Shown: positions 1 to 64,000 of the stretch, piece by piece
How positions within the stretch are numbered: position 1 is the stretch's first letter
Layout of the letters: each line of letters begins with the position of its first letter
Assembly (NCBI GenBank): GCA_025457915.1
Contig: JALOTL010000017.1
Coordinates: 4,718 to 68,717 of the forward strand
Direction of reading: 5' to 3'
DNA: 64,000 nt
DNA from: Spirochaetota bacterium
GTDB lineage: Bacteria; Spirochaetota; UBA4802; UBA5550
The notes under the pieces: model-generated
What the model saw: the letters and a program-made list of their open reading frames with translations, nothing else
What the model was told of the DNA's origin: nothing
The model's database searches: none
Position numbers and translations under genes: made by a program

Positions 1-323
1 ATTACACGAACTCCGTTCACCTCCCGGTCGAATACACGGAAGACCTTTTCGAGGTGCTGGACCACCAGGACGATCTCCAGACGAAGTTCACGGGCGGCAC
101 CGTGGTTCACCTGTTTCTCGGGGAAAGGATCGAAGACCCGCAGGACGTGAAAAGGCTCGTCAGAAAAATCGCGGAAAACTATTCACTGCCGTACTTTACC
201 GTTACGCCGACATTCAGCGTCTGCCCGGTGCATGGATACCTCCCCGGGGCGCATAAATTCTGTCCGTATGAACACACTGAAGAGGAACTTAAAAAATTCG
301 GGATTGAAGTCGAAGCGAATTAA
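1..323 (+). CDS. nrdD: Anaerobic ribonucleoside-triphosphate reductase NrdD, C-terminal part (5' truncated by the window edge)
   Basis: The frame is open from the window start and ends TAA at 321-323. The C-terminal Cys/His cluster CPVHGYLPGAHKFCPYEH resembles the NrdD zinc site. NrdG lies immediately downstream. Confidence 0.7.
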   Translation, partial: YTNSVHLPVEYTEDLFEVLDHQDDLQTKFTGGTVVHLFLGERIEDPQDVKRLVRKIAENYSLPYFTVTPTFSVCPVHGYLPGAHKFCPYEHTEEELKKFGIEVEAN

Positions 324-393
324 TACCGATCAATAAACCGGGACACCGGTTTTTGAGGCAGGGGGATATAACAATTAACCAATGGAGATTAAT

Positions 394-564
394 ATGAGCA
401 AAAAAGAGCTTAAAATCCCGGTTGAGGTCTATTCAAGGGTTGTCGGATATTTCAGACCGGTTAATCAGTGGAACAAGGGAAAACAGGAGGAATTCTCGCT
501 GAGAAGGTCATACAGGTTCGAAGGCGCCGACAGTCCGGTCTATGAATATCAGGGGAATTTATAA
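394..564 (+). CDS. Small stand-alone glycyl-radical loop protein resembling the NrdD extreme C-terminus
   Basis: The 57-60 aa ORF contains SRVVGYFRPVNQWNKGKQEEF, which matches the RVCGY...NxGKxxE glycyl-radical motif of class III RNR. It has its own RBS (TGGAGA at 383-388, then ATG at 394; an alternative ATG is at 382). An in-frame TAA lies at 376-378. It is separated from nrdD by a hairpin plus T-run at 333-356. Confidence 0.5.
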   Translation: MSKKELKIPVEVYSRVVGYFRPVNQWNKGKQEEFSLRRSYRFEGADSPVYEYQGNL

Positions 565-1240
565 GACATCTCTCATCGATTATCCCGGCAAGATAAGCAC
601 GGTGCTCTTTACCGGTGGATGCAACCTCCGGTGCAAATACTGCCACAATCCGGCCCTCGCCTGCAACTTGCCCGGGCTGGAGTTGACGCCTAACGATGAG
701 GCGATAAGCTTCATTGAAAAACGAAGCGGACTGATCGACGGCGTCACCATAACCGGCGGGGAGCCCACACTCTCACCCAATATTTCCGAATTTCTCAAAA
801 AACTGAAAAACCGGTCCATACCCGTAAAACTCGACTCCAACGGCCTCAACCCGTCGGTCATTGAAAGGCTAGTCGGCGAGGGCCTGCTTGACTACGTCGC
901 CATCGACGTAAAGACCTCTCCGGAAAAATACCGTGAGCTGACGGGATCGGATGTCGATTTCGGTAAAATATACAGGAGCGTTTCCATTCTCAGGGACAGC
1001 GGGGTCGACTACGAAATAAGGACCACCTGCATCCCCGGGTACGTGACGGTCGACGATTTTTACGGGATCGGCGGCGCCATAGGCAGGGTAAGCAGCTACT
1101 ACCTCCAGCAATTCAGGAAGGACACGCCGCTCCTGGACGAATCATGCATGGAACTGTCGCCCTATACCCGCGAGACCCTCCTCGGTTTCAGGGAAATCGT
1201 CCTCGGCTTCGCAGACTTCTGCATCATCAGGGGAATCTGA
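542..1240 (+). CDS. nrdG: Anaerobic ribonucleotide reductase activating protein NrdG (radical SAM)
   Basis: It has the radical-SAM motif CNLRCKYCHN near the N-terminus and is about 230 aa. It lies directly downstream of nrdD and overlaps the small ORF by about 23 nt. Confidence 0.85.
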   Translation: MNIRGIYKTSLIDYPGKISTVLFTGGCNLRCKYCHNPALACNLPGLELTPNDEAISFIEKRSGLIDGVTITGGEPTLSPNISEFLKKLKNRSIPVKLDSNGLNPSVIERLVGEGLLDYVAIDVKTSPEKYRELTGSDVDFGKIYRSVSILRDSGVDYEIRTTCIPGYVTVDDFYGIGGAIGRVSSYYLQQFRKDTPLLDESCMELSPYTRETLLGFREIVLGFADFCIIRGI

Positions 1241-1408
1241 ACGGCTTTTACCGTCCGGATTTATCATTGACCGTCAACCCTCAAAAGCCCCGACCATATC
1301 CAGCCCGTGATGCCGGAACCTGCCGCAACGGCCTCCTCATCCATCAGGCGGATTTTTTATGACCCGGCCTTAACTGCCGGCCCTTTCATCCTGAACGGCG
1401 TTTTTTTC

Positions 1409-1443
1409 TTGACAAAAAACCCATATGAAATTATATGCATATG
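1409..1443 (+). promoter_or_regulatory. Candidate sigma70-type promoter with an overlapping palindrome upstream of the NMO-PadR-NMO genes
   Basis: TTGACA at 1409-1414, a 16-17 nt spacer, then TTATAT at 1431-1436. ATATGCATAT at 1434-1443 is a perfect palindrome and could be a PadR-type operator. Confidence 0.35.
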
Positions 1444-1474
1444 AAAATAGTTGCATATCAACTCCGGAGGACAC

Positions 1475-2461
1475 ATGAAAACTGCTATAACCGAAATGTT
1501 CGGGGTCAAGTACCCCATAATATGCGGCGCCATGATGTGGCTCTGCAAACCGAAGCTCTGCGCGGCGGTGTCGGAGGCCGGGGGGCTCGGCAATCTTACC
1601 GCCGGCAATTACCCCACCGAGGACGAATTCAGGAGCGCCATCAGGGAAACAAGGAAGCTCACGGACAAACCGTTCATGGTCAATGTCACCATATTGCCTT
1701 CGGTACATATAGGGCCTGAACAGCACAAGATGTACCTCAGGGTATGCGCCGAAGAGAGGATCGCGGGGCTCGAGATATCCGGCGCCCCCCTCGACAAGGC
1801 GGTGGGCATGGAAATGATCGAAACGCTGAAAAAGGCCGGGGTCAGGCTGTTTCACAAGGTCGGATCGGTCCGCCACGCGGTCCACGCCGAGCACGCTGGA
1901 TACGACGGCATCTATGCCGCAGGAATCGAGGAGGGGGGACACCCGCTGAACGACGACGTCACGACGATGGTCCTCACCCCGAAAATAGCCGACACGGTAA
2001 AGATCCCGGTTGTCACCGTGGGAGGCATAGCTGACGGAAGGACGATGGCTGCCGCCCTGGTGCTCGGCGCGCAGGGCGTAATGATGGCCACGAGGTTCGT
2101 AGCCACGAAGGAATGCGAGGTCCACGACAACATCAAAAACGAGCTTATAAAGCGCCAGGAATTCGATACCACTTTAATCTGCAAATCCATAGGGCTGCAG
2201 GGCAGGGCCATAAAAAACCAGGTGGTCCGGGACGTGCTTGAACTTGAGGCCAGGGGCTGCGGCCTGGAACAGCTCATACCCCTCATTGCCGGTAAAAGGG
2301 TCAAGGAGGCATGGGAGACCGGAAACGTGGACATCGCGCCCATGATGATGGGGCAGTCCGTGGGACTGGTCCATGACATACCCACGTGCAGGGAGCTTAT
2401 CGAGAGGATGGCAGTCGAGGCGGAAAGGGAGCTTTCCAGGGCCTCATCGATGCTGAAATAA
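1475..2461 (+). CDS. Nitronate monooxygenase / NAD(P)H-dependent flavin oxidoreductase family (2-nitropropane dioxygenase, FabK-like)
   Basis: The N-terminus MKTAITEMFGVKYPIICGAMMW is typical of the NMO/FabK TIM-barrel family and the length is about 330 aa. An RBS GGAGGA sits at 1463-1468. The ORF track places the start at 1451. Confidence 0.8.
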   Translation: MKTAITEMFGVKYPIICGAMMWLCKPKLCAAVSEAGGLGNLTAGNYPTEDEFRSAIRETRKLTDKPFMVNVTILPSVHIGPEQHKMYLRVCAEERIAGLEISGAPLDKAVGMEMIETLKKAGVRLFHKVGSVRHAVHAEHAGYDGIYAAGIEEGGHPLNDDVTTMVLTPKIADTVKIPVVTVGGIADGRTMAAALVLGAQGVMMATRFVATKECEVHDNIKNELIKRQEFDTTLICKSIGLQGRAIKNQVVRDVLELEARGCGLEQLIPLIAGKRVKEAWETGNVDIAPMMMGQSVGLVHDIPTCRELIERMAVEAERELSRASSMLK

Positions 2462-2464
2462 AAA

Positions 2465-3016
2465 ATGTCGCTGTCACACGCAATACTCGCATCCCTGATT
2501 GGAGAGAGCCCTTCCAGCGGATACGACCTCGCCAAGCGCTTCAATGCCACGGTGGGCTTTTTCTGGAAGGCGACCCACCAGCAGATATACAAGGAGCTCG
2601 CCAGGCTGGAATCGGAAGGCCTGCTGGAGTCTGAGGTCGTGGTGCAGGAAGAGCGGCCCGATAAAAAAATATACGGCGTTACCGAGGAGGGCAAGGAGCT
2701 CCTCCTCGGCTGGCTGGCGGAGCCTGCAACTCCTTCCCCGATCAAGGAGGAGCTCCAGGTAAAAATGCACGTCGGCTACCTCCTGCCGAAAGAGATTATT
2801 ATTGACGAATTGAAACGGCACCGCAAACTTCACCGTGAAAGGCTGGACCTTTACAATGAAAGGGAGAAGCGGTACTTCAGCGACGTTGAAAAACTTTCAG
2901 ACAAGGGGAGGTTCCGCTATATCAACCTAAGGAGCGGCATAACCTTCGAAAAAAGCAGGATAGGCTGGATAGATGAAGCCATAAAATTCCTGTCAGAATT
3001 CAGGGCGATCAAATAA
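2465..3016 (+). CDS. PadR-family transcriptional regulator
   Basis: It has a winged-helix PadR N-terminal domain (SGYDLAKRF...HQQIYKELARLESEGLLE) and is 183 aa. It lies between two NMO paralogs. Confidence 0.8.
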   Translation: MSLSHAILASLIGESPSSGYDLAKRFNATVGFFWKATHQQIYKELARLESEGLLESEVVVQEERPDKKIYGVTEEGKELLLGWLAEPATPSPIKEELQVKMHVGYLLPKEIIIDELKRHRKLHRERLDLYNEREKRYFSDVEKLSDKGRFRYINLRSGITFEKSRIGWIDEAIKFLSEFRAIK

Positions 3017-3031
3017 ACAAGGAGCATATAC

Positions 3032-4066
3032 ATGAAAACCAAGATAACAAAACTTTTCGGAATCAAATACCCGATCATACTCCCGGGGATGAGCTGGATA
3101 AGCGTTCCCGAGCTGGTTGCCGCGGTGTGCAACGCCGGCGGAATCGGATACCTGGCCACCGGGCCCCTTACCCCGGACATGACCCGTGAATCCATAAGAA
3201 AAATACGCAAGCTGACAAACAAGCCCTTCGGCGCGGGATGCACGCTCCTGATGCCGGGCGCCCGCGAAAACGCCGAGGTCTTCATCGAGGAGAAGGTGCC
3301 GGTGGTCAATATATCCCTTGGCAGGGGCGATGATATAATAAAACGCGTTCACGCCTACGGGGGAAAGGTGATCTCGACCGTGACGACCGTCAAGCACGCG
3401 CTTGCCGCGCAGGCCGCGGGCGCGGACGCCCTCCAGGTGACCGGAACAGAAGCCGCGGCGCACGGCAGCCAGATAGGCACGATGGTGCTCGTTCCGGCCG
3501 TGATAGACGCCGTAAAGATCCCGGTGGTCGCCATCGGCGGATTCGCTGACGGCAGGGGACTGGCCGCGGCGCTCGCCCTGGGAGCGGAAGGCATCGGGAT
3601 GGGCACGAGGCTCTCCATGACCAGGGAAAGCCCGGTCAACATGACCACGATAAACAAGCAGCTGGAGGCGGGAATCGACGACACGATGTATTCAAACCGT
3701 TTCGACGGGCTCTGGTGCAGGGTCCTCAACACGCCGACCGCCAGGAAGTCCATTCGAAAAGGCATGAGCCTTCCAAGGGCGGTACTCGTGGGGCCGAGGA
3801 TAGCGCGCGAGATGAAGCTCCCTCTTATCAAGCTGATGATAGGCATGCTCGCAAGGGGACCGAAGACCATGATACAGCTTGCCCACATGGCCACCGCGTT
3901 CGACAAGATCAAGGCCGCGACCGAGGGCGACCTGAAGTACGGGGTTCACCTAACCGGGCAGGTCCAGGGACTGATCAACGACATCCCCACCGTCAAAGAA
4001 GTGATCGACCGGACCATCAAGGAAGCCATTGCGATACAGAAAAACATGGGTGCCATGCTTAAATAA
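3032..4066 (+). CDS. Nitronate monooxygenase / NAD(P)H-dependent flavin oxidoreductase family, paralog 2
   Basis: The N-terminus MKTKITKLFGIKYPIILPGMSW is a paralog of the 1475 gene, and the same glycine-rich FMN-binding segments are present. Confidence 0.8.
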   Translation: MKTKITKLFGIKYPIILPGMSWISVPELVAAVCNAGGIGYLATGPLTPDMTRESIRKIRKLTNKPFGAGCTLLMPGARENAEVFIEEKVPVVNISLGRGDDIIKRVHAYGGKVISTVTTVKHALAAQAAGADALQVTGTEAAAHGSQIGTMVLVPAVIDAVKIPVVAIGGFADGRGLAAALALGAEGIGMGTRLSMTRESPVNMTTINKQLEAGIDDTMYSNRFDGLWCRVLNTPTARKSIRKGMSLPRAVLVGPRIAREMKLPLIKLMIGMLARGPKTMIQLAHMATAFDKIKAATEGDLKYGVHLTGQVQGLINDIPTVKEVIDRTIKEAIAIQKNMGAMLK

Positions 4067-4104
4067 GGACACGTCAATAAATAGATCAAAGATGTCCAAG
4101 CCGT

Positions 4105-4133
4105 AAAAAACCCCGCCTGCCGGGGTTTTTTTA
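4105..4133 (+). terminator. Rho-independent terminator
   Basis: AAAAAACCCCGCCTGCCGGGGTTTTTTT: a GC stem with a 5-nt loop followed by a T-run, directly after the 3032-4066 gene. Confidence 0.7.
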
Positions 4134-4244
4134 CGGAGAAACGCATTCCGGTCCGGTTTAAATATTGAAATTCCTTCAGATCATGATGAATTTTAAATCG
4201 TTCGAAAAATAATCAGGTGATTCAATAAGGAATTAATTCATGCC

Positions 4245-4883
4245 GTGAAAAGCAAAGTCTTCATCTTTCTAACTTTAATCTTATGCTTACAGTGCGCTGG
4301 AGGACAGCGCGCCGGAACCTCCGTTTCGCCGGCGACACACGAAGTATATGTCGTCAGCAACAATTTTCATACCGGTCTCGTGATCGGGCTTGATGGGAAC
4401 GCCCGCCGCGTGCTTTCGTTTTCGGAATTCTTCATTAATCATGGACGGGTCGATATAGGATGGGGCGACGAGGTCATATACCAGGAGGCCGAAATCAGGT
4501 CATGCTCCGCCGTCAGGGCGATGATGATCCCTTCGTCCAGCGTTATCAGGGTTGAGGGCTTCGACGCGGACATGAAGGACGTCGTCGCATGGAGCGGAAG
4601 GGCCGCGATGTTCAGGCTCAGCGACGTGGAATTCATCCGTCTCTGCGAATTCATCGACGCGTCGCTGATGAAAGACGGTGACGGAAAGCCCGTGGTCGCG
4701 TCAAGGCACGGCGGGGAAGTGATTTTTTTCAGGTCGCCGCATCTTTATCACATGTTCAACACATGCAACACATGGATCGCGAGGGCCCTCAACCATGCGG
4801 GCATTGATATTTCCCCCGTTTGCGTGATCACGGCCGGGACGCTCTTCAGGAGGATGAAAGAATCCGGGGAAATCCTTAAATGA
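4245..4883 (+). CDS. Putative lipoprotein, uncharacterised (possibly DUF2459-like)
   Basis: GTG start, a signal peptide with a lipobox-like LCLQCAGG, and codon usage typical of the host. No catalytic motif was recognised. Confidence 0.45.
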   Translation: MKSKVFIFLTLILCLQCAGGQRAGTSVSPATHEVYVVSNNFHTGLVIGLDGNARRVLSFSEFFINHGRVDIGWGDEVIYQEAEIRSCSAVRAMMIPSSSVIRVEGFDADMKDVVAWSGRAAMFRLSDVEFIRLCEFIDASLMKDGDGKPVVASRHGGEVIFFRSPHLYHMFNTCNTWIARALNHAGIDISPVCVITAGTLFRRMKESGEILK

Positions 4884-4978
4884 TTTTTTCACCGAAAACT
4901 GTCATGCCGGGCGCAAAAAAAAGGGGAGGCCTTTCAGCCTCCCTTTTTACACGTCATTATTATCCGCCGGCTTTACGG

Positions 4979-5734
4979 CTACTTCTTCATGAAGAGCCCG
5001 ATCGCGAGCATCGTCTGGTTCCTGTCCTCTATATTAAGCGCCATCTCCAGTCCGCCGGCATCGATGTTCATGTTGATGGCCTCCTTGGTCAGCCTGAGCC
5101 CCATGCGGTTCTTTGAAAGCAGTATCTTCGCGTAGTCCTTCGCGGTGTCGAGCAGCTTGTCCTTTTCGACTATCTTAGTCACCAGCCCGAGCTGCATGGC
5201 CTCCTCAGACGACATGAATCCGCCGGTGTACATGAACTCGTATGCCCTTCCCGTCCCGATCATCCTGGGGAGGAAATAACTGCAGGACATGTCGGCCCCG
5301 CCGAGACCGATATTTATATAAGCCGCGCTGAACCTCGCGTCCGGAGAGATGATCCTTATGTCCGATGAAAGCGTGAAGCTGAACCCCTGCCCGGCTGCCG
5401 CGCCGTGCACCGCGCAGATTATCGGTTGCGGGGCCCTTCTCATCGCCAGGTTGATCCTAGCGAGCCTTGCCTGGAACCTGTAAAATTCATGGGCGTTCAT
5501 TGTCGGCGCCTTGGCCAGGGTCTCCTTCATGTCCAGCCCCGCGCAGAAGCCTTTTTCCCCGTTGCCCTTCAGGATGATGACCGCCGTTTCGAGATCATAA
5601 AGCCTCTCCTTCCAGAAATCCTCGAGCTCTTCCATCATGAGATGATTTACGGCGTTGTATGACTCAGGCCTGTTGAGGGACAGTATGCCGAGCCCGTTTT
5701 CTATAACCTCGTATTGAATCGTCTTGTAATCCAT
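4979..5734 (-). CDS. Enoyl-CoA hydratase/isomerase (crotonase family)
   Basis: Crotonase fold signatures are present (GNGEKGFCAGLDM, the oxyanion-hole segment AVHGAAAGQGFSF) and the length is 251 aa. Confidence 0.85.
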   Translation of the reverse strand: MDYKTIQYEVIENGLGILSLNRPESYNAVNHLMMEELEDFWKERLYDLETAVIILKGNGEKGFCAGLDMKETLAKAPTMNAHEFYRFQARLARINLAMRRAPQPIICAVHGAAAGQGFSFTLSSDIRIISPDARFSAAYINIGLGGADMSCSYFLPRMIGTGRAYEFMYTGGFMSSEEAMQLGLVTKIVEKDKLLDTAKDYAKILLSKNRMGLRLTKEAINMNIDAGGLEMALNIEDRNQTMLAIGLFMKK

Positions 5735-5931
5735 ATGCCACCTTCGGTTGATTTATTCGGGCCGCAAAACGGCGGATCACGCTTTAGCGGTGCCCCCGAC
5801 AATTATTGCGCGCCGTAAAAATTAATTTATGGACGTATGAATAATGTCAACATATATTCGATATAACGGCGGAGGGGAACTCCCCTGCGGCAGGACCCCG
5901 CGAAAAATATCATCAATAAAAAGGAAGCATC

Positions 5932-7932
5932 ATGTACAATCTTCTATTCAGCCCGATCAAAATCAACTCGGTCGAGATCAAAAACCGCGTATCCTATCCG
6001 GCGCTCGGGCTGCTGTACTGCTACGACGGAAAGCTGAACGACCGGCTCTATAATTATTTCAGGGAAAAAGCCTCCGGCGGCGCGGGAATGATAACGGTCG
6101 GCCCCGTGGGATTCGATTTCACCGGGAGCGGGCCCGTCGCGATTCAGATTGGAACAGATGACGCGATGCCCTCGTTCGAAAAGATGACACGCGTCATCCA
6201 CGACGAGGGGGCCGCTGCATGGATACAGATATTTCACGCCGGCGCCTATTCATACTCCAGGGCCCTGGGGGGCGACGATCCCGTGGCCCCTTCGGCCGTG
6301 TATTCAAGGTACTCGAAAACCGTGCCGCGCGAGCTTTCGCGCGACGACATCATGAGCGTTCAGAAGGAATTCGTGAAGGCCGCGGTGCGCGCGAAAAAAT
6401 GCGGCTTCGACGGCGTGGAGATCATCGGCTCTGCCGGATACCTGGTGACCCAGTTCCTGTCGCCGCTCAAAAACCTCCGCACGGACGAATACGGGGGGAG
6501 CTTAGAAAACAGGACCAGGTTCGCGAGGGAGATAATCTGCATGATGAGGGATTCCCTGGGCCCCGACTACCCCATAACGATAAGGATGGCCGGCAACGAC
6601 TTCGTGCCGGGAAGCGTGACATCCGGGGAGACCCCGGAGATCGCGAAGGAATATGAAAAATCCGGGATCGACATGATAAACGTTACGGGAGGCTGGCATG
6701 AGTCCCATATTCCACAGCTCCCCATGACCCTCCCGCGAGGTGGATTCGCGTACCTCGCGCTTAACGTCAGGAAAGCCGTAAGCATTCCCGTGATGGCATC
6801 GAACAGGATATCGACGCCGGACGAGGCCGAGAGGATACTGGCCGACGGGATGGCGGACATGGTAAACCTCGGGAGGGTCCTGATCGCCGATCCCGAGTGG
6901 CCGAAAAAAGCCATGGAGGGAAGGCCTGAAGAGATTAGGCCGTGCGTGGCCTGCAACCAGGGATGCACGGACAGCCTGTTCAGCGGACAGCCGGTAGCCT
7001 GCATCTGCAACGCCAGGGCGGGCCACGAGGCCGAAAGAATCATCAGGAAGGCGAAGCCGCCTAAAAAAATTCTGGTGGCCGGGGCGGGCCCGGGAGGGCT
7101 CGAGGCCGCGATCAGGGCCGCGGAGGCCGGACACAGCGTCGAGCTGTGCGAAAAAAGCGGCGACATAGGAGGCCAGCTGTGGATTGCGGCGGCGCCGCCG
7201 CACAAGTCGGACCTGCTGGATATCATCAAATACTACAGGACCATGCTTGCAAAATACGGCGTCAGGGTCAGGCTCAACACCGAGGTCACCGCCGACCTGG
7301 TAAGATCAGAAAAGCCGGACCACGTTATCGTTGCCGAGGGCGCGGAGGCCCTCATACCGCCGATAAAGGGCATGGATGATCCCTCCGTAATAACAGCATG
7401 GAAGGTCCTGCGGGATGACCCGCCCCTCGGGAAAAAAATAGCGGTCATCGGCGGCGGCGCGGTGGGCCTTGAGACCGCCCACTTCCTCGCGATGAAGGGA
7501 ACACTGACGCCGGAAGCGCTGCATTTCCTTTTCCTGTACGAGGCCGAGACCGCCGAGAGGCTGAGGCTTTACGCCACCAGGGGAACAAAGGACGTAACGG
7601 TTTTCGAAATGCTCCCGAAACCAGGGACCGGAATAGGAAGATCGACCAAGTGGATAATCATAGACAATCTCGACAGGTTCGGGGTGAAGGTCATATCATC
7701 AGCAAAGGTCACAGCAATAAAAGACGGGGAGGTCTGCTTCGAGCGGAACGGCAATGCGGAAAGCATCAGGTTCGACAGCGTTGTCAACGCGGTCGGATCA
7801 AGGGCGGTGAAAAAGCTTACCGAATCCATGAAATCCGCCGGGATCCCCTTCACCGCGATAGGCGACTGCGTAAAACCCGCCCAGATAGGGGATGCTGTTC
7901 ACCAGGGTTTTCTCGCGATTATGAATCTCTGA
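5932..7932 (+). CDS. 2,4-dienoyl-CoA reductase-like flavoenzyme (Old Yellow Enzyme TIM barrel plus FAD/NAD(P)-binding domain)
   Basis: It has an OYE-like N-terminal half (HAGAY, GFDGVEI), a C-terminal Rossmann GAGPGG motif and the Cys cluster CVACNQGC. At 666 aa it fits the FadH architecture. It is divergent from the enoyl-CoA hydratase. Confidence 0.8.
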   Translation: MYNLLFSPIKINSVEIKNRVSYPALGLLYCYDGKLNDRLYNYFREKASGGAGMITVGPVGFDFTGSGPVAIQIGTDDAMPSFEKMTRVIHDEGAAAWIQIFHAGAYSYSRALGGDDPVAPSAVYSRYSKTVPRELSRDDIMSVQKEFVKAAVRAKKCGFDGVEIIGSAGYLVTQFLSPLKNLRTDEYGGSLENRTRFAREIICMMRDSLGPDYPITIRMAGNDFVPGSVTSGETPEIAKEYEKSGIDMINVTGGWHESHIPQLPMTLPRGGFAYLALNVRKAVSIPVMASNRISTPDEAERILADGMADMVNLGRVLIADPEWPKKAMEGRPEEIRPCVACNQGCTDSLFSGQPVACICNARAGHEAERIIRKAKPPKKILVAGAGPGGLEAAIRAAEAGHSVELCEKSGDIGGQLWIAAAPPHKSDLLDIIKYYRTMLAKYGVRVRLNTEVTADLVRSEKPDHVIVAEGAEALIPPIKGMDDPSVITAWKVLRDDPPLGKKIAVIGGGAVGLETAHFLAMKGTLTPEALHFLFLYEAETAERLRLYATRGTKDVTVFEMLPKPGTGIGRSTKWIIIDNLDRFGVKVISSAKVTAIKDGEVCFERNGNAESIRFDSVVNAVGSRAVKKLTESMKSAGIPFTAIGDCVKPAQIGDAVHQGFLAIMNL

Positions 7933-8050
7933 TCCGAACCCGGGACAACAGGTTTCACGCAAGGTTGATCCGGCATTCAGCCCTCAAAACATTTCATCAT
8001 GGTGCGGTGGAGCGCACAACCCATATCCGCCCCCACCGCGGGTTTCAGAC

Positions 8051-8080
8051 TTGACATGCGGTAAATCATGTGGGTATTAT
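8051..8080 (+). promoter_or_regulatory. Sigma70-like promoter upstream of the membrane cyclase gene
   Basis: TTGACA at 8051-8056, an 18 nt spacer, then TATTAT at 8075-8080, about 75 nt upstream of the start at 8155. Confidence 0.45.
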
Positions 8081-8154
8081 ACTGTTGCGTTGAAGCGGAT
8101 TAGGCCGAATCGATTACGTTACCCTGATAAAATTACCAGACGGGGGGACAAGTA

Positions 8155-10104
8155 ATGCTGCAGATTATCGCCGCTCTCTTGAGCATCATCATGGGAATCA
8201 TCGTCGTAGTATTCGGCCAGGAAAAACGCGTAAAACCATGGTTCTTCCTCCTGTGCGTCAGCTGCGCCGTTCTGACCATCGGCCACCTCGTGGAGACGAG
8301 GGACGAGGCCCACACCTTCATCGCTGCCAGGATCGTCATGACGGCCGCCCTTGTAGCGGCGGTCGCGGGCGCAAAGTCCGCCACCATAATGTGCGGGATC
8401 ACGCTCCACCGGGCGGTCTGGATCGCGGTCATGGAGGCGGCGTTGATCAACATCGTCACTGTCCTGGCGACGGACTGGTACTTCACGGGTGAAATCATCA
8501 GGTATCCCTGGGGCCATTTCGTAGCCGGGCGCGTCGAATTCATCGTCAACCCGCTGTCCGTATCAGGTATAGTGACCTATGCCCTGATCGTCATGTTCAT
8601 CCATTACCGCAGGGCCCACCCGCTGGATAAGAACCGGATGTTCTTCATAATCGCAGCCTTTACTTTCCTTTCACTCACCCTTTTCGACTACCTTCCGCAT
8701 TTCGGCATAGACGTCTTCGGCGGACTGGTGAGCGCAGTTTCCATACCGCTTTTCCTCGCCTCGTTCGGCTATGCAAGCCTCCGCTACAGGCTGATCGAGT
8801 TCAGGGCCTTTCTCGGCCGCGCGGCCGGATACGCTATCCTGGCCATCCTGATGATCTCCGGTTATTCAGTCTTCATGGAAATCACCCGGAGACTGGGCAT
8901 CGAGCCCTCCAAATCCGCCGCTGGAGCGGCCGGGCTCATCCTCCTGATATATGCCACCATCGGCAGGGTGCTGCCTCGCCTCGTTGAAAAGGCAGTCAGG
9001 CAGAGCGAGCCGGACTACCAGAAAACCCTCGAGGAATTCAGCAGCGACGTGATGAACATATGGGACGAAAAGCTGCTTATAGAAAAAACGGGCGGGATCT
9101 GCACCTCGGAGTTCCTGTGTTCTTCGGCATCCATGCTGGACGGGAGCGAACTCGCCGCAAACGAGCTGATGAAAAATCTGGCGCTCAAACGCCAGGTCCT
9201 TGAGACGGAGATCATGAGAAGACGGTATTCGATATCCGAAGAGGCCCTTAAATCCATAGAACTTATCGTGCCACTGGTGCACAGCAACAACATCCTGGGC
9301 GCGCTGGCTCTCGGCAAAAGAAAGGACGGGAGGATCTTCACGCGCCTCGCGATACAGGGATTTCATACGCTGGGAAACATCGTCACAATAGCGCTTGCGA
9401 ACTCGCGCGCCGCGGCAGAGATACAGAAGCGCCACCAGCTGGACCGATACCTGGCTCCGCAGGTCGTCGAGAGCGTGCTGTCCGGCGAAGCCGACATGAT
9501 CGACAGAAAGCAGAGGGTCAAGGTGACCATATTCTTTTCCGACCTCAAGGACTTCACTAAAATGGCGGACGGGATGAACCCGGAAAGCCTCGCAAGCGTG
9601 CTCAACGAATACCTCTCTGAAATGGCGGAGATAGCCTTTTCCCACGGCGGGACCGTGGACAAGTTCATAGGTGACGCCGTGATGGTTTTTTTCGGCGCGC
9701 CTGTGGGCGACGATACCGCGCGCCAGGCCCGTCAATGCGTCCGCATGGCCGTGGCCATGCAGTGCAGGATTGCAGAGCTGAACCGGAAGTGGACAGAAGT
9801 CGGGCTCCTCGCGAAGGGCCTGGTCTGCAGGATCGGCATACACACCGGGGACGCCATAGTGGGCAGTTTCGGTAGCTCATCCAGGGTCGACTACACGGCA
9901 ATCGGAAGCTCGGTCAACCTCGCGTCAAGGCTCGAGGGCGCCTGCAGGCCGGGAATGATCCTGGTAAGCGCCGAAACCCGCGATCAGATGGGCGATGAAT
10001 TCAGGGTCACGCCGATGGGAGAGGTGGAGGTCAAGGGATTCTCTCAACCGGTGCGGGTATTCGAGGTGGACCCGGGAATCAATCCCGGCGACGCGTGCAT
10101 ATAA
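8155..10104 (+). CDS. Membrane-anchored adenylate/guanylate cyclase (multi-TM sensor, GAF-like domain, class III cyclase domain)
   Basis: The first roughly 280 aa hold 7-8 hydrophobic helices. A central GAF-like segment follows. The C-terminal CHD domain has FFSDLKDFT...GDAVMVFFG...RIGIHTGDAIVG. Confidence 0.8.
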   Translation: MLQIIAALLSIIMGIIVVVFGQEKRVKPWFFLLCVSCAVLTIGHLVETRDEAHTFIAARIVMTAALVAAVAGAKSATIMCGITLHRAVWIAVMEAALINIVTVLATDWYFTGEIIRYPWGHFVAGRVEFIVNPLSVSGIVTYALIVMFIHYRRAHPLDKNRMFFIIAAFTFLSLTLFDYLPHFGIDVFGGLVSAVSIPLFLASFGYASLRYRLIEFRAFLGRAAGYAILAILMISGYSVFMEITRRLGIEPSKSAAGAAGLILLIYATIGRVLPRLVEKAVRQSEPDYQKTLEEFSSDVMNIWDEKLLIEKTGGICTSEFLCSSASMLDGSELAANELMKNLALKRQVLETEIMRRRYSISEEALKSIELIVPLVHSNNILGALALGKRKDGRIFTRLAIQGFHTLGNIVTIALANSRAAAEIQKRHQLDRYLAPQVVESVLSGEADMIDRKQRVKVTIFFSDLKDFTKMADGMNPESLASVLNEYLSEMAEIAFSHGGTVDKFIGDAVMVFFGAPVGDDTARQARQCVRMAVAMQCRIAELNRKWTEVGLLAKGLVCRIGIHTGDAIVGSFGSSSRVDYTAIGSSVNLASRLEGACRPGMILVSAETRDQMGDEFRVTPMGEVEVKGFSQPVRVFEVDPGINPGDACI

Positions 10105-10136
10105 TAAAATGCAGGCCTGTCAAATTCTCCTGTGAA

Positions 10137-11279
10137 TCATTTTTTTTCACCTGGATCCATCCCGTTCAGGAAAGACTCAAGCATGTCTATGTTTTTTAGA
10201 ATGTCCCCCGGCGGTCCGGGATAATTCCCTGAAAGCGTCCTCTCCATCCACGAATCCATGTCCTTCAATGAATAATGCGCGATCCCGTTCGCTTCTGCGT
10301 AACGCGCAGCCGTCCCGGAAAGCCCGGGCGTGGAAAACATGAATCCCTTAGTGATGCCGTTTTGAGTCATGAATTCTTTCAGCTTTTTAACGTAACCCGT
10401 GTTCGCCGGGCCCCCGCTCCTGTGCCTGTAGCGGACCGCTGTCCCGTTCTCGCCGTCTGAAAAAACCAGTATTCTCTTCCGCCTGTCGAATGCCGAAGGA
10501 AGATACCCCAGCAGGAAAAAACTCACGGCAAGCCCGCGGGCGATCAGGTCCTCGCCGCGGTCCCTGCGGAATGGGCTCCTCGCCATAACGACCAGCCGCT
10601 CGGCAAAACCTGTCCTTCCGGACAGCCCGCCGATAATTTTTTCTACCTCGGTCTTCGCCATTCTGCGCGCTTTTCTTTTCAGGACATGCACCGACTCCGG
10701 GTCAAGGACGAAATACCGGTCGCCTTCAGCAATGAAGACGCGTTTGAGATAAGCCGCGCGTCCGGGTATAACGGCGAGAATCCACAGCGGATTCAGAAAA
10801 AACCCGGCCGCGACGGACGCCGCAAGGCCGATCAGCGACAGGATGAAGACCGCCCTTGCCTTTTTGAAGTCCCGCCGGTAAACGGAAAATATCTCTTCGG
10901 TCCTCGTTTCCGTTCCGGAGCGGAGCTCGGCTGTCCTTTTCTCCACCTCCTCCCTTACGCGCCGGAGTACGCCTTTTCCCACTGCCTTCGCTGGAGCCGG
11001 CTTCCAGTCCTTTTTTTCACGGGCTTTTGCAATACCAGCACGGCGAATGCTTAGAATGAAAACGTCGTCGTGGAGCTTGCGCCTGACAGGATCGGAAAGC
11101 ACCTCGTAAGCATAGTTCACCCTGGACTGCGCATCGTCCGATCCGCCGACGTCCGGATGCGTTGCGAGGGAAATCCTCCTGTAGGCCGATTTTATTTCCT
11201 GGACCGATGAATCCGGACCGATGCCGAGCAGTTCGTAACAGTTTATCCCGCGAAATCCGCCGCGTCCGCCCGCGGTCAT
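10137..11279 (-). CDS. J-domain (DnaJ-like) protein with a transmembrane segment and a C-terminal restriction-endonuclease-like (Mrr_cat-like) domain
   Basis: The N-terminus YELLGIGPDSSVQEIKSAYRRISLATHPD carries the J-domain HPD motif. A central hydrophobic helix follows. The C-terminal ILVFSDGENGTAVRYRHR...GFMFSTPGLSGTAARYAEANGIAHYSL resembles the Mrr/type IV nuclease fold with the canonical Lys replaced. Confidence 0.55.
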   Translation of the reverse strand: MTAGGRGGFRGINCYELLGIGPDSSVQEIKSAYRRISLATHPDVGGSDDAQSRVNYAYEVLSDPVRRKLHDDVFILSIRRAGIAKAREKKDWKPAPAKAVGKGVLRRVREEVEKRTAELRSGTETRTEEIFSVYRRDFKKARAVFILSLIGLAASVAAGFFLNPLWILAVIPGRAAYLKRVFIAEGDRYFVLDPESVHVLKRKARRMAKTEVEKIIGGLSGRTGFAERLVVMARSPFRRDRGEDLIARGLAVSFFLLGYLPSAFDRRKRILVFSDGENGTAVRYRHRSGGPANTGYVKKLKEFMTQNGITKGFMFSTPGLSGTAARYAEANGIAHYSLKDMDSWMERTLSGNYPGPPGDILKNIDMLESFLNGMDPGEKK

Positions 11280-11295
11280 GTGATGACCCCGCTCA

Positions 11296-12018
11296 TCAAG
11301 ATTGCCCCGGCGCGGTGCCCGCTGAAAAAAGATCCGTCATCAACGCGTACCGGGTCAAAAAAATCACCGCCATGGGGACGATCGAATAAATGGCCGCCGA
11401 GGCCGAATACCTCATAACCGCGGCAGGCAGCCCGCGGTCAGGAAGGTACTCGGCGGCAATGCCGATCAATACAACAGCCGAGATAAAAACGAGGTTGTAA
11501 ACGGTGTATCCGGAAAGGAAGTGTTTGAAGACTGAAATAATCGAACGGGACGACGATCCGGTGATGATTATCGACGATACCCCGTAGTTGGACACGAAAT
11601 ATAGAAGACAGAACAGGGAAACAGGAAAAACGTGGAGAACGGCCTCCCCTTCCCTGTTTGAATCGGAAAAGGCAGCTGCATAGGCTAAAAAGAAAATAAT
11701 GCATGCCGAAACATATACCGCGGCCAGCTTCAGCGCGTGCTTCCCGAGCCGGATAAAAAAAGACAGCATCCGGACGCCGCCGAAAATGCGGAGGGACATC
11801 CTGTATATCAGAAAAAAATACACTGCGCTCGCGATCGCGACCATGCAGCCCGTCCTGGCGAGAAGGTCGTTTGTACTGTCGAACTCAAGCGATCCGATGA
11901 GCCCGTTCTGCACGAGAGGCAGGAAAAAAACCGCGTAAAAAGTCCATTCCCTTAACGCCGCCTTCATTATTATGATTATTCCACCAGTTGTTTTAATCCC
12001 TTTTTTTTCCGTTTCCAC
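11296..12018 (-). CDS. Integral membrane protein, uncharacterised
   Basis: It is multi-pass hydrophobic and is co-directional with the J-domain gene, 17 nt away. An alternative start MKAALREW lies at 11967. Confidence 0.4.
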   Translation of the reverse strand: METEKKGIKTTGGIIIIMKAALREWTFYAVFFLPLVQNGLIGSLEFDSTNDLLARTGCMVAIASAVYFFLIYRMSLRIFGGVRMLSFFIRLGKHALKLAAVYVSACIIFFLAYAAAFSDSNREGEAVLHVFPVSLFCLLYFVSNYGVSSIIITGSSSRSIISVFKHFLSGYTVYNLVFISAVVLIGIAAEYLPDRGLPAAVMRYSASAAIYSIVPMAVIFLTRYALMTDLFSAGTAPGQS

Positions 12019-12125
12019 GGGTCCCTTCCTCGGAGTTTACAGAATTCCCGGCTTCTTGTCATGAACGCTCAAATGTCAGCATCTTCAATGCCCTTCAATC
12101 GGGCGCAGAAATCACCGCCGCAACT

Positions 12126-12899
12126 TCATTTCTTTTCAAAAACCATCATGAAAGTGACCGGAAGCCCCCTGTATTTTTTCATGCGAGCCTGTTTATCGAT
12201 GAAATCATCCGTAACGAACCTCTCGAAGAATTCCACCATTGCCAGGCCGGCCGCGACCGCCGATGAAAAATATTCGCTCAGGGAGTGAATGCTGTTCTTT
12301 ATCGAAAATTCCCGGCTTGTTTTACCGTCGTAAAAATGCGTCGGTATCCCGTTCAGCAGAAAAAAGGGATGGTAGTCGGCCAGCGCAAGCCATCCCCCAG
12401 TCCTGAGCGACAAGGCAGCCGATTTATAAAAGGCGCCGATGTCTTCCACGTGACAGAGGGCCAGGCTGGTTGCAATGCCGTCATACTGGCCGTTACCGGC
12501 ATCCGCAGAAATGGACCCGGAAATAATTATCCCGTCGTATAAATTCTTTTTCCCAGCTATACGTGCCATTTCCGGACTTATGTCGATGCCGGAGACGCTG
12601 TCCGTACCGCGGTCCTTCAGCCATCGGCCGATCCGTCCCGTGCCGCACCCGAAGTCCAGTACGCGCTCCCCCTTTATCCTGGACCGCAGTAAGCCTGATG
12701 AATTGAACATGGGAAGGTCAAGAAAATCGTGCAGGGGATCATCGTCATAGAATTCCGACCACCTGGCATAGCCCTCCGCTACGGGAAGAACGGTCTTCTT
12801 CCTGCTGTCATAGAAAGAAAAATCTAGAGGCTTGCCCAGAATTAAACCACCCATCCTGTCCCTCCGCGTGGTGTTTCGGCTCTCCGATACGGCGTCCAA
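12126..12899 (-). CDS. Class I SAM-dependent methyltransferase
   Basis: It has the motif I VLDFGCGTGR and is a small-molecule/UbiE-like type with no DNA-MTase motifs. An alternative internal start is at 12854. Confidence 0.75.
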   Translation of the reverse strand: MDAVSESRNTTRRDRMGGLILGKPLDFSFYDSRKKTVLPVAEGYARWSEFYDDDPLHDFLDLPMFNSSGLLRSRIKGERVLDFGCGTGRIGRWLKDRGTDSVSGIDISPEMARIAGKKNLYDGIIISGSISADAGNGQYDGIATSLALCHVEDIGAFYKSAALSLRTGGWLALADYHPFFLLNGIPTHFYDGKTSREFSIKNSIHSLSEYFSSAVAAGLAMVEFFERFVTDDFIDKQARMKKYRGLPVTFMMVFEKK

Positions 12900-12983
12900 A
12901 TAATGTCCGGGAATAAGGTTTTTTCAAGATAAAAATATGTTGCATTTAATTTTCACCGGTTATACTTTTTCACTGCATGCTAA

Positions 12984-14132
12984 ATGCGCTGGCGGTTTAT
13001 GATGCCCGGGAAGAAAACAAAAAACGCGGGTTCCGACAAAACAAAGAAACTCGAGGAACAGATCCGCGGGCTGAAAAAAAAGAACTCCGCACTCGGCAGG
13101 GAGGTCGACCGGCTGAGGAATTCCGAGAACATTTACCAGACCATATTCGAAAACACCGGCACCATCACCCTGATCTTCGACGAGAACACGACAATAACCA
13201 TGGTGAATTCAGATTTCGCCAGGCGCATGGGCTACACCAAGGATGAGGTCGAGGGAAAGCTGAGCTGGACCATGTTCATCGCCAGGGACGACCTGAAAAA
13301 GCTGAAAACCTACCACGCCCTGAGGAGCAGGGACCCGGCCGCTGCCCCCAAGAGCTACGAGTTTAAAATCGTAAACAGGCGCGGCGAGGTCCTGAATATT
13401 TTCATGACCATTGAGATCATACCCGGCACCAGGCTCCGGGTCGCGTCCCTGATCGACATCACTGACCGCATACGGGCGGAGGAGAAGATCATGAAGGTCG
13501 GGGAGACCGAAAGGCAGAAAATCGGACAGGACCTTCACGACGACCTGGCCCCGCACCTGATCGGCACGGAGGTCATGGTAAAAATCCTTGCCGACCGCCT
13601 TGAAAAAAATTCGCCCGCAGACCTTCCCCTCATAAACAGGATCAGGCTGCTCATGAACGAGGCCATCACCAAAACGCGCGGGTTCGCGCACGGCCTCTGC
13701 CCTGTTTTTCTCATAGAGCACGGCCTTGAATCGGCGTTGAAGGAACTCGCGTCGACGACAAGGGAGCTGTTCGGAGCGGAATGCGCGCTTGATTTCGGCG
13801 AGTCAGTTCCCGCGTTCGACCTGGCGGCCTCAACGAACCTTTATTATATCGCGCAGGAGGCCGTCCAAAACGCGGTGAAACACGGGAAGGCCCGCCGCAT
13901 CGGAATCAGGCTTTCCATGGAAGGGGGCACGGCCGTGCTCGCCGTAAATGACGACGGCGGCGGTTTTGACGTTAATACATCCACCCAGGGTATCGGGCAG
14001 AGCATAATGAGATACCGGGCGCGCATGATAAACGCGTTTCTGGACATTGAAAGCGAAAAGGGAAAGGGTTCAGTCGTCAGAGTAACGATGCAGGCTGATC
14101 CGAGAAACAGCAAGACGGTTAAAAATGGTTAA
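12984..14132 (+). CDS. PAS-domain sensor histidine kinase (HisKA_3 / NarL-type)
   Basis: It has a coiled N-terminus, a PAS domain, the H-box ERQKIGQDLHDDLAPHL and a C-terminal HATPase_c (NDDGGGFD, GIGQ). It overlaps the downstream response regulator by 8 nt. Confidence 0.8.
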   Translation: MRWRFMMPGKKTKNAGSDKTKKLEEQIRGLKKKNSALGREVDRLRNSENIYQTIFENTGTITLIFDENTTITMVNSDFARRMGYTKDEVEGKLSWTMFIARDDLKKLKTYHALRSRDPAAAPKSYEFKIVNRRGEVLNIFMTIEIIPGTRLRVASLIDITDRIRAEEKIMKVGETERQKIGQDLHDDLAPHLIGTEVMVKILADRLEKNSPADLPLINRIRLLMNEAITKTRGFAHGLCPVFLIEHGLESALKELASTTRELFGAECALDFGESVPAFDLAASTNLYYIAQEAVQNAVKHGKARRIGIRLSMEGGTAVLAVNDDGGGFDVNTSTQGIGQSIMRYRARMINAFLDIESEKGKGSVVRVTMQADPRNSKTVKNG

Positions 14133-14784
14133 ACGCCACAGGATTTACCTGGTCGAAGACCACGAGATATTCAGGATGGGGCTGAAGGAGCTGATCGACA
14201 GCGAGGACGACCTCTGCGTGTGCGGGGAGGCAGGCGGCGCCACTGACGCATGGAAGGAGATAAATACCCTTCGCCCCGACATGGCCGTGATAGACCTTTC
14301 GCTGAGCGAAGGCAACGGGCTCCAGCTGATCAAGGACTTATCCAGGCGCGACAGGTCGCTGCCGATCCTCGTGCTGTCAATGTACGACGAAGGGATATAC
14401 GCCGAGAGGTCCCTCGCGTCGGGCGCGAGGGGATACATAATGAAACAGGAGACGTCGGAGTCCATAGTTAAGGCGATCCGCCGGATCCTGGGCGGCGAGA
14501 TTTACGTCAGCGAAAAAATCACAAGCGCGGTCCTTTCGCGGCTGTCTGGCCCTCCGGGAAGTACCGGGAAAACACCGCTTTCGGAACTGACCGACCGCGA
14601 ACTTGAGGTCTTCGAGCTCATCGGGAGGGGCCTTTCGTCCGGCGAGATAGCGAAAAGGCTTAACCTCAACGTCAAGACGATAGGCACATACAGGGAAAGA
14701 ATAAAGGAAAAGCTCGGCATAAAAAACGCCCCGGACCTCATCAAAAACGCCGCCCTGTGGGTGGAGGGCATCTCCCGCCCGTGA
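14125..14784 (+). CDS. LuxR/NarL-family response regulator (REC plus HTH)
   Basis: The REC domain (IYLVEDHEIFRMGL..D..PDMAVIDLSL) and the LuxR HTH (LTDRELEVFELIGRGLSSGEIAKRLNLNVKTI) are present. It is translationally coupled to the kinase. Confidence 0.85.
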   Translation: MVKRHRIYLVEDHEIFRMGLKELIDSEDDLCVCGEAGGATDAWKEINTLRPDMAVIDLSLSEGNGLQLIKDLSRRDRSLPILVLSMYDEGIYAERSLASGARGYIMKQETSESIVKAIRRILGGEIYVSEKITSAVLSRLSGPPGSTGKTPLSELTDRELEVFELIGRGLSSGEIAKRLNLNVKTIGTYRERIKEKLGIKNAPDLIKNAALWVEGISRP

Positions 14785-14914
14785 TCCCGTAGGTGATCAA
14801 CCTACAAAAAAATAATCCCTTCAACCACGAGCAAATAAGTTCCTGACCGCTTCCAATCCACCGGTCCCCGCGGTATTATCAACCATCATTTCTGGAAAAC
14901 CCTGGAGGACTGTT

Positions 14915-16633
14915 ATGAATGCAATAGAAGAAAAAAACTGCTGCGCCGGAAAACCATGGCTCGGATCGTATGCCGCGGGCGTTCCCGAGAAGCTGGATTA
15001 TGAAAAAATCTGCCTGCCCGGTTTTCTTGAGCGCGCCGCGAGGCAATATCCGGATTCGACCGCGCTCGTTTTCATGGGATATACCGTCAGCTATAAAAAA
15101 CTCAACGAGATGGCCGATAGTTTCGCGTCCGCCCTTGCCGGATTCGGGATCAAAAAAGGGGACAGCGTGGCCATCATCCTGCCGAACACAATTCAATGCG
15201 TCGCTGCCTATTACGGGATACTGAAGGCCGGGGCCATAGCCGTGATGAACAATCCGCTCTATTCGGACAAGGAGCTGGAGCACCAGCTTTCCGACTCGGA
15301 ATCCAGGGCCCTGGTCACGCTGGACCTTCTCGCCGACAGGATGATTGATCTCAGGGCGAAAACGAGTGTGAAGCAGATCGTGGTGGCTTCGATAGGGGAT
15401 TACCTGCCATTCCCCAAGAGCCTTCTTTTTCCGCTTGTGGCGAAAAAGAAAAAACTGGCGGCCGACGTCAAATCCGCCCCCATGGTATATTTCTGGAAGG
15501 AGCTCATTAAAAACAGCGGCCCTGATATTCCAGCCGTAAACATCTCTTTCCACGACACCGCGCAGTACCAGTACACAGGCGGAACCACCGGCGTTTCGAA
15601 AGGCGTCGTTCTCACGCACGGTAACCTGAGCAGGAACGTCCAGCAGATCGCGTCCTGGTTCCCGGACATGAAAAACGCGGAGGAAACCATGCTCGGCGCG
15701 CTCCCGTACTTCCACGTGTTCGGGCTGACCGTTTCCATGAACCTGGCGGTTTTCAAGTCATGGAAAAACGTCCTCGTGCCCAAACCACAGACAGAACAGC
15801 TCATCGAGGTTCTGAAAAAAGACAGGCCGAGTTTCGTTCCGATGGTACCGACCATGTACATCGGCATCATAAACCACCCCGGGTTCGGCAAAATGGACCT
15901 CTCCTTCATCAACGGCTGCTTCAGCGGCAGCGCCCCGCTTCCGGTCGAGGTGATCAAAACCTTCGAAAGCAAGAGCGGCACGGTGATATGCGAGGGATTC
16001 GGGATGACTGAATCGTCGCCCGTCACGCATGTAAACCCGTTCGAAAAGGGGAAACCCAGGCCGGGCAGCATAGGGATACCGGTACCTGACACCGAGTGCA
16101 GGATAGTCGACATAGAAGACCGCAGCACCGACGTGCCGGCCGGAAAACCTGGCGAGCTCATCATACGAGGCCCGCAGGTGATGGAGGGATATAAGGACAT
16201 GCCGGATGAGACATCTGACGCCATACGGGGCGGATGGCTGCATACCGGCGACGTCGCCACGATGGACGATGACGGATACTTCTACATCGTTGACAGGCTC
16301 AAGGACATGATAATTTCCGGCGGCTACAACGTGTATCCAAGGGAGATCGACGAGGTCGTTTACACGCATCCCGGGGTTCTCGAGGCCTGCGCCATTGGCA
16401 TACCACACCCGACAAGGGGCGAAGCGATCAAGCTTTTCGCAGTGCTCAGGGACGGCGTAACCTGCACTGAAGACGAGATGATAGATTTCTGCAGGGACAA
16501 GCTCGCGACATACAAACTCCCGTCGGAAATCGAGTTCAGAAAAGAACTGCCGAAATCAGCCGTGGGAAAGATATTGAGAAAGGAACTCAGGGCCGAGGAA
16601 ATGGAAAAAAGAAAGCAATCCAAGGCTTCATGA
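14915..16633 (+). CDS. fadD: Long-chain fatty acid--CoA ligase (AMP-binding)
   Basis: It has the AMP-binding motif YTGGTTGVSKGVVLTH, GYGMTE-like and the terminal lysine region, and is 572 aa. Confidence 0.9.
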   Translation: MNAIEEKNCCAGKPWLGSYAAGVPEKLDYEKICLPGFLERAARQYPDSTALVFMGYTVSYKKLNEMADSFASALAGFGIKKGDSVAIILPNTIQCVAAYYGILKAGAIAVMNNPLYSDKELEHQLSDSESRALVTLDLLADRMIDLRAKTSVKQIVVASIGDYLPFPKSLLFPLVAKKKKLAADVKSAPMVYFWKELIKNSGPDIPAVNISFHDTAQYQYTGGTTGVSKGVVLTHGNLSRNVQQIASWFPDMKNAEETMLGALPYFHVFGLTVSMNLAVFKSWKNVLVPKPQTEQLIEVLKKDRPSFVPMVPTMYIGIINHPGFGKMDLSFINGCFSGSAPLPVEVIKTFESKSGTVICEGFGMTESSPVTHVNPFEKGKPRPGSIGIPVPDTECRIVDIEDRSTDVPAGKPGELIIRGPQVMEGYKDMPDETSDAIRGGWLHTGDVATMDDDGYFYIVDRLKDMIISGGYNVYPREIDEVVYTHPGVLEACAIGIPHPTRGEAIKLFAVLRDGVTCTEDEMIDFCRDKLATYKLPSEIEFRKELPKSAVGKILRKELRAEEMEKRKQSKAS

Positions 16634-16644
16634 CCACGATAAAA

Positions 16645-16673
16645 GGGCCGCCATGGGGCGGCCCTTTCTTTTA
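16645..16673 (+). terminator. Rho-independent terminator after fadD
   Basis: GGGCCGCC atgg GGCGGCCC followed by TTTCTTTT. Confidence 0.7.
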
Positions 16674-16802
16674 ATGATTCGATCCCCCCTGCCGTATTCC
16701 AGGCAAAATTCTCTAAAATAATAAAAACAAACTTACGATAAGATATATAGACCGGATTATGTCCGATCGGCCCAAGACCAGTCAAGAAAACCGGGGTGAA
16801 CC

Positions 16803-19424
16803 ATGAAAAAAACCGCGCTGCTTGTTTTTTTAACGGCGATAATATCAGCCGCCGCCTATTCCGACTCCCTCGTCGAGAACAAGGGGCAGTGGTGGAAAAT
16901 AAGACTGCAGAAACTCACCGAAGAAAAAAAATCCCTGTCGGCCGTAAAACCGGCATTCGCGCCGGAGGTCCTGGCCGCTGTTGACTTCGAGATCGCTGAA
17001 ACGGAAGCTATAATACCAATTTATGAAGCGTATAAAACCGACAGGGGTTCCCTGACGGATGAAACCAGGGAATTTTCAGAAAATGAAACGGCCTCGATAA
17101 CGGACGGGATATTCGTTCCGATGTTCAACCTTTATTACCTGGACTCGGTGCTTTCGGATATCAACGGCGCGGCCGGGGTCGAGAAGGCGAAAAAGACGGC
17201 CGTTGAAAAAATCGCCTCCATGCTTTCCTCAAGGTTCGGAAGGGAATGGGCGGGACTGTCGGCCACGATAGCCGCGGAAGACATCACGCAGAACGAATGG
17301 AAAAACATGGGAGCGGAGCTGTTTATTTCCGCGGCCGCAGACGGATCATCCGCGGCCATGAAAATAAACAGGGGCATTGTCCTTTCCGCGGTCCGCGGAA
17401 AGGCCTGCTCGCGGACGAACATGAAGGACCTCGCCTCTCTCGCTGAAAAGACCGCCGCCGAACACCTGAAAAACAGGGACCTGGCATCAGACATCCCGTC
17501 GGGGGCCGGCAAAATCGAAGAATCCGGCACCTGGATGTCAGTCGAGGCCCGGCTGAAGAAGGATATGGACAACTACGGAAAAATAATGGGCATGCTTGAC
17601 GGCCCGGACAGGTCGAGCCCCAGGTGGGTGAGATATTACAGCTCCCGGCTCAATGAACTGGAATCAGCGGTCTTCAACGGGCGCCACGGGAGCTATCTCT
17701 ATGACGGCGGCCCGGGTGAAACCTACGACCCTTCAAAAAACAAGGCGGCAAGCGTGATGACCATACCGGAATCGCCTGACTTCGATACCGCCCTTTCCGA
17801 GATCGACAGGACCAGGAAGGCTATCATTCATTCTACAAACGGGTCCGAGGAGGCAGGGTTCTTCAAAGAGGCCGAAACGAAATTCAGCAATATCATTTCC
17901 AGGCACACCGGAGCGGCAAAGGACGCGTTCGATTCCGAAGAAAGAAAGACGCTTGAGTCCGGCGGAACGGACAGGGCCGCCAACGCCGGGCAGTTCGCGG
18001 AATCGAAGCGAACCTTTGAAAAAAGGACCGGTCTTCTCGGGAATTACGTGAAAAAGAACATGGAATTTATCAGGTGGCTGTCATCTGCCAGGAAAACCGA
18101 TCCGGAAGGCGTAAAGGCCCTGTACTCCGCCAGGACGGCAAGGGCGGATTCGTGCGTGAAATTCATTGCAGGGCTTTTCAAGTCCGCGTCGTCCGCGGTC
18201 TCGCCGGGGCTCCAGGCCGTTAAAAAAATGGAAACGGCCCTCAGGAAAACCGATTCCTTTTTCAGGCTCATGGCCGCCGGTGCTGAAATCGACAAGAGTC
18301 TGCCGAAACAGCTCGGGCCGAGAAGGGTAAGGGAGATGAGGGAGATGAAGGCGGCGCTCCTGAACGGGCTCAAGATCGCCAGGATGGACATGCGCAGGCA
18401 CCTGTCCGAGCTTGAATCCAGATACGGGTCGCTGGCAAAATCATCGAAGGAATCATACTCATCCCTCAGGGAAAAAATCATCCAGAACGAGATCGATGCC
18501 CTTTATAAAATAGCCTCGAATTATTCCAGGGTCTACGGCTCCCTCAATTACGCAGAGGACGCGCTCATGCTTTATTTCGACAGGTTCAATTCCCTGAAAC
18601 ACGCGGCTGAAACGGGCGCGGCGTCCGCCGATCTCGACAATGCGGTAAAAAAAGGTTCCGTGCTCCAGGCCATAGGCGGGTTCGACAGGAACAGGATCCA
18701 GAGAGAAAGGCAAGCGAAGGAATTCCTGGCGAGGGAAACAAAGGCGTCCCACGCGAGGCTGGTATCGGCTGCGGCCGGCTGCAGGAAAGGGCCCGCGCAT
18801 CCGAAAGACCTCCCGACGAAAGAGGAATTCGATTCGCTGACCGCTCCGCTGAAAAGAACATTCGTCGTGAGGATAGCCTCCTGGAGGATGTGCGAGTCCA
18901 ACCTGGAAGAAATCGACAGGAAGGCCGCGAAGCTTCTGGCTGACACGGTCCACAGGAAGGCCTGGGCCGGGGACAGGAACGGGACGAGGGACAGGACCTC
19001 CCCGGGGGGAATGGTCATACGGCTTTCCGATCCGGCCGTGACGTTCGAGCTCCCCGCGGGGCTCACGGAGGGAACCGTAACGGACCTGGACAGGGAGAGC
19101 GGCGTGGTGAAATCATTCGCGAGCAGGGACAGGGAATCGGTGGTCAGCCTCATATTGGTTAAAACCGCGAAACCTGACCCGAAGCTTGCGATGGAAAGCT
19201 GGATGAAGAAGAAGGGCGTAAAGGCCGTCAAGGAACGATGGGGAAAAAACGACGGCAGGGAGTATTTCTGGACCATATCAAGGGACGGCGACAAAAACAT
19301 CCTGGAGACCTATTCCTTTCCCGGCAGCGGTTGGGCGATAATCGTCGCCGGAAAAACAACCAGGGAAAAATATTCCCTCTTCAGGGAAAAGCTGGACGCG
19401 ATAGCCGGTTCGCTGAAGAACTGA
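16803..19424 (+). CDS. Large secreted/periplasmic protein of unknown function (873 aa)
   Basis: It has an N-terminal signal peptide (MKKTALLVFLTAIISAAAYS), is predicted mostly alpha-helical and is rich in Ala/Lys/Glu. No known motif was recognised. Codon usage matches the host. Confidence 0.5.
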   Translation: MKKTALLVFLTAIISAAAYSDSLVENKGQWWKIRLQKLTEEKKSLSAVKPAFAPEVLAAVDFEIAETEAIIPIYEAYKTDRGSLTDETREFSENETASITDGIFVPMFNLYYLDSVLSDINGAAGVEKAKKTAVEKIASMLSSRFGREWAGLSATIAAEDITQNEWKNMGAELFISAAADGSSAAMKINRGIVLSAVRGKACSRTNMKDLASLAEKTAAEHLKNRDLASDIPSGAGKIEESGTWMSVEARLKKDMDNYGKIMGMLDGPDRSSPRWVRYYSSRLNELESAVFNGRHGSYLYDGGPGETYDPSKNKAASVMTIPESPDFDTALSEIDRTRKAIIHSTNGSEEAGFFKEAETKFSNIISRHTGAAKDAFDSEERKTLESGGTDRAANAGQFAESKRTFEKRTGLLGNYVKKNMEFIRWLSSARKTDPEGVKALYSARTARADSCVKFIAGLFKSASSAVSPGLQAVKKMETALRKTDSFFRLMAAGAEIDKSLPKQLGPRRVREMREMKAALLNGLKIARMDMRRHLSELESRYGSLAKSSKESYSSLREKIIQNEIDALYKIASNYSRVYGSLNYAEDALMLYFDRFNSLKHAAETGAASADLDNAVKKGSVLQAIGGFDRNRIQRERQAKEFLARETKASHARLVSAAAGCRKGPAHPKDLPTKEEFDSLTAPLKRTFVVRIASWRMCESNLEEIDRKAAKLLADTVHRKAWAGDRNGTRDRTSPGGMVIRLSDPAVTFELPAGLTEGTVTDLDRESGVVKSFASRDRESVVSLILVKTAKPDPKLAMESWMKKKGVKAVKERWGKNDGREYFWTISRDGDKNILETYSFPGSGWAIIVAGKTTREKYSLFREKLDAIAGSLKN

Positions 19425-19433
19425 CCGGACCGG

Positions 19434-20135
19434 TCACCCGAGAAAGCGGCCCCAGTTCCCGGTCAGGGTCTCGTATTCAAGGCCGCGTCTTACAATGGCC
19501 ATGAAATCGCTCCTCGAAATCTCGGCCGCTCCAAGGCTCTCAAGGTGTCCGGTATGAACCTGGCAGTCGATCATGATGAATCCCATTTCGCGGAGCCTTC
19601 CCGCGAGGGTTATGAAGGCGGCCTTGGACGCGTTCGACTCCCTCGTGAACATCGACTCTCCGAAAAAGCACTTTCCGAGCGATATGCCGTACAGTCCGCC
19701 CGCCAGTTTGCCGTCCCTCCATGCCTCGACCGAGTGGGCGTATCCCAGTCCGTGCAGCACCCTGTAGGCCCCGGACATCTCGTCCGTTATCCATGTGCCC
19801 CTCTGCTTCTTCCTCGGTTTCCTGCATCCCTCGATGACTTCGCTGAAGGCCCGGTCGAACGTGATGCTGAAGGTATTCCTGGACAGGACCTGCTTCATCG
19901 ACCTTGACACCCTCAGCTCGTCCGGAAACAGGACGAACCTCGGGTCCGGCGACCACCAGATGATCGGATCGCCGTCGGAATACCACGGGAAGATCCCGTT
20001 CCTGTACGCCTCGATCAGCCTTTCCGGGGAGAGATCGCCGCCTACGGCCAGGATGCCGCTCTGATCGGCCAGCTCTACCGGGGGAAACTTGATATCATCG
20101 TTAAGTTCAAATACCGGCATGGGTGATAAATCCAA
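19434..20135 (-). CDS. aat: Leucyl/phenylalanyl-tRNA--protein transferase
   Basis: The characteristic FPWYSDGDPIIWWSPDPR and GGLYGISLG motifs are present. A probable start MPVFEL lies at 20120. Confidence 0.8.
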   Translation of the reverse strand: MDLSPMPVFELNDDIKFPPVELADQSGILAVGGDLSPERLIEAYRNGIFPWYSDGDPIIWWSPDPRFVLFPDELRVSRSMKQVLSRNTFSITFDRAFSEVIEGCRKPRKKQRGTWITDEMSGAYRVLHGLGYAHSVEAWRDGKLAGGLYGISLGKCFFGESMFTRESNASKAAFITLAGRLREMGFIMIDCQVHTGHLESLGAAEISRSDFMAIVRRGLEYETLTGNWGRFLG

Positions 20136-20294
20136 TTATGGGATACTGCATTATACTGATATGAAAAGGCGTGTCAATAATAGAAAGTAGCTTTTAGATG
20201 TCTTTCCGGGTACGATAATTAAAAACCCTGTAATTGACCCCGGCATGCAGCGACAGACCGGGGCCTTTAATAATCAAGCCTGATTTATTTTTTT

Positions 20295-20521
20295 TTATGG
20301 GAACCTCTATAAATCAGATTTTTCATTATAAAACCGCTGAAAAAATCTGATGGGTGATCACAAAAACTACCGTTTTTGTGCCTACCATAGGGCGCCAGTA
20401 TTGAAAAAACCGGTTTTTTTGTTTGTTTTAAAATGAAAAAGCTGGTTTTTGTGACTGCCCTAATTTAAACATTGAAAGTGCCCACAAGGGAACTCATGAT
20501 TTGATTATTAGAGGCTTCCTT
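20295..20521 (+). repeat. MITE-like structured intergenic repeat, copy A (with a roughly 115 bp internal insertion)
   Basis: The left end TTATGGGAACCTCTATAAATCAGAT and the right end TGATTTGATTATTAGAGGCTTCC are inverted. It shares TTTTTCATTATAAAACCnCTGAAAAAA and TAATTTAAACATTGAAAGTGCCCACAAGGGAAC almost verbatim with the copy at 63541-63657. Confidence 0.7.
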
Positions 20522-20626
20522 TTAAAGCAAACTGCTGTTTGAATGATCGGGATAATTAATAAAAACATGAATCACATGAGGTCTGCCGATTAATTATCTT
20601 TTAATTTTTCAAAAAAAAAGCTTGAA

Positions 20627-20667
20627 CTATTCCTTGATTAGTCAATATTTGACTTATCAAGGAATAG
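20627..20667 (+). promoter_or_regulatory. Nested perfect palindrome, candidate MarR autoregulatory operator
   Basis: CTATTCCTTGAT TAGTCAATATTTGACT TATCAAGGAATAG forms a 12-bp perfect outer arm around an inner AGTCAA/TTGACT palindrome. It ends 16 nt before the marR start codon. Confidence 0.55.
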
Positions 20668-20682
20668 GAGCATTCAAACCGC

Positions 20683-21102
20683 ATGGATGACAGGCTGCTT
20701 TTTCTCATGTCAAAGGCCCAGTATGTATTAAAAAATTATCTTAAAAAGGAATTTAAATCCGGCGGCATTGAACTGTCCGCCGCGCAGATAGGGATACTCT
20801 TCGCTTTAAAAAATAAAAACGGACAGTCAATGAACGAACTGGGCCGTATCATTTCCATCGATAACGCCGCAATCACGCGGCATGTCGACGCGCTTGAACG
20901 GGAGGGCTCTGTTAAACGCCTTCCCGACAGGAACGACCGGAGGAAAAATCTTGTCATCATAACGCGCAAGGGACTGGCGGAGGCTGAAAAATCCGCGGTC
21001 ATCGCCAGGCGGGTCAACGAAATGATCAAGGAAGGTTTTAGTGAAGATGAAATCAACGTTTTTAAGGCGGTATTCAACAGTTTTTTAAAAAAATTTATTT
21101 AA
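20683..21102 (+). CDS. MarR-family transcriptional regulator
   Basis: It is 139 aa with the winged-helix region SAAQIGILFALKN...MNELGRIISIDNAAITRHVDALEREG. Confidence 0.8.
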   Translation: MDDRLLFLMSKAQYVLKNYLKKEFKSGGIELSAAQIGILFALKNKNGQSMNELGRIISIDNAAITRHVDALEREGSVKRLPDRNDRRKNLVIITRKGLAEAEKSAVIARRVNEMIKEGFSEDEINVFKAVFNSFLKKFI

Positions 21103-21125
21103 CATGGATCTCCGGAGGTTAATCA

Positions 21126-21584
21126 ATGAGTAGAGCATTATCATCCTACAATGTCCTGAACCGGCTTCCTTTCGGAAAATTTTTATTTTCAAAAGCGGTA
21201 TGCTTTACCGCACCGTATTTCAGATCGATCAAACCGCGTTTCGTGGAACTGAAACCCGGCTACTGCGAAATAAAAATGAAAAAGCGCAGGGCCGTATTGA
21301 ACCATCTGAAAAGCGTGCACGCGATCGCCATGTGCAATCTCTGCGAACTTGCCGGCGGCACCGCGCTTGACGTTACAATCCCCGGACACATGCGCTGGAT
21401 CCCGCGCGGCATGCAGGTAAAATACCTGAAAATGGCCAAAACGGACCTGATGGGGACCTGTACAATACGGAACGATGAAGTGCAAAAACCGGGATCGGTT
21501 CCGGTAACCGTGCATGTCACGGACAGGAACGGCATAGAGGTAATGACCGCGGTCATCGATATGCACATCACCGAACGTAAATGA
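21126..21584 (+). CDS. Hotdog-fold thioesterase-like protein (PaaI/YiiD-C-like; DUF4442-type)
   Basis: It is 152 aa with the pattern HAIAMCNLCELAGG typical of the hotdog thioesterase superfamily. The family assignment is from memory. Confidence 0.45.
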   Translation: MSRALSSYNVLNRLPFGKFLFSKAVCFTAPYFRSIKPRFVELKPGYCEIKMKKRRAVLNHLKSVHAIAMCNLCELAGGTALDVTIPGHMRWIPRGMQVKYLKMAKTDLMGTCTIRNDEVQKPGSVPVTVHVTDRNGIEVMTAVIDMHITERK

Positions 21585-21843
21585 TCAGATGATGCTTATT
21601 ATATCATGGCCCGTCGTTATCTTTCCATTTCTTAAAATAATATGACCGCCGGCGCCCTGATTCATTGATGCCGTCGAGGCCATGGAAAGCAAAACCGGAC
21701 CGGATTTCTATTTGACATAATATTACCGTACTGTAACAAGTTCATAAAGGGTACCGCAGGGAAGACTCCCTGAACAGAAGCGCGGCGTTTTCATTCTGCG
21801 GGTTATATTTTATACGATTAAAGATTAACGGAGCCTGTGATAT

Positions 21844-22395
21844 ATGAAAATCCTTATTCTAAACGGCAATCCCGATGCGGGCGACAGGGTCCTTGAAGGC
21901 TATATGGCCGCGCTAAAAGAGCGGCTTGATGAATCCGGTCATCAAACCGATCTTGTCAGCCTGCGCGAAAAAAAAATCAGGCCCTGCACCGGGTGTTTCG
22001 GCTGCTGGATTAAAACGCCGGGCACCTGCATCATACCCGACGACGCGATCGGCATTGCCGGGAAATACATTTCGTCCGACATGGTGATACTGGCGTCGCC
22101 CATGGTGAACGGTTATTTTTCATCCATGCTGAAGAACGCTATAGACAGGAATATCCCGGTCATGCATCCCCACCTCGAGGAGGTGGACGGCGAAGTGCAC
22201 CACCTGAAGAGGTACGACAGCTACCCTGACATCGGCATCCTACTCAAGCCCGAACAGTCCACGGATGAAGAGGATATCGAGATCGCGAAAGACCTGTTCA
22301 GGCGCATGAGCATAAACATGAGGACAAATCTGAGGTTCATAGAATTCACGGACAGACCTGCTGCGGAGGTTGCGGATGCAGTTGACATTCATTAA
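21844..22395 (+). CDS. NADPH-dependent FMN reductase family flavoprotein with a Cys cluster (iron-sulfur-flavoprotein-like)
   Basis: MKILILNGNPD is a flavodoxin-like start, and CTGCFGCWIKTPGTC is as in Isf-type proteins. Confidence 0.7.
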   Translation: MKILILNGNPDAGDRVLEGYMAALKERLDESGHQTDLVSLREKKIRPCTGCFGCWIKTPGTCIIPDDAIGIAGKYISSDMVILASPMVNGYFSSMLKNAIDRNIPVMHPHLEEVDGEVHHLKRYDSYPDIGILLKPEQSTDEEDIEIAKDLFRRMSINMRTNLRFIEFTDRPAAEVADAVDIH

Positions 22396-23032
22396 CGGCT
22401 CCCCCAGGGGGGAAAAGGGCAATACGGCAAAACTGATGGACAATTTCGTGAAAGGGTTCCTCGAGACGCCCGGCAACAAATGCGCGGTGGAATACATCGT
22501 GAAACACAGGAAAAACCCGTCCGTTCTGAAAGAGATATTCTACGGATCCGAAAACGTGATAATCGGGTTTCCGCTTTACGCGGACGCCATGCCCGGCAGC
22601 GTCAAGGAATTCCTTGACGCAATAATTCCCGCACCAGCCGGAGCAAAAATACCCTCACTGGGATTCATGTCTCAGTGCGGATTTCCCGAGACGGGGCACC
22701 TGAGGTATGTCGAGCGCTATCTCGAAAAATTCACGAAACGGCTCGGCGCGGATTATCTCGGCTCCATCATGAAGGGCGGCGGCGAGGGCCTGCACATGCA
22801 GCCGAAGTTCCTCGTGGAAAAATTCTTCAACGGCCTGCACTTTCTCGGCAAAAAATTCGGGGAGACCGGCAAGCTCGACCGGGACGACCTGGACCGGTTC
22901 GCGCGGCCCGAGCACCTTACGCCGGAACAGATCAACGGCATTATCCCCTTCATCAACAAGGCATTGTGGGACGAATGGATGAAGGAAAACGGCGCTCTCG
23001 AAAAAAGCTTCGACAGACCGTATAAAAAATAG
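22370..23032 (+). CDS. NADPH-dependent FMN reductase family flavoprotein
   Basis: LTFINGSPRGEKGNTAKL and GFPLYADAMPG are flavodoxin-like-fold signatures. It overlaps the upstream gene by about 26 nt. Confidence 0.7.
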   Translation: MRMQLTFINGSPRGEKGNTAKLMDNFVKGFLETPGNKCAVEYIVKHRKNPSVLKEIFYGSENVIIGFPLYADAMPGSVKEFLDAIIPAPAGAKIPSLGFMSQCGFPETGHLRYVERYLEKFTKRLGADYLGSIMKGGGEGLHMQPKFLVEKFFNGLHFLGKKFGETGKLDRDDLDRFARPEHLTPEQINGIIPFINKALWDEWMKENGALEKSFDRPYKK

Positions 23033-23139
23033 AATTATCGCCGGATACACGAAGAGGATCTTCTGCATCAGTCACGGGCCACGCAACCGGTAACGGCGCG
23101 CCTTCAATAACCGCGACGAATCCAGTGAATTGCATCACC

Positions 23140-23562
23140 TCATTTTATGATCCATATATTGTGGCCGCAATATTTGCATTTCGTCAGATAGACGTGCGTC
23201 TCCGACCGCCTGAAGTAATTGTCCCCGAATTCCGACCCCTGATAATGATCAAACAGCTCACGTTTGCCTTTCGGGAAAAACCGGCGGCAGGTCGGACAGC
23301 GGAGGGACGTGATCAGGGATTTGATCAATATCAATAATAAAAGAAAGGCCCAGAATATTCCGACAATAACCAAATACCTGACATGGTAGTTCTTTGCGAC
23401 CTCAATAATGACAATCCATATTATGGCCTGAACGGTAAACAATCCCAGGAATATCAGGGAATATTTGAACGCCCTCAGGCCCCTCTTCACCTTGAGATCC
23501 ATAGCCGCGTCGTATTCAGCGCGCAGCATGTCCCTTCTGCTCATATTGTTTTTGTCAGACAT
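23140..23562 (-). CDS. Small membrane protein with a C-terminal zinc ribbon (paralog family member 1)
   Basis: Two TM helices are followed by LRCPTCRRFFPKGK...THVYLTKCKYCGHNIWIIK (CPxC...CxxC). Confidence 0.5.
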   Translation of the reverse strand: MSDKNNMSRRDMLRAEYDAAMDLKVKRGLRAFKYSLIFLGLFTVQAIIWIVIIEVAKNYHVRYLVIVGIFWAFLLLLILIKSLITSLRCPTCRRFFPKGKRELFDHYQGSEFGDNYFRRSETHVYLTKCKYCGHNIWIIK

Positions 23563-23608
23563 GTTTTACTCCATGATGGATATTTTCAACCGATGCCGAT
23601 AGACGCCT

Positions 23609-24076
23609 TTATTTTAAAACCCATATGATATGACCGCAATATTTGCATTCCGTCCAATAGACATGCGTGGTTGATGATCTGAAATAAGAATCTCCACCGC
23701 TGCTGATACCGATGTCAGTGCCTTCATAAGAGGTATATTTTTCCAGTTTACCCTTTGGGAAGAACCGCCGGCATTTCGGACAGCGGAGGGACTTAAATAC
23801 TCCGGCCCCGGTTAAAACAAATAAAACAATAAATATGACGGTCATGACAAGGGACGGCAGTAAAGCATGAGACGCGAAAGAGTGGACCCGCAATCCTGCG
23901 ATTTTAATGAAAGACTCCTGGGCGAATATATAAAGAACAATATTTATTGTTATCAATATGAAAGAAAGGAACAATGAGCGCATTACCCCGCCCATCTGTT
24001 TTTGATCATTTTCAGCCATTTCCTCCATCGCCCTGCGATAATCCTCAAAAGATACTTTTGTTTTATTATCCGGCAT
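23609..24076 (-). CDS. Small membrane protein with a C-terminal zinc ribbon (paralog family member 2)
   Basis: Two TM helices are followed by LRCPKCRRFFPKGK...THVYWTECKYCGHIIWVLK. It is near-identical to member 1 in the ribbon. Confidence 0.5.
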   Translation of the reverse strand: MPDNKTKVSFEDYRRAMEEMAENDQKQMGGVMRSLFLSFILITINIVLYIFAQESFIKIAGLRVHSFASHALLPSLVMTVIFIVLFVLTGAGVFKSLRCPKCRRFFPKGKLEKYTSYEGTDIGISSGGDSYFRSSTTHVYWTECKYCGHIIWVLK

Positions 24077-24251
24077 CGTTTGCTCCTTTGTTTTATGTAA
24101 TTACTTATTTTAAAATCATTTATTCAGCACAATAAGTTATACATGTTTTGAAATGCGGTTTATACTGTAAAAATCAGGCACGCCGCTTCATATCAGGGCC
24201 AGGCGGCACAATGGGCCTGATGTTAAGCAACCGCGATCATAAAAAGGCATT

Positions 24252-24851
24252 TCAGCGCGCCCATGTTTTCAAACAATAGCGGCAGCGGTAAGTGCGGCGG
24301 AACACTCCGTATTCCTCCTTTACAACTGCCACGCCGCCGTAAATGGTGTTCACGAGCATCGGAGAAGTCGCCGTACCCGTCCGCTCTACCAGTATGAGCT
24401 GGGCGGCGAACAATTTACGGCAATGGGGACATTTATAAAACCGATACGTAAAAACAAGCGCAGCCGCGATAAGCGCCCCGATCACGCTCCAGCCCAGTAC
24501 AAGATTCACGATTGAGAGAAACATTATGCCGAAACTTCCGATCAACATGTAGACAAGGATGGCCCCGATGGTCTGGTGCGTGCGCAGGAAAAAGGTCGAC
24601 CATTCGTTTTTGTGGCCGCTCAATATCGAACGCAGAACGGCGATGCATACGAGGATGACCATTACACCGGGCAAAAGCGCCATCGCGGCCTTTGCCGAAG
24701 CGTTTGGATCCGGAAACGCCGTCATGCAGGGCAATAGCGACAGGCCGAGCAGCAGCAATCCTCCTATGGCGCCGAACACGTAACCCACCACACGGAACAC
24801 CGGGTCGTTGACTTCCGTCTTCATTTCATAGCCTGATTGTTGAGTTCCCAT
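24252..24851 (-). CDS. Membrane protein with a C-terminal zinc ribbon (divergent paralog, member 3)
   Basis: Four TM helices are followed by YKCPHCRKLF...TYRCRYCLKTW. Confidence 0.45.
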   Translation of the reverse strand: MGTQQSGYEMKTEVNDPVFRVVGYVFGAIGGLLLLGLSLLPCMTAFPDPNASAKAAMALLPGVMVILVCIAVLRSILSGHKNEWSTFFLRTHQTIGAILVYMLIGSFGIMFLSIVNLVLGWSVIGALIAAALVFTYRFYKCPHCRKLFAAQLILVERTGTATSPMLVNTIYGGVAVVKEEYGVFRRTYRCRYCLKTWAR

Positions 24852-25331
24852 ATTCCGGCCATCATCCTCCTTTAAGTTTAATTTTTTTTATCAATTTGTT
24901 TCTTCATCAACTTCACGCAAAAGCCGCAAATGCAATGAAAAACATGACAGGTCCTTTTTCACTTAACGTCGCAGGCGCAAGAGACGCCAGCCGCAGAGAG
25001 CCGCTTAAACACATGAACATGTTCAAGCGTTATCCGGATAATTGATAACAAGCAAAATATAATATGTTTCTCCTCGATTGATTGCTATGAAATAAAGATT
25101 TTATGGTGCTCAGGCAAGGATGTCAAATTAATATTGACTAAATATGGTATTTATACCCAAAAGAGAGGCACACAGGCATGGATTAATTTTAAGCAGTCGA
25201 TAACTGATCAATGTTTTTCACGGAGGTTTTTTGTTTAATATATTCTGACCTCGTTGACAATTCTCCGTACTTCCGAAACCATCTCTGCACGGAAAATTCA
25301 ATGAGCAGCAAAAATAAACAAGTACAATACC

Positions 25332-26405
25332 ATGCCATATAAAAAAGCCATGATATACTACTGGAGCGGGACGGGCAATACTTTAAGAATTTCCAAATGG
25401 GCTTTTAATTTTCTTAAAAATAAATTATCCATCGTATCAATTTCATCTGTAATTAATTCAAATCCCGATACACAGACCATGGGAGAGAATACTCTTTTAT
25501 TGATAGCGATGCCGACCCATGGATTTACCGCGCCGTGGCAGGTAATTAAATTCTGCCTCCGTCTCCCGATGGGAAAAAAAACCGCTGCCGTGACGATCGC
25601 CAACGGCGCCGGCACCTACCCCGGATTTTATCTGCCCGGATTTTCCGCATCGGCGAATTCCGTCATTTCATTCATACTGCTCTTGAAGGGCTACAGGGTC
25701 AGGGGATTTATCGATATTGACATGCCCGGAAGCTGGCCGGCTTTCTGCCCGGGATTAAACAGGGAACATGCCGACCACTTTTTAAAAAATGCAAAAAGAA
25801 AAACGGAGGCGTTTATAAAAATCATCCTTTCCGGTGAAAAACATATAATCAACTTCCGGAATGTTTTAGAATTCATCTTCGGCATGCTGTTAATACCGGT
25901 TTCATTCGGTTATATAATTTTCGGCAGGTTTTTTTTCGCCAAACTGCAATTCGCGAATCTAAAGTGCAATTCATGCGGGACCTGCGCGGGGAACTGTTCC
26001 CAAAAAGCAATTCTAATGAAAGGAAAAGAGGGATTTAAAAAACCGTACTGGACATTCAAATGTGAAAGCTGCGGCAAGTGCATCAGCTATTGTCCGCAAC
26101 AGGCCGTGGAAACGGGACATTCAATGGCAATATTGATCTGGTACATTTTATCGCTCAGGGTTTCTTTTTATTTGATCGATTATTTTTTCCAGTCATCCGC
26201 AATCATTTCATTCTTGAAAAATAAATATATATTTAAACTCCTCAACTACATGTTTTATTTACTCACTATTTTCGTATGCTACTATGTGCTATATTATATG
26301 GTAAAGATACCGCTTTTAAATAAATTCTTTTCCATTACTTCAGGCACGCACTGGTGGAAAAAATATCATGAACCTTCCATAAAAATACAGGATTTTAAAT
26401 CTTAA
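25332..26405 (+). CDS. Flavodoxin-like / 4Fe-4S ferredoxin-domain protein with C-terminal membrane helices (low-GC, probably acquired)
   Basis: It has an N-terminal flavodoxin-like YYWSGTGNT, two Cys clusters CNSCGTCAGNC and CESCGKCISYCP, and a hydrophobic C-terminus. GC is about 35% against a host value near 58%. Confidence 0.6.
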   Translation: MPYKKAMIYYWSGTGNTLRISKWAFNFLKNKLSIVSISSVINSNPDTQTMGENTLLLIAMPTHGFTAPWQVIKFCLRLPMGKKTAAVTIANGAGTYPGFYLPGFSASANSVISFILLLKGYRVRGFIDIDMPGSWPAFCPGLNREHADHFLKNAKRKTEAFIKIILSGEKHIINFRNVLEFIFGMLLIPVSFGYIIFGRFFFAKLQFANLKCNSCGTCAGNCSQKAILMKGKEGFKKPYWTFKCESCGKCISYCPQQAVETGHSMAILIWYILSLRVSFYLIDYFFQSSAIISFLKNKYIFKLLNYMFYLLTIFVCYYVLYYMVKIPLLNKFFSITSGTHWWKKYHEPSIKIQDFKS

Positions 26406-26662
26406 AAATCTAATGAATCACCAATCCTGTTTTCAAAGATAAAACCTGTTCCTTCATGCTTCACGGAAATGTCTTTCTTTGTTCTGCTGATTTATAATTT
26501 TCAGCGGTCAGATCAATATTCCTTGGATTTTCCCGGATCAATTCTCATGGGGCTTTACAAAAGCAGGTTTTTTTACTTGATGATAATTTATTTTTTGAAT
26601 TGCATATTGCATGCATTCGGGTATTATTTGTAAGTATGTAAAAAAAAGCATCGAGGTGGACT

Positions 26663-27232
26663 ATGCATTTACCGGCATGGGTTCCTTTTTTTGGGCCGTT
26701 TTTTAATCGGCGGCGGGCGTGGCGCGAGCTCCCGGACCTGGCCAGGCGGTGGGGCATGCGGTTCATCGAAAGCGACATGAGGTATTCGTTCGGCTCCATC
26801 GACGGGACCCTGCAGGGGTACCCCGTGGTGATCCAGCCTGACATTCCCATGGTCTGGGTGAAGTTCAACCGAGGGATCGAGGATTTCCAGCTCATGATGC
26901 TCGACACCGGCCAGAAGCGCCGCAAGTATGACCTGGGGCATGCAAGGTTCGAGCAGGCGTTCAAAACGATGGAGCTCAGCCAGCGGCTGGCGGACACCCT
27001 GCGCGGCCGGGCGGACGTCTTCGACCGTGTGCTGGCGCTGCTGCGCCACCGGGTCGTTGCGATCAATCTGTCAAACCAGGGCCTTATCTGCAGCATGCAC
27101 AATCCGTTCCGAAGGCCCTGGGGCAGAAATATCGAAAGCGCAAACTATATCACAGTTAGCGACCTGGAGCGGCTTCTGCCGGAGATGATCGAGGTGGTAA
27201 GGCTTCTCGAATCGGTATTATCTCCCGGTTAG
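26663..27232 (+). CDS. Hypothetical protein (high-GC ORF inside the low-GC island)
   Basis: It is a 189 aa ORF with host-like codon usage. No motif was recognised. Confidence 0.35.
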   Translation: MHLPAWVPFFGPFFNRRRAWRELPDLARRWGMRFIESDMRYSFGSIDGTLQGYPVVIQPDIPMVWVKFNRGIEDFQLMMLDTGQKRRKYDLGHARFEQAFKTMELSQRLADTLRGRADVFDRVLALLRHRVVAINLSNQGLICSMHNPFRRPWGRNIESANYITVSDLERLLPEMIEVVRLLESVLSPG

Positions 27233-27403
27233 CTTCCTGTGGCGAACAAATTCCCCCTCCACTGAAGGCCGATTGATCCGGCTGCCCGGCGCACATGATC
27301 TTTCTGAAGCTCACCGCAGCAAGCGCAGCGCATGACGTCGTGTTATTTGCAGTTGCCCCTGCCCTTCTTTTTTATCTTCAAAAAAAATATATTTAAATTA
27401 AAA

Positions 27404-27850
27404 TTATTCGCCGATACTTATAAGCTGTTTGCATATTTTATCTCCATTTAAAATTGATTTTTCCAAATCAACCTCTATAGTTCTATTAAACAGCGTTTCA
27501 AATATTTTCCTGGTATACCCCATGGTGCAGTTGCATAAATACGGATTACTGACTCCTTCTTTAACCATAGGGCAGGTGCACTCTTCAAAAACAAGCGTGA
27601 TTTTATTACCCTCTTTCATGAGCCCCGGCGTATCATAATATTGCGTTTTAAAAGCCGCGAATAATTTATCCAGGTCCTTATCATTCATATGTTCATTTCT
27701 GATTTTTACAGCTCCTTCAAGAATTGCGGATGTCTTTGAGCATTCCCCGCCGCACACATGCAATAATTCGATTCCTTTATTGCCATCCAGTTTTGATATC
27801 TCATGCAAAATTGAATTTATCCATTGAATGATCCTGTCCTTGTTGTTCAT
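27404..27850 (-). CDS. Small cysteine-rich protein (possibly ATC-hydrolase-like family)
   Basis: It is 148 aa with HVCGGECSKT, ECTCPMVK and YLCNCTMGY. It is low-GC. The family assignment is from memory and uncertain. Confidence 0.4.
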   Translation of the reverse strand: MNNKDRIIQWINSILHEISKLDGNKGIELLHVCGGECSKTSAILEGAVKIRNEHMNDKDLDKLFAAFKTQYYDTPGLMKEGNKITLVFEECTCPMVKEGVSNPYLCNCTMGYTRKIFETLFNRTIEVDLEKSILNGDKICKQLISIGE

Positions 27851-28184
27851 CAGATATATCCTTATTGTAAATATTCCATAACTGGTTATTATATATTATA
27901 CTTAAAGATTACTATCATTATAACGACCACGAATGTTGATTGTCTTTGCTATATGTCCGTGTACGCAAGGGGCGTGCCATTTTCATACAGCGTTCCCGGC
28001 GCATGCTGCGCGGCCGAAGACAATGTAATGACCCGTGCCGGGCTTGTTGAAGCAGACCGCAGGGAGTGACTTGTTGTTCGACGCTGGTTCGCAATACTTA
28101 CAAAAAGTTGTCGAAGCCATTGCTCGCCCGGCATCAGCTTATTCTTGTTCGTTAGACGGCGCAGTCAATTAAAGTATAAAACCA

Positions 28185-28832
28185 TCATTTAATCAATACT
28201 TTGTCCCACCCGGTTTTTTTCCAATATTTCTTATTTAAAATATTTATTAAATAACCCGGAGTGGATCTGTTTCCCAAACCCGAATTAAACGCCTGGTCAA
28301 TGTCGTCAATTACTTCAATTGGTCCAAGAATATTTTCATTATGTATGATATGATCCGATTTACCATCCCACTTGATACCCCATGCGACATTTAACGGACG
28401 ATAGAGCGCATCAAATGATTTACTGTCCAGACTCGGGTCAGCATATGTCCATTGCCCGTCGATAAGCATTTGAACAAAATAATGATAATACGGATTATTA
28501 ATAAAAAATACGTCATTGCCCAGCAATGGCTTTAAAAAATTCTTGTTTAACGGACGTTTAACAATTCTGCCGGGAATGGAATATTTTCTGCTTATTGCCG
28601 CCAGGAGAAGGGCTTTATTCCAGCATGCGCCATACTTCTTTCGCATTGTTTCAGACGCTTTAACTTTAATCGCATCGGCACAGAGAGGCAGGCTGTCACG
28701 GACAAAATTAAAAATTTCGACAGCAGTGGAACTTATTGATTTGGAAAGGTTGATGGGTAAATTTTCAAAAACCGGGTTATTAAAATCGCAATAATATGTT
28801 TCATTCAGGAACATTTTATTATTTTCCGACAT
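28185..28832 (-). CDS. Transglutaminase-like superfamily protein (putative cysteine peptidase fold)
   Basis: GACWNKALLLAAISRKYSIPGR matches the G-x-C...GIPAR transglutaminase-core Cys motif, and a downstream His/Asp region (YHYFVQMLIDGQWTYADPS) follows. It is low-GC. Confidence 0.55.
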   Translation of the reverse strand: MSENNKMFLNETYYCDFNNPVFENLPINLSKSISSTAVEIFNFVRDSLPLCADAIKVKASETMRKKYGACWNKALLLAAISRKYSIPGRIVKRPLNKNFLKPLLGNDVFFINNPYYHYFVQMLIDGQWTYADPSLDSKSFDALYRPLNVAWGIKWDGKSDHIIHNENILGPIEVIDDIDQAFNSGLGNRSTPGYLINILNKKYWKKTGWDKVLIK

Positions 28833-28986
28833 ATATCCCTCTGTTTATTATTATCTATGCGCCGCCACGCATGGCGGCTTAAACCACAAAAAATAACGGG
28901 CCAATTTCGAATAGCATATACATTATCACCCACCCTGATCACCGCATCCATGATTTGCTGTTTACCGCACCAGATAAATATCATAT

Positions 28987-29499
28987 TTATATTGAATACG
29001 ATTTTTCAAATGAAACAATATTTATCTTTTCATCTTCACAATATTTTTCGCCGGTTTTCTTAAAACCCAATCTCCGATAAAACCTGATGCTTCCCTCTGA
29101 AAAAGACGGCGTTCCGGTCGTCAATTTATACATCTCAGGAAACCACATTTCAATCTGTTTTATCGCAAACGTACCGGCGCCTTTATTTTTATAATCATTA
29201 TCGATAAATATCTGCACGAGCTCCCAGTGGTATAAATTTTTGCCGTTTTTATTAATTTTACCGCGTAATGCTATTATTACGGCCCCGATGATCCTGGATT
29301 TATACATGATTTTATGGTATACGCCTTCTTTCATTGAATGAACATGCCAGTCCGGGTCGTCATAATTTTTCGGCCCTCCGGGTTTGCCGTCTTTATGCAG
29401 AATCATTTCCTGGTCAAAAGATTTCCTGCAAATATCGGCCATTTCAACGGCATCGATAAAATCTGCTCTTTCTAATTTCAGGTCGTTTGTGTTTATCAT
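28987..29499 (-). CDS. GNAT-family N-acetyltransferase
   Basis: It is 170 aa with an acetyl-CoA-binding-like RIIGAVII...NKNKGAGTFAIKQ. It is low-GC. Confidence 0.6.
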   Translation of the reverse strand: MINTNDLKLERADFIDAVEMADICRKSFDQEMILHKDGKPGGPKNYDDPDWHVHSMKEGVYHKIMYKSRIIGAVIIALRGKINKNGKNLYHWELVQIFIDNDYKNKGAGTFAIKQIEMWFPEMYKLTTGTPSFSEGSIRFYRRLGFKKTGEKYCEDEKINIVSFEKSYSI

Positions 29500-29629
29500 G
29501 ATTTAACAATCATTTCATGGAATAATTCATACATGCCAATGAATATTCTGTTAGAAGCCGGGACAACGGATAAATATAATATGATGGATAAATGCACCTT
29601 GGTATTCCAATAAACACTTTAATCCGGTT

Positions 29630-30469
29630 TTAACGAAGAATTACCCATGGATGTTTGCAAAAGCGACAACGAACTTCATAAACATTGACGCGCTGACTGG
29701 TGTGAACAGGAGAACCTCCCGTACCAAGCGACCCGATCGGCATGCTTGGTCCGCTATAACTATCAACGCATTCAAGTTTCACCCGGGCAAAAAACCGTCT
29801 GCATTTCGGGCAGCGCCTGGGCATAACAACAGCCAAAATGATACTGACAATGACAAGAGCGGTCCACCCCGCTATTACATACCGAAAATAATCAGTATTA
29901 AACGCAAAATAAGTACCCATCATTCCCCCAAAGATCATTAATGCGATCAATGGATAAAATTTCATTTCACGTTTTTGTTTTTCCGCGATTTTAGAGATTT
30001 CGTCTGATACGTTGAGCTTAGGCGGAGGATTGTCCGGGTCTATGGTTCTATCGAAAAGGTCCTTATGATATATCAGCATCTTTATTAATTCCGGATTGAA
30101 CGCCTGAAGCAGATCAACTGCCGCCCATCGAAGTCTGAGCGGCTCATCTTCTTCATCGCAAACACCGATAAGCCTTTTTAATTCCTCAGGGACTTTATCC
30201 CCGATGACTGGTAAAGCATTAACAGCAAGCAATCTAACTTCAAGGTTGCGTTCTTTGGAACATGCAACATCAAGCAGCGCGCCTGCGGCCCGTTGATTGC
30301 GCCAAGGATCATTTGTCGTTTTAAGCCATTCATAGAGTTCTTCAACATGCTTCGGAAACTCTGTCGGATCATCGGTAGCCAGTCCCGCCTTTATGGAATC
30401 GATATCATTCATAAAGCACCTCGCATAATAACAAGTTATTTCCCCATGGGCGAACAGGACGGCCGTCAT
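29630..30469 (-). CDS. HEAT/PBS-lyase-like repeat protein with a TM region and the same C-terminal zinc ribbon (paralog family member 4)
   Basis: It has N-terminal HEAT-like repeats (AAGALLDVACS...RLLAVNALPVIGD), two TM helices, then RRCPKCRRFF...VYEVRCRFCKHPWVILR. Confidence 0.5.
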   Translation of the reverse strand: MTAVLFAHGEITCYYARCFMNDIDSIKAGLATDDPTEFPKHVEELYEWLKTTNDPWRNQRAAGALLDVACSKERNLEVRLLAVNALPVIGDKVPEELKRLIGVCDEEDEPLRLRWAAVDLLQAFNPELIKMLIYHKDLFDRTIDPDNPPPKLNVSDEISKIAEKQKREMKFYPLIALMIFGGMMGTYFAFNTDYFRYVIAGWTALVIVSIILAVVMPRRCPKCRRFFARVKLECVDSYSGPSMPIGSLGTGGSPVHTSQRVNVYEVRCRFCKHPWVILR

Positions 30470-30768
30470 CTACACACACTGGAAACGTCGTTTCATATAA
30501 CGCTGAAGGCATGCCCGCCGTTGCCGGATGTTCGATATATATAATAGAGCCGGGGGTTTATAAAATCAAGCTGCTTTTACGCGAGGGGAAAGGGCAATTT
30601 AATGGAAATTTTTCCGGACTTGCCTGGAATTTGTATTTACATGACCCGCAACCTGTGTATATAAGAAGCGTCCAGTCTCTTTGACCGGACCCCCCGGGGC
30701 GCAGTTTCCTGATTATTAAAGACAGCGGCTGCTCCCTTCAACAAACTCAGCGATATTCAAGGCGGGCC

Positions 30769-31527
30769 ATGGATAAAGACATCGAAAAGCTTATATCGAA
30801 AGCCGAAGGGAAGAAATGGTGGAATAAATTCTTCCCGCGGTCCAAACAGCATAAAAAGGCGGCAAGGCCCGAAAGACCGGCACCGACGAACGCCGAACGC
30901 TACGAGGTTTTCATGACGACCACCTATAACTCGACATTCCGGTTTCTTTCAAAGTTCTTCTATGTCGCTTCGCTTGCATTGATCCTGATAGTCCTTCTGT
31001 CGAAAGAAACCCATGACGGCTCGGAGGCATATATCTTTCTCCTTTTTTTCATGCCGCTCCCCGCGTACCTGCTGGTCAACCTGCTCCGGTACATACATTT
31101 CCTCGGTTGGAGGAAAAGGCTCCCCTTCAGGCTTGAGGGATGGGAGGACCTGGCGAACACCAATGATCTCGACAGGATTTCCTGGCGCAACAACTGTACC
31201 ATTTCCATAATAATCCGGGACCCCGACCCCCTGCAGACCGATGCGATCAACGCCGCCCTTGCCATCTTTACCAGGGAGGCCGAAAAACAGATTTATACGG
31301 CCGACATGAAAGACAAAAACAGAATCAGGATTAAACCGTTTTCTTACGGATCCCTGAAGGCCGCGGGAAGCGCCAACGTAGACATAATAAGGCTGATACG
31401 GAAACTCTGCGAGGGCGATCTCTCAATGCTCGCGAGAAAATTCGAAAACTTCGAGGCGGTGAAACTCGGCATAAGCCGTGAAACATACAGCGTTCTGGAG
31501 CATGATACAGATTTTGTCGCCGACTGA
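30769..31527 (+). CDS. Hypothetical membrane protein
   Basis: It is 252 aa with two hydrophobic helices (about residues 60-110). No motif was recognised. Confidence 0.4.
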   Translation: MDKDIEKLISKAEGKKWWNKFFPRSKQHKKAARPERPAPTNAERYEVFMTTTYNSTFRFLSKFFYVASLALILIVLLSKETHDGSEAYIFLLFFMPLPAYLLVNLLRYIHFLGWRKRLPFRLEGWEDLANTNDLDRISWRNNCTISIIIRDPDPLQTDAINAALAIFTREAEKQIYTADMKDKNRIRIKPFSYGSLKAAGSANVDIIRLIRKLCEGDLSMLARKFENFEAVKLGISRETYSVLEHDTDFVAD

Positions 31528-31949
31528 CGCAATCGGCCGCGGATTACACTTCGCGCATTCGGCCCGGGCCGTCCGCGGCACAGAAGGCATCAGTGAAATT
31601 TCAACTTCATGAATGGCGCGGATATATTATTTTTCCAGTTGAATCCCCAGAAAAAAATTCCTAACATACAAAGATGGGCCGTATCGTTCCTGAAACATCC
31701 AATCCGTACATCCGGTAGATTATCGCGGACAAATATTAGACTGCTCGTATAATTGCAAATGACAAAATAGAGATATGGACGCTATTTGAAGGCCGCGTCT
31801 GTTGTGTACCGGTTTCGTCCGGGGCAATTGCATATAAAGTCCCCGGCGTATCCGACGACGACGCAGGCGGTGAGGCGACATTTGCTGAGCCTGTCGAAGC
31901 AAGCCCGGGGAGCGAAGCGGCTATGCTGTGCCATGTGCCGCTGCAGGTT

Positions 31950-32543
31950 CTAATCTAAAATTTCAATACAGCCATAATCTGTTTCCTGAAGGAATTCATT
32001 TATTTCTTCAATATTAAATTCTTCAGGATCAAAATCATTCCCAAGCCAATCAATCATATCTTGATATTGATCATTTTTAGGATTATTTATTATTGTCAAA
32101 AGTTCAGTATAACCATAAGGTCCACCGCAATCTTCAGGGGGACAATTTCGTTTTCCGTCAATACAAATTGGATATTGATTCCCTTTTTCGCTCGGTAATA
32201 TCTTTTCAAGAACAATTGTATGTTCCCAGCCGTCACCAAAATCATATTGATACATGAACCTGGCTTTTGGCACATTGCATAATGAATTTAACTTAATTTT
32301 TCTATAATCAATTATTTCTATAGATGAATCATCATCCGGTAAAGAATATGATTTTTTATTAATTACAAATTGATGCAAATGAGAATTTGTCCAACCCATA
32401 ATGGTTTGTATTACTTTATGTAAATCTGTTAACTTAATATCTGAATCAACCAGGAATCTCCTCCATATTATTGGCTTAATATGATCAAGAGTGATTTTGA
32501 GTTGAAATACATCCTCAGATTTAATTTTTTTTATAGATGCCAT
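31950..32543 (-). CDS. Plasmid pRiA4b ORF-3-like family protein (mobile-element-associated passenger gene)
   Basis: It is 197 aa with the characteristic YDFGDGWEH and CGGPYGY motifs. It is low-GC. Elsewhere this family is linked to IS/plasmid contexts (from memory). Confidence 0.55.
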   Translation of the reverse strand: MASIKKIKSEDVFQLKITLDHIKPIIWRRFLVDSDIKLTDLHKVIQTIMGWTNSHLHQFVINKKSYSLPDDDSSIEIIDYRKIKLNSLCNVPKARFMYQYDFGDGWEHTIVLEKILPSEKGNQYPICIDGKRNCPPEDCGGPYGYTELLTIINNPKNDQYQDMIDWLGNDFDPEEFNIEEINEFLQETDYGCIEILD

Positions 32544-32710
32544 AATTTTCCTTCACAAATTTAGTTAAAATGCAAGGGCAAATAACATTCCCCGGGCAGG
32601 CAACGTTATTCGCCCTTGTATCGTCTGCTGGTAACTTGTTGTGAAAGTACTGCGTCAGCAAGCCGTCCCATTCATTGAATTACGATCCAGAAACTCTCGA
32701 TATCCCCTTT

Positions 32711-34996
<2,286 letters not shown>

Positions 34997-35086
34997 TCAA
35001 AAATTAAGCCTTTTTAATATTCTTTTTGCATTTTTCACACACGCCATGTTAGACGAAGAAATTGGGCGATCTTTATAGAAATATTT

Positions 35087-35803
35087 TTATAGCTTATAAA
35101 ACATCCAATCCGGCATATATTTTAAAAATATTGCAATTATGGCCCACCTTTTAGTGATGTATGCTTTATCTCTTTTCTTTTTTATTACGGAAAATATTTG
35201 CCGTGCAGCAATTGTTGGAGGCATAACCCAGAATAATCCTTCTCCTTTTGCCATATCAGTATCAACAAAACCTGGTTTTATATCCGTAATGTATATTTGC
35301 AGTTTTGCTTTTTTTATTTTGCTTCTAATTCCTTCCATATAATTTGAAATAAAAGCTTTTGATGCATCATATGCTGGCGCAACTGGATCTCCTCTTAACG
35401 CTCCTATTGATGATATACCGACAATATGGCCTTTGCCTTTTTTTAAAAAATATTTAACAGCAATATTTAATGTCTTAGTAAATCCAAGAACATTTACATC
35501 TATTGTTTCTTTTTCTTTCTGCCAATCTAATTCTTCATTAAGATGTCCTATTCCGGAAGAAATAATTAATAAATCGATTCCTTCTAATTCAATAATTAAT
35601 TCATTTATGTTTTTTTCAATTTCATCGAGTTTTGAAATATCAATATATTTTACGAATGAAAGATTTGGTAATTCCTGCTGTAATTTTTTTAATAAATTAA
35701 CTCTACGTGCCGCAAGGCCAACAATATAATTTTCTTTGGATAATATTTTTGCGAGTTCCATTCCAATTCCGGAACTTGCTCCTATGATTATTGCTTTTTT
35801 CAT
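35087..35803 (-). CDS. Short-chain dehydrogenase/reductase (SDR) family oxidoreductase
   Basis: The start MKKAIIIGASSGIGMEL is the TGxxxGxG motif, and the YxxxK active site is YDASK. It is low-GC. The start at 35803 follows an RBS AAGGA. Confidence 0.8.
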   Translation of the reverse strand: MKKAIIIGASSGIGMELAKILSKENYIVGLAARRVNLLKKLQQELPNLSFVKYIDISKLDEIEKNINELIIELEGIDLLIISSGIGHLNEELDWQKEKETIDVNVLGFTKTLNIAVKYFLKKGKGHIVGISSIGALRGDPVAPAYDASKAFISNYMEGIRSKIKKAKLQIYITDIKPGFVDTDMAKGEGLFWVMPPTIAARQIFSVIKKKRDKAYITKRWAIIAIFLKYMPDWMFYKL

Positions 35804-36356
35804 TAAATTATTTTTCCTTAACAAAAAGTTCGCCAAATTTTTTCGTCTAACTACTTCATGTCCGCATTGCGTCATTGCATCTGATTGAGGCTGATGGACG
35901 AATTGCGGATATAAATTGATATTGAGCGATAAAGCGTATTGCGTATAAGAGATTATTGATTCCACGGAAAGTCAATCTTAAAACACACCATTATAGAATT
36001 CATCTAAGGGGCTTTTTATATTAATGAGTTCTTTATTGCCTGCGTGAGTGTAAATTTCAGTCGTCCCGCAGTTCGCGTGGCCCGGCGGTCCGATATCATC
36101 ATTGAACGGACTAAAATAAGCCCTCAATGGTTTATCGGCATCCCCAGTAGATATCAACGATCCGCGGGCTGAAAATGAAAAAAAATTTTTAGCGGAATGG
36201 AAGCCGGAACCCGGTCTCTTCCTCCTTTCTTCCTCCTATGTTGCTCCTATGTACCTCCTTTGTCGGTCTTTGTCATAAAACCTTATTTTTTTTTAAAATA
36301 CGCAGCGGACCCGATCATCGCCTTCAGATTCATGCATTTCCGCAAAAGGACACGTT

Positions 36357-36472
36357 GAATTCCGCTTCCGGAATTATAATTGCCAAATTTATAACGGCAT
36401 GAAAACCTGCTCCATCATCGACTCCCGGGTGGGCGGATTGCCGCCTGCATTAAATTCGTAATTTTCCAGTTC
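36357..36472 (+). repeat. Direct repeat copy 1 (about 116 bp), containing a frameshifted relic of the AEC transporter N-terminus
   Basis: It is about 85% identical to 36976-37092. GTGGGCGGATTGCCGCCTGCATTAAATTCG matches the start of the 37047 gene with a 1-nt deletion. Confidence 0.7.
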
Positions 36473-36569
36473 GCCGCAGGGGCCTGGAGAGGAAAAAGTT
36501 CGCGGACGCGGCGAAGCTCGAAATGAAAAGGCTCAAGGCCGAAATCAAATCTAAAAAAAACAGCATGCC

Positions 36570-36977
36570 ATGAATGACGTGAAAAGGCTTGCGCTTGCGG
36601 CCATTCTATCCGGCGCGACCGCGCTGGTCCTTAATATCTGCGTGATACTCGTTTCATCCGGAATATTCGACGCCTCGCTGATGATAAGGATGTCCCCAAC
36701 CGAAACCGTGCCCATGCCCCTCATGAACATGATTCCGGAGAGCTTCGCGGCCTCGGCGGTCGCCGCTGTCCTTCTTTTCGCCATATCCAGGCTGACAGCC
36801 AGGCCTTTCGTTTTCTTCATACCGGTCGTCGCGGCAATCACGGTTGTTTCCCTTTACGGGCCGATAAACGACGGCTCTGACCCCGCGACTAAAATCGCCC
36901 TGTCCCTCACCCATATCAACATCGCTGACTCGATCATCGCCTTCAACCTGATTCTTTTCCGTAAAAAGTCTTCGTGA
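36570..36977 (+). CDS. Small hydrophobic membrane protein, uncharacterised
   Basis: It is 135 aa with about four TM helices and lies between the two copies of the 116 bp direct repeat. Confidence 0.4.
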   Translation: MNDVKRLALAAILSGATALVLNICVILVSSGIFDASLMIRMSPTETVPMPLMNMIPESFAASAVAAVLLFAISRLTARPFVFFIPVVAAITVVSLYGPINDGSDPATKIALSLTHINIADSIIAFNLILFRKKSS

Positions 36978-37092
36978 TTTCCGTTTCCGGAATTATTATT
37001 GCTAAATTTCGAACGGCCTGAAAACCTGCTTCATCATTAACGCGGGGTGGGCGGATTGCCGCTGGCATTAAAATTCATCATTTTCCAGTTCC
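36976..37092 (+). repeat. Direct repeat copy 2 (native 5' region and start of the AEC transporter gene)
   Basis: It is homologous to 36357-36472 and includes the GTG start at 37047 and the first 15 codons. Confidence 0.7.
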
Positions 37093-37994
37093 TCGTAGTG
37101 GCTCCGTTCGCCGCCGGGGGCCTGGCGCGAAAAAGATTCGCTGACGCGGAGGGCGCCTCGCGGAAGCTCGTCATGGGGAACCTGGTGTTCCTGGAGCCGG
37201 TCATAGTCCTCTGGACCATATGGGGACTGCGCCTTGACCCGGGCCACCTGCTCCTCCCGGCCGCGGGGATCTGCATCCTGCTGGCCAGCATCGCGCTCGG
37301 GGCCCTCTTCTCCCGCCTGCTCGGGCTCAGGGACAGGCGGGGTCCGGCATACATCGTGAGCTCGTCCCTGTCCAACTGCGGTTTCACAATGGGGGGGTTC
37401 ATGGCATACCTCTTCCTCGGGGAAACCGGCCTCGGGCTGTCGTTCATATACACGCTTTTCTACATGCCGTTCGTCTTCATCGTCGTGTTCCCGTACGCGA
37501 GGATGGCGTCCACCGGGAAATACAGGCTTTCATCGCTGAGGGAGATTTTAGGGCTCCAGAACATGCCCCTGTACGCGATGGCGGCGGCAGCCGCGCTCCA
37601 GGCCGCGGGCGTGCCCAGGCCGGAGATCGCCTTCCCCGTCGACCCCGTGATCATGGCATCGATAGTGGTTTATTATTTTTCACTCGGATTGAACTTCAGG
37701 ATGGGCGACGTGAAGAAAAACGCGGCCTGCCATGCCGCCCTCGGTCTGACGAAATTCGTCGTAGTCCCGGCCGCGGTGTTTGCCGCGCTGACGCCCCTCG
37801 GGCTGGACCCCGCGGCCAGGGCGGTCATTGTGATCGAGTCTTTCATGCCCGTGGCTATATATTCCGTCGTGACCTCCGTGGTCTTCGACCTGGACTCGAA
37901 TTTTTCATCCAGCCTCTTCGTGGTCAACACCGCGCTCTTCCTGTGCGCCGTGCTCCCGGCGCTTTACCTGCTGAGGTCCTTTCTGTTAATCTGA
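37047..37994 (+). CDS. AEC-family (auxin efflux carrier / malate permease-like) membrane transporter
   Basis: It is 315 aa, about 10 TM, with the typical N-terminal LALKFIIFQFLVV and a GTG start. Confidence 0.7.
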   Translation: MGGLPLALKFIIFQFLVVAPFAAGGLARKRFADAEGASRKLVMGNLVFLEPVIVLWTIWGLRLDPGHLLLPAAGICILLASIALGALFSRLLGLRDRRGPAYIVSSSLSNCGFTMGGFMAYLFLGETGLGLSFIYTLFYMPFVFIVVFPYARMASTGKYRLSSLREILGLQNMPLYAMAAAAALQAAGVPRPEIAFPVDPVIMASIVVYYFSLGLNFRMGDVKKNAACHAALGLTKFVVVPAAVFAALTPLGLDPAARAVIVIESFMPVAIYSVVTSVVFDLDSNFSSSLFVVNTALFLCAVLPALYLLRSFLLI

Positions 37995-38596
37995 CTCTTC
38001 AAGTGCTCGAACACGGCCTCCGCCATCAGCCTGTATCCCTCGACGGTCGGGTGCACCAGGTCGTCCTGGACGAGGTCTTTCCAGTTAATCCCCTCGCCCG
38101 CCCTTTTCCTCCAGTACTCGTGGACCCTCGCCAGCGGGACGCCCTCCCCCTCGGAAATTTCTTCAAGCTTCGAATAAAAGGAATCCACGAGCGCGCTCTC
38201 CCTTTCACTGAAAAATATCGGGACGGACGTTATCAGCAGGATTTCGGCGCGGGTGTCGCTCCTGATCGAATCGACCATCATGCCTATGTTGCCCTTGAAC
38301 CTTTCCGCCGGGTAGCCCGTGTAGGCGTCGTTCAGGGCAAACTGTATGAAGACGAGGTCCGGGTCTTCGTCGAGGACGTCGGGCCCCAGCCTGTGGAGCC
38401 CCCCTTCCGACGTGTCACCGGGTATCCCCCTGTTAACCATATTCAGGGCCCTGTTCCCGTATCTCGCCGTTATCATTTCGGAAACGAAATCAATGTATCC
38501 CTTCCTGGCCATCCATCCCTGCGTGAGGGAATCGCCTAAAGCGACGATCTTTACCGTGTCGCCCTTTTCCAGCATGGATATGGTTCTTTTCAGCAT
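37964..38596 (-). CDS. SGNH/GDSL-family hydrolase
   Basis: The GDSL motif IVALGDSLTQGW and block V DLVHP are present. A possible later start is at 38575. The 3' end overlaps the AEC gene convergently by about 30 nt. Confidence 0.75.
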   Translation of the reverse strand: MLKRTISMLEKGDTVKIVALGDSLTQGWMARKGYIDFVSEMITARYGNRALNMVNRGIPGDTSEGGLHRLGPDVLDEDPDLVFIQFALNDAYTGYPAERFKGNIGMMVDSIRSDTRAEILLITSVPIFFSERESALVDSFYSKLEEISEGEGVPLARVHEYWRKRAGEGINWKDLVQDDLVHPTVEGYRLMAEAVFEHLKSQINRKDLSR

Positions 38597-38650
38597 GCTT
38601 TTTTGCCCTTTTGAAATTCAGGTATTTTTTATATAAACATTATTAAATAC

Positions 38651-38765
38651 TTTGTGTTATGTGCATCCAAAAAAATCAGGAGTTTTCATGATAATACTGA
38701 TCATAACTCCTGATTTTACCGGATATCCGGCACACAAGGGAACATGCTATTATAATTAATAGCTG
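38651..38765 (+). repeat. MITE-like structured intergenic repeat, copy B
   Basis: The palindrome AAAATCAGGAGTT-N20-AACTCCTGATTTT is present. CCGGATATCCGG follows, then CACAAGGGAAC-[GCTATTA TAAT TAATAGC]-GTTCCCTTAT and an A/T run. The same modules occur in copy C. Confidence 0.65.
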
Positions 38766-38900
38766 TTCCCTTATATATTATAAAAAAAGTATATATTTTT
38801 TACTTTTTTTTATTAAAAATATAATATTAATATTGATTTTAAAAAATCCTGATTTATTATCACTCTATAAGAGTTTATCAAACCATTCTGGCAGGCGCAT

Positions 38901-39410
38901 ATGAAGATTGATATTACCATACTGGGCCTTTTGATGGATGAAAACCTCTACGGTTACGAAATCAAAAAAAAGATCGTTGAAAGGCTTGAGGATTACGTGG
39001 ACATCAAGTTCGGCTCGATCTACTATGCGATCAAAAAGGCCGTCGACAACGGATGGGTAAAGCGGGTCGGCACTGAAAAGGAGAGCGGCAACCCCGAAAG
39101 ATATGTCTATGAAATACTCCCTTCCGGAAGGAAGCACTACAAGAAGCTTCTCAAGCAGTATTTCGACACGCACCTGATACACTTCGACATAGACATCGTT
39201 CTGATGTTCTACAAGTATCTGTCGGACGAACAGAGGGAGCAGTTCATAGAAGAAAGGATGTCGCTCATCAAGAACAAGCTTGATACGATAAAGAACAAGA
39301 TCGAGGAAGAGAAAAAAATCCCCGAGGAAAAATCGAACTCCAGGATCTTTTCCTATCTGGAACAGCACCTCAGGGCCGAGATGTCCTGGCTGAAATCCCT
39401 TAACCAGTGA
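38901..39410 (+). CDS. PadR-family transcriptional regulator (with a C-terminal coiled extension)
   Basis: ILGLLMDENLYGYEIKKKI...GSIYYAIKKAVDNGWV is the PadR winged-helix signature, and the length is 169 aa. Confidence 0.7.
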   Translation: MKIDITILGLLMDENLYGYEIKKKIVERLEDYVDIKFGSIYYAIKKAVDNGWVKRVGTEKESGNPERYVYEILPSGRKHYKKLLKQYFDTHLIHFDIDIVLMFYKYLSDEQREQFIEERMSLIKNKLDTIKNKIEEEKKIPEEKSNSRIFSYLEQHLRAEMSWLKSLNQ

Positions 39411-39413
39411 GGA

Positions 39414-40472
39414 TCAGAATCCCTGCAGGAGGTCCTTTATAAATTCGCTGTCCTTGCCCTTGCAGGCGTCCTCCACCGCCATCTGAAGGGTCTTGAGGTC
39501 CTTCAAGGCCCTCTGCGATTGGGGGGCTTTCTTCTCCCCCGAAATCTCCTCTGTGACCGAACGGTCGATGATCGATTTGTTGATGCTCTCTATCTTCACC
39601 AGGTTGTAGTAATGCCTTTTCGCGAGCGACATGGCTATCCCGCTCATCATGTCGCTGCTTTTCACGGCCCCGTCTGAAAGATCGGCCTTCCCGATCTTCG
39701 CGACGGTGACGTTGTTCCTCGCGATAAGCGTCGCTGACCTTTTCTCGCCGAGCAGGAGCGCCATTTCCCCGATAACCGTGCCTGGCTCCTCGATCCCCGC
39801 GACCCTGTTGCCGCGGATGTGCACGTCGATGGCCCCGTTCTTGAGGATGAACATCTCGCCGCCCATCGTGTCCTCCTCGCAGATCACGTCTCCCCTCTGG
39901 TATTCCACTTCCTTCCCTGAAACCGAGACGCCGGCGTCGAGGCGCACGGGCTCGGCCGACTTGAAATACGCCTCGCCCTTCTTGTACGTCAGGCTGGTTT
40001 CATGGTCCTTTATGAGGTTTTTCAGCCATGGAAATTTCCTCTTGTCGTATTCCTTCTGGAGCCTGTCCACTATCCTGTAAAACTCGACCGCGTATTCCTT
40101 CAGTTTGTTTTCATCGCCGGATATCAGCTGGATGTTTTTTTTGATGATGTTGTTCGTAAGCTGCACCTGCTTCGCGAGCACCATGGAGACGTTCAGCGCG
40201 AAGGAAAACGTCCTCATCCCCTCCCTGAACTTGTCGATTCCAATCTTCTTGAGGCTCGCCCCGGCTCCGGCCACCGCGGTCTCCACCCTGTCGATTTCGG
40301 TGTTCAGGAAATGCCTCATTAGGACCTCGGTCGCGCCGAGGATAAGGCTCTTGCCGGTGATTGCGTACTTGTCCGTGTTGGAAACGTAGAAATAGACCGA
40401 GCCCTCTCCCAGAAGGAAGACGGAATCCGGTTTCGCGGCCGTGTTATAGAGTTTTATATAGTTTTCGCTCAT
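39414..40472 (-). CDS. Cyclic-nucleotide-binding domain protein
   Basis: The C-terminal half has cNMP-binding signatures GEMFILKNGAIDV...GEMALLLGEKRSATLIA. The N-terminal 170 aa are of unknown function. Confidence 0.65.
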   Translation of the reverse strand: MSENYIKLYNTAAKPDSVFLLGEGSVYFYVSNTDKYAITGKSLILGATEVLMRHFLNTEIDRVETAVAGAGASLKKIGIDKFREGMRTFSFALNVSMVLAKQVQLTNNIIKKNIQLISGDENKLKEYAVEFYRIVDRLQKEYDKRKFPWLKNLIKDHETSLTYKKGEAYFKSAEPVRLDAGVSVSGKEVEYQRGDVICEEDTMGGEMFILKNGAIDVHIRGNRVAGIEEPGTVIGEMALLLGEKRSATLIARNNVTVAKIGKADLSDGAVKSSDMMSGIAMSLAKRHYYNLVKIESINKSIIDRSVTEEISGEKKAPQSQRALKDLKTLQMAVEDACKGKDSEFIKDLLQGF

Positions 40473-40499
40473 CTGGGGGATCGCGATACCGTCCCGGAA

Positions 40500-40859
40500 T
40501 CAGGTCAGCATCTTGTTAATTTTATCGAGCAGATGTTTTTTTTCGAACGGCTTTGTCACGAATGCCTGGGCTTTTATTTCAAGGTCATTCATCTTGATGG
40601 TCTTTTCATTGAGGGCGGAAACGACCACGATCCTGGCCTTCGGATCGAAATCCTTTATCTCTTTTACGGCCTTTAGCCCGTCCTTACCGCCCATGGTGAT
40701 GTCCATCGTGACAAAATCCGGCTTGAGCTCCTTGTACGATTCGATCCCGTCGGTGCCAGATTCGGCCTCGGCCACGATTTCATGGCCCCCGCTTTCAAGG
40801 GTTTCCCTGATGATTTTTCTCATGAATTTAGAATCGTCGACAATGAGTCCGCGAGCCAT
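40500..40859 (-). CDS. CheY-like single-domain response regulator
   Basis: MARGLIVDDSKFMRKII...DFVTMDITM...KPF are the REC domain signatures. The start at 40859 follows an RBS AAGGGTGA. The ORF track GTG start is at 40868. Confidence 0.8.
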   Translation of the reverse strand: MARGLIVDDSKFMRKIIRETLESGGHEIVAEAESGTDGIESYKELKPDFVTMDITMGGKDGLKAVKEIKDFDPKARIVVVSALNEKTIKMNDLEIKAQAFVTKPFEKKHLLDKINKMLT

Positions 40860-40922
40860 TAATTTCACCCTTTTTATTTTTAAACATGGTAACAGATTCA
40901 GTTTGACATATCAACCATTTTT

Positions 40923-41098
40923 ATTATGGGTATCTCTAAAAAATCAGGAGTTTCCCTGATATTATCAATCAAAACTCCTGATTTTATCAGATATAAATCC
41001 CACAAGGGAACATCGGGCAGCAGTAGTTTGCGGATGCCGATTTAATATGGATGTTTAATAAAATTCGGCAAAAATACAATTTATAAAGGTTCCCTTAT
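40923..41098 (+). repeat. MITE-like structured intergenic repeat, copy C
   Basis: The left end is ATTATGGGTATCTCTAAAAAATCAGGAG. It then has AAAATCAGGAGTTT-N18-AAACTCCTGATTTT, CCCACAAGGGAAC, a 75-nt spacer and GGTTCCCTTAT followed by a T-run. Confidence 0.7.
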
Positions 41099-41121
41099 TT
41101 TTTTTCCCATATCATGAAGCA

Positions 41122-41862
41122 TTGAAAAACGGCATGGCTGAAAAAAGCGATTTATCATTCATAGACAGGATACGGAAAAGCGTTGGAAGGGCTGTAAACC
41201 GGTACGGCCTGATCGGCGCCGGCGACAGGATCGCCGTGGCAATTTCCGGCGGAAAGGATTCCCTCGTCATGCTCGAGGCGCTGGCGCTCAGGAAAAAACA
41301 CATACCCATTCATTACGACCTTTTCGCAATCCACGTTAAAATCGACAGCGTGCCGTACGAGATAGACAGGGCATATTACGAAAAATTCTGCTCGGACCTG
41401 GGAATCCCGTTCCATTTCCGGACGGTCTCCCTCGGCCTTGATGATCCGAAAAAATCGGTTTGCTTCCTCTGTTCCTGGACGAGGAGGAGGGAGCTGTTCA
41501 CCGTTTCTTCAGAGCTCGGCTGCAACAGGCTCGCCCTCGGCCATCACATGGACGACGCGGTCGAGACCCTTTTAATGAACATGACCTTTAACGGGGCCAT
41601 AAGCTCCATGCCCGCGAGGCTCTCCATGTTCGACGGCGAGATAGACATCATCAGGCCGCTCATCCTGCTGACCGACAGGGAGCTCCTCAGGTACTCCGGG
41701 ATACGCCGTTTTCCCGAACAGAAGGCGGTCTGCCCTTACGGAAAAAACAACAAACGGGCTGACATAAAAAACATCGTCTCCGAATTACAGAAGCTCAACA
41801 GGAAGGCCAAAAAAAACATGTTCGCATCCATGTCAAACATACACAAGGACTACCTGCCATGA
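41122..41862 (+). CDS. PP-loop ATPase of the TtcA/TilS tRNA-modification family
   Basis: The PP-loop SGGKDS is present with Cys motifs CFLCS and CPYG, and the length is 246 aa. Confidence 0.7.
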   Translation: MKNGMAEKSDLSFIDRIRKSVGRAVNRYGLIGAGDRIAVAISGGKDSLVMLEALALRKKHIPIHYDLFAIHVKIDSVPYEIDRAYYEKFCSDLGIPFHFRTVSLGLDDPKKSVCFLCSWTRRRELFTVSSELGCNRLALGHHMDDAVETLLMNMTFNGAISSMPARLSMFDGEIDIIRPLILLTDRELLRYSGIRRFPEQKAVCPYGKNNKRADIKNIVSELQKLNRKAKKNMFASMSNIHKDYLP

Positions 41863-42548
41863 CGAAAGAAACGCGTTCCGTTCAGCCCGGTGGCGAATAC
41901 CTCGCGAGCTCATTCATCATGGACTTCGACGATCCAGTAGTTTCCGGGTACGCTTCCGCAGCGTGCGAAGGTGCCGCGGGCCAGGTTGAAAAGGCCGTCA
42001 GGCTCTACTACGCGGTCCGCGACCCCGTCATATACGATCCGTACACGCCCTTCTACAGGCCGGAACACTACCGCGCCAGCCTCACGCTGAAAAAAGGAAG
42101 GGGGTTCTGCGTCACAAAGGCGGCCCTCCTGTGCGCCCTGGGCAGGGCGGCAGGGATACCTTCGCGCGTGGGCTTCGCGACCGTGAAGAACCACTTCACC
42201 TCGTCAAGGCTCAGGGATCTGCTGGGATCGGACCTTTTCGCGTACCACGGGTTCACTGAATTTTTCCTGGAGGGCATATGGGTGAAGGCGACCCCCGCGT
42301 TCAATTCCGCTCTCTGCGAAAAATTCGGGGCGGGCCCTCTTGAATTCGACGGGAGGGGGGATTCGATCTTCCAGGAATACGCTTCCGGGGGAAAAAAATT
42401 CATGGAATACGTGGAATACCACGGCTCATTCGCGGACGTTCCGGTGGATATAATCGTAGAGGCGTGGAAAAAAACTTACGGAAGCGGCCGCATCGACGCA
42501 TGGATAAAACATCTGGAATCCGGCGCCGGGGCAGGCGAAGAATTTTAA
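41859..42548 (+). CDS. Transglutaminase-like superfamily protein
   Basis: GFCVTKAALLCALGRAAGIPSR is the transglutaminase-core Cys motif. It overlaps the upstream gene by 4 nt. Confidence 0.6.
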   Translation: MTKETRSVQPGGEYLASSFIMDFDDPVVSGYASAACEGAAGQVEKAVRLYYAVRDPVIYDPYTPFYRPEHYRASLTLKKGRGFCVTKAALLCALGRAAGIPSRVGFATVKNHFTSSRLRDLLGSDLFAYHGFTEFFLEGIWVKATPAFNSALCEKFGAGPLEFDGRGDSIFQEYASGGKKFMEYVEYHGSFADVPVDIIVEAWKKTYGSGRIDAWIKHLESGAGAGEEF

Positions 42549-42579
42549 GAAAATGCCGCTCCGGGCGGCCTGACCCGCA

Positions 42580-44820
42580 TCAGTCTGCCACCGTCACCCT
42601 GACGTCGCCGTCAACGATGTCGGCCGTCGCCTTACCGCCGCCGCTCAGCCTGCCGAACAGCACCTCATCCACGAAAAAATTCCTGATTTTTTCCTGTATC
42701 AGCCTGGCGATCTCCCTGGCGCCGAACTCGGGCGAATATCCCTTCTCGGCGAGCCATCTGCAGCAGCCGTCCGTAACCTCAAGGGTGATGTTTTTCGCCG
42801 CCAGCAGCGCCCGGAACTCGTCCATGTTCTTCCTGACGATCTGAAGAACTATGTCCCCGTCAAGGTGCCTGAATGACACGATGGAGTCCAGCCTGTTCCT
42901 GAATTCGGGCGAAAAAATCCTGTCGACCGCGCTGGTGACCGCGTCCTCCCTGACGATCCTTTCCTCGAAGCCCATCTGCTTCTTCCCTATCTCCCTCGCT
43001 CCGGCGTTTGAGGTCATGATGAGTATGACGTTGCGGAAGTCGGCCTTCTTGCCGTTGTTGTCCGTAAGGGTGGCGTAATCCATAACTTGAAGAAGCGCGT
43101 TAAAAATGTCCTGGTGCGCCTTTTCTATCTCGTCGAGAAGGAGGACCGAGTAAGGGGTTTTCCTGATTTCCTCCGTCAGAAGGCCGCCTTCCTCGTAGCC
43201 GACGTATCCCGGGGGGGCCCCGACCAGCCTGGAGACAGTGTGCTTTTCCTGGTATTCGCTCATGTCGAACCTTATGAGCTTCACGCCGAGCACCAGTGCG
43301 AGCTGTCGCGCCAGCTCGGTCTTGCCTACGCCGGTCGGCCCGACGAAAAGAAACGTCGCCACGGGCTTGTCCGGGTTGCCGAAACCCGCCCTGCTCCTTT
43401 TAATCGCGCCGGACACGAGATCTATGGCCTGGTCCTGTCCGAATATCACGGCCTTGAGCTCGGCTGATATGTCCTTGAGCTTCGACATCTCGGACGAGGA
43501 AACGCTCTTCTCGGGGATCCTGGCCATCTTTGCGACCACCGCCTCTATCTCCCTCTCGGTGATGGTGATGACAGATTCATCGCCGTCCCTTGTTATCCTT
43601 GCGTAGGCACCGGCCTCGTCGATCACGTCTATCGCCTTGTCAGGGAGGTGCCTGTCGTTTATGTATTTTGCCGACAGCTCCGCCGCGGACTTGAGCGCCT
43701 CCGCGGTGTAGCTTATGTTGTGGTGGGTTTCATACTTGTCCTTGAGGCCCTCGAGTATCCTGACGGTCTCGTCCGTGTTCGGCTCCTGGATCTCGATCTT
43801 CTGGAACCTTCTCGACAGCGCCCTGTCCTTGTCGAAGTATTTCTTGTATTCCTCGTAAGTCGTGGACCCTATGCACTTCAGGCCGGCGGAGGTGAGGGCC
43901 GGTTTTAGCATGTTCGACGCGTCCATCGATCCGCCGGATACGGCCCCCGCGCCCACCACGTTGTGTATCTCGTCTATGAACAGTATGACGTTTTCCATCT
44001 TCTGGAGCTCGCCCAGGACCCTCTTCATCCTCTCCTCGAAGTCGCCCCTGAACCTGGTGCCCGCCAGCATCGCCCCCATGTCGAGGGAGTATATCTTGAC
44101 GTCCCTGAGGGGTTTGGGCACCTTCCCCTCGGCGATGAGCTGGGCCAGCCCCTCGGTTATCGCGGTCTTGCCTACTCCCGGGTCGCCGACGTGGATCGGG
44201 TTGTTCTTTATCCTCCTGCAGAGGACCTGGATGGTCCTTTCCAGTATGTCCTCCCTTCCTATGAGGGGGTCGAGTTTTCCGGACCTTGCCTTTTCCACGA
44301 GTTCGGTCGTGAATGATTCCAGTATCTTCGCGCCCTTTTCCTTTTTCTCTTCGCCTTCGATTTCCCCTTCGGGGACCTGGCCGCCGTCCGGATACTGGGG
44401 GACGCCGTGCGATATGTAATCAAGAAGGGTGAGCTTCGTTATCCCCTCGTTCTGCAAAAAGTACGCAGCGAAGGACTCCTTCTCGTCGAAAATCGCCGCC
44501 ATCACGTCGCCCAGCTCGAGCTCGTTCTTCTGCGCGGTCGTGGTGTGCCATATGGCCCTCTCCATGACGCTCCTGAATCCCTCGGACTGGACCGGCTCTT
44601 CGTTTTCATCAAGGGCCGGGACCTTCGTGCTGAAAAAATCCTCGATGGTCCGCTTGAGGCTGGAGACGTCGCCCCCGCTGCCCTCGATTATGCTTTTCCC
44701 GGAATCATAGTACAGTGAGGCGTACAGTATGTGCTCCGGCAGGAGAAACTCGTGTTTCCTGTTGTGGGCCTCGCTGAAAGCCGACATTAAAATGCTGTTA
44801 AGCTCGCTGTTTATTTCCAT
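42580..44820 (-). CDS. clpA: ATP-dependent Clp protease ATP-binding subunit ClpA
   Basis: There are two AAA+ modules (GDPGVGKTAI, GPTGVGKTELARQLA), an N-terminal Clp_N repeat and a sensor-2 region, and the length is 746 aa. Confidence 0.95.
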   Translation of the reverse strand: MEINSELNSILMSAFSEAHNRKHEFLLPEHILYASLYYDSGKSIIEGSGGDVSSLKRTIEDFFSTKVPALDENEEPVQSEGFRSVMERAIWHTTTAQKNELELGDVMAAIFDEKESFAAYFLQNEGITKLTLLDYISHGVPQYPDGGQVPEGEIEGEEKKEKGAKILESFTTELVEKARSGKLDPLIGREDILERTIQVLCRRIKNNPIHVGDPGVGKTAITEGLAQLIAEGKVPKPLRDVKIYSLDMGAMLAGTRFRGDFEERMKRVLGELQKMENVILFIDEIHNVVGAGAVSGGSMDASNMLKPALTSAGLKCIGSTTYEEYKKYFDKDRALSRRFQKIEIQEPNTDETVRILEGLKDKYETHHNISYTAEALKSAAELSAKYINDRHLPDKAIDVIDEAGAYARITRDGDESVITITEREIEAVVAKMARIPEKSVSSSEMSKLKDISAELKAVIFGQDQAIDLVSGAIKRSRAGFGNPDKPVATFLFVGPTGVGKTELARQLALVLGVKLIRFDMSEYQEKHTVSRLVGAPPGYVGYEEGGLLTEEIRKTPYSVLLLDEIEKAHQDIFNALLQVMDYATLTDNNGKKADFRNVILIMTSNAGAREIGKKQMGFEERIVREDAVTSAVDRIFSPEFRNRLDSIVSFRHLDGDIVLQIVRKNMDEFRALLAAKNITLEVTDGCCRWLAEKGYSPEFGAREIARLIQEKIRNFFVDEVLFGRLSGGGKATADIVDGDVRVTVAD

Positions 44821-44832
44821 TTATATGAATCC

Positions 44833-45156
44833 TCATGCTTCTTCGTATGAACACTTCAGGGGAAACTCCCTCGACCTGGCCAGTTCGTGGACCTGGTTTA
44901 CCTTCGTCACGGCTATATCGTAGGTGTAGACCCCGCAGACGCCCGCGCCCTTTTTATGGACGTCGAGCATTATCTTCGTCGCCCTGGCCGCGGGCATCCG
45001 GAATATCTGCACCAGTACCTCCACGACGAAATCCATAGTCGTGTAGTGGTCGTTGTGCAGGATAACCCTGAACATCTTCGGCTCGTCGAGCTTTTTTTCG
45101 GTGCGGACGTCAAAGTCGCTTCCGAACTCATTTCCGCCGTCGCGGCCCACGGGCAT
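44833..45156 (-). CDS. clpS: ATP-dependent Clp protease adaptor ClpS
   Basis: MFRVILHNDHYTTMDFVVEVLVQIF is the ClpS core. It lies 13 nt upstream of clpA. Confidence 0.85.
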   Translation of the reverse strand: MPVGRDGGNEFGSDFDVRTEKKLDEPKMFRVILHNDHYTTMDFVVEVLVQIFRMPAARATKIMLDVHKKGAGVCGVYTYDIAVTKVNQVHELARSREFPLKCSYEEA

Positions 45157-45325
45157 TTCACGGCCTCCTGCAGTCTTTTATACTTCCGGATCCGGAACCG
45201 GAATGTCCTTATTAATATTAATCATAACCGCCGGTTTTATCAACTACTCCGGACCGGTTTCTCCTTCCGCCTCTTCCAGGTGCAGAATATTCAACCGGCC
45301 GGCCTTCATCAATGATTTTTTATCA

Positions 45326-45943
45326 TCACGAGAGGGTATGAATGTACGCGGTTATCCCGTCAAGTATCATCTGCACCCCGATGCTCGCGACCAGGAGGCC
45401 CGTTATTCTTATCAGGGCGCTCATGAAGTGGTGCCTGTCAAGGGCCCTCCCTATGCGGCTGGAAGCGATCATCAAAACCAGGTTTATCAGTATGGAAATC
45501 ACTATCGCCAGCAGCGTGACCGCCAGGCCGTATCTGAATGGAAACGTGACCGATGCCGTGATGGCCGCAGGTCCGGCGATGAGGGGCGACGCGAGGGGGA
45601 CCACGGAAATGTCGTCGAGTTTCTGCCCGTGGTCCATCTCGAAAAAAAGCCCCTTTTCAACGGCCTGGTACCCCCTGAAAAAAAGTATAGCCCCGCCGCA
45701 GATCTGGAACGCGTGTATCTGGATATGGAAGAGCTGCGTCAGAAGGGCGTTCCCCGCAAGGGCGAAGGCGACCAGTATGAATACAGCCACGAGGGACGCC
45801 TTGACCGACACCCGTCCGAGGTCCCTGAAGCCGCCCTCGGACGACATGGCCCCGAGCACGACGATCTTGCTCACGGGATTGATGAAAGCGAGAAAGGCGA
45901 TCACGCAGTCCGCCAGCCTTCCGGCGTCAGACAGATCGAACAT
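45326..45943 (-). CDS. MarC/UPF0056-family integral membrane protein
   Basis: It is 206 aa and multi-TM. The start at 45943 follows an RBS GGAGG. It overlaps the end of bpt by 17 nt. Confidence 0.65.
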   Translation of the reverse strand: MFDLSDAGRLADCVIAFLAFINPVSKIVVLGAMSSEGGFRDLGRVSVKASLVAVFILVAFALAGNALLTQLFHIQIHAFQICGGAILFFRGYQAVEKGLFFEMDHGQKLDDISVVPLASPLIAGPAAITASVTFPFRYGLAVTLLAIVISILINLVLMIASSRIGRALDRHHFMSALIRITGLLVASIGVQMILDGITAYIHTLS

Positions 45944-46625
45944 CAATCCACCTCCCTTCTTCCCAGTCGTATTTTTCATTGGGGCGGAACCCGTTCTTGT
46001 ATGACATCCTTCCGCACTCTTCAATATAGTATCCCAGGTAATAATAGTCAAGCCCGAGGGACGCCGCGTGCTCGATTTCCCTAATCACGCTGAACGTGCC
46101 GAGCCTTAGGCCCGCGACCGAGGTCTTGAACACGAAGTACACCGAGCTGAGGGAACGGCTCGACATGTCCAGGAATCCGCACCCCACAAGCTCTCCCGCG
46201 AGATAGTATTCCGACTGCAGGCTCGGGCATGAACGCGCGTAGAAGGTGGAGATGAAATCGGCCTTTTCGGAGCATTTCCCGAACCTGTTCATTGAATGGT
46301 CGCGGTACACCTCGTATACCTCGTCCCTGTAATCGAGCGGGCCGAACCTGACCTCGACCTCCCCGGCCTTCCTCGCGATCCTCCTCTGGCCCTTGGCCGG
46401 GACGAATTCCTTCACGGGGACCCTGATCGGGACGCAGGAGCTGCAGCCGTCGCAGCTGGGGGCGAAGTAATATATGCCGAACTTCCTCCAGCCCCTTTCC
46501 AGCAGGAATTCGAGCTCCCCGGCGCTTACTTCCTCGGCGAAAAAGTACTCAAAGCGCCACATCCTCTCCGGGATGTATTCGCAGGGCCTTTCCATGCTGA
46601 CGAGCGGTTTCTGAAGAAGAATCAT
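45927..46625 (-). CDS. bpt: Arginyl/leucyl-tRNA--protein transferase Bpt (ATE family)
   Basis: The ATE_N Cys cluster FAPSCDGCSSCVPIRVPV is followed by an ATE_C domain, and the length is 232 aa. Confidence 0.75.
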   Translation of the reverse strand: MILLQKPLVSMERPCEYIPERMWRFEYFFAEEVSAGELEFLLERGWRKFGIYYFAPSCDGCSSCVPIRVPVKEFVPAKGQRRIARKAGEVEVRFGPLDYRDEVYEVYRDHSMNRFGKCSEKADFISTFYARSCPSLQSEYYLAGELVGCGFLDMSSRSLSSVYFVFKTSVAGLRLGTFSVIREIEHAASLGLDYYYLGYYIEECGRMSYKNGFRPNEKYDWEEGRWIDVRSV

Positions 46626-46784
46626 TTGCGGACCGATATTTTTATTTACAAAACCCGAAAGGGTATACTATAATGCGCCATCATATCAACGTCCTTTTTT
46701 TAACGGCGGAATCCCGGGGCCGGCCGCCCGGAATCTAAAAAAATAATATACCGTGGCGCCATTTTCAAGGATTAAAAAAAAGCA

Positions 46785-47534
46785 GTGGAAAAAATTGTAA
46801 TCGACAACCTGAGGAAGTCCTTCGGCGATAAAACGGTCCTGGACGGAATCAACCTGACCGTGAACGACGGCGAGATCCTCTGTATTATCGGCATAAGCGG
46901 CGTGGGGAAATCGGTCATACTGAAAAACCTGATCGGCATACTGGAGCCCGATTCCGGCGGCATCTACGTGGACGGCGACTGCTACACGGACGCGGGGGAA
47001 GAGGCAAAAAGAAAAATCCTCGCGAAATACGGGATACTCTTCCAGGGCGCGGCCCTTTTCGATTCCATGAACATCTATGACAACGTTGCCTTCGGGCTCA
47101 GGAGAACCGGCGTGGGCGAGGACGAAATCAAAACAATAGTCCCGGACATGCTGGAGCATGTGGGACTGAAAAACGTCGAGGAGAAAAGGCCCTCCGAGAT
47201 CTCCGGGGGCATGCAGAAAAGGGTCGGCCTCGCCAGGTCCATAGCGGTAAAGCCGGAAATAATGCTGTATGACGAACCGACTACCGGGGTCGACCCGATC
47301 ACCGGCGGGGCCGTGGACAGGCTGATCATGAAAATGCGGGAGGATTACGGGATAACATCCATCGTCGTCACGCATGACATGAAATCGGCGGTCAGGATCG
47401 CCGACAGGATAGCAATGATAAACAAAGGAAAAATCATTTTCGACGCAGGCCCGGAGGAATTCAGCCGCACCGACAATCCTTACGTGAGGCAGTTCGTCGA
47501 GGGAAGGGCTCATGGTCCGATCGCGGTTATTTGA
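46785..47534 (+). CDS. ABC transporter ATP-binding protein (MlaF-like)
   Basis: The Walker A GISGVGKS, the signature SGGMQKRVGLAR and the Walker B MLYDEPTTGVD are present. Confidence 0.85.
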   Translation: MEKIVIDNLRKSFGDKTVLDGINLTVNDGEILCIIGISGVGKSVILKNLIGILEPDSGGIYVDGDCYTDAGEEAKRKILAKYGILFQGAALFDSMNIYDNVAFGLRRTGVGEDEIKTIVPDMLEHVGLKNVEEKRPSEISGGMQKRVGLARSIAVKPEIMLYDEPTTGVDPITGGAVDRLIMKMREDYGITSIVVTHDMKSAVRIADRIAMINKGKIIFDAGPEEFSRTDNPYVRQFVEGRAHGPIAVI

Positions 47535-48948
47535 AAAAGCGGCGCTGGCGGCGCTGGCAATTCTGTTATTATTTTCATGCAGGAAAATGTCCGATACGCA
47601 GGGTAAAATCAATTTCAAAGAACACGGCTGGCTTTCCGGCAAAAGGGTCTTCCTTGATCCCGGGCACGGCGGCCTGGGGAAAAGAGACCCGTTCAGGATG
47701 GGTCCGGGCGGCATAACCGAGGAGGATGTGAACCTCGAGGTTTCCCTTATGCTCGCGGACATGCTGAAAAAGTCCGGCGCGGCCGTGGGGATGAGCAGGA
47801 CCGGGGACACGGACGTTCCGCTGGATAAAAGGATAAAGCTCGCCGCGGAATTCGGGCCCGACATACTCGTCAGCCTTCACCATAACGGCTCGATCAGGAG
47901 GGCCGATGGCGTGAATTATCCCTGCGTCATGTTCTGGGGCAGCAGGCACGTCAACCCGGCATCGCATGACCTGGCCGGGCTGGTCCTGTCCGAGATCCGG
48001 AGGATCATGGACCCGGCGGGGCACGTCATTTCCGATTTTTCCGTTTTCGGCGAAACGGGCACGGCCATTCTCAGGGAGACGAGGTATCTCTGCCCGGGGG
48101 TTCTCGGCGAGCCCGGGTTCTATTCCGATGAAAGGATGTCGGCGCACCTGAGGGACAGGCAATATCTCATAACCGAGGCCGAGGCGTACTTCGCGGCGAT
48201 ATCCAGATACTTCGAATGGGGCGTCCCTTCCGCCGAAGCGGTCTTTTCATGCCCTGTCACGGTAAATAAAAAAATGGAGGGGCGGATTGACGAACCCTCA
48301 CCGGTGATAGCGGTAAAAATCAAAAGCGGCAACAGGAAGCCCGGCATCAGTCCCGGCACGCTCAGGGGAACGCTGGACGGGATTCCGGTAAAATTCAGCA
48401 GGATCGGGGACGATATCTACCGGGTGAATTACGGTAAAAGGATTTATCCCGGCATACACAGGCTGCGGTTCCAGTTCAGAAATCTCCGCGGCCAGAGCAG
48501 CATGGTGCTTTCCGCCGTATTCACGCTCGATCCCGCCGCCGGGGACTACGCGGACCTCGTTAAAAACGGCAGGAGGCTCCTCGCGGGGGGTTCGTCCGAG
48601 GGATTGAAGATGCTCCTTTCGGCCCATTCAATGGCCCCGACCGACCCGACGGCGGACGAATTGATCTGTCTCATCTCCAGGGGATTCAGGATGATCGGGG
48701 AACACGCCGCGGCCGATTACCATCTCAAAAGGCTGCAATACTTCTTTCCGGACAGCCCGCGATCGAAATCACTGGACAGGGGCGGTTACGGCGGATACAG
48801 GTACCCGGTAGACCATTACGGAATGCCCGCGGCAATTAAAACCGACCCGGGCGTCCGCACAGGAAAAAAACCTGAAAAAAAAGAACGCCCGGAGAAAAAA
48901 CCGGGCAGGAGGGGCTGCTGCGGTCCCTGCGACGACCCCTGCATTTAG
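47512..48948 (+). CDS. N-acetylmuramoyl-L-alanine amidase (Amidase_3) lipoprotein
   Basis: It has a signal peptide with a lipobox LLLFSC and the Amidase_3 motifs VFLDPGHGG...VSLHHN. Confidence 0.8.
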   Translation: MVRSRLFEKAALAALAILLLFSCRKMSDTQGKINFKEHGWLSGKRVFLDPGHGGLGKRDPFRMGPGGITEEDVNLEVSLMLADMLKKSGAAVGMSRTGDTDVPLDKRIKLAAEFGPDILVSLHHNGSIRRADGVNYPCVMFWGSRHVNPASHDLAGLVLSEIRRIMDPAGHVISDFSVFGETGTAILRETRYLCPGVLGEPGFYSDERMSAHLRDRQYLITEAEAYFAAISRYFEWGVPSAEAVFSCPVTVNKKMEGRIDEPSPVIAVKIKSGNRKPGISPGTLRGTLDGIPVKFSRIGDDIYRVNYGKRIYPGIHRLRFQFRNLRGQSSMVLSAVFTLDPAAGDYADLVKNGRRLLAGGSSEGLKMLLSAHSMAPTDPTADELICLISRGFRMIGEHAAADYHLKRLQYFFPDSPRSKSLDRGGYGGYRYPVDHYGMPAAIKTDPGVRTGKKPEKKERPEKKPGRRGCCGPCDDPCI

Positions 48949-48986
48949 GCTTGATATCAAATTTAAATTAACGGAGGATTACCGTT

Positions 48987-49826
48987 ATGATGGCAGGTAC
49001 GGGAAAAGAAAATCTCATCAACCAGTTGAAGGGCGCGAAAGAATCAGGCGGCCTGAAAAAATACGTCTCGTTTCTCGCGCTCGCGATATTTGCGCTTCTT
49101 GTCGGCTGCGGCACGTTCTTCACGGTCGGCGCCGGGGTGGTGGGCGTAACATTCAATACCATTACAGGCAGCACCGCGGCATTCTCGCAGGGGACTTATT
49201 TTAAAATCCCCTTCGTGGAGTCGGTCGTGAAATTCGACGTCAAGACCCAGAGGGAGGACATCAAGGCAGACTCGGCCTCGAAGGACCTGCAGAAGGTGCA
49301 CGTCCACGTCGTCATCAACTATCACCTGGACTATAAAAAAGTCAACGACCTGTACGTCAAGGTGGGGAGGGACTTCGTCGAAAAGATCATCCATCCCGCC
49401 GTGAATGAAAGCGTAAAGGCATCGACCGCCCAGTTCCCCGTGGAGGAGATCATAGTCAAGAGGGAAAGCGTGAAGGAGATGATTGAAAACGTCCTGAAGG
49501 AAAGGCTGGCGAAGTATCACATCATTCTCGAATCCATCAACCTGGTGAACATCTCCTTCGACGAAGAATTCAACAAGGTGGTCGAGCAGAAGCAGATCGA
49601 GGAGCAGAAGATAAAAACCGCCGAATACAGGAAAAAGCAGGCCGAACAGAACAAGCTTACCGCCATCCTGGAGGCCGAGGCGGAGGCCAAAAAACAGGAC
49701 CTTCTCCGCCAGACGATAAGCAAGGACACCATAATGATGAAGTGGATTGAAAAATGGAACGGTCAGCTCCCAACGTACATGATGGGTGAAAATGCCATGA
49801 TCATGGTCCCGGGAAAAGGAAAATGA
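48987..49826 (+). CDS. SPFH/Band-7 (prohibitin-family) membrane protein
   Basis: An N-terminal TM helix is followed by the prohibitin-like core (VNISFDEEFNKVVEQKQIEEQ) and a coiled C-terminus. Confidence 0.8.
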   Translation: MMAGTGKENLINQLKGAKESGGLKKYVSFLALAIFALLVGCGTFFTVGAGVVGVTFNTITGSTAAFSQGTYFKIPFVESVVKFDVKTQREDIKADSASKDLQKVHVHVVINYHLDYKKVNDLYVKVGRDFVEKIIHPAVNESVKASTAQFPVEEIIVKRESVKEMIENVLKERLAKYHIILESINLVNISFDEEFNKVVEQKQIEEQKIKTAEYRKKQAEQNKLTAILEAEAEAKKQDLLRQTISKDTIMMKWIEKWNGQLPTYMMGENAMIMVPGKGK

Positions 49827-50740
49827 ACATGACCTACAGGCACAATTCGGGAACATTCGTCGGAAGGGGCGGATGCGAGATATTCTTCCAGAGCTGGAGC
49901 GCGCAGTCCCCCCGCGGCGCGATAGTCCTGGTGCACGGAGTCGGCGAGCATTCAGGCAGGTACGGCAACATAATCGGTAGGCTCGACGGAAAAAAAATTT
50001 CGGTCTATGCCCACGACCACAGGGGACACGGCAAATCAGGGGGAAAGAGGGGCCATATAGACTCGATTGAAGACTACATATACGATCTGAAGACCTTCGT
50101 CGATTACATAAGGGACCAGAACAAAAAAATCCCCATGGTCCTTTTCGGCCACAGCATGGGAGGATTAATCGCCCTGAAATACGCGCTGACCTATCCGGAA
50201 GACATGGACGCGCTGGTCCTGTCTTCGCCGGGCCTCATCCCGGCGTTCAGGGTCCCGTCCTGGAAATCCGCGCTCGGCAGGATGCTGTCCAGGTTCATAC
50301 CGGACCTGCAGATGCCTTCAGGGATCAATCCCGGCCATGTTTCAAGGGATGAAAATGTCGTCAGGGCCTACGTGGAAGATCCCATGGTGCATGACATGGT
50401 CACGGCGCGATGGTTTACGGAAATCACCTCGGCTGCCGGCGAATGCCTGGAAAGGGCCGGCGAGCTGACCATGCCGCTTCTCGTATTTCACGGGAAGGAC
50501 GATAAAATTGTCGACTTCAGCGGCAGCGTGAGGGTATTCGAAAGCTCCCGGTCGAAAAACAAGGAGCTCCGGATGTTCGAGGGGCTCTACCACGAAACCA
50601 TGAACGAGCCTGAACCGGACAGAAAAAAGGTGCTCGATTACGTCGAGGGGTGGCTGATGAAAAAAGTATTCAGCCCAAAAAAATCCCCGGCACAAAAAAG
50701 GAAGCCGGCCCCGGTAAAGAAAAAGAAACGAAAAGCTTGA
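49823..50740 (+). CDS. Alpha/beta hydrolase (lysophospholipase / monoacylglycerol-lipase-like)
   Basis: It has an HGVGEHSGRY oxyanion region and the nucleophile elbow GHSMGG. It overlaps the upstream gene by 4 nt. Confidence 0.8.
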   Translation: MNMTYRHNSGTFVGRGGCEIFFQSWSAQSPRGAIVLVHGVGEHSGRYGNIIGRLDGKKISVYAHDHRGHGKSGGKRGHIDSIEDYIYDLKTFVDYIRDQNKKIPMVLFGHSMGGLIALKYALTYPEDMDALVLSSPGLIPAFRVPSWKSALGRMLSRFIPDLQMPSGINPGHVSRDENVVRAYVEDPMVHDMVTARWFTEITSAAGECLERAGELTMPLLVFHGKDDKIVDFSGSVRVFESSRSKNKELRMFEGLYHETMNEPEPDRKKVLDYVEGWLMKKVFSPKKSPAQKRKPAPVKKKKRKA

Positions 50741-50752
50741 ACACCAGACCAT

Positions 50753-50782
50753 AAAAAAACCGGCCCGGGCCGGTTTTTTTTA
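50753..50782 (+). terminator. Rho-independent terminator
   Basis: AAAAAAACCGGCCCGGGCCGGTTTTTTTT. Confidence 0.75.
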
Positions 50783-51047
50783 TTACCCTGGTTCTTCAAT
50801 CAATCAATCGCGGCCTTCCGGCAGGCGGGATAAATTCAAGTATCGCATAACTTTAATTGAAACAAATGTTACGGCCGTGTAAATTTACAATAAACGTTAT
50901 GTGATATATATCCTGCCGGCCCCGGTTCCGATTGTTACGCAAAGGTTAAATTGTCCCGTTTTCAGCGCAGCATGCGCTTCATTAATTTGACAGCGGACAC
51001 TCCTGTTGTTTTATTGTACGTGATTACGAAACAATTGGAGGTTCGTC

Positions 51048-52271
51048 ATGATAAATTATTCCGATACGGTATGGATGCTGATTGCCACGGCGCTGGTCAT
51101 GGTAATGACGCCGACCCTCGCCTTCTTCTACGGCGGGCTTGTCAGGAAAAAAAACATTCTCTCGGTTCTCATGCAGACGATGACGATACTTGCCGTGATA
51201 TCCCTTCAATGGATATTGTTCGGCTACAGCCTGGCCTTCGGGCCGGACAGGTGGGGATTGATCGGAGGCCTTGAATATGTAGGCCTCAGCGGCGTGGGAA
51301 TGACCCCGATCGAGGGCCAGACCATCCCGCACCAGCTCTTCATGATGTTCCAGATGATGTTCGCCGTCATAACGCCGGCGCTGATCATCGGCGCGTACGC
51401 GGAGAGGATTAAATTCTCGGGGTTTGTCCTCTTCACCGTCCTCTGGACCACTCTGATTTATGACCCGATGGCCCACTGGGTATGGGCCAAGAACGGCTGG
51501 CTCGCCGATCTCGGCGCGCTGGACTTTGCCGGCGGAACGGTGATACATATAACGGCGGGCATGTCAGCGCTCGTAATGGCCCTCATGCTCGGCAGGAGGA
51601 CCGGAATTGAAACCGGGAGGGCGCCCCACAACCTGCCGTTCGCGGTACTGGGAGCTGGATTTCTCTGGTTCGGGTGGTTCGGTTTCAACGCCGGGAGCGC
51701 GCTGACCGCGGGACCGCTTACCGTATCCGCGTTCCTGAACACCAACACGGCGGCCGCAGCCGCGGCGGTAACCTGGATGGTACTCGACAAGATTTTCAAC
51801 AAAATCCCGACCGTGCTCGGAGCGATTACCGGCCTTGTCGGAGGGCTTGTCGCCATAACCCCGGCAGCGGGATACGTCACGCCGATGGCGTCGATCGCGA
51901 TAGGCGCGGGCGGCAGCATATTCGGGTTCATATTCGTGACCAAGGTTAAGCCCGCCTTCGGGTACGACGACTCGCTCGACGTGTTCGGCGTCCACGGCAT
52001 CTGCGGGATTTTCGGCGCCCTTGCGACCGGGCTGTTCGCGACAAAAGCGATAAACGCCGCCGGCTCCGACGGCCTCTTTTACGGCAATCCGAAACAGCTG
52101 GCCGTCCAGGCCCTCACTGTGGCAGTCGCAATGGTATTTTCCACGGTCGGGACCTTCGTGCTGTTCAAGATCGTAGACCTGGTAACGGGCCTCAGGGTAA
52201 ATGAGAAAGACGAATACATGGGACTCGACCTTAGCCAGCACCACGAGTCCGGGTACACATTAATAGACTGA
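51048..52271 (+). CDS. amtB: Ammonium transporter AmtB
   Basis: DTVWMLIATALVMVMTP..AFFYGGLVRKKN is the Amt signature. It is about 11 TM and 407 aa. Confidence 0.9.
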   Translation: MINYSDTVWMLIATALVMVMTPTLAFFYGGLVRKKNILSVLMQTMTILAVISLQWILFGYSLAFGPDRWGLIGGLEYVGLSGVGMTPIEGQTIPHQLFMMFQMMFAVITPALIIGAYAERIKFSGFVLFTVLWTTLIYDPMAHWVWAKNGWLADLGALDFAGGTVIHITAGMSALVMALMLGRRTGIETGRAPHNLPFAVLGAGFLWFGWFGFNAGSALTAGPLTVSAFLNTNTAAAAAAVTWMVLDKIFNKIPTVLGAITGLVGGLVAITPAAGYVTPMASIAIGAGGSIFGFIFVTKVKPAFGYDDSLDVFGVHGICGIFGALATGLFATKAINAAGSDGLFYGNPKQLAVQALTVAVAMVFSTVGTFVLFKIVDLVTGLRVNEKDEYMGLDLSQHHESGYTLID

Positions 52272-52283
52272 TTGGAGGAGAAT

Positions 52284-52625
52284 ATGAAATACGTAATAGC
52301 CGTGATAAGGCCCGACAGGCTCGAGGCCGTAAAGACCGAGCTTGAAGCGGAAGAAGTCCATCTCATGACCGTAACCGAGGTTCTCGGGTGCGGGAGGCAG
52401 AAGGGAGTGACCGAGGTTTACAGGGGCGTGAAGGAGGTCAGCAATCTGCTCCGCAAGATAAAGCTGGAAATAGCCGTGAACGATATTTTTCTTGAACGGA
52501 CAGTAAATGCCATAGTCAGGGGAGCAAGGGAGGGCGAGATAGGCGACGGCAAGATCTTCATACTTGACTTAAAGGAGTGCGTAAGAATAAGGACAGGTGA
52601 AACCGGCGGAGAGGCGATCGGATGA
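52284..52625 (+). CDS. glnK: Nitrogen regulatory protein P-II
   Basis: [20 protein letters not shown] and GCGRQKG T-loop region identify P-II. The RBS GGAGGAG is 5 nt upstream. It lies immediately downstream of amtB. Confidence 0.9.
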
Positions 52626-52632
52626 CTCAGAA

Positions 52633-52657
52633 GCGGCCCGGAAGGGCCGCTTTTTCA
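52633..52657 (+). terminator. Rho-independent terminator after glnK
   Basis: GCGGCCC ggaa GGGCCGC followed by TTTTTC. Confidence 0.7.
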
Positions 52658-53614
52658 TTCATAACTGTAGATTTCTATGGAATTCCCCTTTATTTTAGCG
52701 GCTTTTCTCGCGGCTGTCTCGGCCCTCTTTATCAGCGAATCCAGCACAAGGTCGTTCATTAAATACGAGTCTATCTGGTTGTTCTGCACAATATCCCTGG
52801 GGTTCAGTTCAGATATCCCTATGGATATCCTGAAAATTAATTTCTTGCCCCTGATGAAAAACGGCTTCTTTTCATTCGAGAGGGTGTTTATTATCCTGTC
52901 AGCTATCCTTTTCCCGTTCTTCAGGGATGAATCCGGAAGGAAAAGCAGGAAATCCGATATCCCGTACCTGCCGAGCTGGTCATAGGGCCTGCTCGAGCTT
53001 TTAAGCCTCCTGCCGAATTCCTCGAGCACAACTTTCCCGGTCTCGGGGTCCAGCGACTCGATTATGCCCGCGTAATTGCTGATGCTGACCATCATCGCCA
53101 CTATGTACTTGTTGTATCTCGAGGCCCTGCTCATCTCTTTAAGGACCTCGTCCTTCAGCGACCTCCTGTTGAGCAGGCTTGTGACCGGGTCCTCCTTGGA
53201 CAGGCTGACGATCTTTCTCCTTGATCTCGAAAGGGCCGCCTGGGTCTTGATCAATCTCTTCGCCAGCATTATCCTGGTCGACAATTCCTCCCTGCCGAAA
53301 GGCATGAAGATGAAATCATCGGCTCCGGAATCGATGATTTCCGCCAGTCCGTCGCTGTTTGATCTGTGCGCCACTATGATAATATAAAAGTATCCCCTTA
53401 ACCTGAGCTTCCTGATCTCGGCACAGGCCCCGGCCGCATCGAAATCGGCCCTGGCCCAGTTGACCAGAATGATCCCGCTGTTGTGTTTCTGTATCTCGTT
53501 GATGGAGGCCCTGGTGCTGTCCGAAGCGGAAATCGCGTACTCGGTCCCGGCGAGGGATTCGCCCACCGCCTTTTTAAACGAGTCAGTGCTGTTTATCAGT
53601 TGAACCAGCATCAT
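52655..53614 (-). CDS. Receiver-like domain plus degenerate GGDEF domain protein
   Basis: The C-terminal GGDEF fold has the active-site motif replaced (LGRYGISDFLLFLP, i.e. GISDF instead of GGDEF). The N-terminal receiver-like region carries an Asp in the HRSNSD context. Confidence 0.6.
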   Translation of the reverse strand: MMLVQLINSTDSFKKAVGESLAGTEYAISASDSTRASINEIQKHNSGIILVNWARADFDAAGACAEIRKLRLRGYFYIIIVAHRSNSDGLAEIIDSGADDFIFMPFGREELSTRIMLAKRLIKTQAALSRSRRKIVSLSKEDPVTSLLNRRSLKDEVLKEMSRASRYNKYIVAMMVSISNYAGIIESLDPETGKVVLEEFGRRLKSSSRPYDQLGRYGISDFLLFLPDSSLKNGKRIADRIINTLSNEKKPFFIRGKKLIFRISIGISELNPRDIVQNNQIDSYLMNDLVLDSLIKRAETAARKAAKIKGNSIEIYSYE

Positions 53615-53776
53615 GCAGTCCTGAATGAATAATTTCGGAAATCGATAATAATACGGGAAATATACGATATAAAGACGAAATCAAGCCGGTAATTATAATC
53701 CGCCCTTTTCGGCAATTGTCAAGAAATAAATGTGTCCGGGACCGGCAGTTAATCACGGTCAAGACCCGTGGCGGGA

Positions 53777-56239
53777 TTACTTGATGTCGATCATGTAGGG
53801 GTACATATAGTATACCCTCTCGTTTTCGTCCGTTTCTTTTATCGCCTTCTTTACCACGGTCCCTATGAAGCCGGCGAAATTCCTGATCTCCGGGAGCTCC
53901 AGCAGATCGGTCAGCGCAAAGGACTCGTCAGGGTACATTTTCACCCTATAATCCCTGCCGATGCCGCTGACCGTCTTCGCGTATTCAACGGCCACCATGA
54001 GCCCTCCTATCTCGTCAAGCATGCCCTTTGCCTTTCCCTGGCTGCCGCTGAATATCCTTCCCTCGGCGATTTCAGGCATTTTTTCCTTCGGGATCTTCCT
54101 GGAATCCGCGACTTTGTCGATGAACCTCCCGTAGATGAAATCCACCTCCGACTGGACGAGGGCCCTTTCCTTTTCGGTCAGGTCCCTCGAGAGGGAGAAA
54201 ATATCCGCGTATTCGCTCATCTTCACGACATCCCTCGTGATGCCGATCTTTTCGAACAGCCTTTTCAACGAAAGCTTGCCGTATACGACTCCTATGGATC
54301 CGGTTAGCGTGCCCCTGCCGGAATAAATCCTGTCGCCGGTAAGGGCGATGTAGTACCCCCCCGACGCGGCTATGTCGCCGAAGGAGAAAACCACTGGTTT
54401 ATCGTGCTTTTTCTTCAGCATCACGAGGTGGTTCCACATGAAATCCGAAGCGGCCGAAGACCCGCCGCCGGAGCTGACCCTTATCACCACCGCCTTTACG
54501 GACGAGTCCTTGAACACGGCATCGAGAATCTCCCTGTAGTCCTCGTCGCCGATCGCCGGCCCGAAGAAAGAACCGGTGGAGCGTCCGCGCTCGATCGACC
54601 CGGACACATGCACAACGGCTATGGTGTCCCTCCTGCCCCACACGAAATCGTTTATTTTCTCGGAGGAATATTTTTTGATCCGTATTACGCCGCCACCGGA
54701 TGACACCTTCCTCGAGGCCTCGTCGTGATAGCACACCTCGTCGATGAACCCGGCCTTTACCGCGTCGTCGCCGCTCATGATGCCCCTGCCGACGAGATCC
54801 TTCACCCTGGACTTTTCGAGCCCCCTGTCCGCAGCGATGTCGCCGATGAACTGCTCGTTCATGTCAGACAGCACGGACATGAGGTTTTCCCTGTACTCGT
54901 CCGACATTTTCTCCCTCGTAAACCTCTCGTTGTACGACTTGTACCGGCCCGCGGAAAAGGACTCTATCCTGACCCCGATCTTGTCGAACAGTCCCTTGAA
55001 GAAATACACCTCGGCCTTGAGGCCGGTCAGATAGAAGCTGCTGGTGGGCGTGAAATAAATCCTGTCCGCGGCAGATGCGAGATAGTACTCCCTGTTCCCG
55101 GAAGAGGTCATGATCGCGTGCACGGGTTTGCCTCTCTTCCTGAAATCTTTCAGCTCGCTCCTGAGCTCCTGGACCTGTGAGAAACCCAGGCCGACGCCGT
55201 CTATCTGAAGAATCAGGCCGTGGATCGTATCGTCCTCCGCCGCCCTCCTGACCGCGCGGACATAATCGTAAAACGAAAGGGCCCTCTCCCCGAAGAAGCC
55301 CCTCTTCGTGTTTTCCCTGATTCTTGAAGAGAGCTTTATCTTCAGGTAATTTTTTTTCACCGCGATTACCGGCGCCGATTCGTACCGGGCCGACGGAAAG
55401 CCGGCGGCAAATGTGTAAAAATCCCTTCCCCCGTCCCTGACATACGACTTGTGAAATTCAACCTCTCCGCCCATGACATCCCCGGACCGGATGAAAAACG
55501 GCATCTGCATGCCGAAGAGGAAATTCCCGCTGCGCTCGTACCTGGCGTAAACCGAAATCCCGTAGAACAGCCTCATCTCCAAACCCGTCCTGAATCCGAA
55601 CCTGGTGATTTTCCTTCCTGATTCCCTCGTGGCGTCGAAGGACAGGGTGATCTTCTCGGTAAGCGGCCTTACGGACAGGGAATAGACCTCCCTCATGTTC
55701 AGGGAGTTCCCGTTGATTTCGCCCCAGAGGTCGTTCAGCGTCGCGCCGAGCGAGACATATCTGAACGGCCTGAAAACCAGGCCGAGCCTCCAGGACCTGT
55801 ATCCCTTGAACCTCCTGTTGTCGCTGGAGCTGAAGGAATATCCCGCGCCTATGCCCAGCATGTCGTCCTTAATGAAGAATCCCTTGTCGATGCTGAAGCA
55901 GTTTGCCCCGGCGGAATCCTCTATTTTTTTTGAATCATTCATGTAGACGCTGCCGAGCCAGCTGTATATGAAGGAAAAGCCGTAGGCCCTTCCCATCGCG
56001 AAATGGTCGCCTGCCGTTTTCCCGTCATAGGAAAAATACCTGTAGGACAGCATCGGACCCTTCCTGTCGTCGGCAAAAACGGGGTTCGAGGCCGGGCTGA
56101 AGAGCCCGTCGGAATGGCTCGCGAAATTGAAATCAGGCGATATGGTGAAGGGGTTCTTCGCCCTGTACAGCGGCGAGGCAAACGCCCCGGTCATGACAAT
56201 GATCGGGATCAGCATCGATGGCAATATTCTGGCAAACAT
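53777..56239 (-). CDS. sppA: Signal peptide peptidase SppA (two tandem ClpP/crotonase-fold domains) with a long N-terminal extension
   Basis: It has two S49 peptidase domains with SGGGSSAASD and SFGDIAASGGYY, plus about 280 extra N-terminal residues after a signal sequence. The total length is 820 aa. Confidence 0.75.
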   Translation of the reverse strand: MFARILPSMLIPIIVMTGAFASPLYRAKNPFTISPDFNFASHSDGLFSPASNPVFADDRKGPMLSYRYFSYDGKTAGDHFAMGRAYGFSFIYSWLGSVYMNDSKKIEDSAGANCFSIDKGFFIKDDMLGIGAGYSFSSSDNRRFKGYRSWRLGLVFRPFRYVSLGATLNDLWGEINGNSLNMREVYSLSVRPLTEKITLSFDATRESGRKITRFGFRTGLEMRLFYGISVYARYERSGNFLFGMQMPFFIRSGDVMGGEVEFHKSYVRDGGRDFYTFAAGFPSARYESAPVIAVKKNYLKIKLSSRIRENTKRGFFGERALSFYDYVRAVRRAAEDDTIHGLILQIDGVGLGFSQVQELRSELKDFRKRGKPVHAIMTSSGNREYYLASAADRIYFTPTSSFYLTGLKAEVYFFKGLFDKIGVRIESFSAGRYKSYNERFTREKMSDEYRENLMSVLSDMNEQFIGDIAADRGLEKSRVKDLVGRGIMSGDDAVKAGFIDEVCYHDEASRKVSSGGGVIRIKKYSSEKINDFVWGRRDTIAVVHVSGSIERGRSTGSFFGPAIGDEDYREILDAVFKDSSVKAVVIRVSSGGGSSAASDFMWNHLVMLKKKHDKPVVFSFGDIAASGGYYIALTGDRIYSGRGTLTGSIGVVYGKLSLKRLFEKIGITRDVVKMSEYADIFSLSRDLTEKERALVQSEVDFIYGRFIDKVADSRKIPKEKMPEIAEGRIFSGSQGKAKGMLDEIGGLMVAVEYAKTVSGIGRDYRVKMYPDESFALTDLLELPEIRNFAGFIGTVVKKAIKETDENERVYYMYPYMIDIK

Positions 56240-56325
56240 AGGTCCGTCCTTTTGTATCGATTACGGTCTCCGGTCAGGATTACCCGCGGCGGACGCCCGG
56301 GCGCGCACCGGAAAAATTACAACTG

Positions 56326-56934
56326 TCATGAAAGGAAACGCTTTTTAAGGTCGCCGGTAATGATGTCCAGGACCTCCCCCCTTTGAAGGCTCCCGTTAAC
56401 CATCATAAACCTTTCATCTATCATTGAAAGATAAAAACCCCTTACGGCCTCAAGGAAGGATTTTTTTTCAAAAAGCTCCGCCCCGCCGGCGTTCCTGGCC
56501 GTAACGCGGGAAAGCGCCTCTTCCGGGGTAATATCTATATAATACACCCTGTCGGGTTCCGGGAACCCCCTGTCCCTGTTTTCCTTCAGGACGGACATCG
56601 GATCGAGCCCTGCAGCGCCCTGGTAAGCCGCGTTTGAAAAATAATACCTGTCCATCACCACCCATTTGCCTTCCCTCATGGCTGGGATGATGTTGAATTC
56701 AGCGTCATCCTGCCTGTCCAGGAGAAACAGCCTGAGCTGCTCGCCGGCAGGGACCGGGCCCCCGTTTTTCAGCATACGCCTTATTTCAGAGCCCCACTTT
56801 CCGCCCGTGGGCTCGGCCAGATGGATGGAGTCGATGCCGGATGAAACCAGGAACGAATGGAGGTCCGCCGCCTGCGTCGACTTTCCGGACCCGTCGATTC
56901 CCTCGAGGACTATGAACCTGGGCGTCCCGTTCAT
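56326..56934 (-). CDS. tmk: Thymidylate kinase
   Basis: The P-loop FIVLEGIDGSGKSTQ and the DRY motif (VVMDRYYFS) are present, and the length is 202 aa. Confidence 0.9.
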   Translation of the reverse strand: MNGTPRFIVLEGIDGSGKSTQAADLHSFLVSSGIDSIHLAEPTGGKWGSEIRRMLKNGGPVPAGEQLRLFLLDRQDDAEFNIIPAMREGKWVVMDRYYFSNAAYQGAAGLDPMSVLKENRDRGFPEPDRVYYIDITPEEALSRVTARNAGGAELFEKKSFLEAVRGFYLSMIDERFMMVNGSLQRGEVLDIITGDLKKRFLS

Positions 56935-57722
56935 GCCACTACCGGCTTAAGGCATGGCTTGATCCTGTCGACGAAAAGCACCGTGGCGCCCACCGCCCCC
57001 AGGTTAAGGGCAAGGAAGCCGAAAACCGGGAGGAACGAAGCGGCCATGAACCCGGCCCCGGTTCCGATCACCATGGTCTTGTATCTCCAGCAGATCTTTA
57101 TCTTATCGCCGAAGGAATATCTTCTCCTCTCGAGGGGAAGATCGTAGAACTGGAACCCGAGAAAAAAAGAAGTGGCGCAGAAACTCAGTACCGCGTAGAG
57201 CGCACTGCCTGCGACCGGTATGATGTTCACGAAAAGGATCAGCACGTTTACAAGCGCGAGCATGAAAAGCAGCCTGATGACGTTTGCCGCGACGCGGATG
57301 ATGTCCGTGAAAATCCTCCGGATTGAAAAGCGGACGTCGGTCCCCCCGGAGGTCAGAGCCTCCTCGGTCCTGGCTGAGAGCAGGTCCATGAAGGGCGCGG
57401 TAATGATCGAGCCCGCGATGGAATAAAAGATGACAGTGAGGAACGCGAGCAGCCCGATGAGAAGCGGGCCCGCCACGACCCTGAGAAGGGTGAAATACCA
57501 CTCCTCCCCGGCAAAGAGAGACAGGAATACCGGCCTGAGCTTCATGTATGAAAAGTAGAAGACCGACGTAAGGACGGCCGCGTTGATTAAAAACGGGATG
57601 ATGAAAAACGGCCTCACTCCCTTCCTGAATGCCGTCTTCAGCGCCCTGAACACGGACAGAAAGCCGGCTGCGAATGCGCCCTTGATCTCTGCGCCATCGA
57701 TGAATATCTCATTCAGTCTCAT
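56931..57722 (-). CDS. EI24/CysZ-like family membrane protein
   Basis: It is 263 aa and multi-TM with an EI24-type topology. It overlaps tmk by 4 nt. The family call is from memory. Confidence 0.45.
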   Translation of the reverse strand: MRLNEIFIDGAEIKGAFAAGFLSVFRALKTAFRKGVRPFFIIPFLINAAVLTSVFYFSYMKLRPVFLSLFAGEEWYFTLLRVVAGPLLIGLLAFLTVIFYSIAGSIITAPFMDLLSARTEEALTSGGTDVRFSIRRIFTDIIRVAANVIRLLFMLALVNVLILFVNIIPVAGSALYAVLSFCATSFFLGFQFYDLPLERRRYSFGDKIKICWRYKTMVIGTGAGFMAASFLPVFGFLALNLGAVGATVLFVDRIKPCLKPVVA

Positions 57723-58683
57723 TACGAACCTTTTTGGATGCCTTGATCAGCCTGTCCATTATCGCCAGGCCCAGGCCTTTTTCGGGAACGGCCTCGGCAA
57801 GTATAATTTTCTTTCCGGATTTGTCAAGCCTGTGAAGGCACGAAAAAAGCCTGGATGCCGCAACGAGCAGGTCTCCGTCGTCGGAAAGGATTTCGGCCGA
57901 TTCAGGGGGATATGGAAAACAGGGTTTTTTAAAAAACAGGAACCCCGCGTTTTTTATTTCCAGGTCTTCCTCATCTATTGCTTCAACGATCCTGACGGGG
58001 GAATCCGGCGAATAATGGTACGGGAGCTGGCCCGGTGATTCAACGTCCGGCCCGGCACCCGATTCGACCGGTCCGATAAGGTCCATTATCTCCTCCATCT
58101 CCAGCCCTCCGGGCCTGAGAAGCGTCACGCTATCACCCTGTATCTTCAGCACGGTGGATTCAACGCCGACCCTGCATGCGCCTCCGTCGAGTATCATGTC
58201 TATCCTGCCGCCGAGCTGGACCATCACGTGTTCCGCTTTCGTCGGGCTCAGGTACCCGAAGGGATTGGCGCTGGGAGCGGCTATCGGAACGCCGGAAAAA
58301 TCGATCAGGTCAAGCGCCACCCTGTGGTCCGGGATCCTTATCGCCACCGTTGGCAGCCCTGCCGTAACTATGTCCGGGACGATCCCGGATTTAGGGAGAA
58401 CGATGGTCAGGGGTCCCGGCCAAAACCTTTCGGCCAGCAGCCGGGCCTTGTCCGGGAACCCATCAACCAGTCCGGAAGCCATGCCGATATTCGAAACATG
58501 CACTATGAGCGGGTCAAAAAAAGGCCTGCCCTTCACCTCGAATATCCTTGCCACGGCCATCGGGTTCATGGAGTCGGCACCGAGCCCGTAAACAGTTTCG
58601 GTTGGAAATGAAACCAGGCCCCCCGAGCGTATGAATTCCGCCGCGCGTCTAATGCCGGATTCGTCCGGCTGTGATAGAATCAT
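57709..58683 (-). CDS. tsaC: L-threonylcarbamoyladenylate synthase (Sua5/YrdC with a Sua5 C-terminal domain)
   Basis: The YrdC core VSFPTETVYGLGAD...PSANPFG is present with a C-terminal Sua5 domain, and the length is 324 aa. Confidence 0.85.
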   Translation of the reverse strand: MILSQPDESGIRRAAEFIRSGGLVSFPTETVYGLGADSMNPMAVARIFEVKGRPFFDPLIVHVSNIGMASGLVDGFPDKARLLAERFWPGPLTIVLPKSGIVPDIVTAGLPTVAIRIPDHRVALDLIDFSGVPIAAPSANPFGYLSPTKAEHVMVQLGGRIDMILDGGACRVGVESTVLKIQGDSVTLLRPGGLEMEEIMDLIGPVESGAGPDVESPGQLPYHYSPDSPVRIVEAIDEEDLEIKNAGFLFFKKPCFPYPPESAEILSDDGDLLVAASRLFSCLHRLDKSGKKIILAEAVPEKGLGLAIMDRLIKASKKVRNETE

Positions 58684-58740
58684 TGTTTATCCGGTAAATT
58701 TATAAGTAATGGATGATCATAATAAAATATCGTTTTATTC

Positions 58741-58850
58741 CTGCCACAGGCGTAAATAATGATCAAAACGGCCTTTTAAAATGTATATAATGAAAAAGCC
58801 GTTTTGGTGACCGCCTGAACTCAAAAAAATATACTTTATTAAATCAGGCA
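58741..58850 (+). repeat. AT-rich hairpin repeat module related to the internal insertion of MITE copy A
   Basis: TTTTAAAATG...ATGAAAAAGCCGTTTTGGTGACCGCC matches TTTTAAAATGAAAAAGCTGGTTTTTGTGACTGCC at 20428-20460. Small AAAAnGCCGTTTT hairpins are present, and AAATCAGG follows at about 58838. Confidence 0.5.
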
Positions 58851-59047
58851 ATAATAATTTAATACATGGTCGGAACGAATATTGTTATATTTATCAATAA
58901 ACGAAAATGATGCCGTTTTTAAAATATAATCCAGATTTCGCTTTATATTTTGCATCGATGGCGGGAACAGTTGACAGCGAGGTTCATTTTTTATACGGTA
59001 AAAACATGACCGTCATCCCGTCATAAGCAAACACCTTCGGAGAGATT

Positions 59048-61633
59048 ATGCAAGCCATTGTAAAAGCAAGCACCGGTTTCGAAAGCCTTGACGCCACCCT
59101 CAACGATCTCCAGCTGGGGGACAACGTGGTATGGCAGGTGGAAAGCATAGAAGATTACAAAATTTTCGTGTCCCCGTATATCCTTCACGCAATAAAGGAA
59201 AACAGAAGAATCATCTACATGAGGTTCGCGAACCATGAGCCGCTTCTCCAAAAAAACAGCAGCATAGCAGTATATGAACTCAACGCCCAGTCCGGGTTCG
59301 AATTATTTTCCAAGCAGGTTTTCGAAATAATAAAAGAAATGGGCGAGGAGGCCTTTTACGTCTTCGACTGCCTGTCGGACCTCCTCAGCGCCTGGGCGAC
59401 AGACCTGATGATCGGAAATTTCTTCGTCATCACCTGCCCGCACCTTTACGAGCTCAGGACCCTCGCCTATTTCGCTATAATGAGAAACAGCCACGACTTC
59501 AAGACCATAGCCAGGATCAGGGAAACGACCCAGGTGCTCATTGACGTTTACAATCTCGAAGGGACCATATACGTTCATCCCCTCAAGGTCCTCAACAGGT
59601 ACTCTCCGACAATGTTTTTCCCCCATCTAAAAAAAACCGAGAATTTTACCCCGATAACCAGCAGCGCGGACGCCGCCGGATTCATAAATCACATTCAAAA
59701 GATCGGGGTAGAGGGGTCCAGGAGAAACCTCGACTTCTGGGACAGGCTCTTCCTGCATGTCGAGGACACCGTCTCGAACTCAACCGATGCCGGGGAAAAA
59801 ACGAAGATGCTGGACCAGCTCAACAGGGTCATCATAGGCAGGGAGGAAAGGATCCTTGAAATCGCCAGGAAGAACCTGTCGCTCGAGGATTTCATGCTCA
59901 TCAACGACAGGATGATAGGCACCGGGTACATAGGCGGCAAATCGGTAGGGATGATACTCTCCAGGAAAATACTCGAGCACGACAAGAGCGGCGAATGGGA
60001 CAGTATACTCGAGCCGCACGATTCCTACTACATAGGGTCAGACGTCTTCCATACGTACATAATCCAGAACGGATGGTGGAAGCTCTTCATGGAGCAAAAG
60101 ACCACAGAGGGCTATTTCAGCGCCGCTGAAAAGCTGCGCGGGATGATGATGAACGGCAACTTCCCCGACGAGATAAAGGAGCAGTTCCAGCAGCTGATAG
60201 AGTACTTCGGCCAGTCGCCATTCATCGTGCGGTCCAGCAGCCTTCTTGAAGACGCCTACGGCAACGCCTTCGCGGGAAAATACGAGAGCGTCTTCTGCGT
60301 CAACCAGGGCTCGCCCCAGAAGCGGTACCAGGAACTGACCCAGGCGGTGAGGACGGTATACGCAAGCACGATGAACGAGGACGCCCTTGCCTACCGGCTC
60401 CAGCGCGGGCTGTACAATATGGACGAACAGATGGCGCTCCTGGTCCAGAGGGTCTCGGGAAAATACCGCGATCACTATTTTTTCCCGGACGCGGCCGGGG
60501 TCGGTCTTTCGTACAACACATACGTCTGGAACAATACCATGGACCCCGGGGCGGGAATGATAAGGATCGTGTTCGGCCTCGGCACAAGGGCGGTTGAACG
60601 GGTTGAAGGGGATTACCCGAGGATAGCGGCCCTTGACCAGCCCATGCTCAGGCCGCTCTCCAGTCCGGATGAAATAAAAAAATTCTCCCAGAAGGACGTG
60701 GACGTCCTCAACATCAGGGAAAACAGGATACAGACCCTCCCGTTCATGAAACTGAGGTCCGAGCTGCCGGATATGGACCTGGAAAAAATCACCGAGCTCG
60801 ACATGGATGCGCTGAGGAAAATGGAGGAAATGAAGATTGATGGGGACAGGCCCTGGGTGATAAACTTCGACAGGCTTCTCTCCGAAAACAGGTTCCCGGA
60901 ATCGATGAAAAGGATGATGAAAAAACTCGAAAGCGAATACAGGTATCCCGTCGATATCGAATTCACGCTGAATTTCACCGCGGACAAAAGCTACAGGATA
61001 AATCTCCTTCAGTGCAGGCCCTACCAGGCCAGGGGCCTGCAGACCCAGGTCGACGTCCCGACGGACATCCCGGACAGCCGCGTATTCTTCAAAACCGACG
61101 GTAGTTTCCTGGGGGGAGGAATATCCCAGAAAATCAGGAGTATCATATACGTCGACCCCCTGCAGTACGGGAAGCTCCCGATATCCGGCAAGTACGATGT
61201 CGCGAGGCTGATAGGCAAACTCAATAAAATGATCAGCGACAGAAACGCCCTCCCGACGCTCCTGATCGGGCCGGGCAGGTGGGGCACTACCACTCCATCC
61301 CTCGGGGTACCGGTCAGGTTTTCGGAGATCAACAACATCAGCATCCTTGTGGAGATAGCCCAGATGAGGGACAACATCATGCCCGAACTGTCTTACGGCA
61401 CCCATTTTTTCCAGGACCTTGTCGAAACGGACATCTTTTACGTCGCGCTGTTCCCTGAAAAAGAGGGCGCGAGCTTCAACCGGGACATCATGGGCCGGTA
61501 CCCCGAGGTGCTGTGCGCCCTGATCCCGGAATGCCTTGCCTACAAGGACACGGTGCTGGTTTACGAAATCCCCGCGGACGGGATGAGCATAATGGCGGAT
61601 ATATCCCGGCAGAAACTCATCTGCTTTGTCTGA
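59048..61633 (+). CDS. PEP/pyruvate-binding (PPDK_N, ATP-grasp) domain protein with a roughly 290-aa uncharacterised N-terminal domain
   Basis: GTGYIGGKSVGM begins the PPDK_N nucleotide-binding domain at about residue 290, followed by the ATP-grasp core. No C-terminal phosphohistidine swivel domain is evident. The length is 861 aa. Confidence 0.6.
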   Translation: MQAIVKASTGFESLDATLNDLQLGDNVVWQVESIEDYKIFVSPYILHAIKENRRIIYMRFANHEPLLQKNSSIAVYELNAQSGFELFSKQVFEIIKEMGEEAFYVFDCLSDLLSAWATDLMIGNFFVITCPHLYELRTLAYFAIMRNSHDFKTIARIRETTQVLIDVYNLEGTIYVHPLKVLNRYSPTMFFPHLKKTENFTPITSSADAAGFINHIQKIGVEGSRRNLDFWDRLFLHVEDTVSNSTDAGEKTKMLDQLNRVIIGREERILEIARKNLSLEDFMLINDRMIGTGYIGGKSVGMILSRKILEHDKSGEWDSILEPHDSYYIGSDVFHTYIIQNGWWKLFMEQKTTEGYFSAAEKLRGMMMNGNFPDEIKEQFQQLIEYFGQSPFIVRSSSLLEDAYGNAFAGKYESVFCVNQGSPQKRYQELTQAVRTVYASTMNEDALAYRLQRGLYNMDEQMALLVQRVSGKYRDHYFFPDAAGVGLSYNTYVWNNTMDPGAGMIRIVFGLGTRAVERVEGDYPRIAALDQPMLRPLSSPDEIKKFSQKDVDVLNIRENRIQTLPFMKLRSELPDMDLEKITELDMDALRKMEEMKIDGDRPWVINFDRLLSENRFPESMKRMMKKLESEYRYPVDIEFTLNFTADKSYRINLLQCRPYQARGLQTQVDVPTDIPDSRVFFKTDGSFLGGGISQKIRSIIYVDPLQYGKLPISGKYDVARLIGKLNKMISDRNALPTLLIGPGRWGTTTPSLGVPVRFSEINNISILVEIAQMRDNIMPELSYGTHFFQDLVETDIFYVALFPEKEGASFNRDIMGRYPEVLCALIPECLAYKDTVLVYEIPADGMSIMADISRQKLICFV

Positions 61634-61720
61634 AACAGCGATTCACCGTAATTCAAATTTGAATACTAATCAGACATTACGATCATGTAAAAAAACCGTT
61701 TGATTGTTACAAACATGTAA

Positions 61721-63199
<1,479 letters not shown>

Positions 63200-63231
63200 A
63201 ACGAATTTTTATTGGTCAAACGATAAGGAAT

Positions 63232-63262
63232 AAAAAGGCTGTTGTAAAACAGCCTTTTTATT
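63232..63262 (+). terminator. Rho-independent terminator after gdhA
   Basis: AAAAAGGCTGTT gtaa AACAGCCTTTTTATT. Confidence 0.8.
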
Positions 63263-63540
63263 CTGAATCAAAATGCCGTATCGATCAACATACTGGAGCT
63301 GATCAACGCTTAAAAGACTCCAATACCGGGTTAATTTTCACAAGCTCAATTGACTCAACATTGCTGATATCCCCAAATCAACAGAAAGAATTCATGCCCG
63401 GAGTTTTAGTTTGAAAAACTATGGAGAAAAACGGACAAAAAAACCCGATCCATGTTGGAAAAAATACTGGACTTATATATTATTAATAAAATCGTTCAAT
63501 CGAACGGCCTCACGGTCAACCCGTCAGGTTCTCTAACTGA

Positions 63541-63657
63541 ATTATGGGCACCTCTTAAATGAAATTTTTCATTATAAAACCACTGAAAAAAACTAATTTA
63601 AACATTGAAAGTGCCCACAAGGGAACATCCTGATTTGATTATTAGAGGTTCCCTTAT
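63541..63657 (+). repeat. MITE-like structured intergenic repeat, copy D (compact form)
   Basis: ATTATGGGCACCTCTTAAATGAAATTTTTCATTATAAAACCACTGAAAAAAACTAATTTAAACATTGAAAGTGCCCACAAGGGAACATCCTGATTTGATTATTAGAGGTTCCCTTAT. The ends are inverted (GGGCACCTCT / AGAGGTTCCC). Confidence 0.7.
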
Positions 63658-63699
63658 GTTTTTTTACAAAAATGATCTTTAAGATCAGCGGGAGAAAAA

Positions 63700-64000
63700 A
63701 ATGCACGTCATACATTCCAACGACCTGATAAAACCGACACTCGGGAAAATGATAGTCGATGCCCCCTACATTGCCGCTTATAGAAAAGCGGGCCAGTTTA
63801 TAATACTCAGGATCAACGAATTCGGGGAAAGGATCCCCCTTACGATTGTCGACTCCGATAAAGATAAGGGCACCATAACCCTGTTCTACCAGATCGTCGG
63901 TAAAACGACCGATCTGCTCTCGCGGCTTAAAAAGGGCGAAAGCCTGCTCGACATCGCGGGACCGCTCGGCCACCCGACGGAAATCCGCAAATACGGCACG
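63700..64000 (+). CDS. FAD/NAD(P)-binding oxidoreductase subunit (PyrK / sulfide-dehydrogenase / NfnA-like), 3' truncated by the window edge
   Basis: MHVIHSNDLIKPTLGKMIVDAPYIAAYRKAGQFIILRINEFGERIPLTI is the FAD-binding beta-barrel N-terminus of the PyrK-like family. The ORF runs off the window end. Confidence 0.5.

Follow-up and report, generated by a model that had tools for sequence, protein, structure and literature searches.

The repeats scattered through the window, as we call the 64-kb stretch of Spirochaetota DNA analysed here, are in our judgement copies of a non-autonomous DNA transposon, that is, a bacterial MITE of 116–123 bp belonging to an uncultured Spirochaetota/Leptospirales lineage, and we put the probability of this reading at about 0.85. 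Its insertion site is TTAT, within intergenic DNA rich in A and T, and these 4 bp are duplicated on insertion. It is small and non-coding, is bounded by terminal inverted repeats and a target-site duplication, and occurs as dispersed copies with insertion polymorphism, as expected from the definition of bacterial MITEs used here for comparison (PMC3184786, PMC11602168). A mobile miniature element was one of two possibilities raised by an earlier sequence-only reading of this DNA, and it is borne out by the inverted repeats, the 4-bp duplication, the dozens of copies per genome, the identical copies and the empty orthologous sites.

The main element measures 116–123 nt in most of the 222 copies having both ends. 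Its consensus, derived from 153 distinct canonical sequences, is sharp and reads, between two flanking TTAT, GGGCACCTCTAAAAA-(P2 hairpin)-TTTTAyC..ATAT-TGTGCCC-ACAA-GGGAAC-ATCC...TTTTTAGARGTTCCC, the bounds being TTAT-GGGCACCTCTAAAAA ... TTTTTAGAGGTTCCC-TTAT. The inverted ends that had been noticed on the repeats proved to be imperfect terminal inverted repeats of 15–19 nt, GGGCACCTCTAAAAA and GGGAACCTCTAAAAA, the former agreeing with the reverse complement of the latter at 14 of 15 consensus positions (9 of 10 in the core of the most intact window copy, D). On the left the element always starts with GGGCAC..., on the right it always closes with ...GTTCCC, a difference at one fixed position (GGGCAC vs GGGAAC). 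Two independent hairpins can be folded on either strand: P1 (GGGCAC/GTGCCC), which encloses a long and variable P2, and next to it P3 (GGGAAC...GTTCCC), with an invariant ACAA as the linker between them. For the consensus, folding as DNA gives −25.7 kcal/mol (z = −7.2), and the centre, GTGCCC-ACAA-GGGAAC, is almost invariant across the family. Overall, the main element looks as if it had originated from two hairpin units in tandem. No ORF was found within the window copies of the element.

Four copies, A to D, occur in the window, all on the forward strand, together with traces of a second element:

20295–20351, + strand: 5' part of copy A (alignment to copy D; nhmmer match 20295–20351), with the TTAT flank at 20295–20298, the 5' inverted repeat GGGAACCTCTATAAA and the greater part of hairpin P2
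20352–20460, + strand: second element nested in copy A (alignment of A with D), 109 bp, with inverted ends GGGTGATCACAAAAAC and GGGCAGTCACAAAAAC / GTTTTTGTGACTGCCC
20461–20523, + strand: 3' part of copy A (alignment to copy D; nhmmer match 20404–20521), with the P1 3' arm GTGCCC, the linker ACAA and the P3 hairpin, whose 3' repeat AGAGGCTTCC has decayed
38657–38774, + strand: copy B, full length, with TTAT at 38657–38660 and 38771–38774 and a decayed 5' repeat GTGCATCC; neighbours are a divergent SGNH-hydrolase-like gene (− strand) and a PadR-family gene (+ strand, start 38901)
40924–41098, + strand: copy C, with TTAT at 40924–40927 and 41095–41098 and about 55 extra nt within the P3 loop
58741–58815, + strand: partial, decayed copy of the second family, with about 75% identity over about 85 nt to the insertion in copy A
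63542–63657, + strand: copy D, the most intact copy
63542–63545, + strand: TTAT of copy D
63546–63551, + strand: 5' repeat and P1 arm GGGCAC of copy D
63610–63615, + strand: P1 3' arm GTGCCC of copy D
63616–63619, + strand: linker ACAA of copy D
63620–63625 and 63648–63653, + strand: P3 arms GGGAAC and GTTCCC of copy D
63654–63657, + strand: 3' TTAT of copy D

A family HMM built from relatives recovered copy D with E = 2.5e-19 (70 bits), copy B with 1e-11, copy C with 1.2e-11 and copy A in two pieces with 2.5e-4 and 8e-9, and gave no further match in the 64-kb window. In copy C the nhmmer match spans 40924–41032, the 3' repeat at 41084–41098 having been located by a scan for terminal motifs. 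Copy A ends at about 20519–20523; its 3' end is decayed and shows TTTT where TTAT is expected. All four copies share the invariant core CACAAGGGAAC; the 3' end GTTCCCTTAT is present in B, C and D, and the 5' start TTATGGGNAYCTCT in A, C and D. The motif TTATGGGAACCTCTA, allowing up to 3 mismatches, occurs at 6 sites in the window against 1.3 expected, a number reached in none of 100 shuffles. Both the RNA fold of copy B (−50 kcal/mol, z = −8.8) and the fold of copy D (−29.2 kcal/mol, z = −3.7) are stable. The sequence-only reading had taken five loci as one repeat, and the profile and the shared blocks uphold this for A, B, C and D but not for 58741–58850, where a partial copy of the second element lies; likewise, the locus that it gave for copy B (38651–38765) was right, though its limits had to be corrected by 6–9 nt. 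The four window copies are old, partly decayed insertions, an age judged from their lower scores, the nested insertion in A and the expanded loop in C. In its 3' part, the window is a perfect match to contig Ga0392394_0000049 of the JGI metagenome 3300037461.

Alignment of copy A with copy D agrees with the initial impression that A equals D plus an insertion, which amounts to 113 bp and holds the nested element of 109 bp. This element, which folds as DNA with −20.8 kcal/mol (z = −3.8), is flanked by TGAT (20348–20351) and TAAT (20461–20464), where copy D has a single TAAT. Given its own inverted ends and these flanks, the insertion in copy A is a second, nested miniature (MITE-like) element. 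The recurrence of part of it near 58.7 kb, already pointed out from the letters, was recovered with the identity listed above. Segment 58741–58815 gave no nhmmer match to the main-family profile, and the locus lies outside the main family, its likeness being confined to the insertion in copy A.

The clearest evidence of mobility comes from orthologous loci with and without the element. The filled locus L072 reads ...CTGTAATAT-ATAA-(GGGAAC...GTGCCC)-ATAA-TACAAATTGG (also written ...ATAT-ATAA-(element)-ATAA-TACAAATT), and the empty locus L118, whose flanks are about 88% identical to those of L072, reads ...CTGTAATAT-ATAA-TGCAAATTGG (also written ...ATAT-ATAA-TGCAAATT). Both differ by the element plus one extra ATAA, which denotes a 4-bp target-site duplication, TTAT on the strand of the element, so that the search for duplicated flanks and for empty sites in relatives suggested by the sequence-only reading had a positive outcome on both counts. 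At another orthologous site the element is present in L145 and L076 but missing from L131. Moreover, L073 has a syntenic counterpart of the divergent SGNH-hydrolase/PadR pair around copy B, with 56% and 77% amino-acid identity, and the 306 nt between its two genes contain no element.

The flanks of the whole family tell the same story. TTAT is found at both ends in 170 of 191 distinct copies (89%), and 17 of the 191 deviate at one end only. Variant flanks that are concordant at both ends occur in four copies, two with TTAA/TTAA, one with TATA/TATA and one with TAAA/TAAA; with single-end variation at about 8%, independent mutation of the two ends should yield about 0.1 such concordant cases. 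The flanks are AT-rich over some 8 nt around TTAT, with no longer target motif. A duplication of ‘TA’ with element ends T...T is ruled out by the TATA/TATA and TAAA/TAAA flanks, which do not fit it, and RNA-guided insertion of the IS110 type is rejected on the absence of the extended target motif expected from it. In one MAG, groups of 5, 3, 3 and 3 copies at different loci are 100% identical, and two subfamilies occur side by side. Because identical copies occupy different loci within a single MAG, the element has been recently active in some hosts.

Copy number and host range were surveyed by scanning metagenome and species-representative genome collections for the pattern CACAAGGGAAC-N10-40-GTTCCCTTAT, for which about 8 chance matches per collection are expected. 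The metagenomes yielded at least 120 matching stretches and the genomes at least 116, and the HMM confirmed a genuine copy in 228 of 236 loci among the matches listed, the remaining 8 including the only Actinomadura and Saccharibacteria records among those matches. Nearly all labelled hosts among the matches listed are Spirochaetota or Leptospirales MAGs, three single MAGs contributing at least 27, at least 28 and at least 19 loci, and the HMM gave 297 matches within the 1.88 Mb of fetched loci. These copy numbers are lower bounds, the scan pattern having demanded a 3' TTAT and a short P3 loop, and some of the metagenome loci are near-duplicates of each other. To the question of copy number left by the sequence-only reading, the answer is dozens per genome, in many Spirochaetota MAGs. 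Proteins encoded in the window are 50–77% identical to those of syntenic blocks in the metagenome contigs L071 and L073, and we infer from this a common broad lineage for the organism of the window and its repeat-bearing relatives.

As to how the element moves, a transposase supplied in trans would bind both terminal repeats (GGGMACCTCTAAAAA ends), cut with a 4-bp stagger at TTAT and then join the element in. A DDE enzyme of the IS5 group or of the IS701 type would presumably fit the 4-bp duplication and the GG ends, going by ISfinder family features, which we take as a lead only. A search of the window and of the 1.88 Mb of fetched loci revealed neither an autonomous element nor a transposase with matching ends, and mobilisation in trans can for this reason only be inferred. 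Orphan terminal repeats, looked for in all the loci, proved to belong to copies that are truncated or interrupted and lie beside ordinary genes; the multi-copy ORFs comprised a family of 160–195 aa without a Pfam domain and ordinary enzymes, but no transposase; the ORFs flanked by inverted repeats, again with no transposase among them, were an M23/LysM peptidase, enclosed by two copies in inverted orientation, and an unrelated integrase of phage type; and none was present among the ORFs of the low-GC part of the window.

With the Correia/NEMIS elements of Neisseria and Nezha of cyanobacteria, the main element shares its small size, lack of coding sequence, inverted repeats and flanking duplication, as well as many dispersed and mostly intergenic copies, stable stem-loops and filled/empty sites (PMC3184786, PMC11602168). 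It differs from them in that no cognate insertion sequence with its ends was found in the fetched loci or the window, and in that its ends differ at a fixed position. Correia uses TA, whereas the target TTAT has 4 bp, is non-palindromic and is orientation-specific, and where typical MITEs form one long end-to-end stem, the main element has two separate hairpins and an invariant centre. It is, in sum, a new MITE family, and a kind of element already known; we found no published description of this specific repeat family in the literature.

Both hairpins appear to be maintained. In a covariation test on 63 diverse copies, both sides changed at 9 of the 11 P2 pairs (as in CCGCTTTC/GAAAGCGG, TCAGGAGTT/AACTCCTGA and TCAGCATTT/AAATGCTGA) and at 3 of the 6 P1 pairs (as in GGTTAC/GTAACC), while the foot of P3 was unable to vary in this set because the scan pattern had fixed it. 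Paired cells made up 95.5% of the total against 85.3% in shuffles, none of 500 of which reached the observed value, and at most 55% when the partners were slid. The hairpins are kept by compensatory changes, although template-switching homogenisation of the palindrome arms could give the same pattern without selection. If they are retained by selection, the transposition machinery or a host factor might need them, or they could be favoured via read-through transcripts that carry them. A passive MITE interior would not need this compensatory upkeep of both hairpins, nor does a symmetric terminal-repeat/DDE mechanism predict a target in fixed orientation; TTAT always lies in one orientation relative to the element, with ATAA in none of about 26 copies that were not ascertained via their flanks. 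The simple passive-MITE model thus leaves the oriented target, the fixed end difference and the compensated hairpins unexplained.

These features are what an alternative mobile mechanism has in its favour, in which the repeat is a hairpin-guided single-strand or site-specific element, the non-autonomous partner of an HUH enzyme (IS200/IS605- or RAYT-like) or of a recombinase. The enzyme would read two hairpins on one strand and insert the element in fixed orientation beside TTAT, the second TTAT being part of the element or a shared crossover core. The strictly oriented, non-palindromic tetranucleotide and the covariation of both hairpins agree with this, as do the feet of the same-strand hairpins, which are alike (GGGCAC/GTGCCC and GGGAAC/GTTCCC) and directly abut the TTATs. 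So does the centre, whose reverse complement, GTTCCC-TTGT-GGGCAC, resembles the junction of joined ends, GTTCCC-TTAT-GGGCAC. The folds pair the linker ACAA with three flanking bases, namely the final T of the left-hand TTAT and the two Ts that open the right-hand one; the folded strand might in this way present the linker to TTAT, the centre serving as an inverted mimic of the joined ends, and integration would be made orientation-specific by an HUH- or recombinase-like enzyme or by an asymmetric transposase. Against it stand the variant flanks, whose concordance at both ends is predicted by a duplication and not by an element-borne end plus an independent target, and the ACAA linker, which is unchanged in copies with variant flanks. 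True terminal inverted repeats of 15–19 nt exist, no Y1/HUH gene was seen near copies among the handful of ORFs checked, and a bias towards the leading or lagging strand, assessed by the sign of the GC skew, is absent (70 vs 80). On balance we hold this mechanism to be improbable. Were it true, the covarying hairpins would be required for mobility or for a function at the RNA level.

An IS200/IS605-type miniature element (PATE) in particular does not fit, given the inverted repeats, the concordant variant flanks and the even strand distribution; PATEs share with the main element an oriented insertion beside a fixed tetranucleotide and hairpins near both ends, but the PATE family lacks terminal inverted repeats and duplication and shows a replication strand bias, the main element being the opposite on all three points.

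The closest specific analogue of the main element is bcr1 (group A bcr) of the Bacillus cereus group. This repeat shows a strain-variable distribution and a cruciform-like structure of two stem-loops with compensatory changes, is transcribed and has no known transposase (PMC3184786, PMC6542083); a movement resembling site-specific recombination, tied to TTTAT, has been suggested for it (PMC6542083), which lends some support to the hairpin-guided mechanism. Both repeats are of similar size (about 155 bp in bcr1, about 120 bp in the main element), have AT-rich direct-repeat flanks (5-bp TTTAT and 4-bp TTAT), a non-conserved distribution and two independent, compensated stem-loops, and are without a known transposase. 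They come from different phyla, and bcr1 is known to be transcribed. The likeness is one of architecture; in an indirect comparison of sequence, blastn of one representative copy against 72,556 plasmids gave no match, and this search covers the B. cereus-group plasmids reported to carry bcr1. There is perhaps a slim chance that the main element and, by analogy, bcr1 form a class of hairpin-guided mobile DNA distinct from the passive deletion derivatives of insertion sequences.

We regard as very improbable that the repeats are of the REP/REPIN type, that is, vertically inherited palindromic doublets kept by a single-copy RAYT transposase and not true derivatives of a transposon. Short palindromic units arranged in doublets, here two tandem hairpin units with inverted ends, high copy number, intergenic location, lineage- and even genome-specific subfamilies and the failure to find a multi-copy transposase are common ground, but REPs are GC-rich palindromes of 20–40 nt without duplication, while the main element has long AT-rich stems and a 4-bp target-site duplication. 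Furthermore, its consensus lacks the GTAG or CGTC tag described for REPs (PMC3733652), and no RAYT gene was observed in a non-exhaustive look.

The other possibility raised by the sequence-only reading was regulatory, a dispersed cis-regulatory module of a regulon. In its wider form, a set of co-regulated genes would be preceded by a module acting as RNA or DNA, such as an attenuator, a riboswitch-like leader or a regulator binding site, or by a multi-copy small-RNA gene. In the window this has some appeal, since all four copies are co-oriented with a downstream + strand ORF whose start lies 24–162 nt away (copy C 24–38 nt 5' of a ttcA-like ORF, copy D 45 nt 5' of a PyrK-like ORF with its ATG at 63702), their structure is conserved with covariation, and P3 followed by a T-run in C and D resembles an intrinsic terminator. 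However, copies B and C lie between divergent genes, a setting in which either orientation looks ‘upstream’, so that only A and D are informative on this pattern, and the common orientation does not extend to the family. When genes in the loci are called crudely, by a longest-ORF heuristic, long ORFs contain 7 of 216 distinct copies, and among 164 classifiable copies, 41 are co-oriented and 57 anti-oriented with genes on the same strand, 45 lie between divergent and 21 between convergent genes. The ratio of 41 to 57 shows no preference for facing the downstream gene and none for a directional terminator role, copies being equally common downstream of gene ends, and it likewise gives no support to the proposal that an outward promoter or attenuator for the following gene is a regular part of the element. 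Of the GGGAAC/GTTCCC stem with its T-run, described as one motif at the outset, the stem is confirmed; the Ts that follow P3 in copies C and D are unconserved flank and lie outside the element, the first bases 3' of the element being merely A/T-rich across the family.

The idea of a cis-regulatory module of one regulon is not supported, given the random orientation, the setting of two of the four window copies between divergent genes and the neighbours, marR, padR, ttcA-like and PyrK-like genes, which are functionally unrelated to each other. Orthologous intergenic regions that lack the element speak against it as well, and so does a copy number of dozens per genome, with identical copies among them. 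Rfam gave nothing for the whole window at gathering thresholds, and a permissive E-value search on copy D returned noise-level microRNA and snoRNA matches alone. As a family-level explanation, a regulatory module is largely refuted and seems to us barely tenable. The position of the window copies upstream of these four genes reflects a preference for AT-rich intergenic DNA and not shared regulation; it is a coincidence of landing site, with no evidence of a common regulatory switch, and local effects of single insertions on the marR, padR, ttcA-like and PyrK-like genes are possible.

Taken as a MITE family, these repeats dispel the tempting but mistaken idea that a common riboswitch, attenuator or regulon site precedes the marR, padR, ttcA-like and pyrK-like genes, and their consensus and model permit the masking and tracking of intergenic blocks of about 120 bp in an uncultured clade of Spirochaetota. 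With them, a lineage for which an abundance of such elements had been reported gains one more MITE family, well-defined and recently active; among orders, Leptospirales show the strongest reported enrichment in MITEs, the median count per genome being 154 (PMC11602168). Single insertions may alter the expression of neighbouring genes and may serve as strain markers in metagenomes. The oriented, non-palindromic 4-bp target, the one-position difference between the ends, the compensated hairpins and the parallel with bcr1 give the family a mechanistic interest of its own, and if the partner enzyme were found, it could help to explain the movement of bcr1-type elements.

Copy A, the interrupted copy of the main MITE that lies upstream of marR, encloses a member of a second miniature element family, and a further member was recognized towards the 3' part of the window, in a region that corresponds to locus L001 of the public contig Ga0392394_0000049:

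20352-20460 of the window: nested copy, inside copy A of the main MITE
58741-58815 of the window (L001 ~2615-2689): partial, decayed copy, upstream of the PPDK_N gene

The second family is delimited by the termini GGGTGATCACAAAAAC and GGGCAGTCACAAAAAC and shows an apparent AT-rich duplication of 4 bp (TGAT/TAAT), and its 3' terminal motif was absent from all the other loci fetched from metagenome and genome collections. Since GGG...CCC ends and a 4-bp flank are common to this family and the main MITE, both may be mobilised by the same kind of transposase. The aforementioned Ga0392394_0000049 was the only public contig found to carry the gene for the PPDK_N protein of the window; one end of it falls at window position 56127 (L001 position 1), and it runs ~94 kb past the right end of the window. 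The window must therefore derive from another assembly of this organism.

Other inserts were observed within main MITE copies of the fetched loci:

L229 ~6540-6600, L106 ~400-530 and L100 ~2290: TGCTGAACAGGATGTT...CACAGGATGTGC insert, within main MITE copies
L121, L080, L157, L045 and L225: CAACCCCCTCTTT.GTTCTCCCCCTGA.AGG...GTGGGGGTT insert, in the P2 loop of main MITE copies

The first of them, the short sequence TGCTGAACAGGATGTT...CACAGGATGTGC.AAAAGG.TTCGAC, interrupts several copies from different assemblies, always at GTGCC^CACAAGG and without a 4-bp duplication, and may represent another small mobile element aimed at the invariant centre of the main MITE. The palindromic, GC-rich CAACCCCCTCTTT.GTTCTCCCCCTGA.AGG...GTGGGGGTT insert, recurrent in the variable P2 hairpin of several copies, is a third type of nested repeat.

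Regarding the genes adjoining main MITE copies, two inverted copies with both 5' ends outward bracket a gene for an M23 peptidase/LysM protein in L221 (94-1478), an arrangement that is composite-transposon-like. A family of ORFs of 160-195 aa without Pfam domain occurs in at least four copies in one MAG and two in another, and two of its copies start less than ~100 nt from a MITE copy:

L221 202-1203, minus strand: M23 peptidase/LysM gene
L228 2846-3331, L187 6244-6753, L134 1165-1650, L224 7185-7670, L174 4095-4634 and L202 6346-6930: 160-195 aa ORF family

Two small paralogous ORFs of 140 and 155 aa, arranged in tandem on the minus strand of the window (23140-24076), have common DNA blocks 74-85% identical (repeat families D3 and D6), with a third related block at 29776-29822; they gave only weak, sub-threshold Pfam matches to membrane-protein DUFs and are not related to the multi-copy 160-195 aa family of the MAG loci. 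Further downstream, a direct repeat of 114 nt and 80% identity (36305-36418 versus 36924-37037), whose spacing of 619 nt is identical in a shorter second repeat pair (36452 and 37071; repeat families D1 and D19), has the appearance of coding sequence duplicated locally in tandem.

Finally, the G+C content decreases to 0.40-0.49 between ~20000 and 36000 of the window, compared with 0.53-0.59 on both sides. Copy A of the main MITE is located at the left edge of this low-G+C segment, whose origin or function may differ from that of its surroundings.

Follow-up and report, generated by a model that had tools for sequence, protein, structure and literature searches.

Membrane proteins with a membrane-proximal Cys4 ribbon: a rare family without a name from a Spirochaetota bacterium

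Four genes on the minus strand of a 64,000-nucleotide stretch of DNA from a Spirochaetota bacterium (the window), here called A to D, code for inner-membrane proteins of a rare family that has no name as yet. Common to all four is a transmembrane (TM) hairpin with a Cys4 ribbon, [RK]CPxC[RK][RK]xF...C[KR][YF]C, immediately behind it, and the homology of these proteins and the rarity of their family are plain from the searches described below. They may serve as membrane-tethered adaptors, and we weigh that reading against signalling, redox and defence roles.

Four genes and their common module

The genes and the features associated with them are as follows, in window positions.

23140..23562, minus strand: gene A, an ORF of 140 aa with a putatively cytoplasmic N-terminal helix, two TM helices and a C-terminal Cys4 ribbon
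23143..23307, minus strand: ribbon of A (residues 86-140; pI 9.5; net charge +6)
23609..24076, minus strand: gene B, an ORF of 155 aa on the plan of gene A, prototype of the 'B type'
23612..23791, minus strand: ribbon of B (residues 96-155; pI 9.2; net charge +5)
24245..24262, minus strand: terminator-like hairpin and T run at the 3' end of gene C (consensus scan only; count not above shuffles)
24252..24851, minus strand: gene C, an ORF of 199 aa, a 4-TM form with a divergent ribbon, CPHCRKLFA...CRYCLKTW, from a distant, strain-variable subfamily
24255..24440, minus strand: ribbon of C (residues 138-199; pI 9.8; net charge +8)
25098..25126, minus strand: promoter-like site upstream of gene C, TTGACA-17-TAAAAT, 11/12 matches (consensus scan only, no functional evidence)
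29630..30412, minus strand: gene D, 260 aa in an ORF open to 30469, with a HEAT-like N-domain, linker, juxtamembrane helix, two TM helices and ribbon
29633..29821, minus strand: ribbon of D (residues 198-260 in the 260-aa numbering; pI 10.2; net charge +9)
30023..30412, minus strand: HEAT-like helical N-terminal domain of D (HEAT_2 E 0.0036 in D, sub-cutoff)

The ORFs, their coordinates and the motif count agree with the earlier note on this DNA, which had described four proteins ending in TM helices and a CPxC...CxxC module: when the window is translated in six frames, the pattern CP.C[RK][RK].F-x(20-50)-C[KR][YF]C has exactly 4 matches, against none in any of 30 shuffles. When A-D are aligned over the TM region and the C-terminal module, the four Cys, the Pro after the first Cys and one Phe are invariant. 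The wider family carries the signature [RK]CPxC[RK][RK]xF[PA] ... VY-x-T-x-C[KR]xC-x-H-x-W, and its four Cys, which form two Cys-x2-Cys knuckles, are invariant in alignments of 16, 14 and 24 sequences, with 36-46 residues from knuckle to knuckle and a long, variable hairpin insert of 20-35 residues in the ribbon. The nucleotide repeats D1 and D2 in the ribbon of A are common to B. An AF2 model of B (pLDDT 72.6) consists of two long helices and a beta ribbon, and superposition of this modelled ribbon, a predicted structure, on that of NrdR gives 1.8 A for 40 residues. The fold is predicted to be a three-stranded Cys4 ribbon with a long beta-hairpin, which presumably binds a metal through its four cysteines.

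A-D are real genes. Gene A has GGAG ~9 nt upstream of its ATG and gene B has AAGGAG upstream of its start; the gap from A to B is 46 nt and that from B to C 175 nt, and the terminator-like hairpin suggests that C is transcribed separately from B-A. Genes B and C are identical to P0001 and P0002 (MUD12_12640), respectively, and A has an orthologue of 91% identity in the sister strain (P0003). The dN/dS values of A (0.18) and B (0.20) indicate that purifying selection acts on both. For gene D the most likely start is 30412, giving 260 aa, which we prefer because it agrees with the public annotation (P0162, 260 aa) and with an orthologue and has GAGG upstream; in the alignment of orthologues a conserved linker, LFDRxxDPDNPPPKL, lies between the HEAT-like N-domain and the juxtamembrane helix. 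That A-D might be chance ORFs or decaying pseudogenes merely sharing cysteine pairs, for which only short length and absent annotation speak, is refuted, at a negligible residual probability, by the shuffles, the dN/dS of ~0.2, the ribosome-binding sites, the orthologues in MAGs assigned to several phyla and the relatives recovered by exhaustive profile search.

We considered on which side of the membrane the ribbon lies, a check that the earlier note had recommended. Hydropathy gives 2, 2, 4 and 2 TM helices in A, B, C and D, the first helix of D being below the hydropathy threshold and assigned from the orthologue alignment. Since the number is even in each protein, both termini, and hence the ribbon that begins 2-4 residues past the last TM helix, are predicted to face the cytoplasm; the positive-inside rule leads to the same topology, with 11-12 K/R against 3-5 D/E in the C-terminal tail and ribbon pI values of 9.2-10.2. 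The cytoplasm is also where one would expect a Cys4 site and a HEAT domain. The zinc knuckles are the most conserved parts of the proteins and the outer loop the least (mean pairwise identity 0.67-0.69 versus 0.25), and the loop is variable in length, at 3-23 residues. An outer loop that is both short and least conserved argues against periplasmic sensing.

Relationships, distribution and genomic setting

On BLASTP comparison A, B and D are clear homologues, with E values from 1e-9 to 3e-28, and C is a distant member of the family (A-B 3e-28, with 62% identity across the 60-residue ribbon; B-D 4e-14; A-D 1e-12; C-D 2e-5). The initial description of three tandem paralogs with a fourth at 29630 holds for the homology of A, B and D, but C does not stem from a recent tandem duplication: its identity to A and B is 16-20%, it scores only 23 bits against a profile built without it, and has 4-TM orthologues of its own (P0040, at 54% identity, P0043 and P0048). 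C is absent from the sister-strain locus L007, where the B-A pair is kept. A single-sequence search with C matched C alone, its C-type relatives coming from the exhaustive profile search only. The genome holds at least five members, the fifth (P0166, locus tag MUD12_06630) lying on another contig of the same MAG and counting, like D, among the HEAT forms; the sister strain has two D-type genes within 5.8 kb, which flank a 2-oxoacid:ferredoxin oxidoreductase. We suggest that A and B arose from a local duplication predating the split from the sister strain, and that the subfamilies of C and D are older and distinct. The lineage carries several scattered family copies.

The N-terminal parts of the proteins differ, and here the picture of a fixed membrane-proximal ribbon with changing N-termini is borne out. 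A and B begin with a short helix of conserved sequence, K-[VI]-[ST]-F-E-E-Y-x-K-A-M-E-E, C with two extra TM helices and D with the HEAT-like domain, and in a distant relative (P0080) a Ser/Thr kinase is fused to the TM and ribbon module. The claim that D is fused to HEAT repeats draws support from its orthologues, 5 of 14 of which have a HEAT match (best E 1.4e-7), and from distant relatives in which HEAT is fused to the same module, two of them above the HEAT_2 cutoff (P0086, 32.7 bits; P0105, 34.4 bits) and one just under it (P0143, 24.1 bits); D itself, at 18 bits versus a cutoff of 27.7, falls below.

No Pfam, NCBIfam, PADLOC or PHROG model matches A-D at threshold, just as no named family had been recognised at the outset, and our literature search found no description of the TM and ribbon family. 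Even the best matches fall below cutoff, for example those to DUF4153 (22.3 bits versus 27) and MJ0042_CXXC (13.4 versus 20.9). Weak matches to DUF4153, DUF2207_C and PDC-M18B were set aside, lying within TM helices and not being repeated across members, as was the best match of a PDB profile search (1z6m, E 0.011), a local motif match to a 29-residue 'RCPxCRxxF' stretch of a thioredoxin-like protein. The 117 distant relatives have only scattered weak generic matches (Zn_ribbon_8, Zn_ribbon_3, Zn_ribbon_SprT). The family is represented by 14 clusters among 5.8 billion proteins; exhaustive profile search returned 31 representatives at E<=1e-10 with a loose tail of short TM and ribbon proteins, and scans of metagenomes and genomes found 9 and 8 loci, respectively, many on short contigs. 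Relatives are sparse and come from MAGs whose labels include Spirochaetia, Aegiribacteria, Edwardsbacteria and Zixiibacteriota, GCA_030634805.1 being one assembly with a member. The B type is the most widespread form, its orthologues of ~52-86% identity occurring in Spirochaetia- and Aegiribacteria-labelled MAGs and on further metagenome contigs. Anaerobic digesters and sediments are among the sources of the contigs (e.g. JGI 3300010429, 3300037461). The paralogs are thus not restricted to this genome, a possibility that the earlier note had raised against its own proposal.

The genes were first described as sitting in an AT-rich accessory segment, and this is true in part. GC is 0.442 over 20269-32700 versus 0.55 and 0.53 in the flanks, and gene C, together with the gene at 25332-26405, lies in an indel hot spot relative to the sister strain; A and B, however, are syntenic with that strain at 87.6% nucleotide identity. 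Between 20 and 33 kb no tRNA, Rfam match or long flanking repeat marks an island. The neighbours in the window are metabolic or redox genes (MarR, DUF4442, FMN reductases, Fer4, GNAT, KatG). In an all-against-all comparison of neighbours within 7 kb at 13 independent loci, which reaches ~7-10 kb on mostly short contigs and leaves trans-acting or more distant partners outside its view, the sole common gene family was the family itself, and no sigma factor, nuclease, toxin or defence gene was seen beside any copy in the window or at the 13 loci. In other words, A-D lack conserved neighbours and are stand-alone genes, without sign of a multi-gene system. The earlier note had put them forward as a candidate undescribed system, while counting a lack of conserved partners against that idea; such a lack is what the 13 loci present, and with neither partner genes nor a defence link the proposal is not supported.

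GNAT genes adjoin D-type genes in two loci (the window and L024) and one lies 8 kb off in a third (L006). We judged this to be chance rather than a conserved partnership, GNATs being common.

Proposed role and its alternatives

We suggest, at about even chances, that A-D are adaptors tethered to the membrane, encoded by stand-alone genes and multiplied within one lineage; this role, like the ligand, we infer from architecture alone. The TM hairpin would be only an anchor, with the working surfaces in the cytoplasm, where the strongly basic ribbon would sit against the inner membrane face and, together with the N-terminal module, tether a cytoplasmic ligand to the membrane. A protein is the likeliest candidate for that ligand, ahead of a nucleic acid or an acidic lipid, and the HEAT-like domain of D would be a protein-binding module. 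A-D would accordingly act as membrane adaptors or scaffolds rather than as periplasmic sensors. There is precedent in haloarchaeal CdpC, in which a zinc ribbon serves as a membrane tether that binds cytoplasmic FtsZ1 (bioRxiv 10.64898/2026.07.16.738847). A bolder extension, which we offer as a long shot, is that TM hairpin and basic Cys4 ribbon form a portable docking or switch device whose heads (helix, HEAT, kinase) are swapped for different clients, with A/B and D/P0166 working together in a membrane network for signalling or stress that is particular to the lineage. In an anaerobe such a network might be, for instance, a release switch that responds to oxidants or zinc.

The alternative that survives best, though we hold it to be unlikely, is an anti-sigma-like or transmembrane signalling role, in which the ribbon or the N-terminal helix holds a transcription factor at the membrane and lets it go in response to an envelope or redox signal. 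ZAS anti-sigma factors are generally built around a metal-binding cytoplasmic domain tethered to the membrane, a plan that A-D would match, and the kinase fusion of P0080, a MarR gene 2 kb from A and a FecR-domain gene ~1 kb from one homologue (L001) point the same way. However, FecR is found in one lineage only, no sigma-factor gene adjoins any of the 13 loci, HxxxCxxC is missing and the cysteines lie in a beta ribbon instead of a helical anti-sigma domain, while so short and poorly conserved an outer loop leaves no sensor domain. The sensor or anti-sigma likeness drawn in the earlier note is not sustained by these observations.

It is quite unlikely that A-D are membrane-tethered rubredoxin-like Fe(Cys)4 proteins or thiol switches, with iron or an oxidant-sensitive zinc site tied to the flavoprotein, Fe-S and catalase neighbours. 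The CPxC...CxxC Cys4 site of A-D, with its flanking aromatics and a knuckle spacing of 36-46 residues, is not far from that of rubredoxin; the window encodes two FMN-reductase-like proteins, a flavodoxin/Fer4 membrane protein and KatG, and an oxidoreductase is flanked by the D-type pair of the sister strain. Redox genes are nevertheless ubiquitous in anaerobes and none is common to the loci, no Pfam rubredoxin match appears even at E<=1, and A-D show neither a PF00301 match nor the CxxCG ... CPxCG order.

Very unlikely is an anti-phage or superinfection-exclusion function, by which small, tandem and diversifying membrane proteins of a variable low-GC island would keep phage DNA out or set off abortive infection. 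The lower GC (0.442 versus ~0.55), the strain-specific indel containing C, the several paralogues and a weak PADLOC match of B to the candidate protein PDC-M18B (E 0.003) would suit it, but of 16 members only 1 has that match, which is confined to the TM region, and 0 of 10 window neighbours, metabolic and redox genes, match PADLOC-DB 2.0. Nor is there a PHROG match below E 0.05, and 97 pattern matches on IMG/VR viral contigs yielded 0 confirmed relatives. The contexts of homologues are unrelated, with no recognised defence gene among Pfam-annotated neighbours, and A and B are under purifying selection with the ribbon most conserved. The suggested phage-exclusion likeness is thereby left without footing, and a false lead is removed: neither a defence nor an anti-sigma system is indicated.

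Should the adaptor reading hold, the family represents an unnamed bacterial way to pin a small metal-binding domain and its ligand to the inner membrane, with a modular logic of fixed anchor and ribbon and exchangeable cytoplasmic heads. It is also a clean family that merits a database entry, with four invariant Cys, [RK]CPxC[RK][RK]xF[PA]...C[KR]xCxHxW and three subfamilies. For the present its impact is modest, the family being rare, confined to uncultured lineages and without a functional handle.

Comparison with known systems

The ribbons of A-D resemble those of the Zn_Beta_Ribbon clan (Zn_ribbon_8, Zn_ribbon_3; the N-terminal ribbon of NrdR, domain III of TFIIS) in having two CxxC knuckles, which in the predicted fold bracket a three-stranded antiparallel sheet. 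They differ from generic zinc ribbons in that no Pfam ribbon model matches them at cutoff and in that the ribbon is joined straight to a TM helix, with a long variable insert and a signature of its own; NrdR and TFIIS, unlike A-D, are soluble. With the ZAS anti-sigma factors (RsrA, RslA, ChrR type) A-D share, by prediction, a metal-binding cytoplasmic domain, membrane-tethered in some ZAS proteins (RslA type), but the latter have a helical HxxxCxxC domain and an ECF sigma factor encoded adjacently, both absent here, and no conserved His stands three residues before CxxC in the family alignment.

CdpC of Haloferax volcanii, the membrane anchor of FtsZ1, has two zinc ribbons and a metal site needed for binding and tethering (bioRxiv 10.64898/2026.07.16.738847). 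In contrast to A-D it is archaeal, with an amphipathic helix instead of a TM hairpin and a long disordered linker, and the two were compared by family scans only, which detected no sequence relationship. The envelope-stress proteins YdjL of B. subtilis, which combines band-7 with a C-terminal ZnR, and PspC, with an N-terminal ZnR (PMC11237479), are like A-D in having a zinc ribbon on the cytoplasmic side of a membrane-associated protein; they have band-7 or PspC domains and conserved psp/lia-type operons, whereas neither domain nor such neighbours occur at A-D. LITAF/SIMPLE-like proteins (PF10601), to which 3 of the 117 distant relatives have weak matches, likewise have a membrane-associated Cys-rich ribbon. 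In LITAF, however, the hydrophobic anchor lies between the knuckles, whereas A-D have a polar segment between the knuckles and TM helices that precede the whole ribbon.

Four genes and the module they share

Four open reading frames (ORFs) enter the alignment:

23140-23562, minus strand: gene A, ORF of 140 aa
23609-24076, minus strand: gene B, ORF of 155 aa
24252-24851, minus strand: gene C, ORF of 199 aa
29630-30469, minus strand: gene D, 279 aa as an open frame

Common to all four are a hydrophobic region and, following it, a C-terminal module (the ribbon) with four invariant Cys, an invariant Phe and an invariant Pro following the first Cys. A regular expression for this motif matches the six-frame translation of the window exactly four times and 30 shuffles not at all; the four ORFs with a shared ribbon described in the earlier note are confirmed at these coordinates, with corrections. 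Pairwise BLASTP (A-B, 3e-28; B-D, 4e-14; A-D, 1e-12; C-D, 2e-5) supports their homology. C stands apart: a profile from which C and its fragment P0012 were left out scores C at only 23 bits, and its four-TM plan recurs in its own orthologues (P0040, 54% identity; P0043; P0048). Since the public annotation of D (P0162) and an orthologue use the same start, and GAGG lies ahead of that ATG, D probably begins at 30412 and encodes 260 aa.

B and C are identical to hypothetical proteins of a 'Spirochaetes bacterium' MAG (locus tags MUD12_...), and sister-strain contigs (L007-L010, L025) come from activated-sludge and other metagenomes. The order MarR-DUF4442-flavoprotein-flavoprotein-A-B is kept in the sister strain at 87.6% nucleotide identity, with dN/dS between the two strains of 0.18 for A and 0.20 for B. 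Good Shine-Dalgarno sequences precede A and B. The intergenic gaps (A-B, 46 nt; B-C, 175 nt) and a terminator-like hairpin found at the C end by consensus scan suggest that B and A are probably co-transcribed and that C is transcribed separately. C is absent from the sister strain, where an unrelated 213-aa gene stands in for C and for the 357-aa flavodoxin-like/4Fe-4S membrane protein gene at 25332-26405. This strain-specific replacement covers window positions 24096-26274 and positions 2594-3864 of L007, the sister-strain locus syntenic with A-B; the DUF6144 gene (27404-27850) is also without a match in L007.

Hydropathy gives two TM helices each in A and B, three clear helices plus a fourth (WSVIGALIAAALVFTY) in C, and one clear helix in D with a weaker first one that is kept in the orthologue alignment. 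An AF2 model of B (pLDDT 72.6) consists of two long helices with a 3-residue turn between them, then a beta domain; in a model of the ribbon by itself (pLDDT 82.6), strands 21-33 and 39-52 form a long hairpin and are followed by a third strand, 59-63, bearing the knuckles, as we call the CxxC cysteine pairs. The C-terminal tails are rich in Lys/Arg (11-12, against 3-5 Asp/Glu; pI 9.2-10.2). The positive-inside rule, and the cytoplasmic location of Cys4 sites and HEAT domains, predict that both termini face the cytoplasm. Among 13 B-type proteins the knuckles are most conserved (mean pairwise identity 0.67-0.69) and the outer loop, which varies in length, is least conserved (0.25); conservation extends to an N-terminal motif, K-[VI]-[ST]-F-E-E-Y-x-K-A-M-E-E. 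This pattern argues for constraint on the cytoplasmic side.

A rare family and its N-terminal heads

For A-D, no match to a Pfam, NCBIfam, PADLOC or PHROG model passes threshold. A word-seeded profile search of 5.8 billion proteins returned 14 clusters, and an exhaustive hmmsearch of 1.84 billion representatives returned 154 matches at E<=1e-3, 31 at E<=1e-10 and 9 at E<=1e-30; species-representative genomes contributed 8 loci and JGI/ENA metagenome records 9. The core of the family comprises three types: B/A, at 140-166 aa; D, at 250-290 aa, in which the N-domain and the linker LFDRxxDPDNPPPKL are conserved; and the 4-TM C type. Past about 1e-10 lies a long tail of proteins, 85-130 aa in length, that have a single TM helix, bear 'RCPxCKKxFA...YxCKxCGHxW' and match generic ribbon models only weakly, here and there. 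Genome matches fall in MAGs labelled Spirochaetia, Ca. Aegiribacteria, 'Patescibacteria', Edwardsbacteria, Zixiibacteriota, Cryptobacteroides and Bacteriovoracaceae. Other genomes carry single copies in the DNA available around each, and only the lineage of the window and its sister strain has B and A as a tandem pair.

The N-domain of D, the fourth copy that the earlier note saw as fused to HEAT repeats, is HEAT-like: D itself is sub-threshold, but 5 of its 14 orthologues match HEAT_2 (best E 1.4e-7). HEAT appears again in distant relatives with C-like ribbons (P0086, P0105, P0143), and one distant relative, P0080, has a Ser/Thr kinase head. The anchor-plus-ribbon module has thus been joined repeatedly to cytoplasmic heads of the signalling or protein-interaction kind. 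The family is clean, rare and neat in its modular logic; it is found only in uncultured organisms and offers no functional handle.

Genomic context and candidate roles

All ORFs of 70 aa or more lying up to 7 kb from a family gene were compared all against all across 13 independent loci, and no gene family besides the TM and ribbon family itself recurred between loci. Annotated contexts differ from locus to locus: AraC, MalT-like and FecR genes at one, Toluene_X, TfoX and Mg-chelatase genes at another, lectins and hydrolases at a third. The second D paralogue of the window MAG (P0166), on another contig, lies among alcohol dehydrogenases and IS elements, and in the sister strain a 2-oxoacid:ferredoxin oxidoreductase gene pair separates two D-type paralogues (L021 348-1133 and 4529-5296; 261 and 255 aa). 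In the window itself the neighbours comprise MarR, DUF4442, two FMN-reductase-like proteins, a flavodoxin/Fer4 membrane protein, DUF6144, a transglutaminase-like protein, GNAT, PRiA4_ORF3 and KatG; a search for a tRNA, an Rfam element or a flanking repeat that would mark an island found none. Of the undescribed system that the earlier note proposed, the undescribed family stands and the system does not. The family is unnamed, and membrane-anchored zinc ribbons are of an already known kind.

Several other features of the window were recorded. An intergenic repeat of ~140 nt (20385-20522; partial second copy at 63542-63655, 88-94% identity) also lies directly downstream of the sister-strain D orthologue (L021 1203-1339, 85.6%) and in L022, L023 and L030, and is missing at the corresponding syntenic position of L007. 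The repeat may represent a REP/MITE-like or small mobile element. A near-perfect palindrome, ATTCCTTGATTAGTCAATATTTGACTTATCAAGGAAT (20627-20667), directly upstream of the MarR gene (20683-21102), is probably a MarR operator. An 873-aa ORF (16803-19424, plus strand) has no Pfam match at E<=1e-3 and is kept in the sister strain at 91% nucleotide identity (L007 8842-11463). Neither Pfam nor PADLOC matches the plus-strand ORFs at 26663-27232 (189 aa; kept at L007 1599-2210) and 30769-31527 (252 aa, with predicted TM helices; divergent, upstream of D). GC drops sharply to 0.306 at 35001-36000, over a short-chain dehydrogenase gene (35087-35965) adjoining KatG (32711-34957; GC about 0.55-0.58), which may reflect foreign origin.

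The best-supported reading, held with middling confidence, is that these zinc-ribbon proteins form a stand-alone family, tethered to the membrane and expanded in one lineage. From the architecture alone we infer an adaptor-like mechanism in which the TM hairpin would serve as anchor, and the basic ribbon and variable N-terminal head would bind a cytoplasmic ligand at the membrane. That these are anti-sigma or signalling proteins, as the sensor-like analogy drawn earlier had it, is unlikely: no sigma factor adjoins the family genes in the window or at the 13 loci compared, and both the HxxxCxxC motif and a sensor loop are missing. Some redox genes among the neighbours would suit a rubredoxin-like redox protein, but a rubredoxin signal is absent in sequence and in fold, which makes this role quite improbable. 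Phage exclusion, the other analogy, fares worse and is very doubtful, since selection is purifying and neither a defence nor a viral link was found: PADLOC matches none of the window neighbours and only 1 of 16 family members (weakly, within the TM region), and no relatives were found in IMG/VR. The notion that A-D are chance ORFs is refuted.

Membrane-tethered zinc ribbons have counterparts elsewhere. Membrane stress proteins commonly bear appended zinc ribbons (PMC11237479), and CdpC of haloarchaea, which binds FtsZ1, a case of a zinc ribbon tethering a cytoplasmic protein to the membrane, provides a working precedent for reading the ribbon as a tether (bioRxiv 10.64898/2026.07.16.738847).
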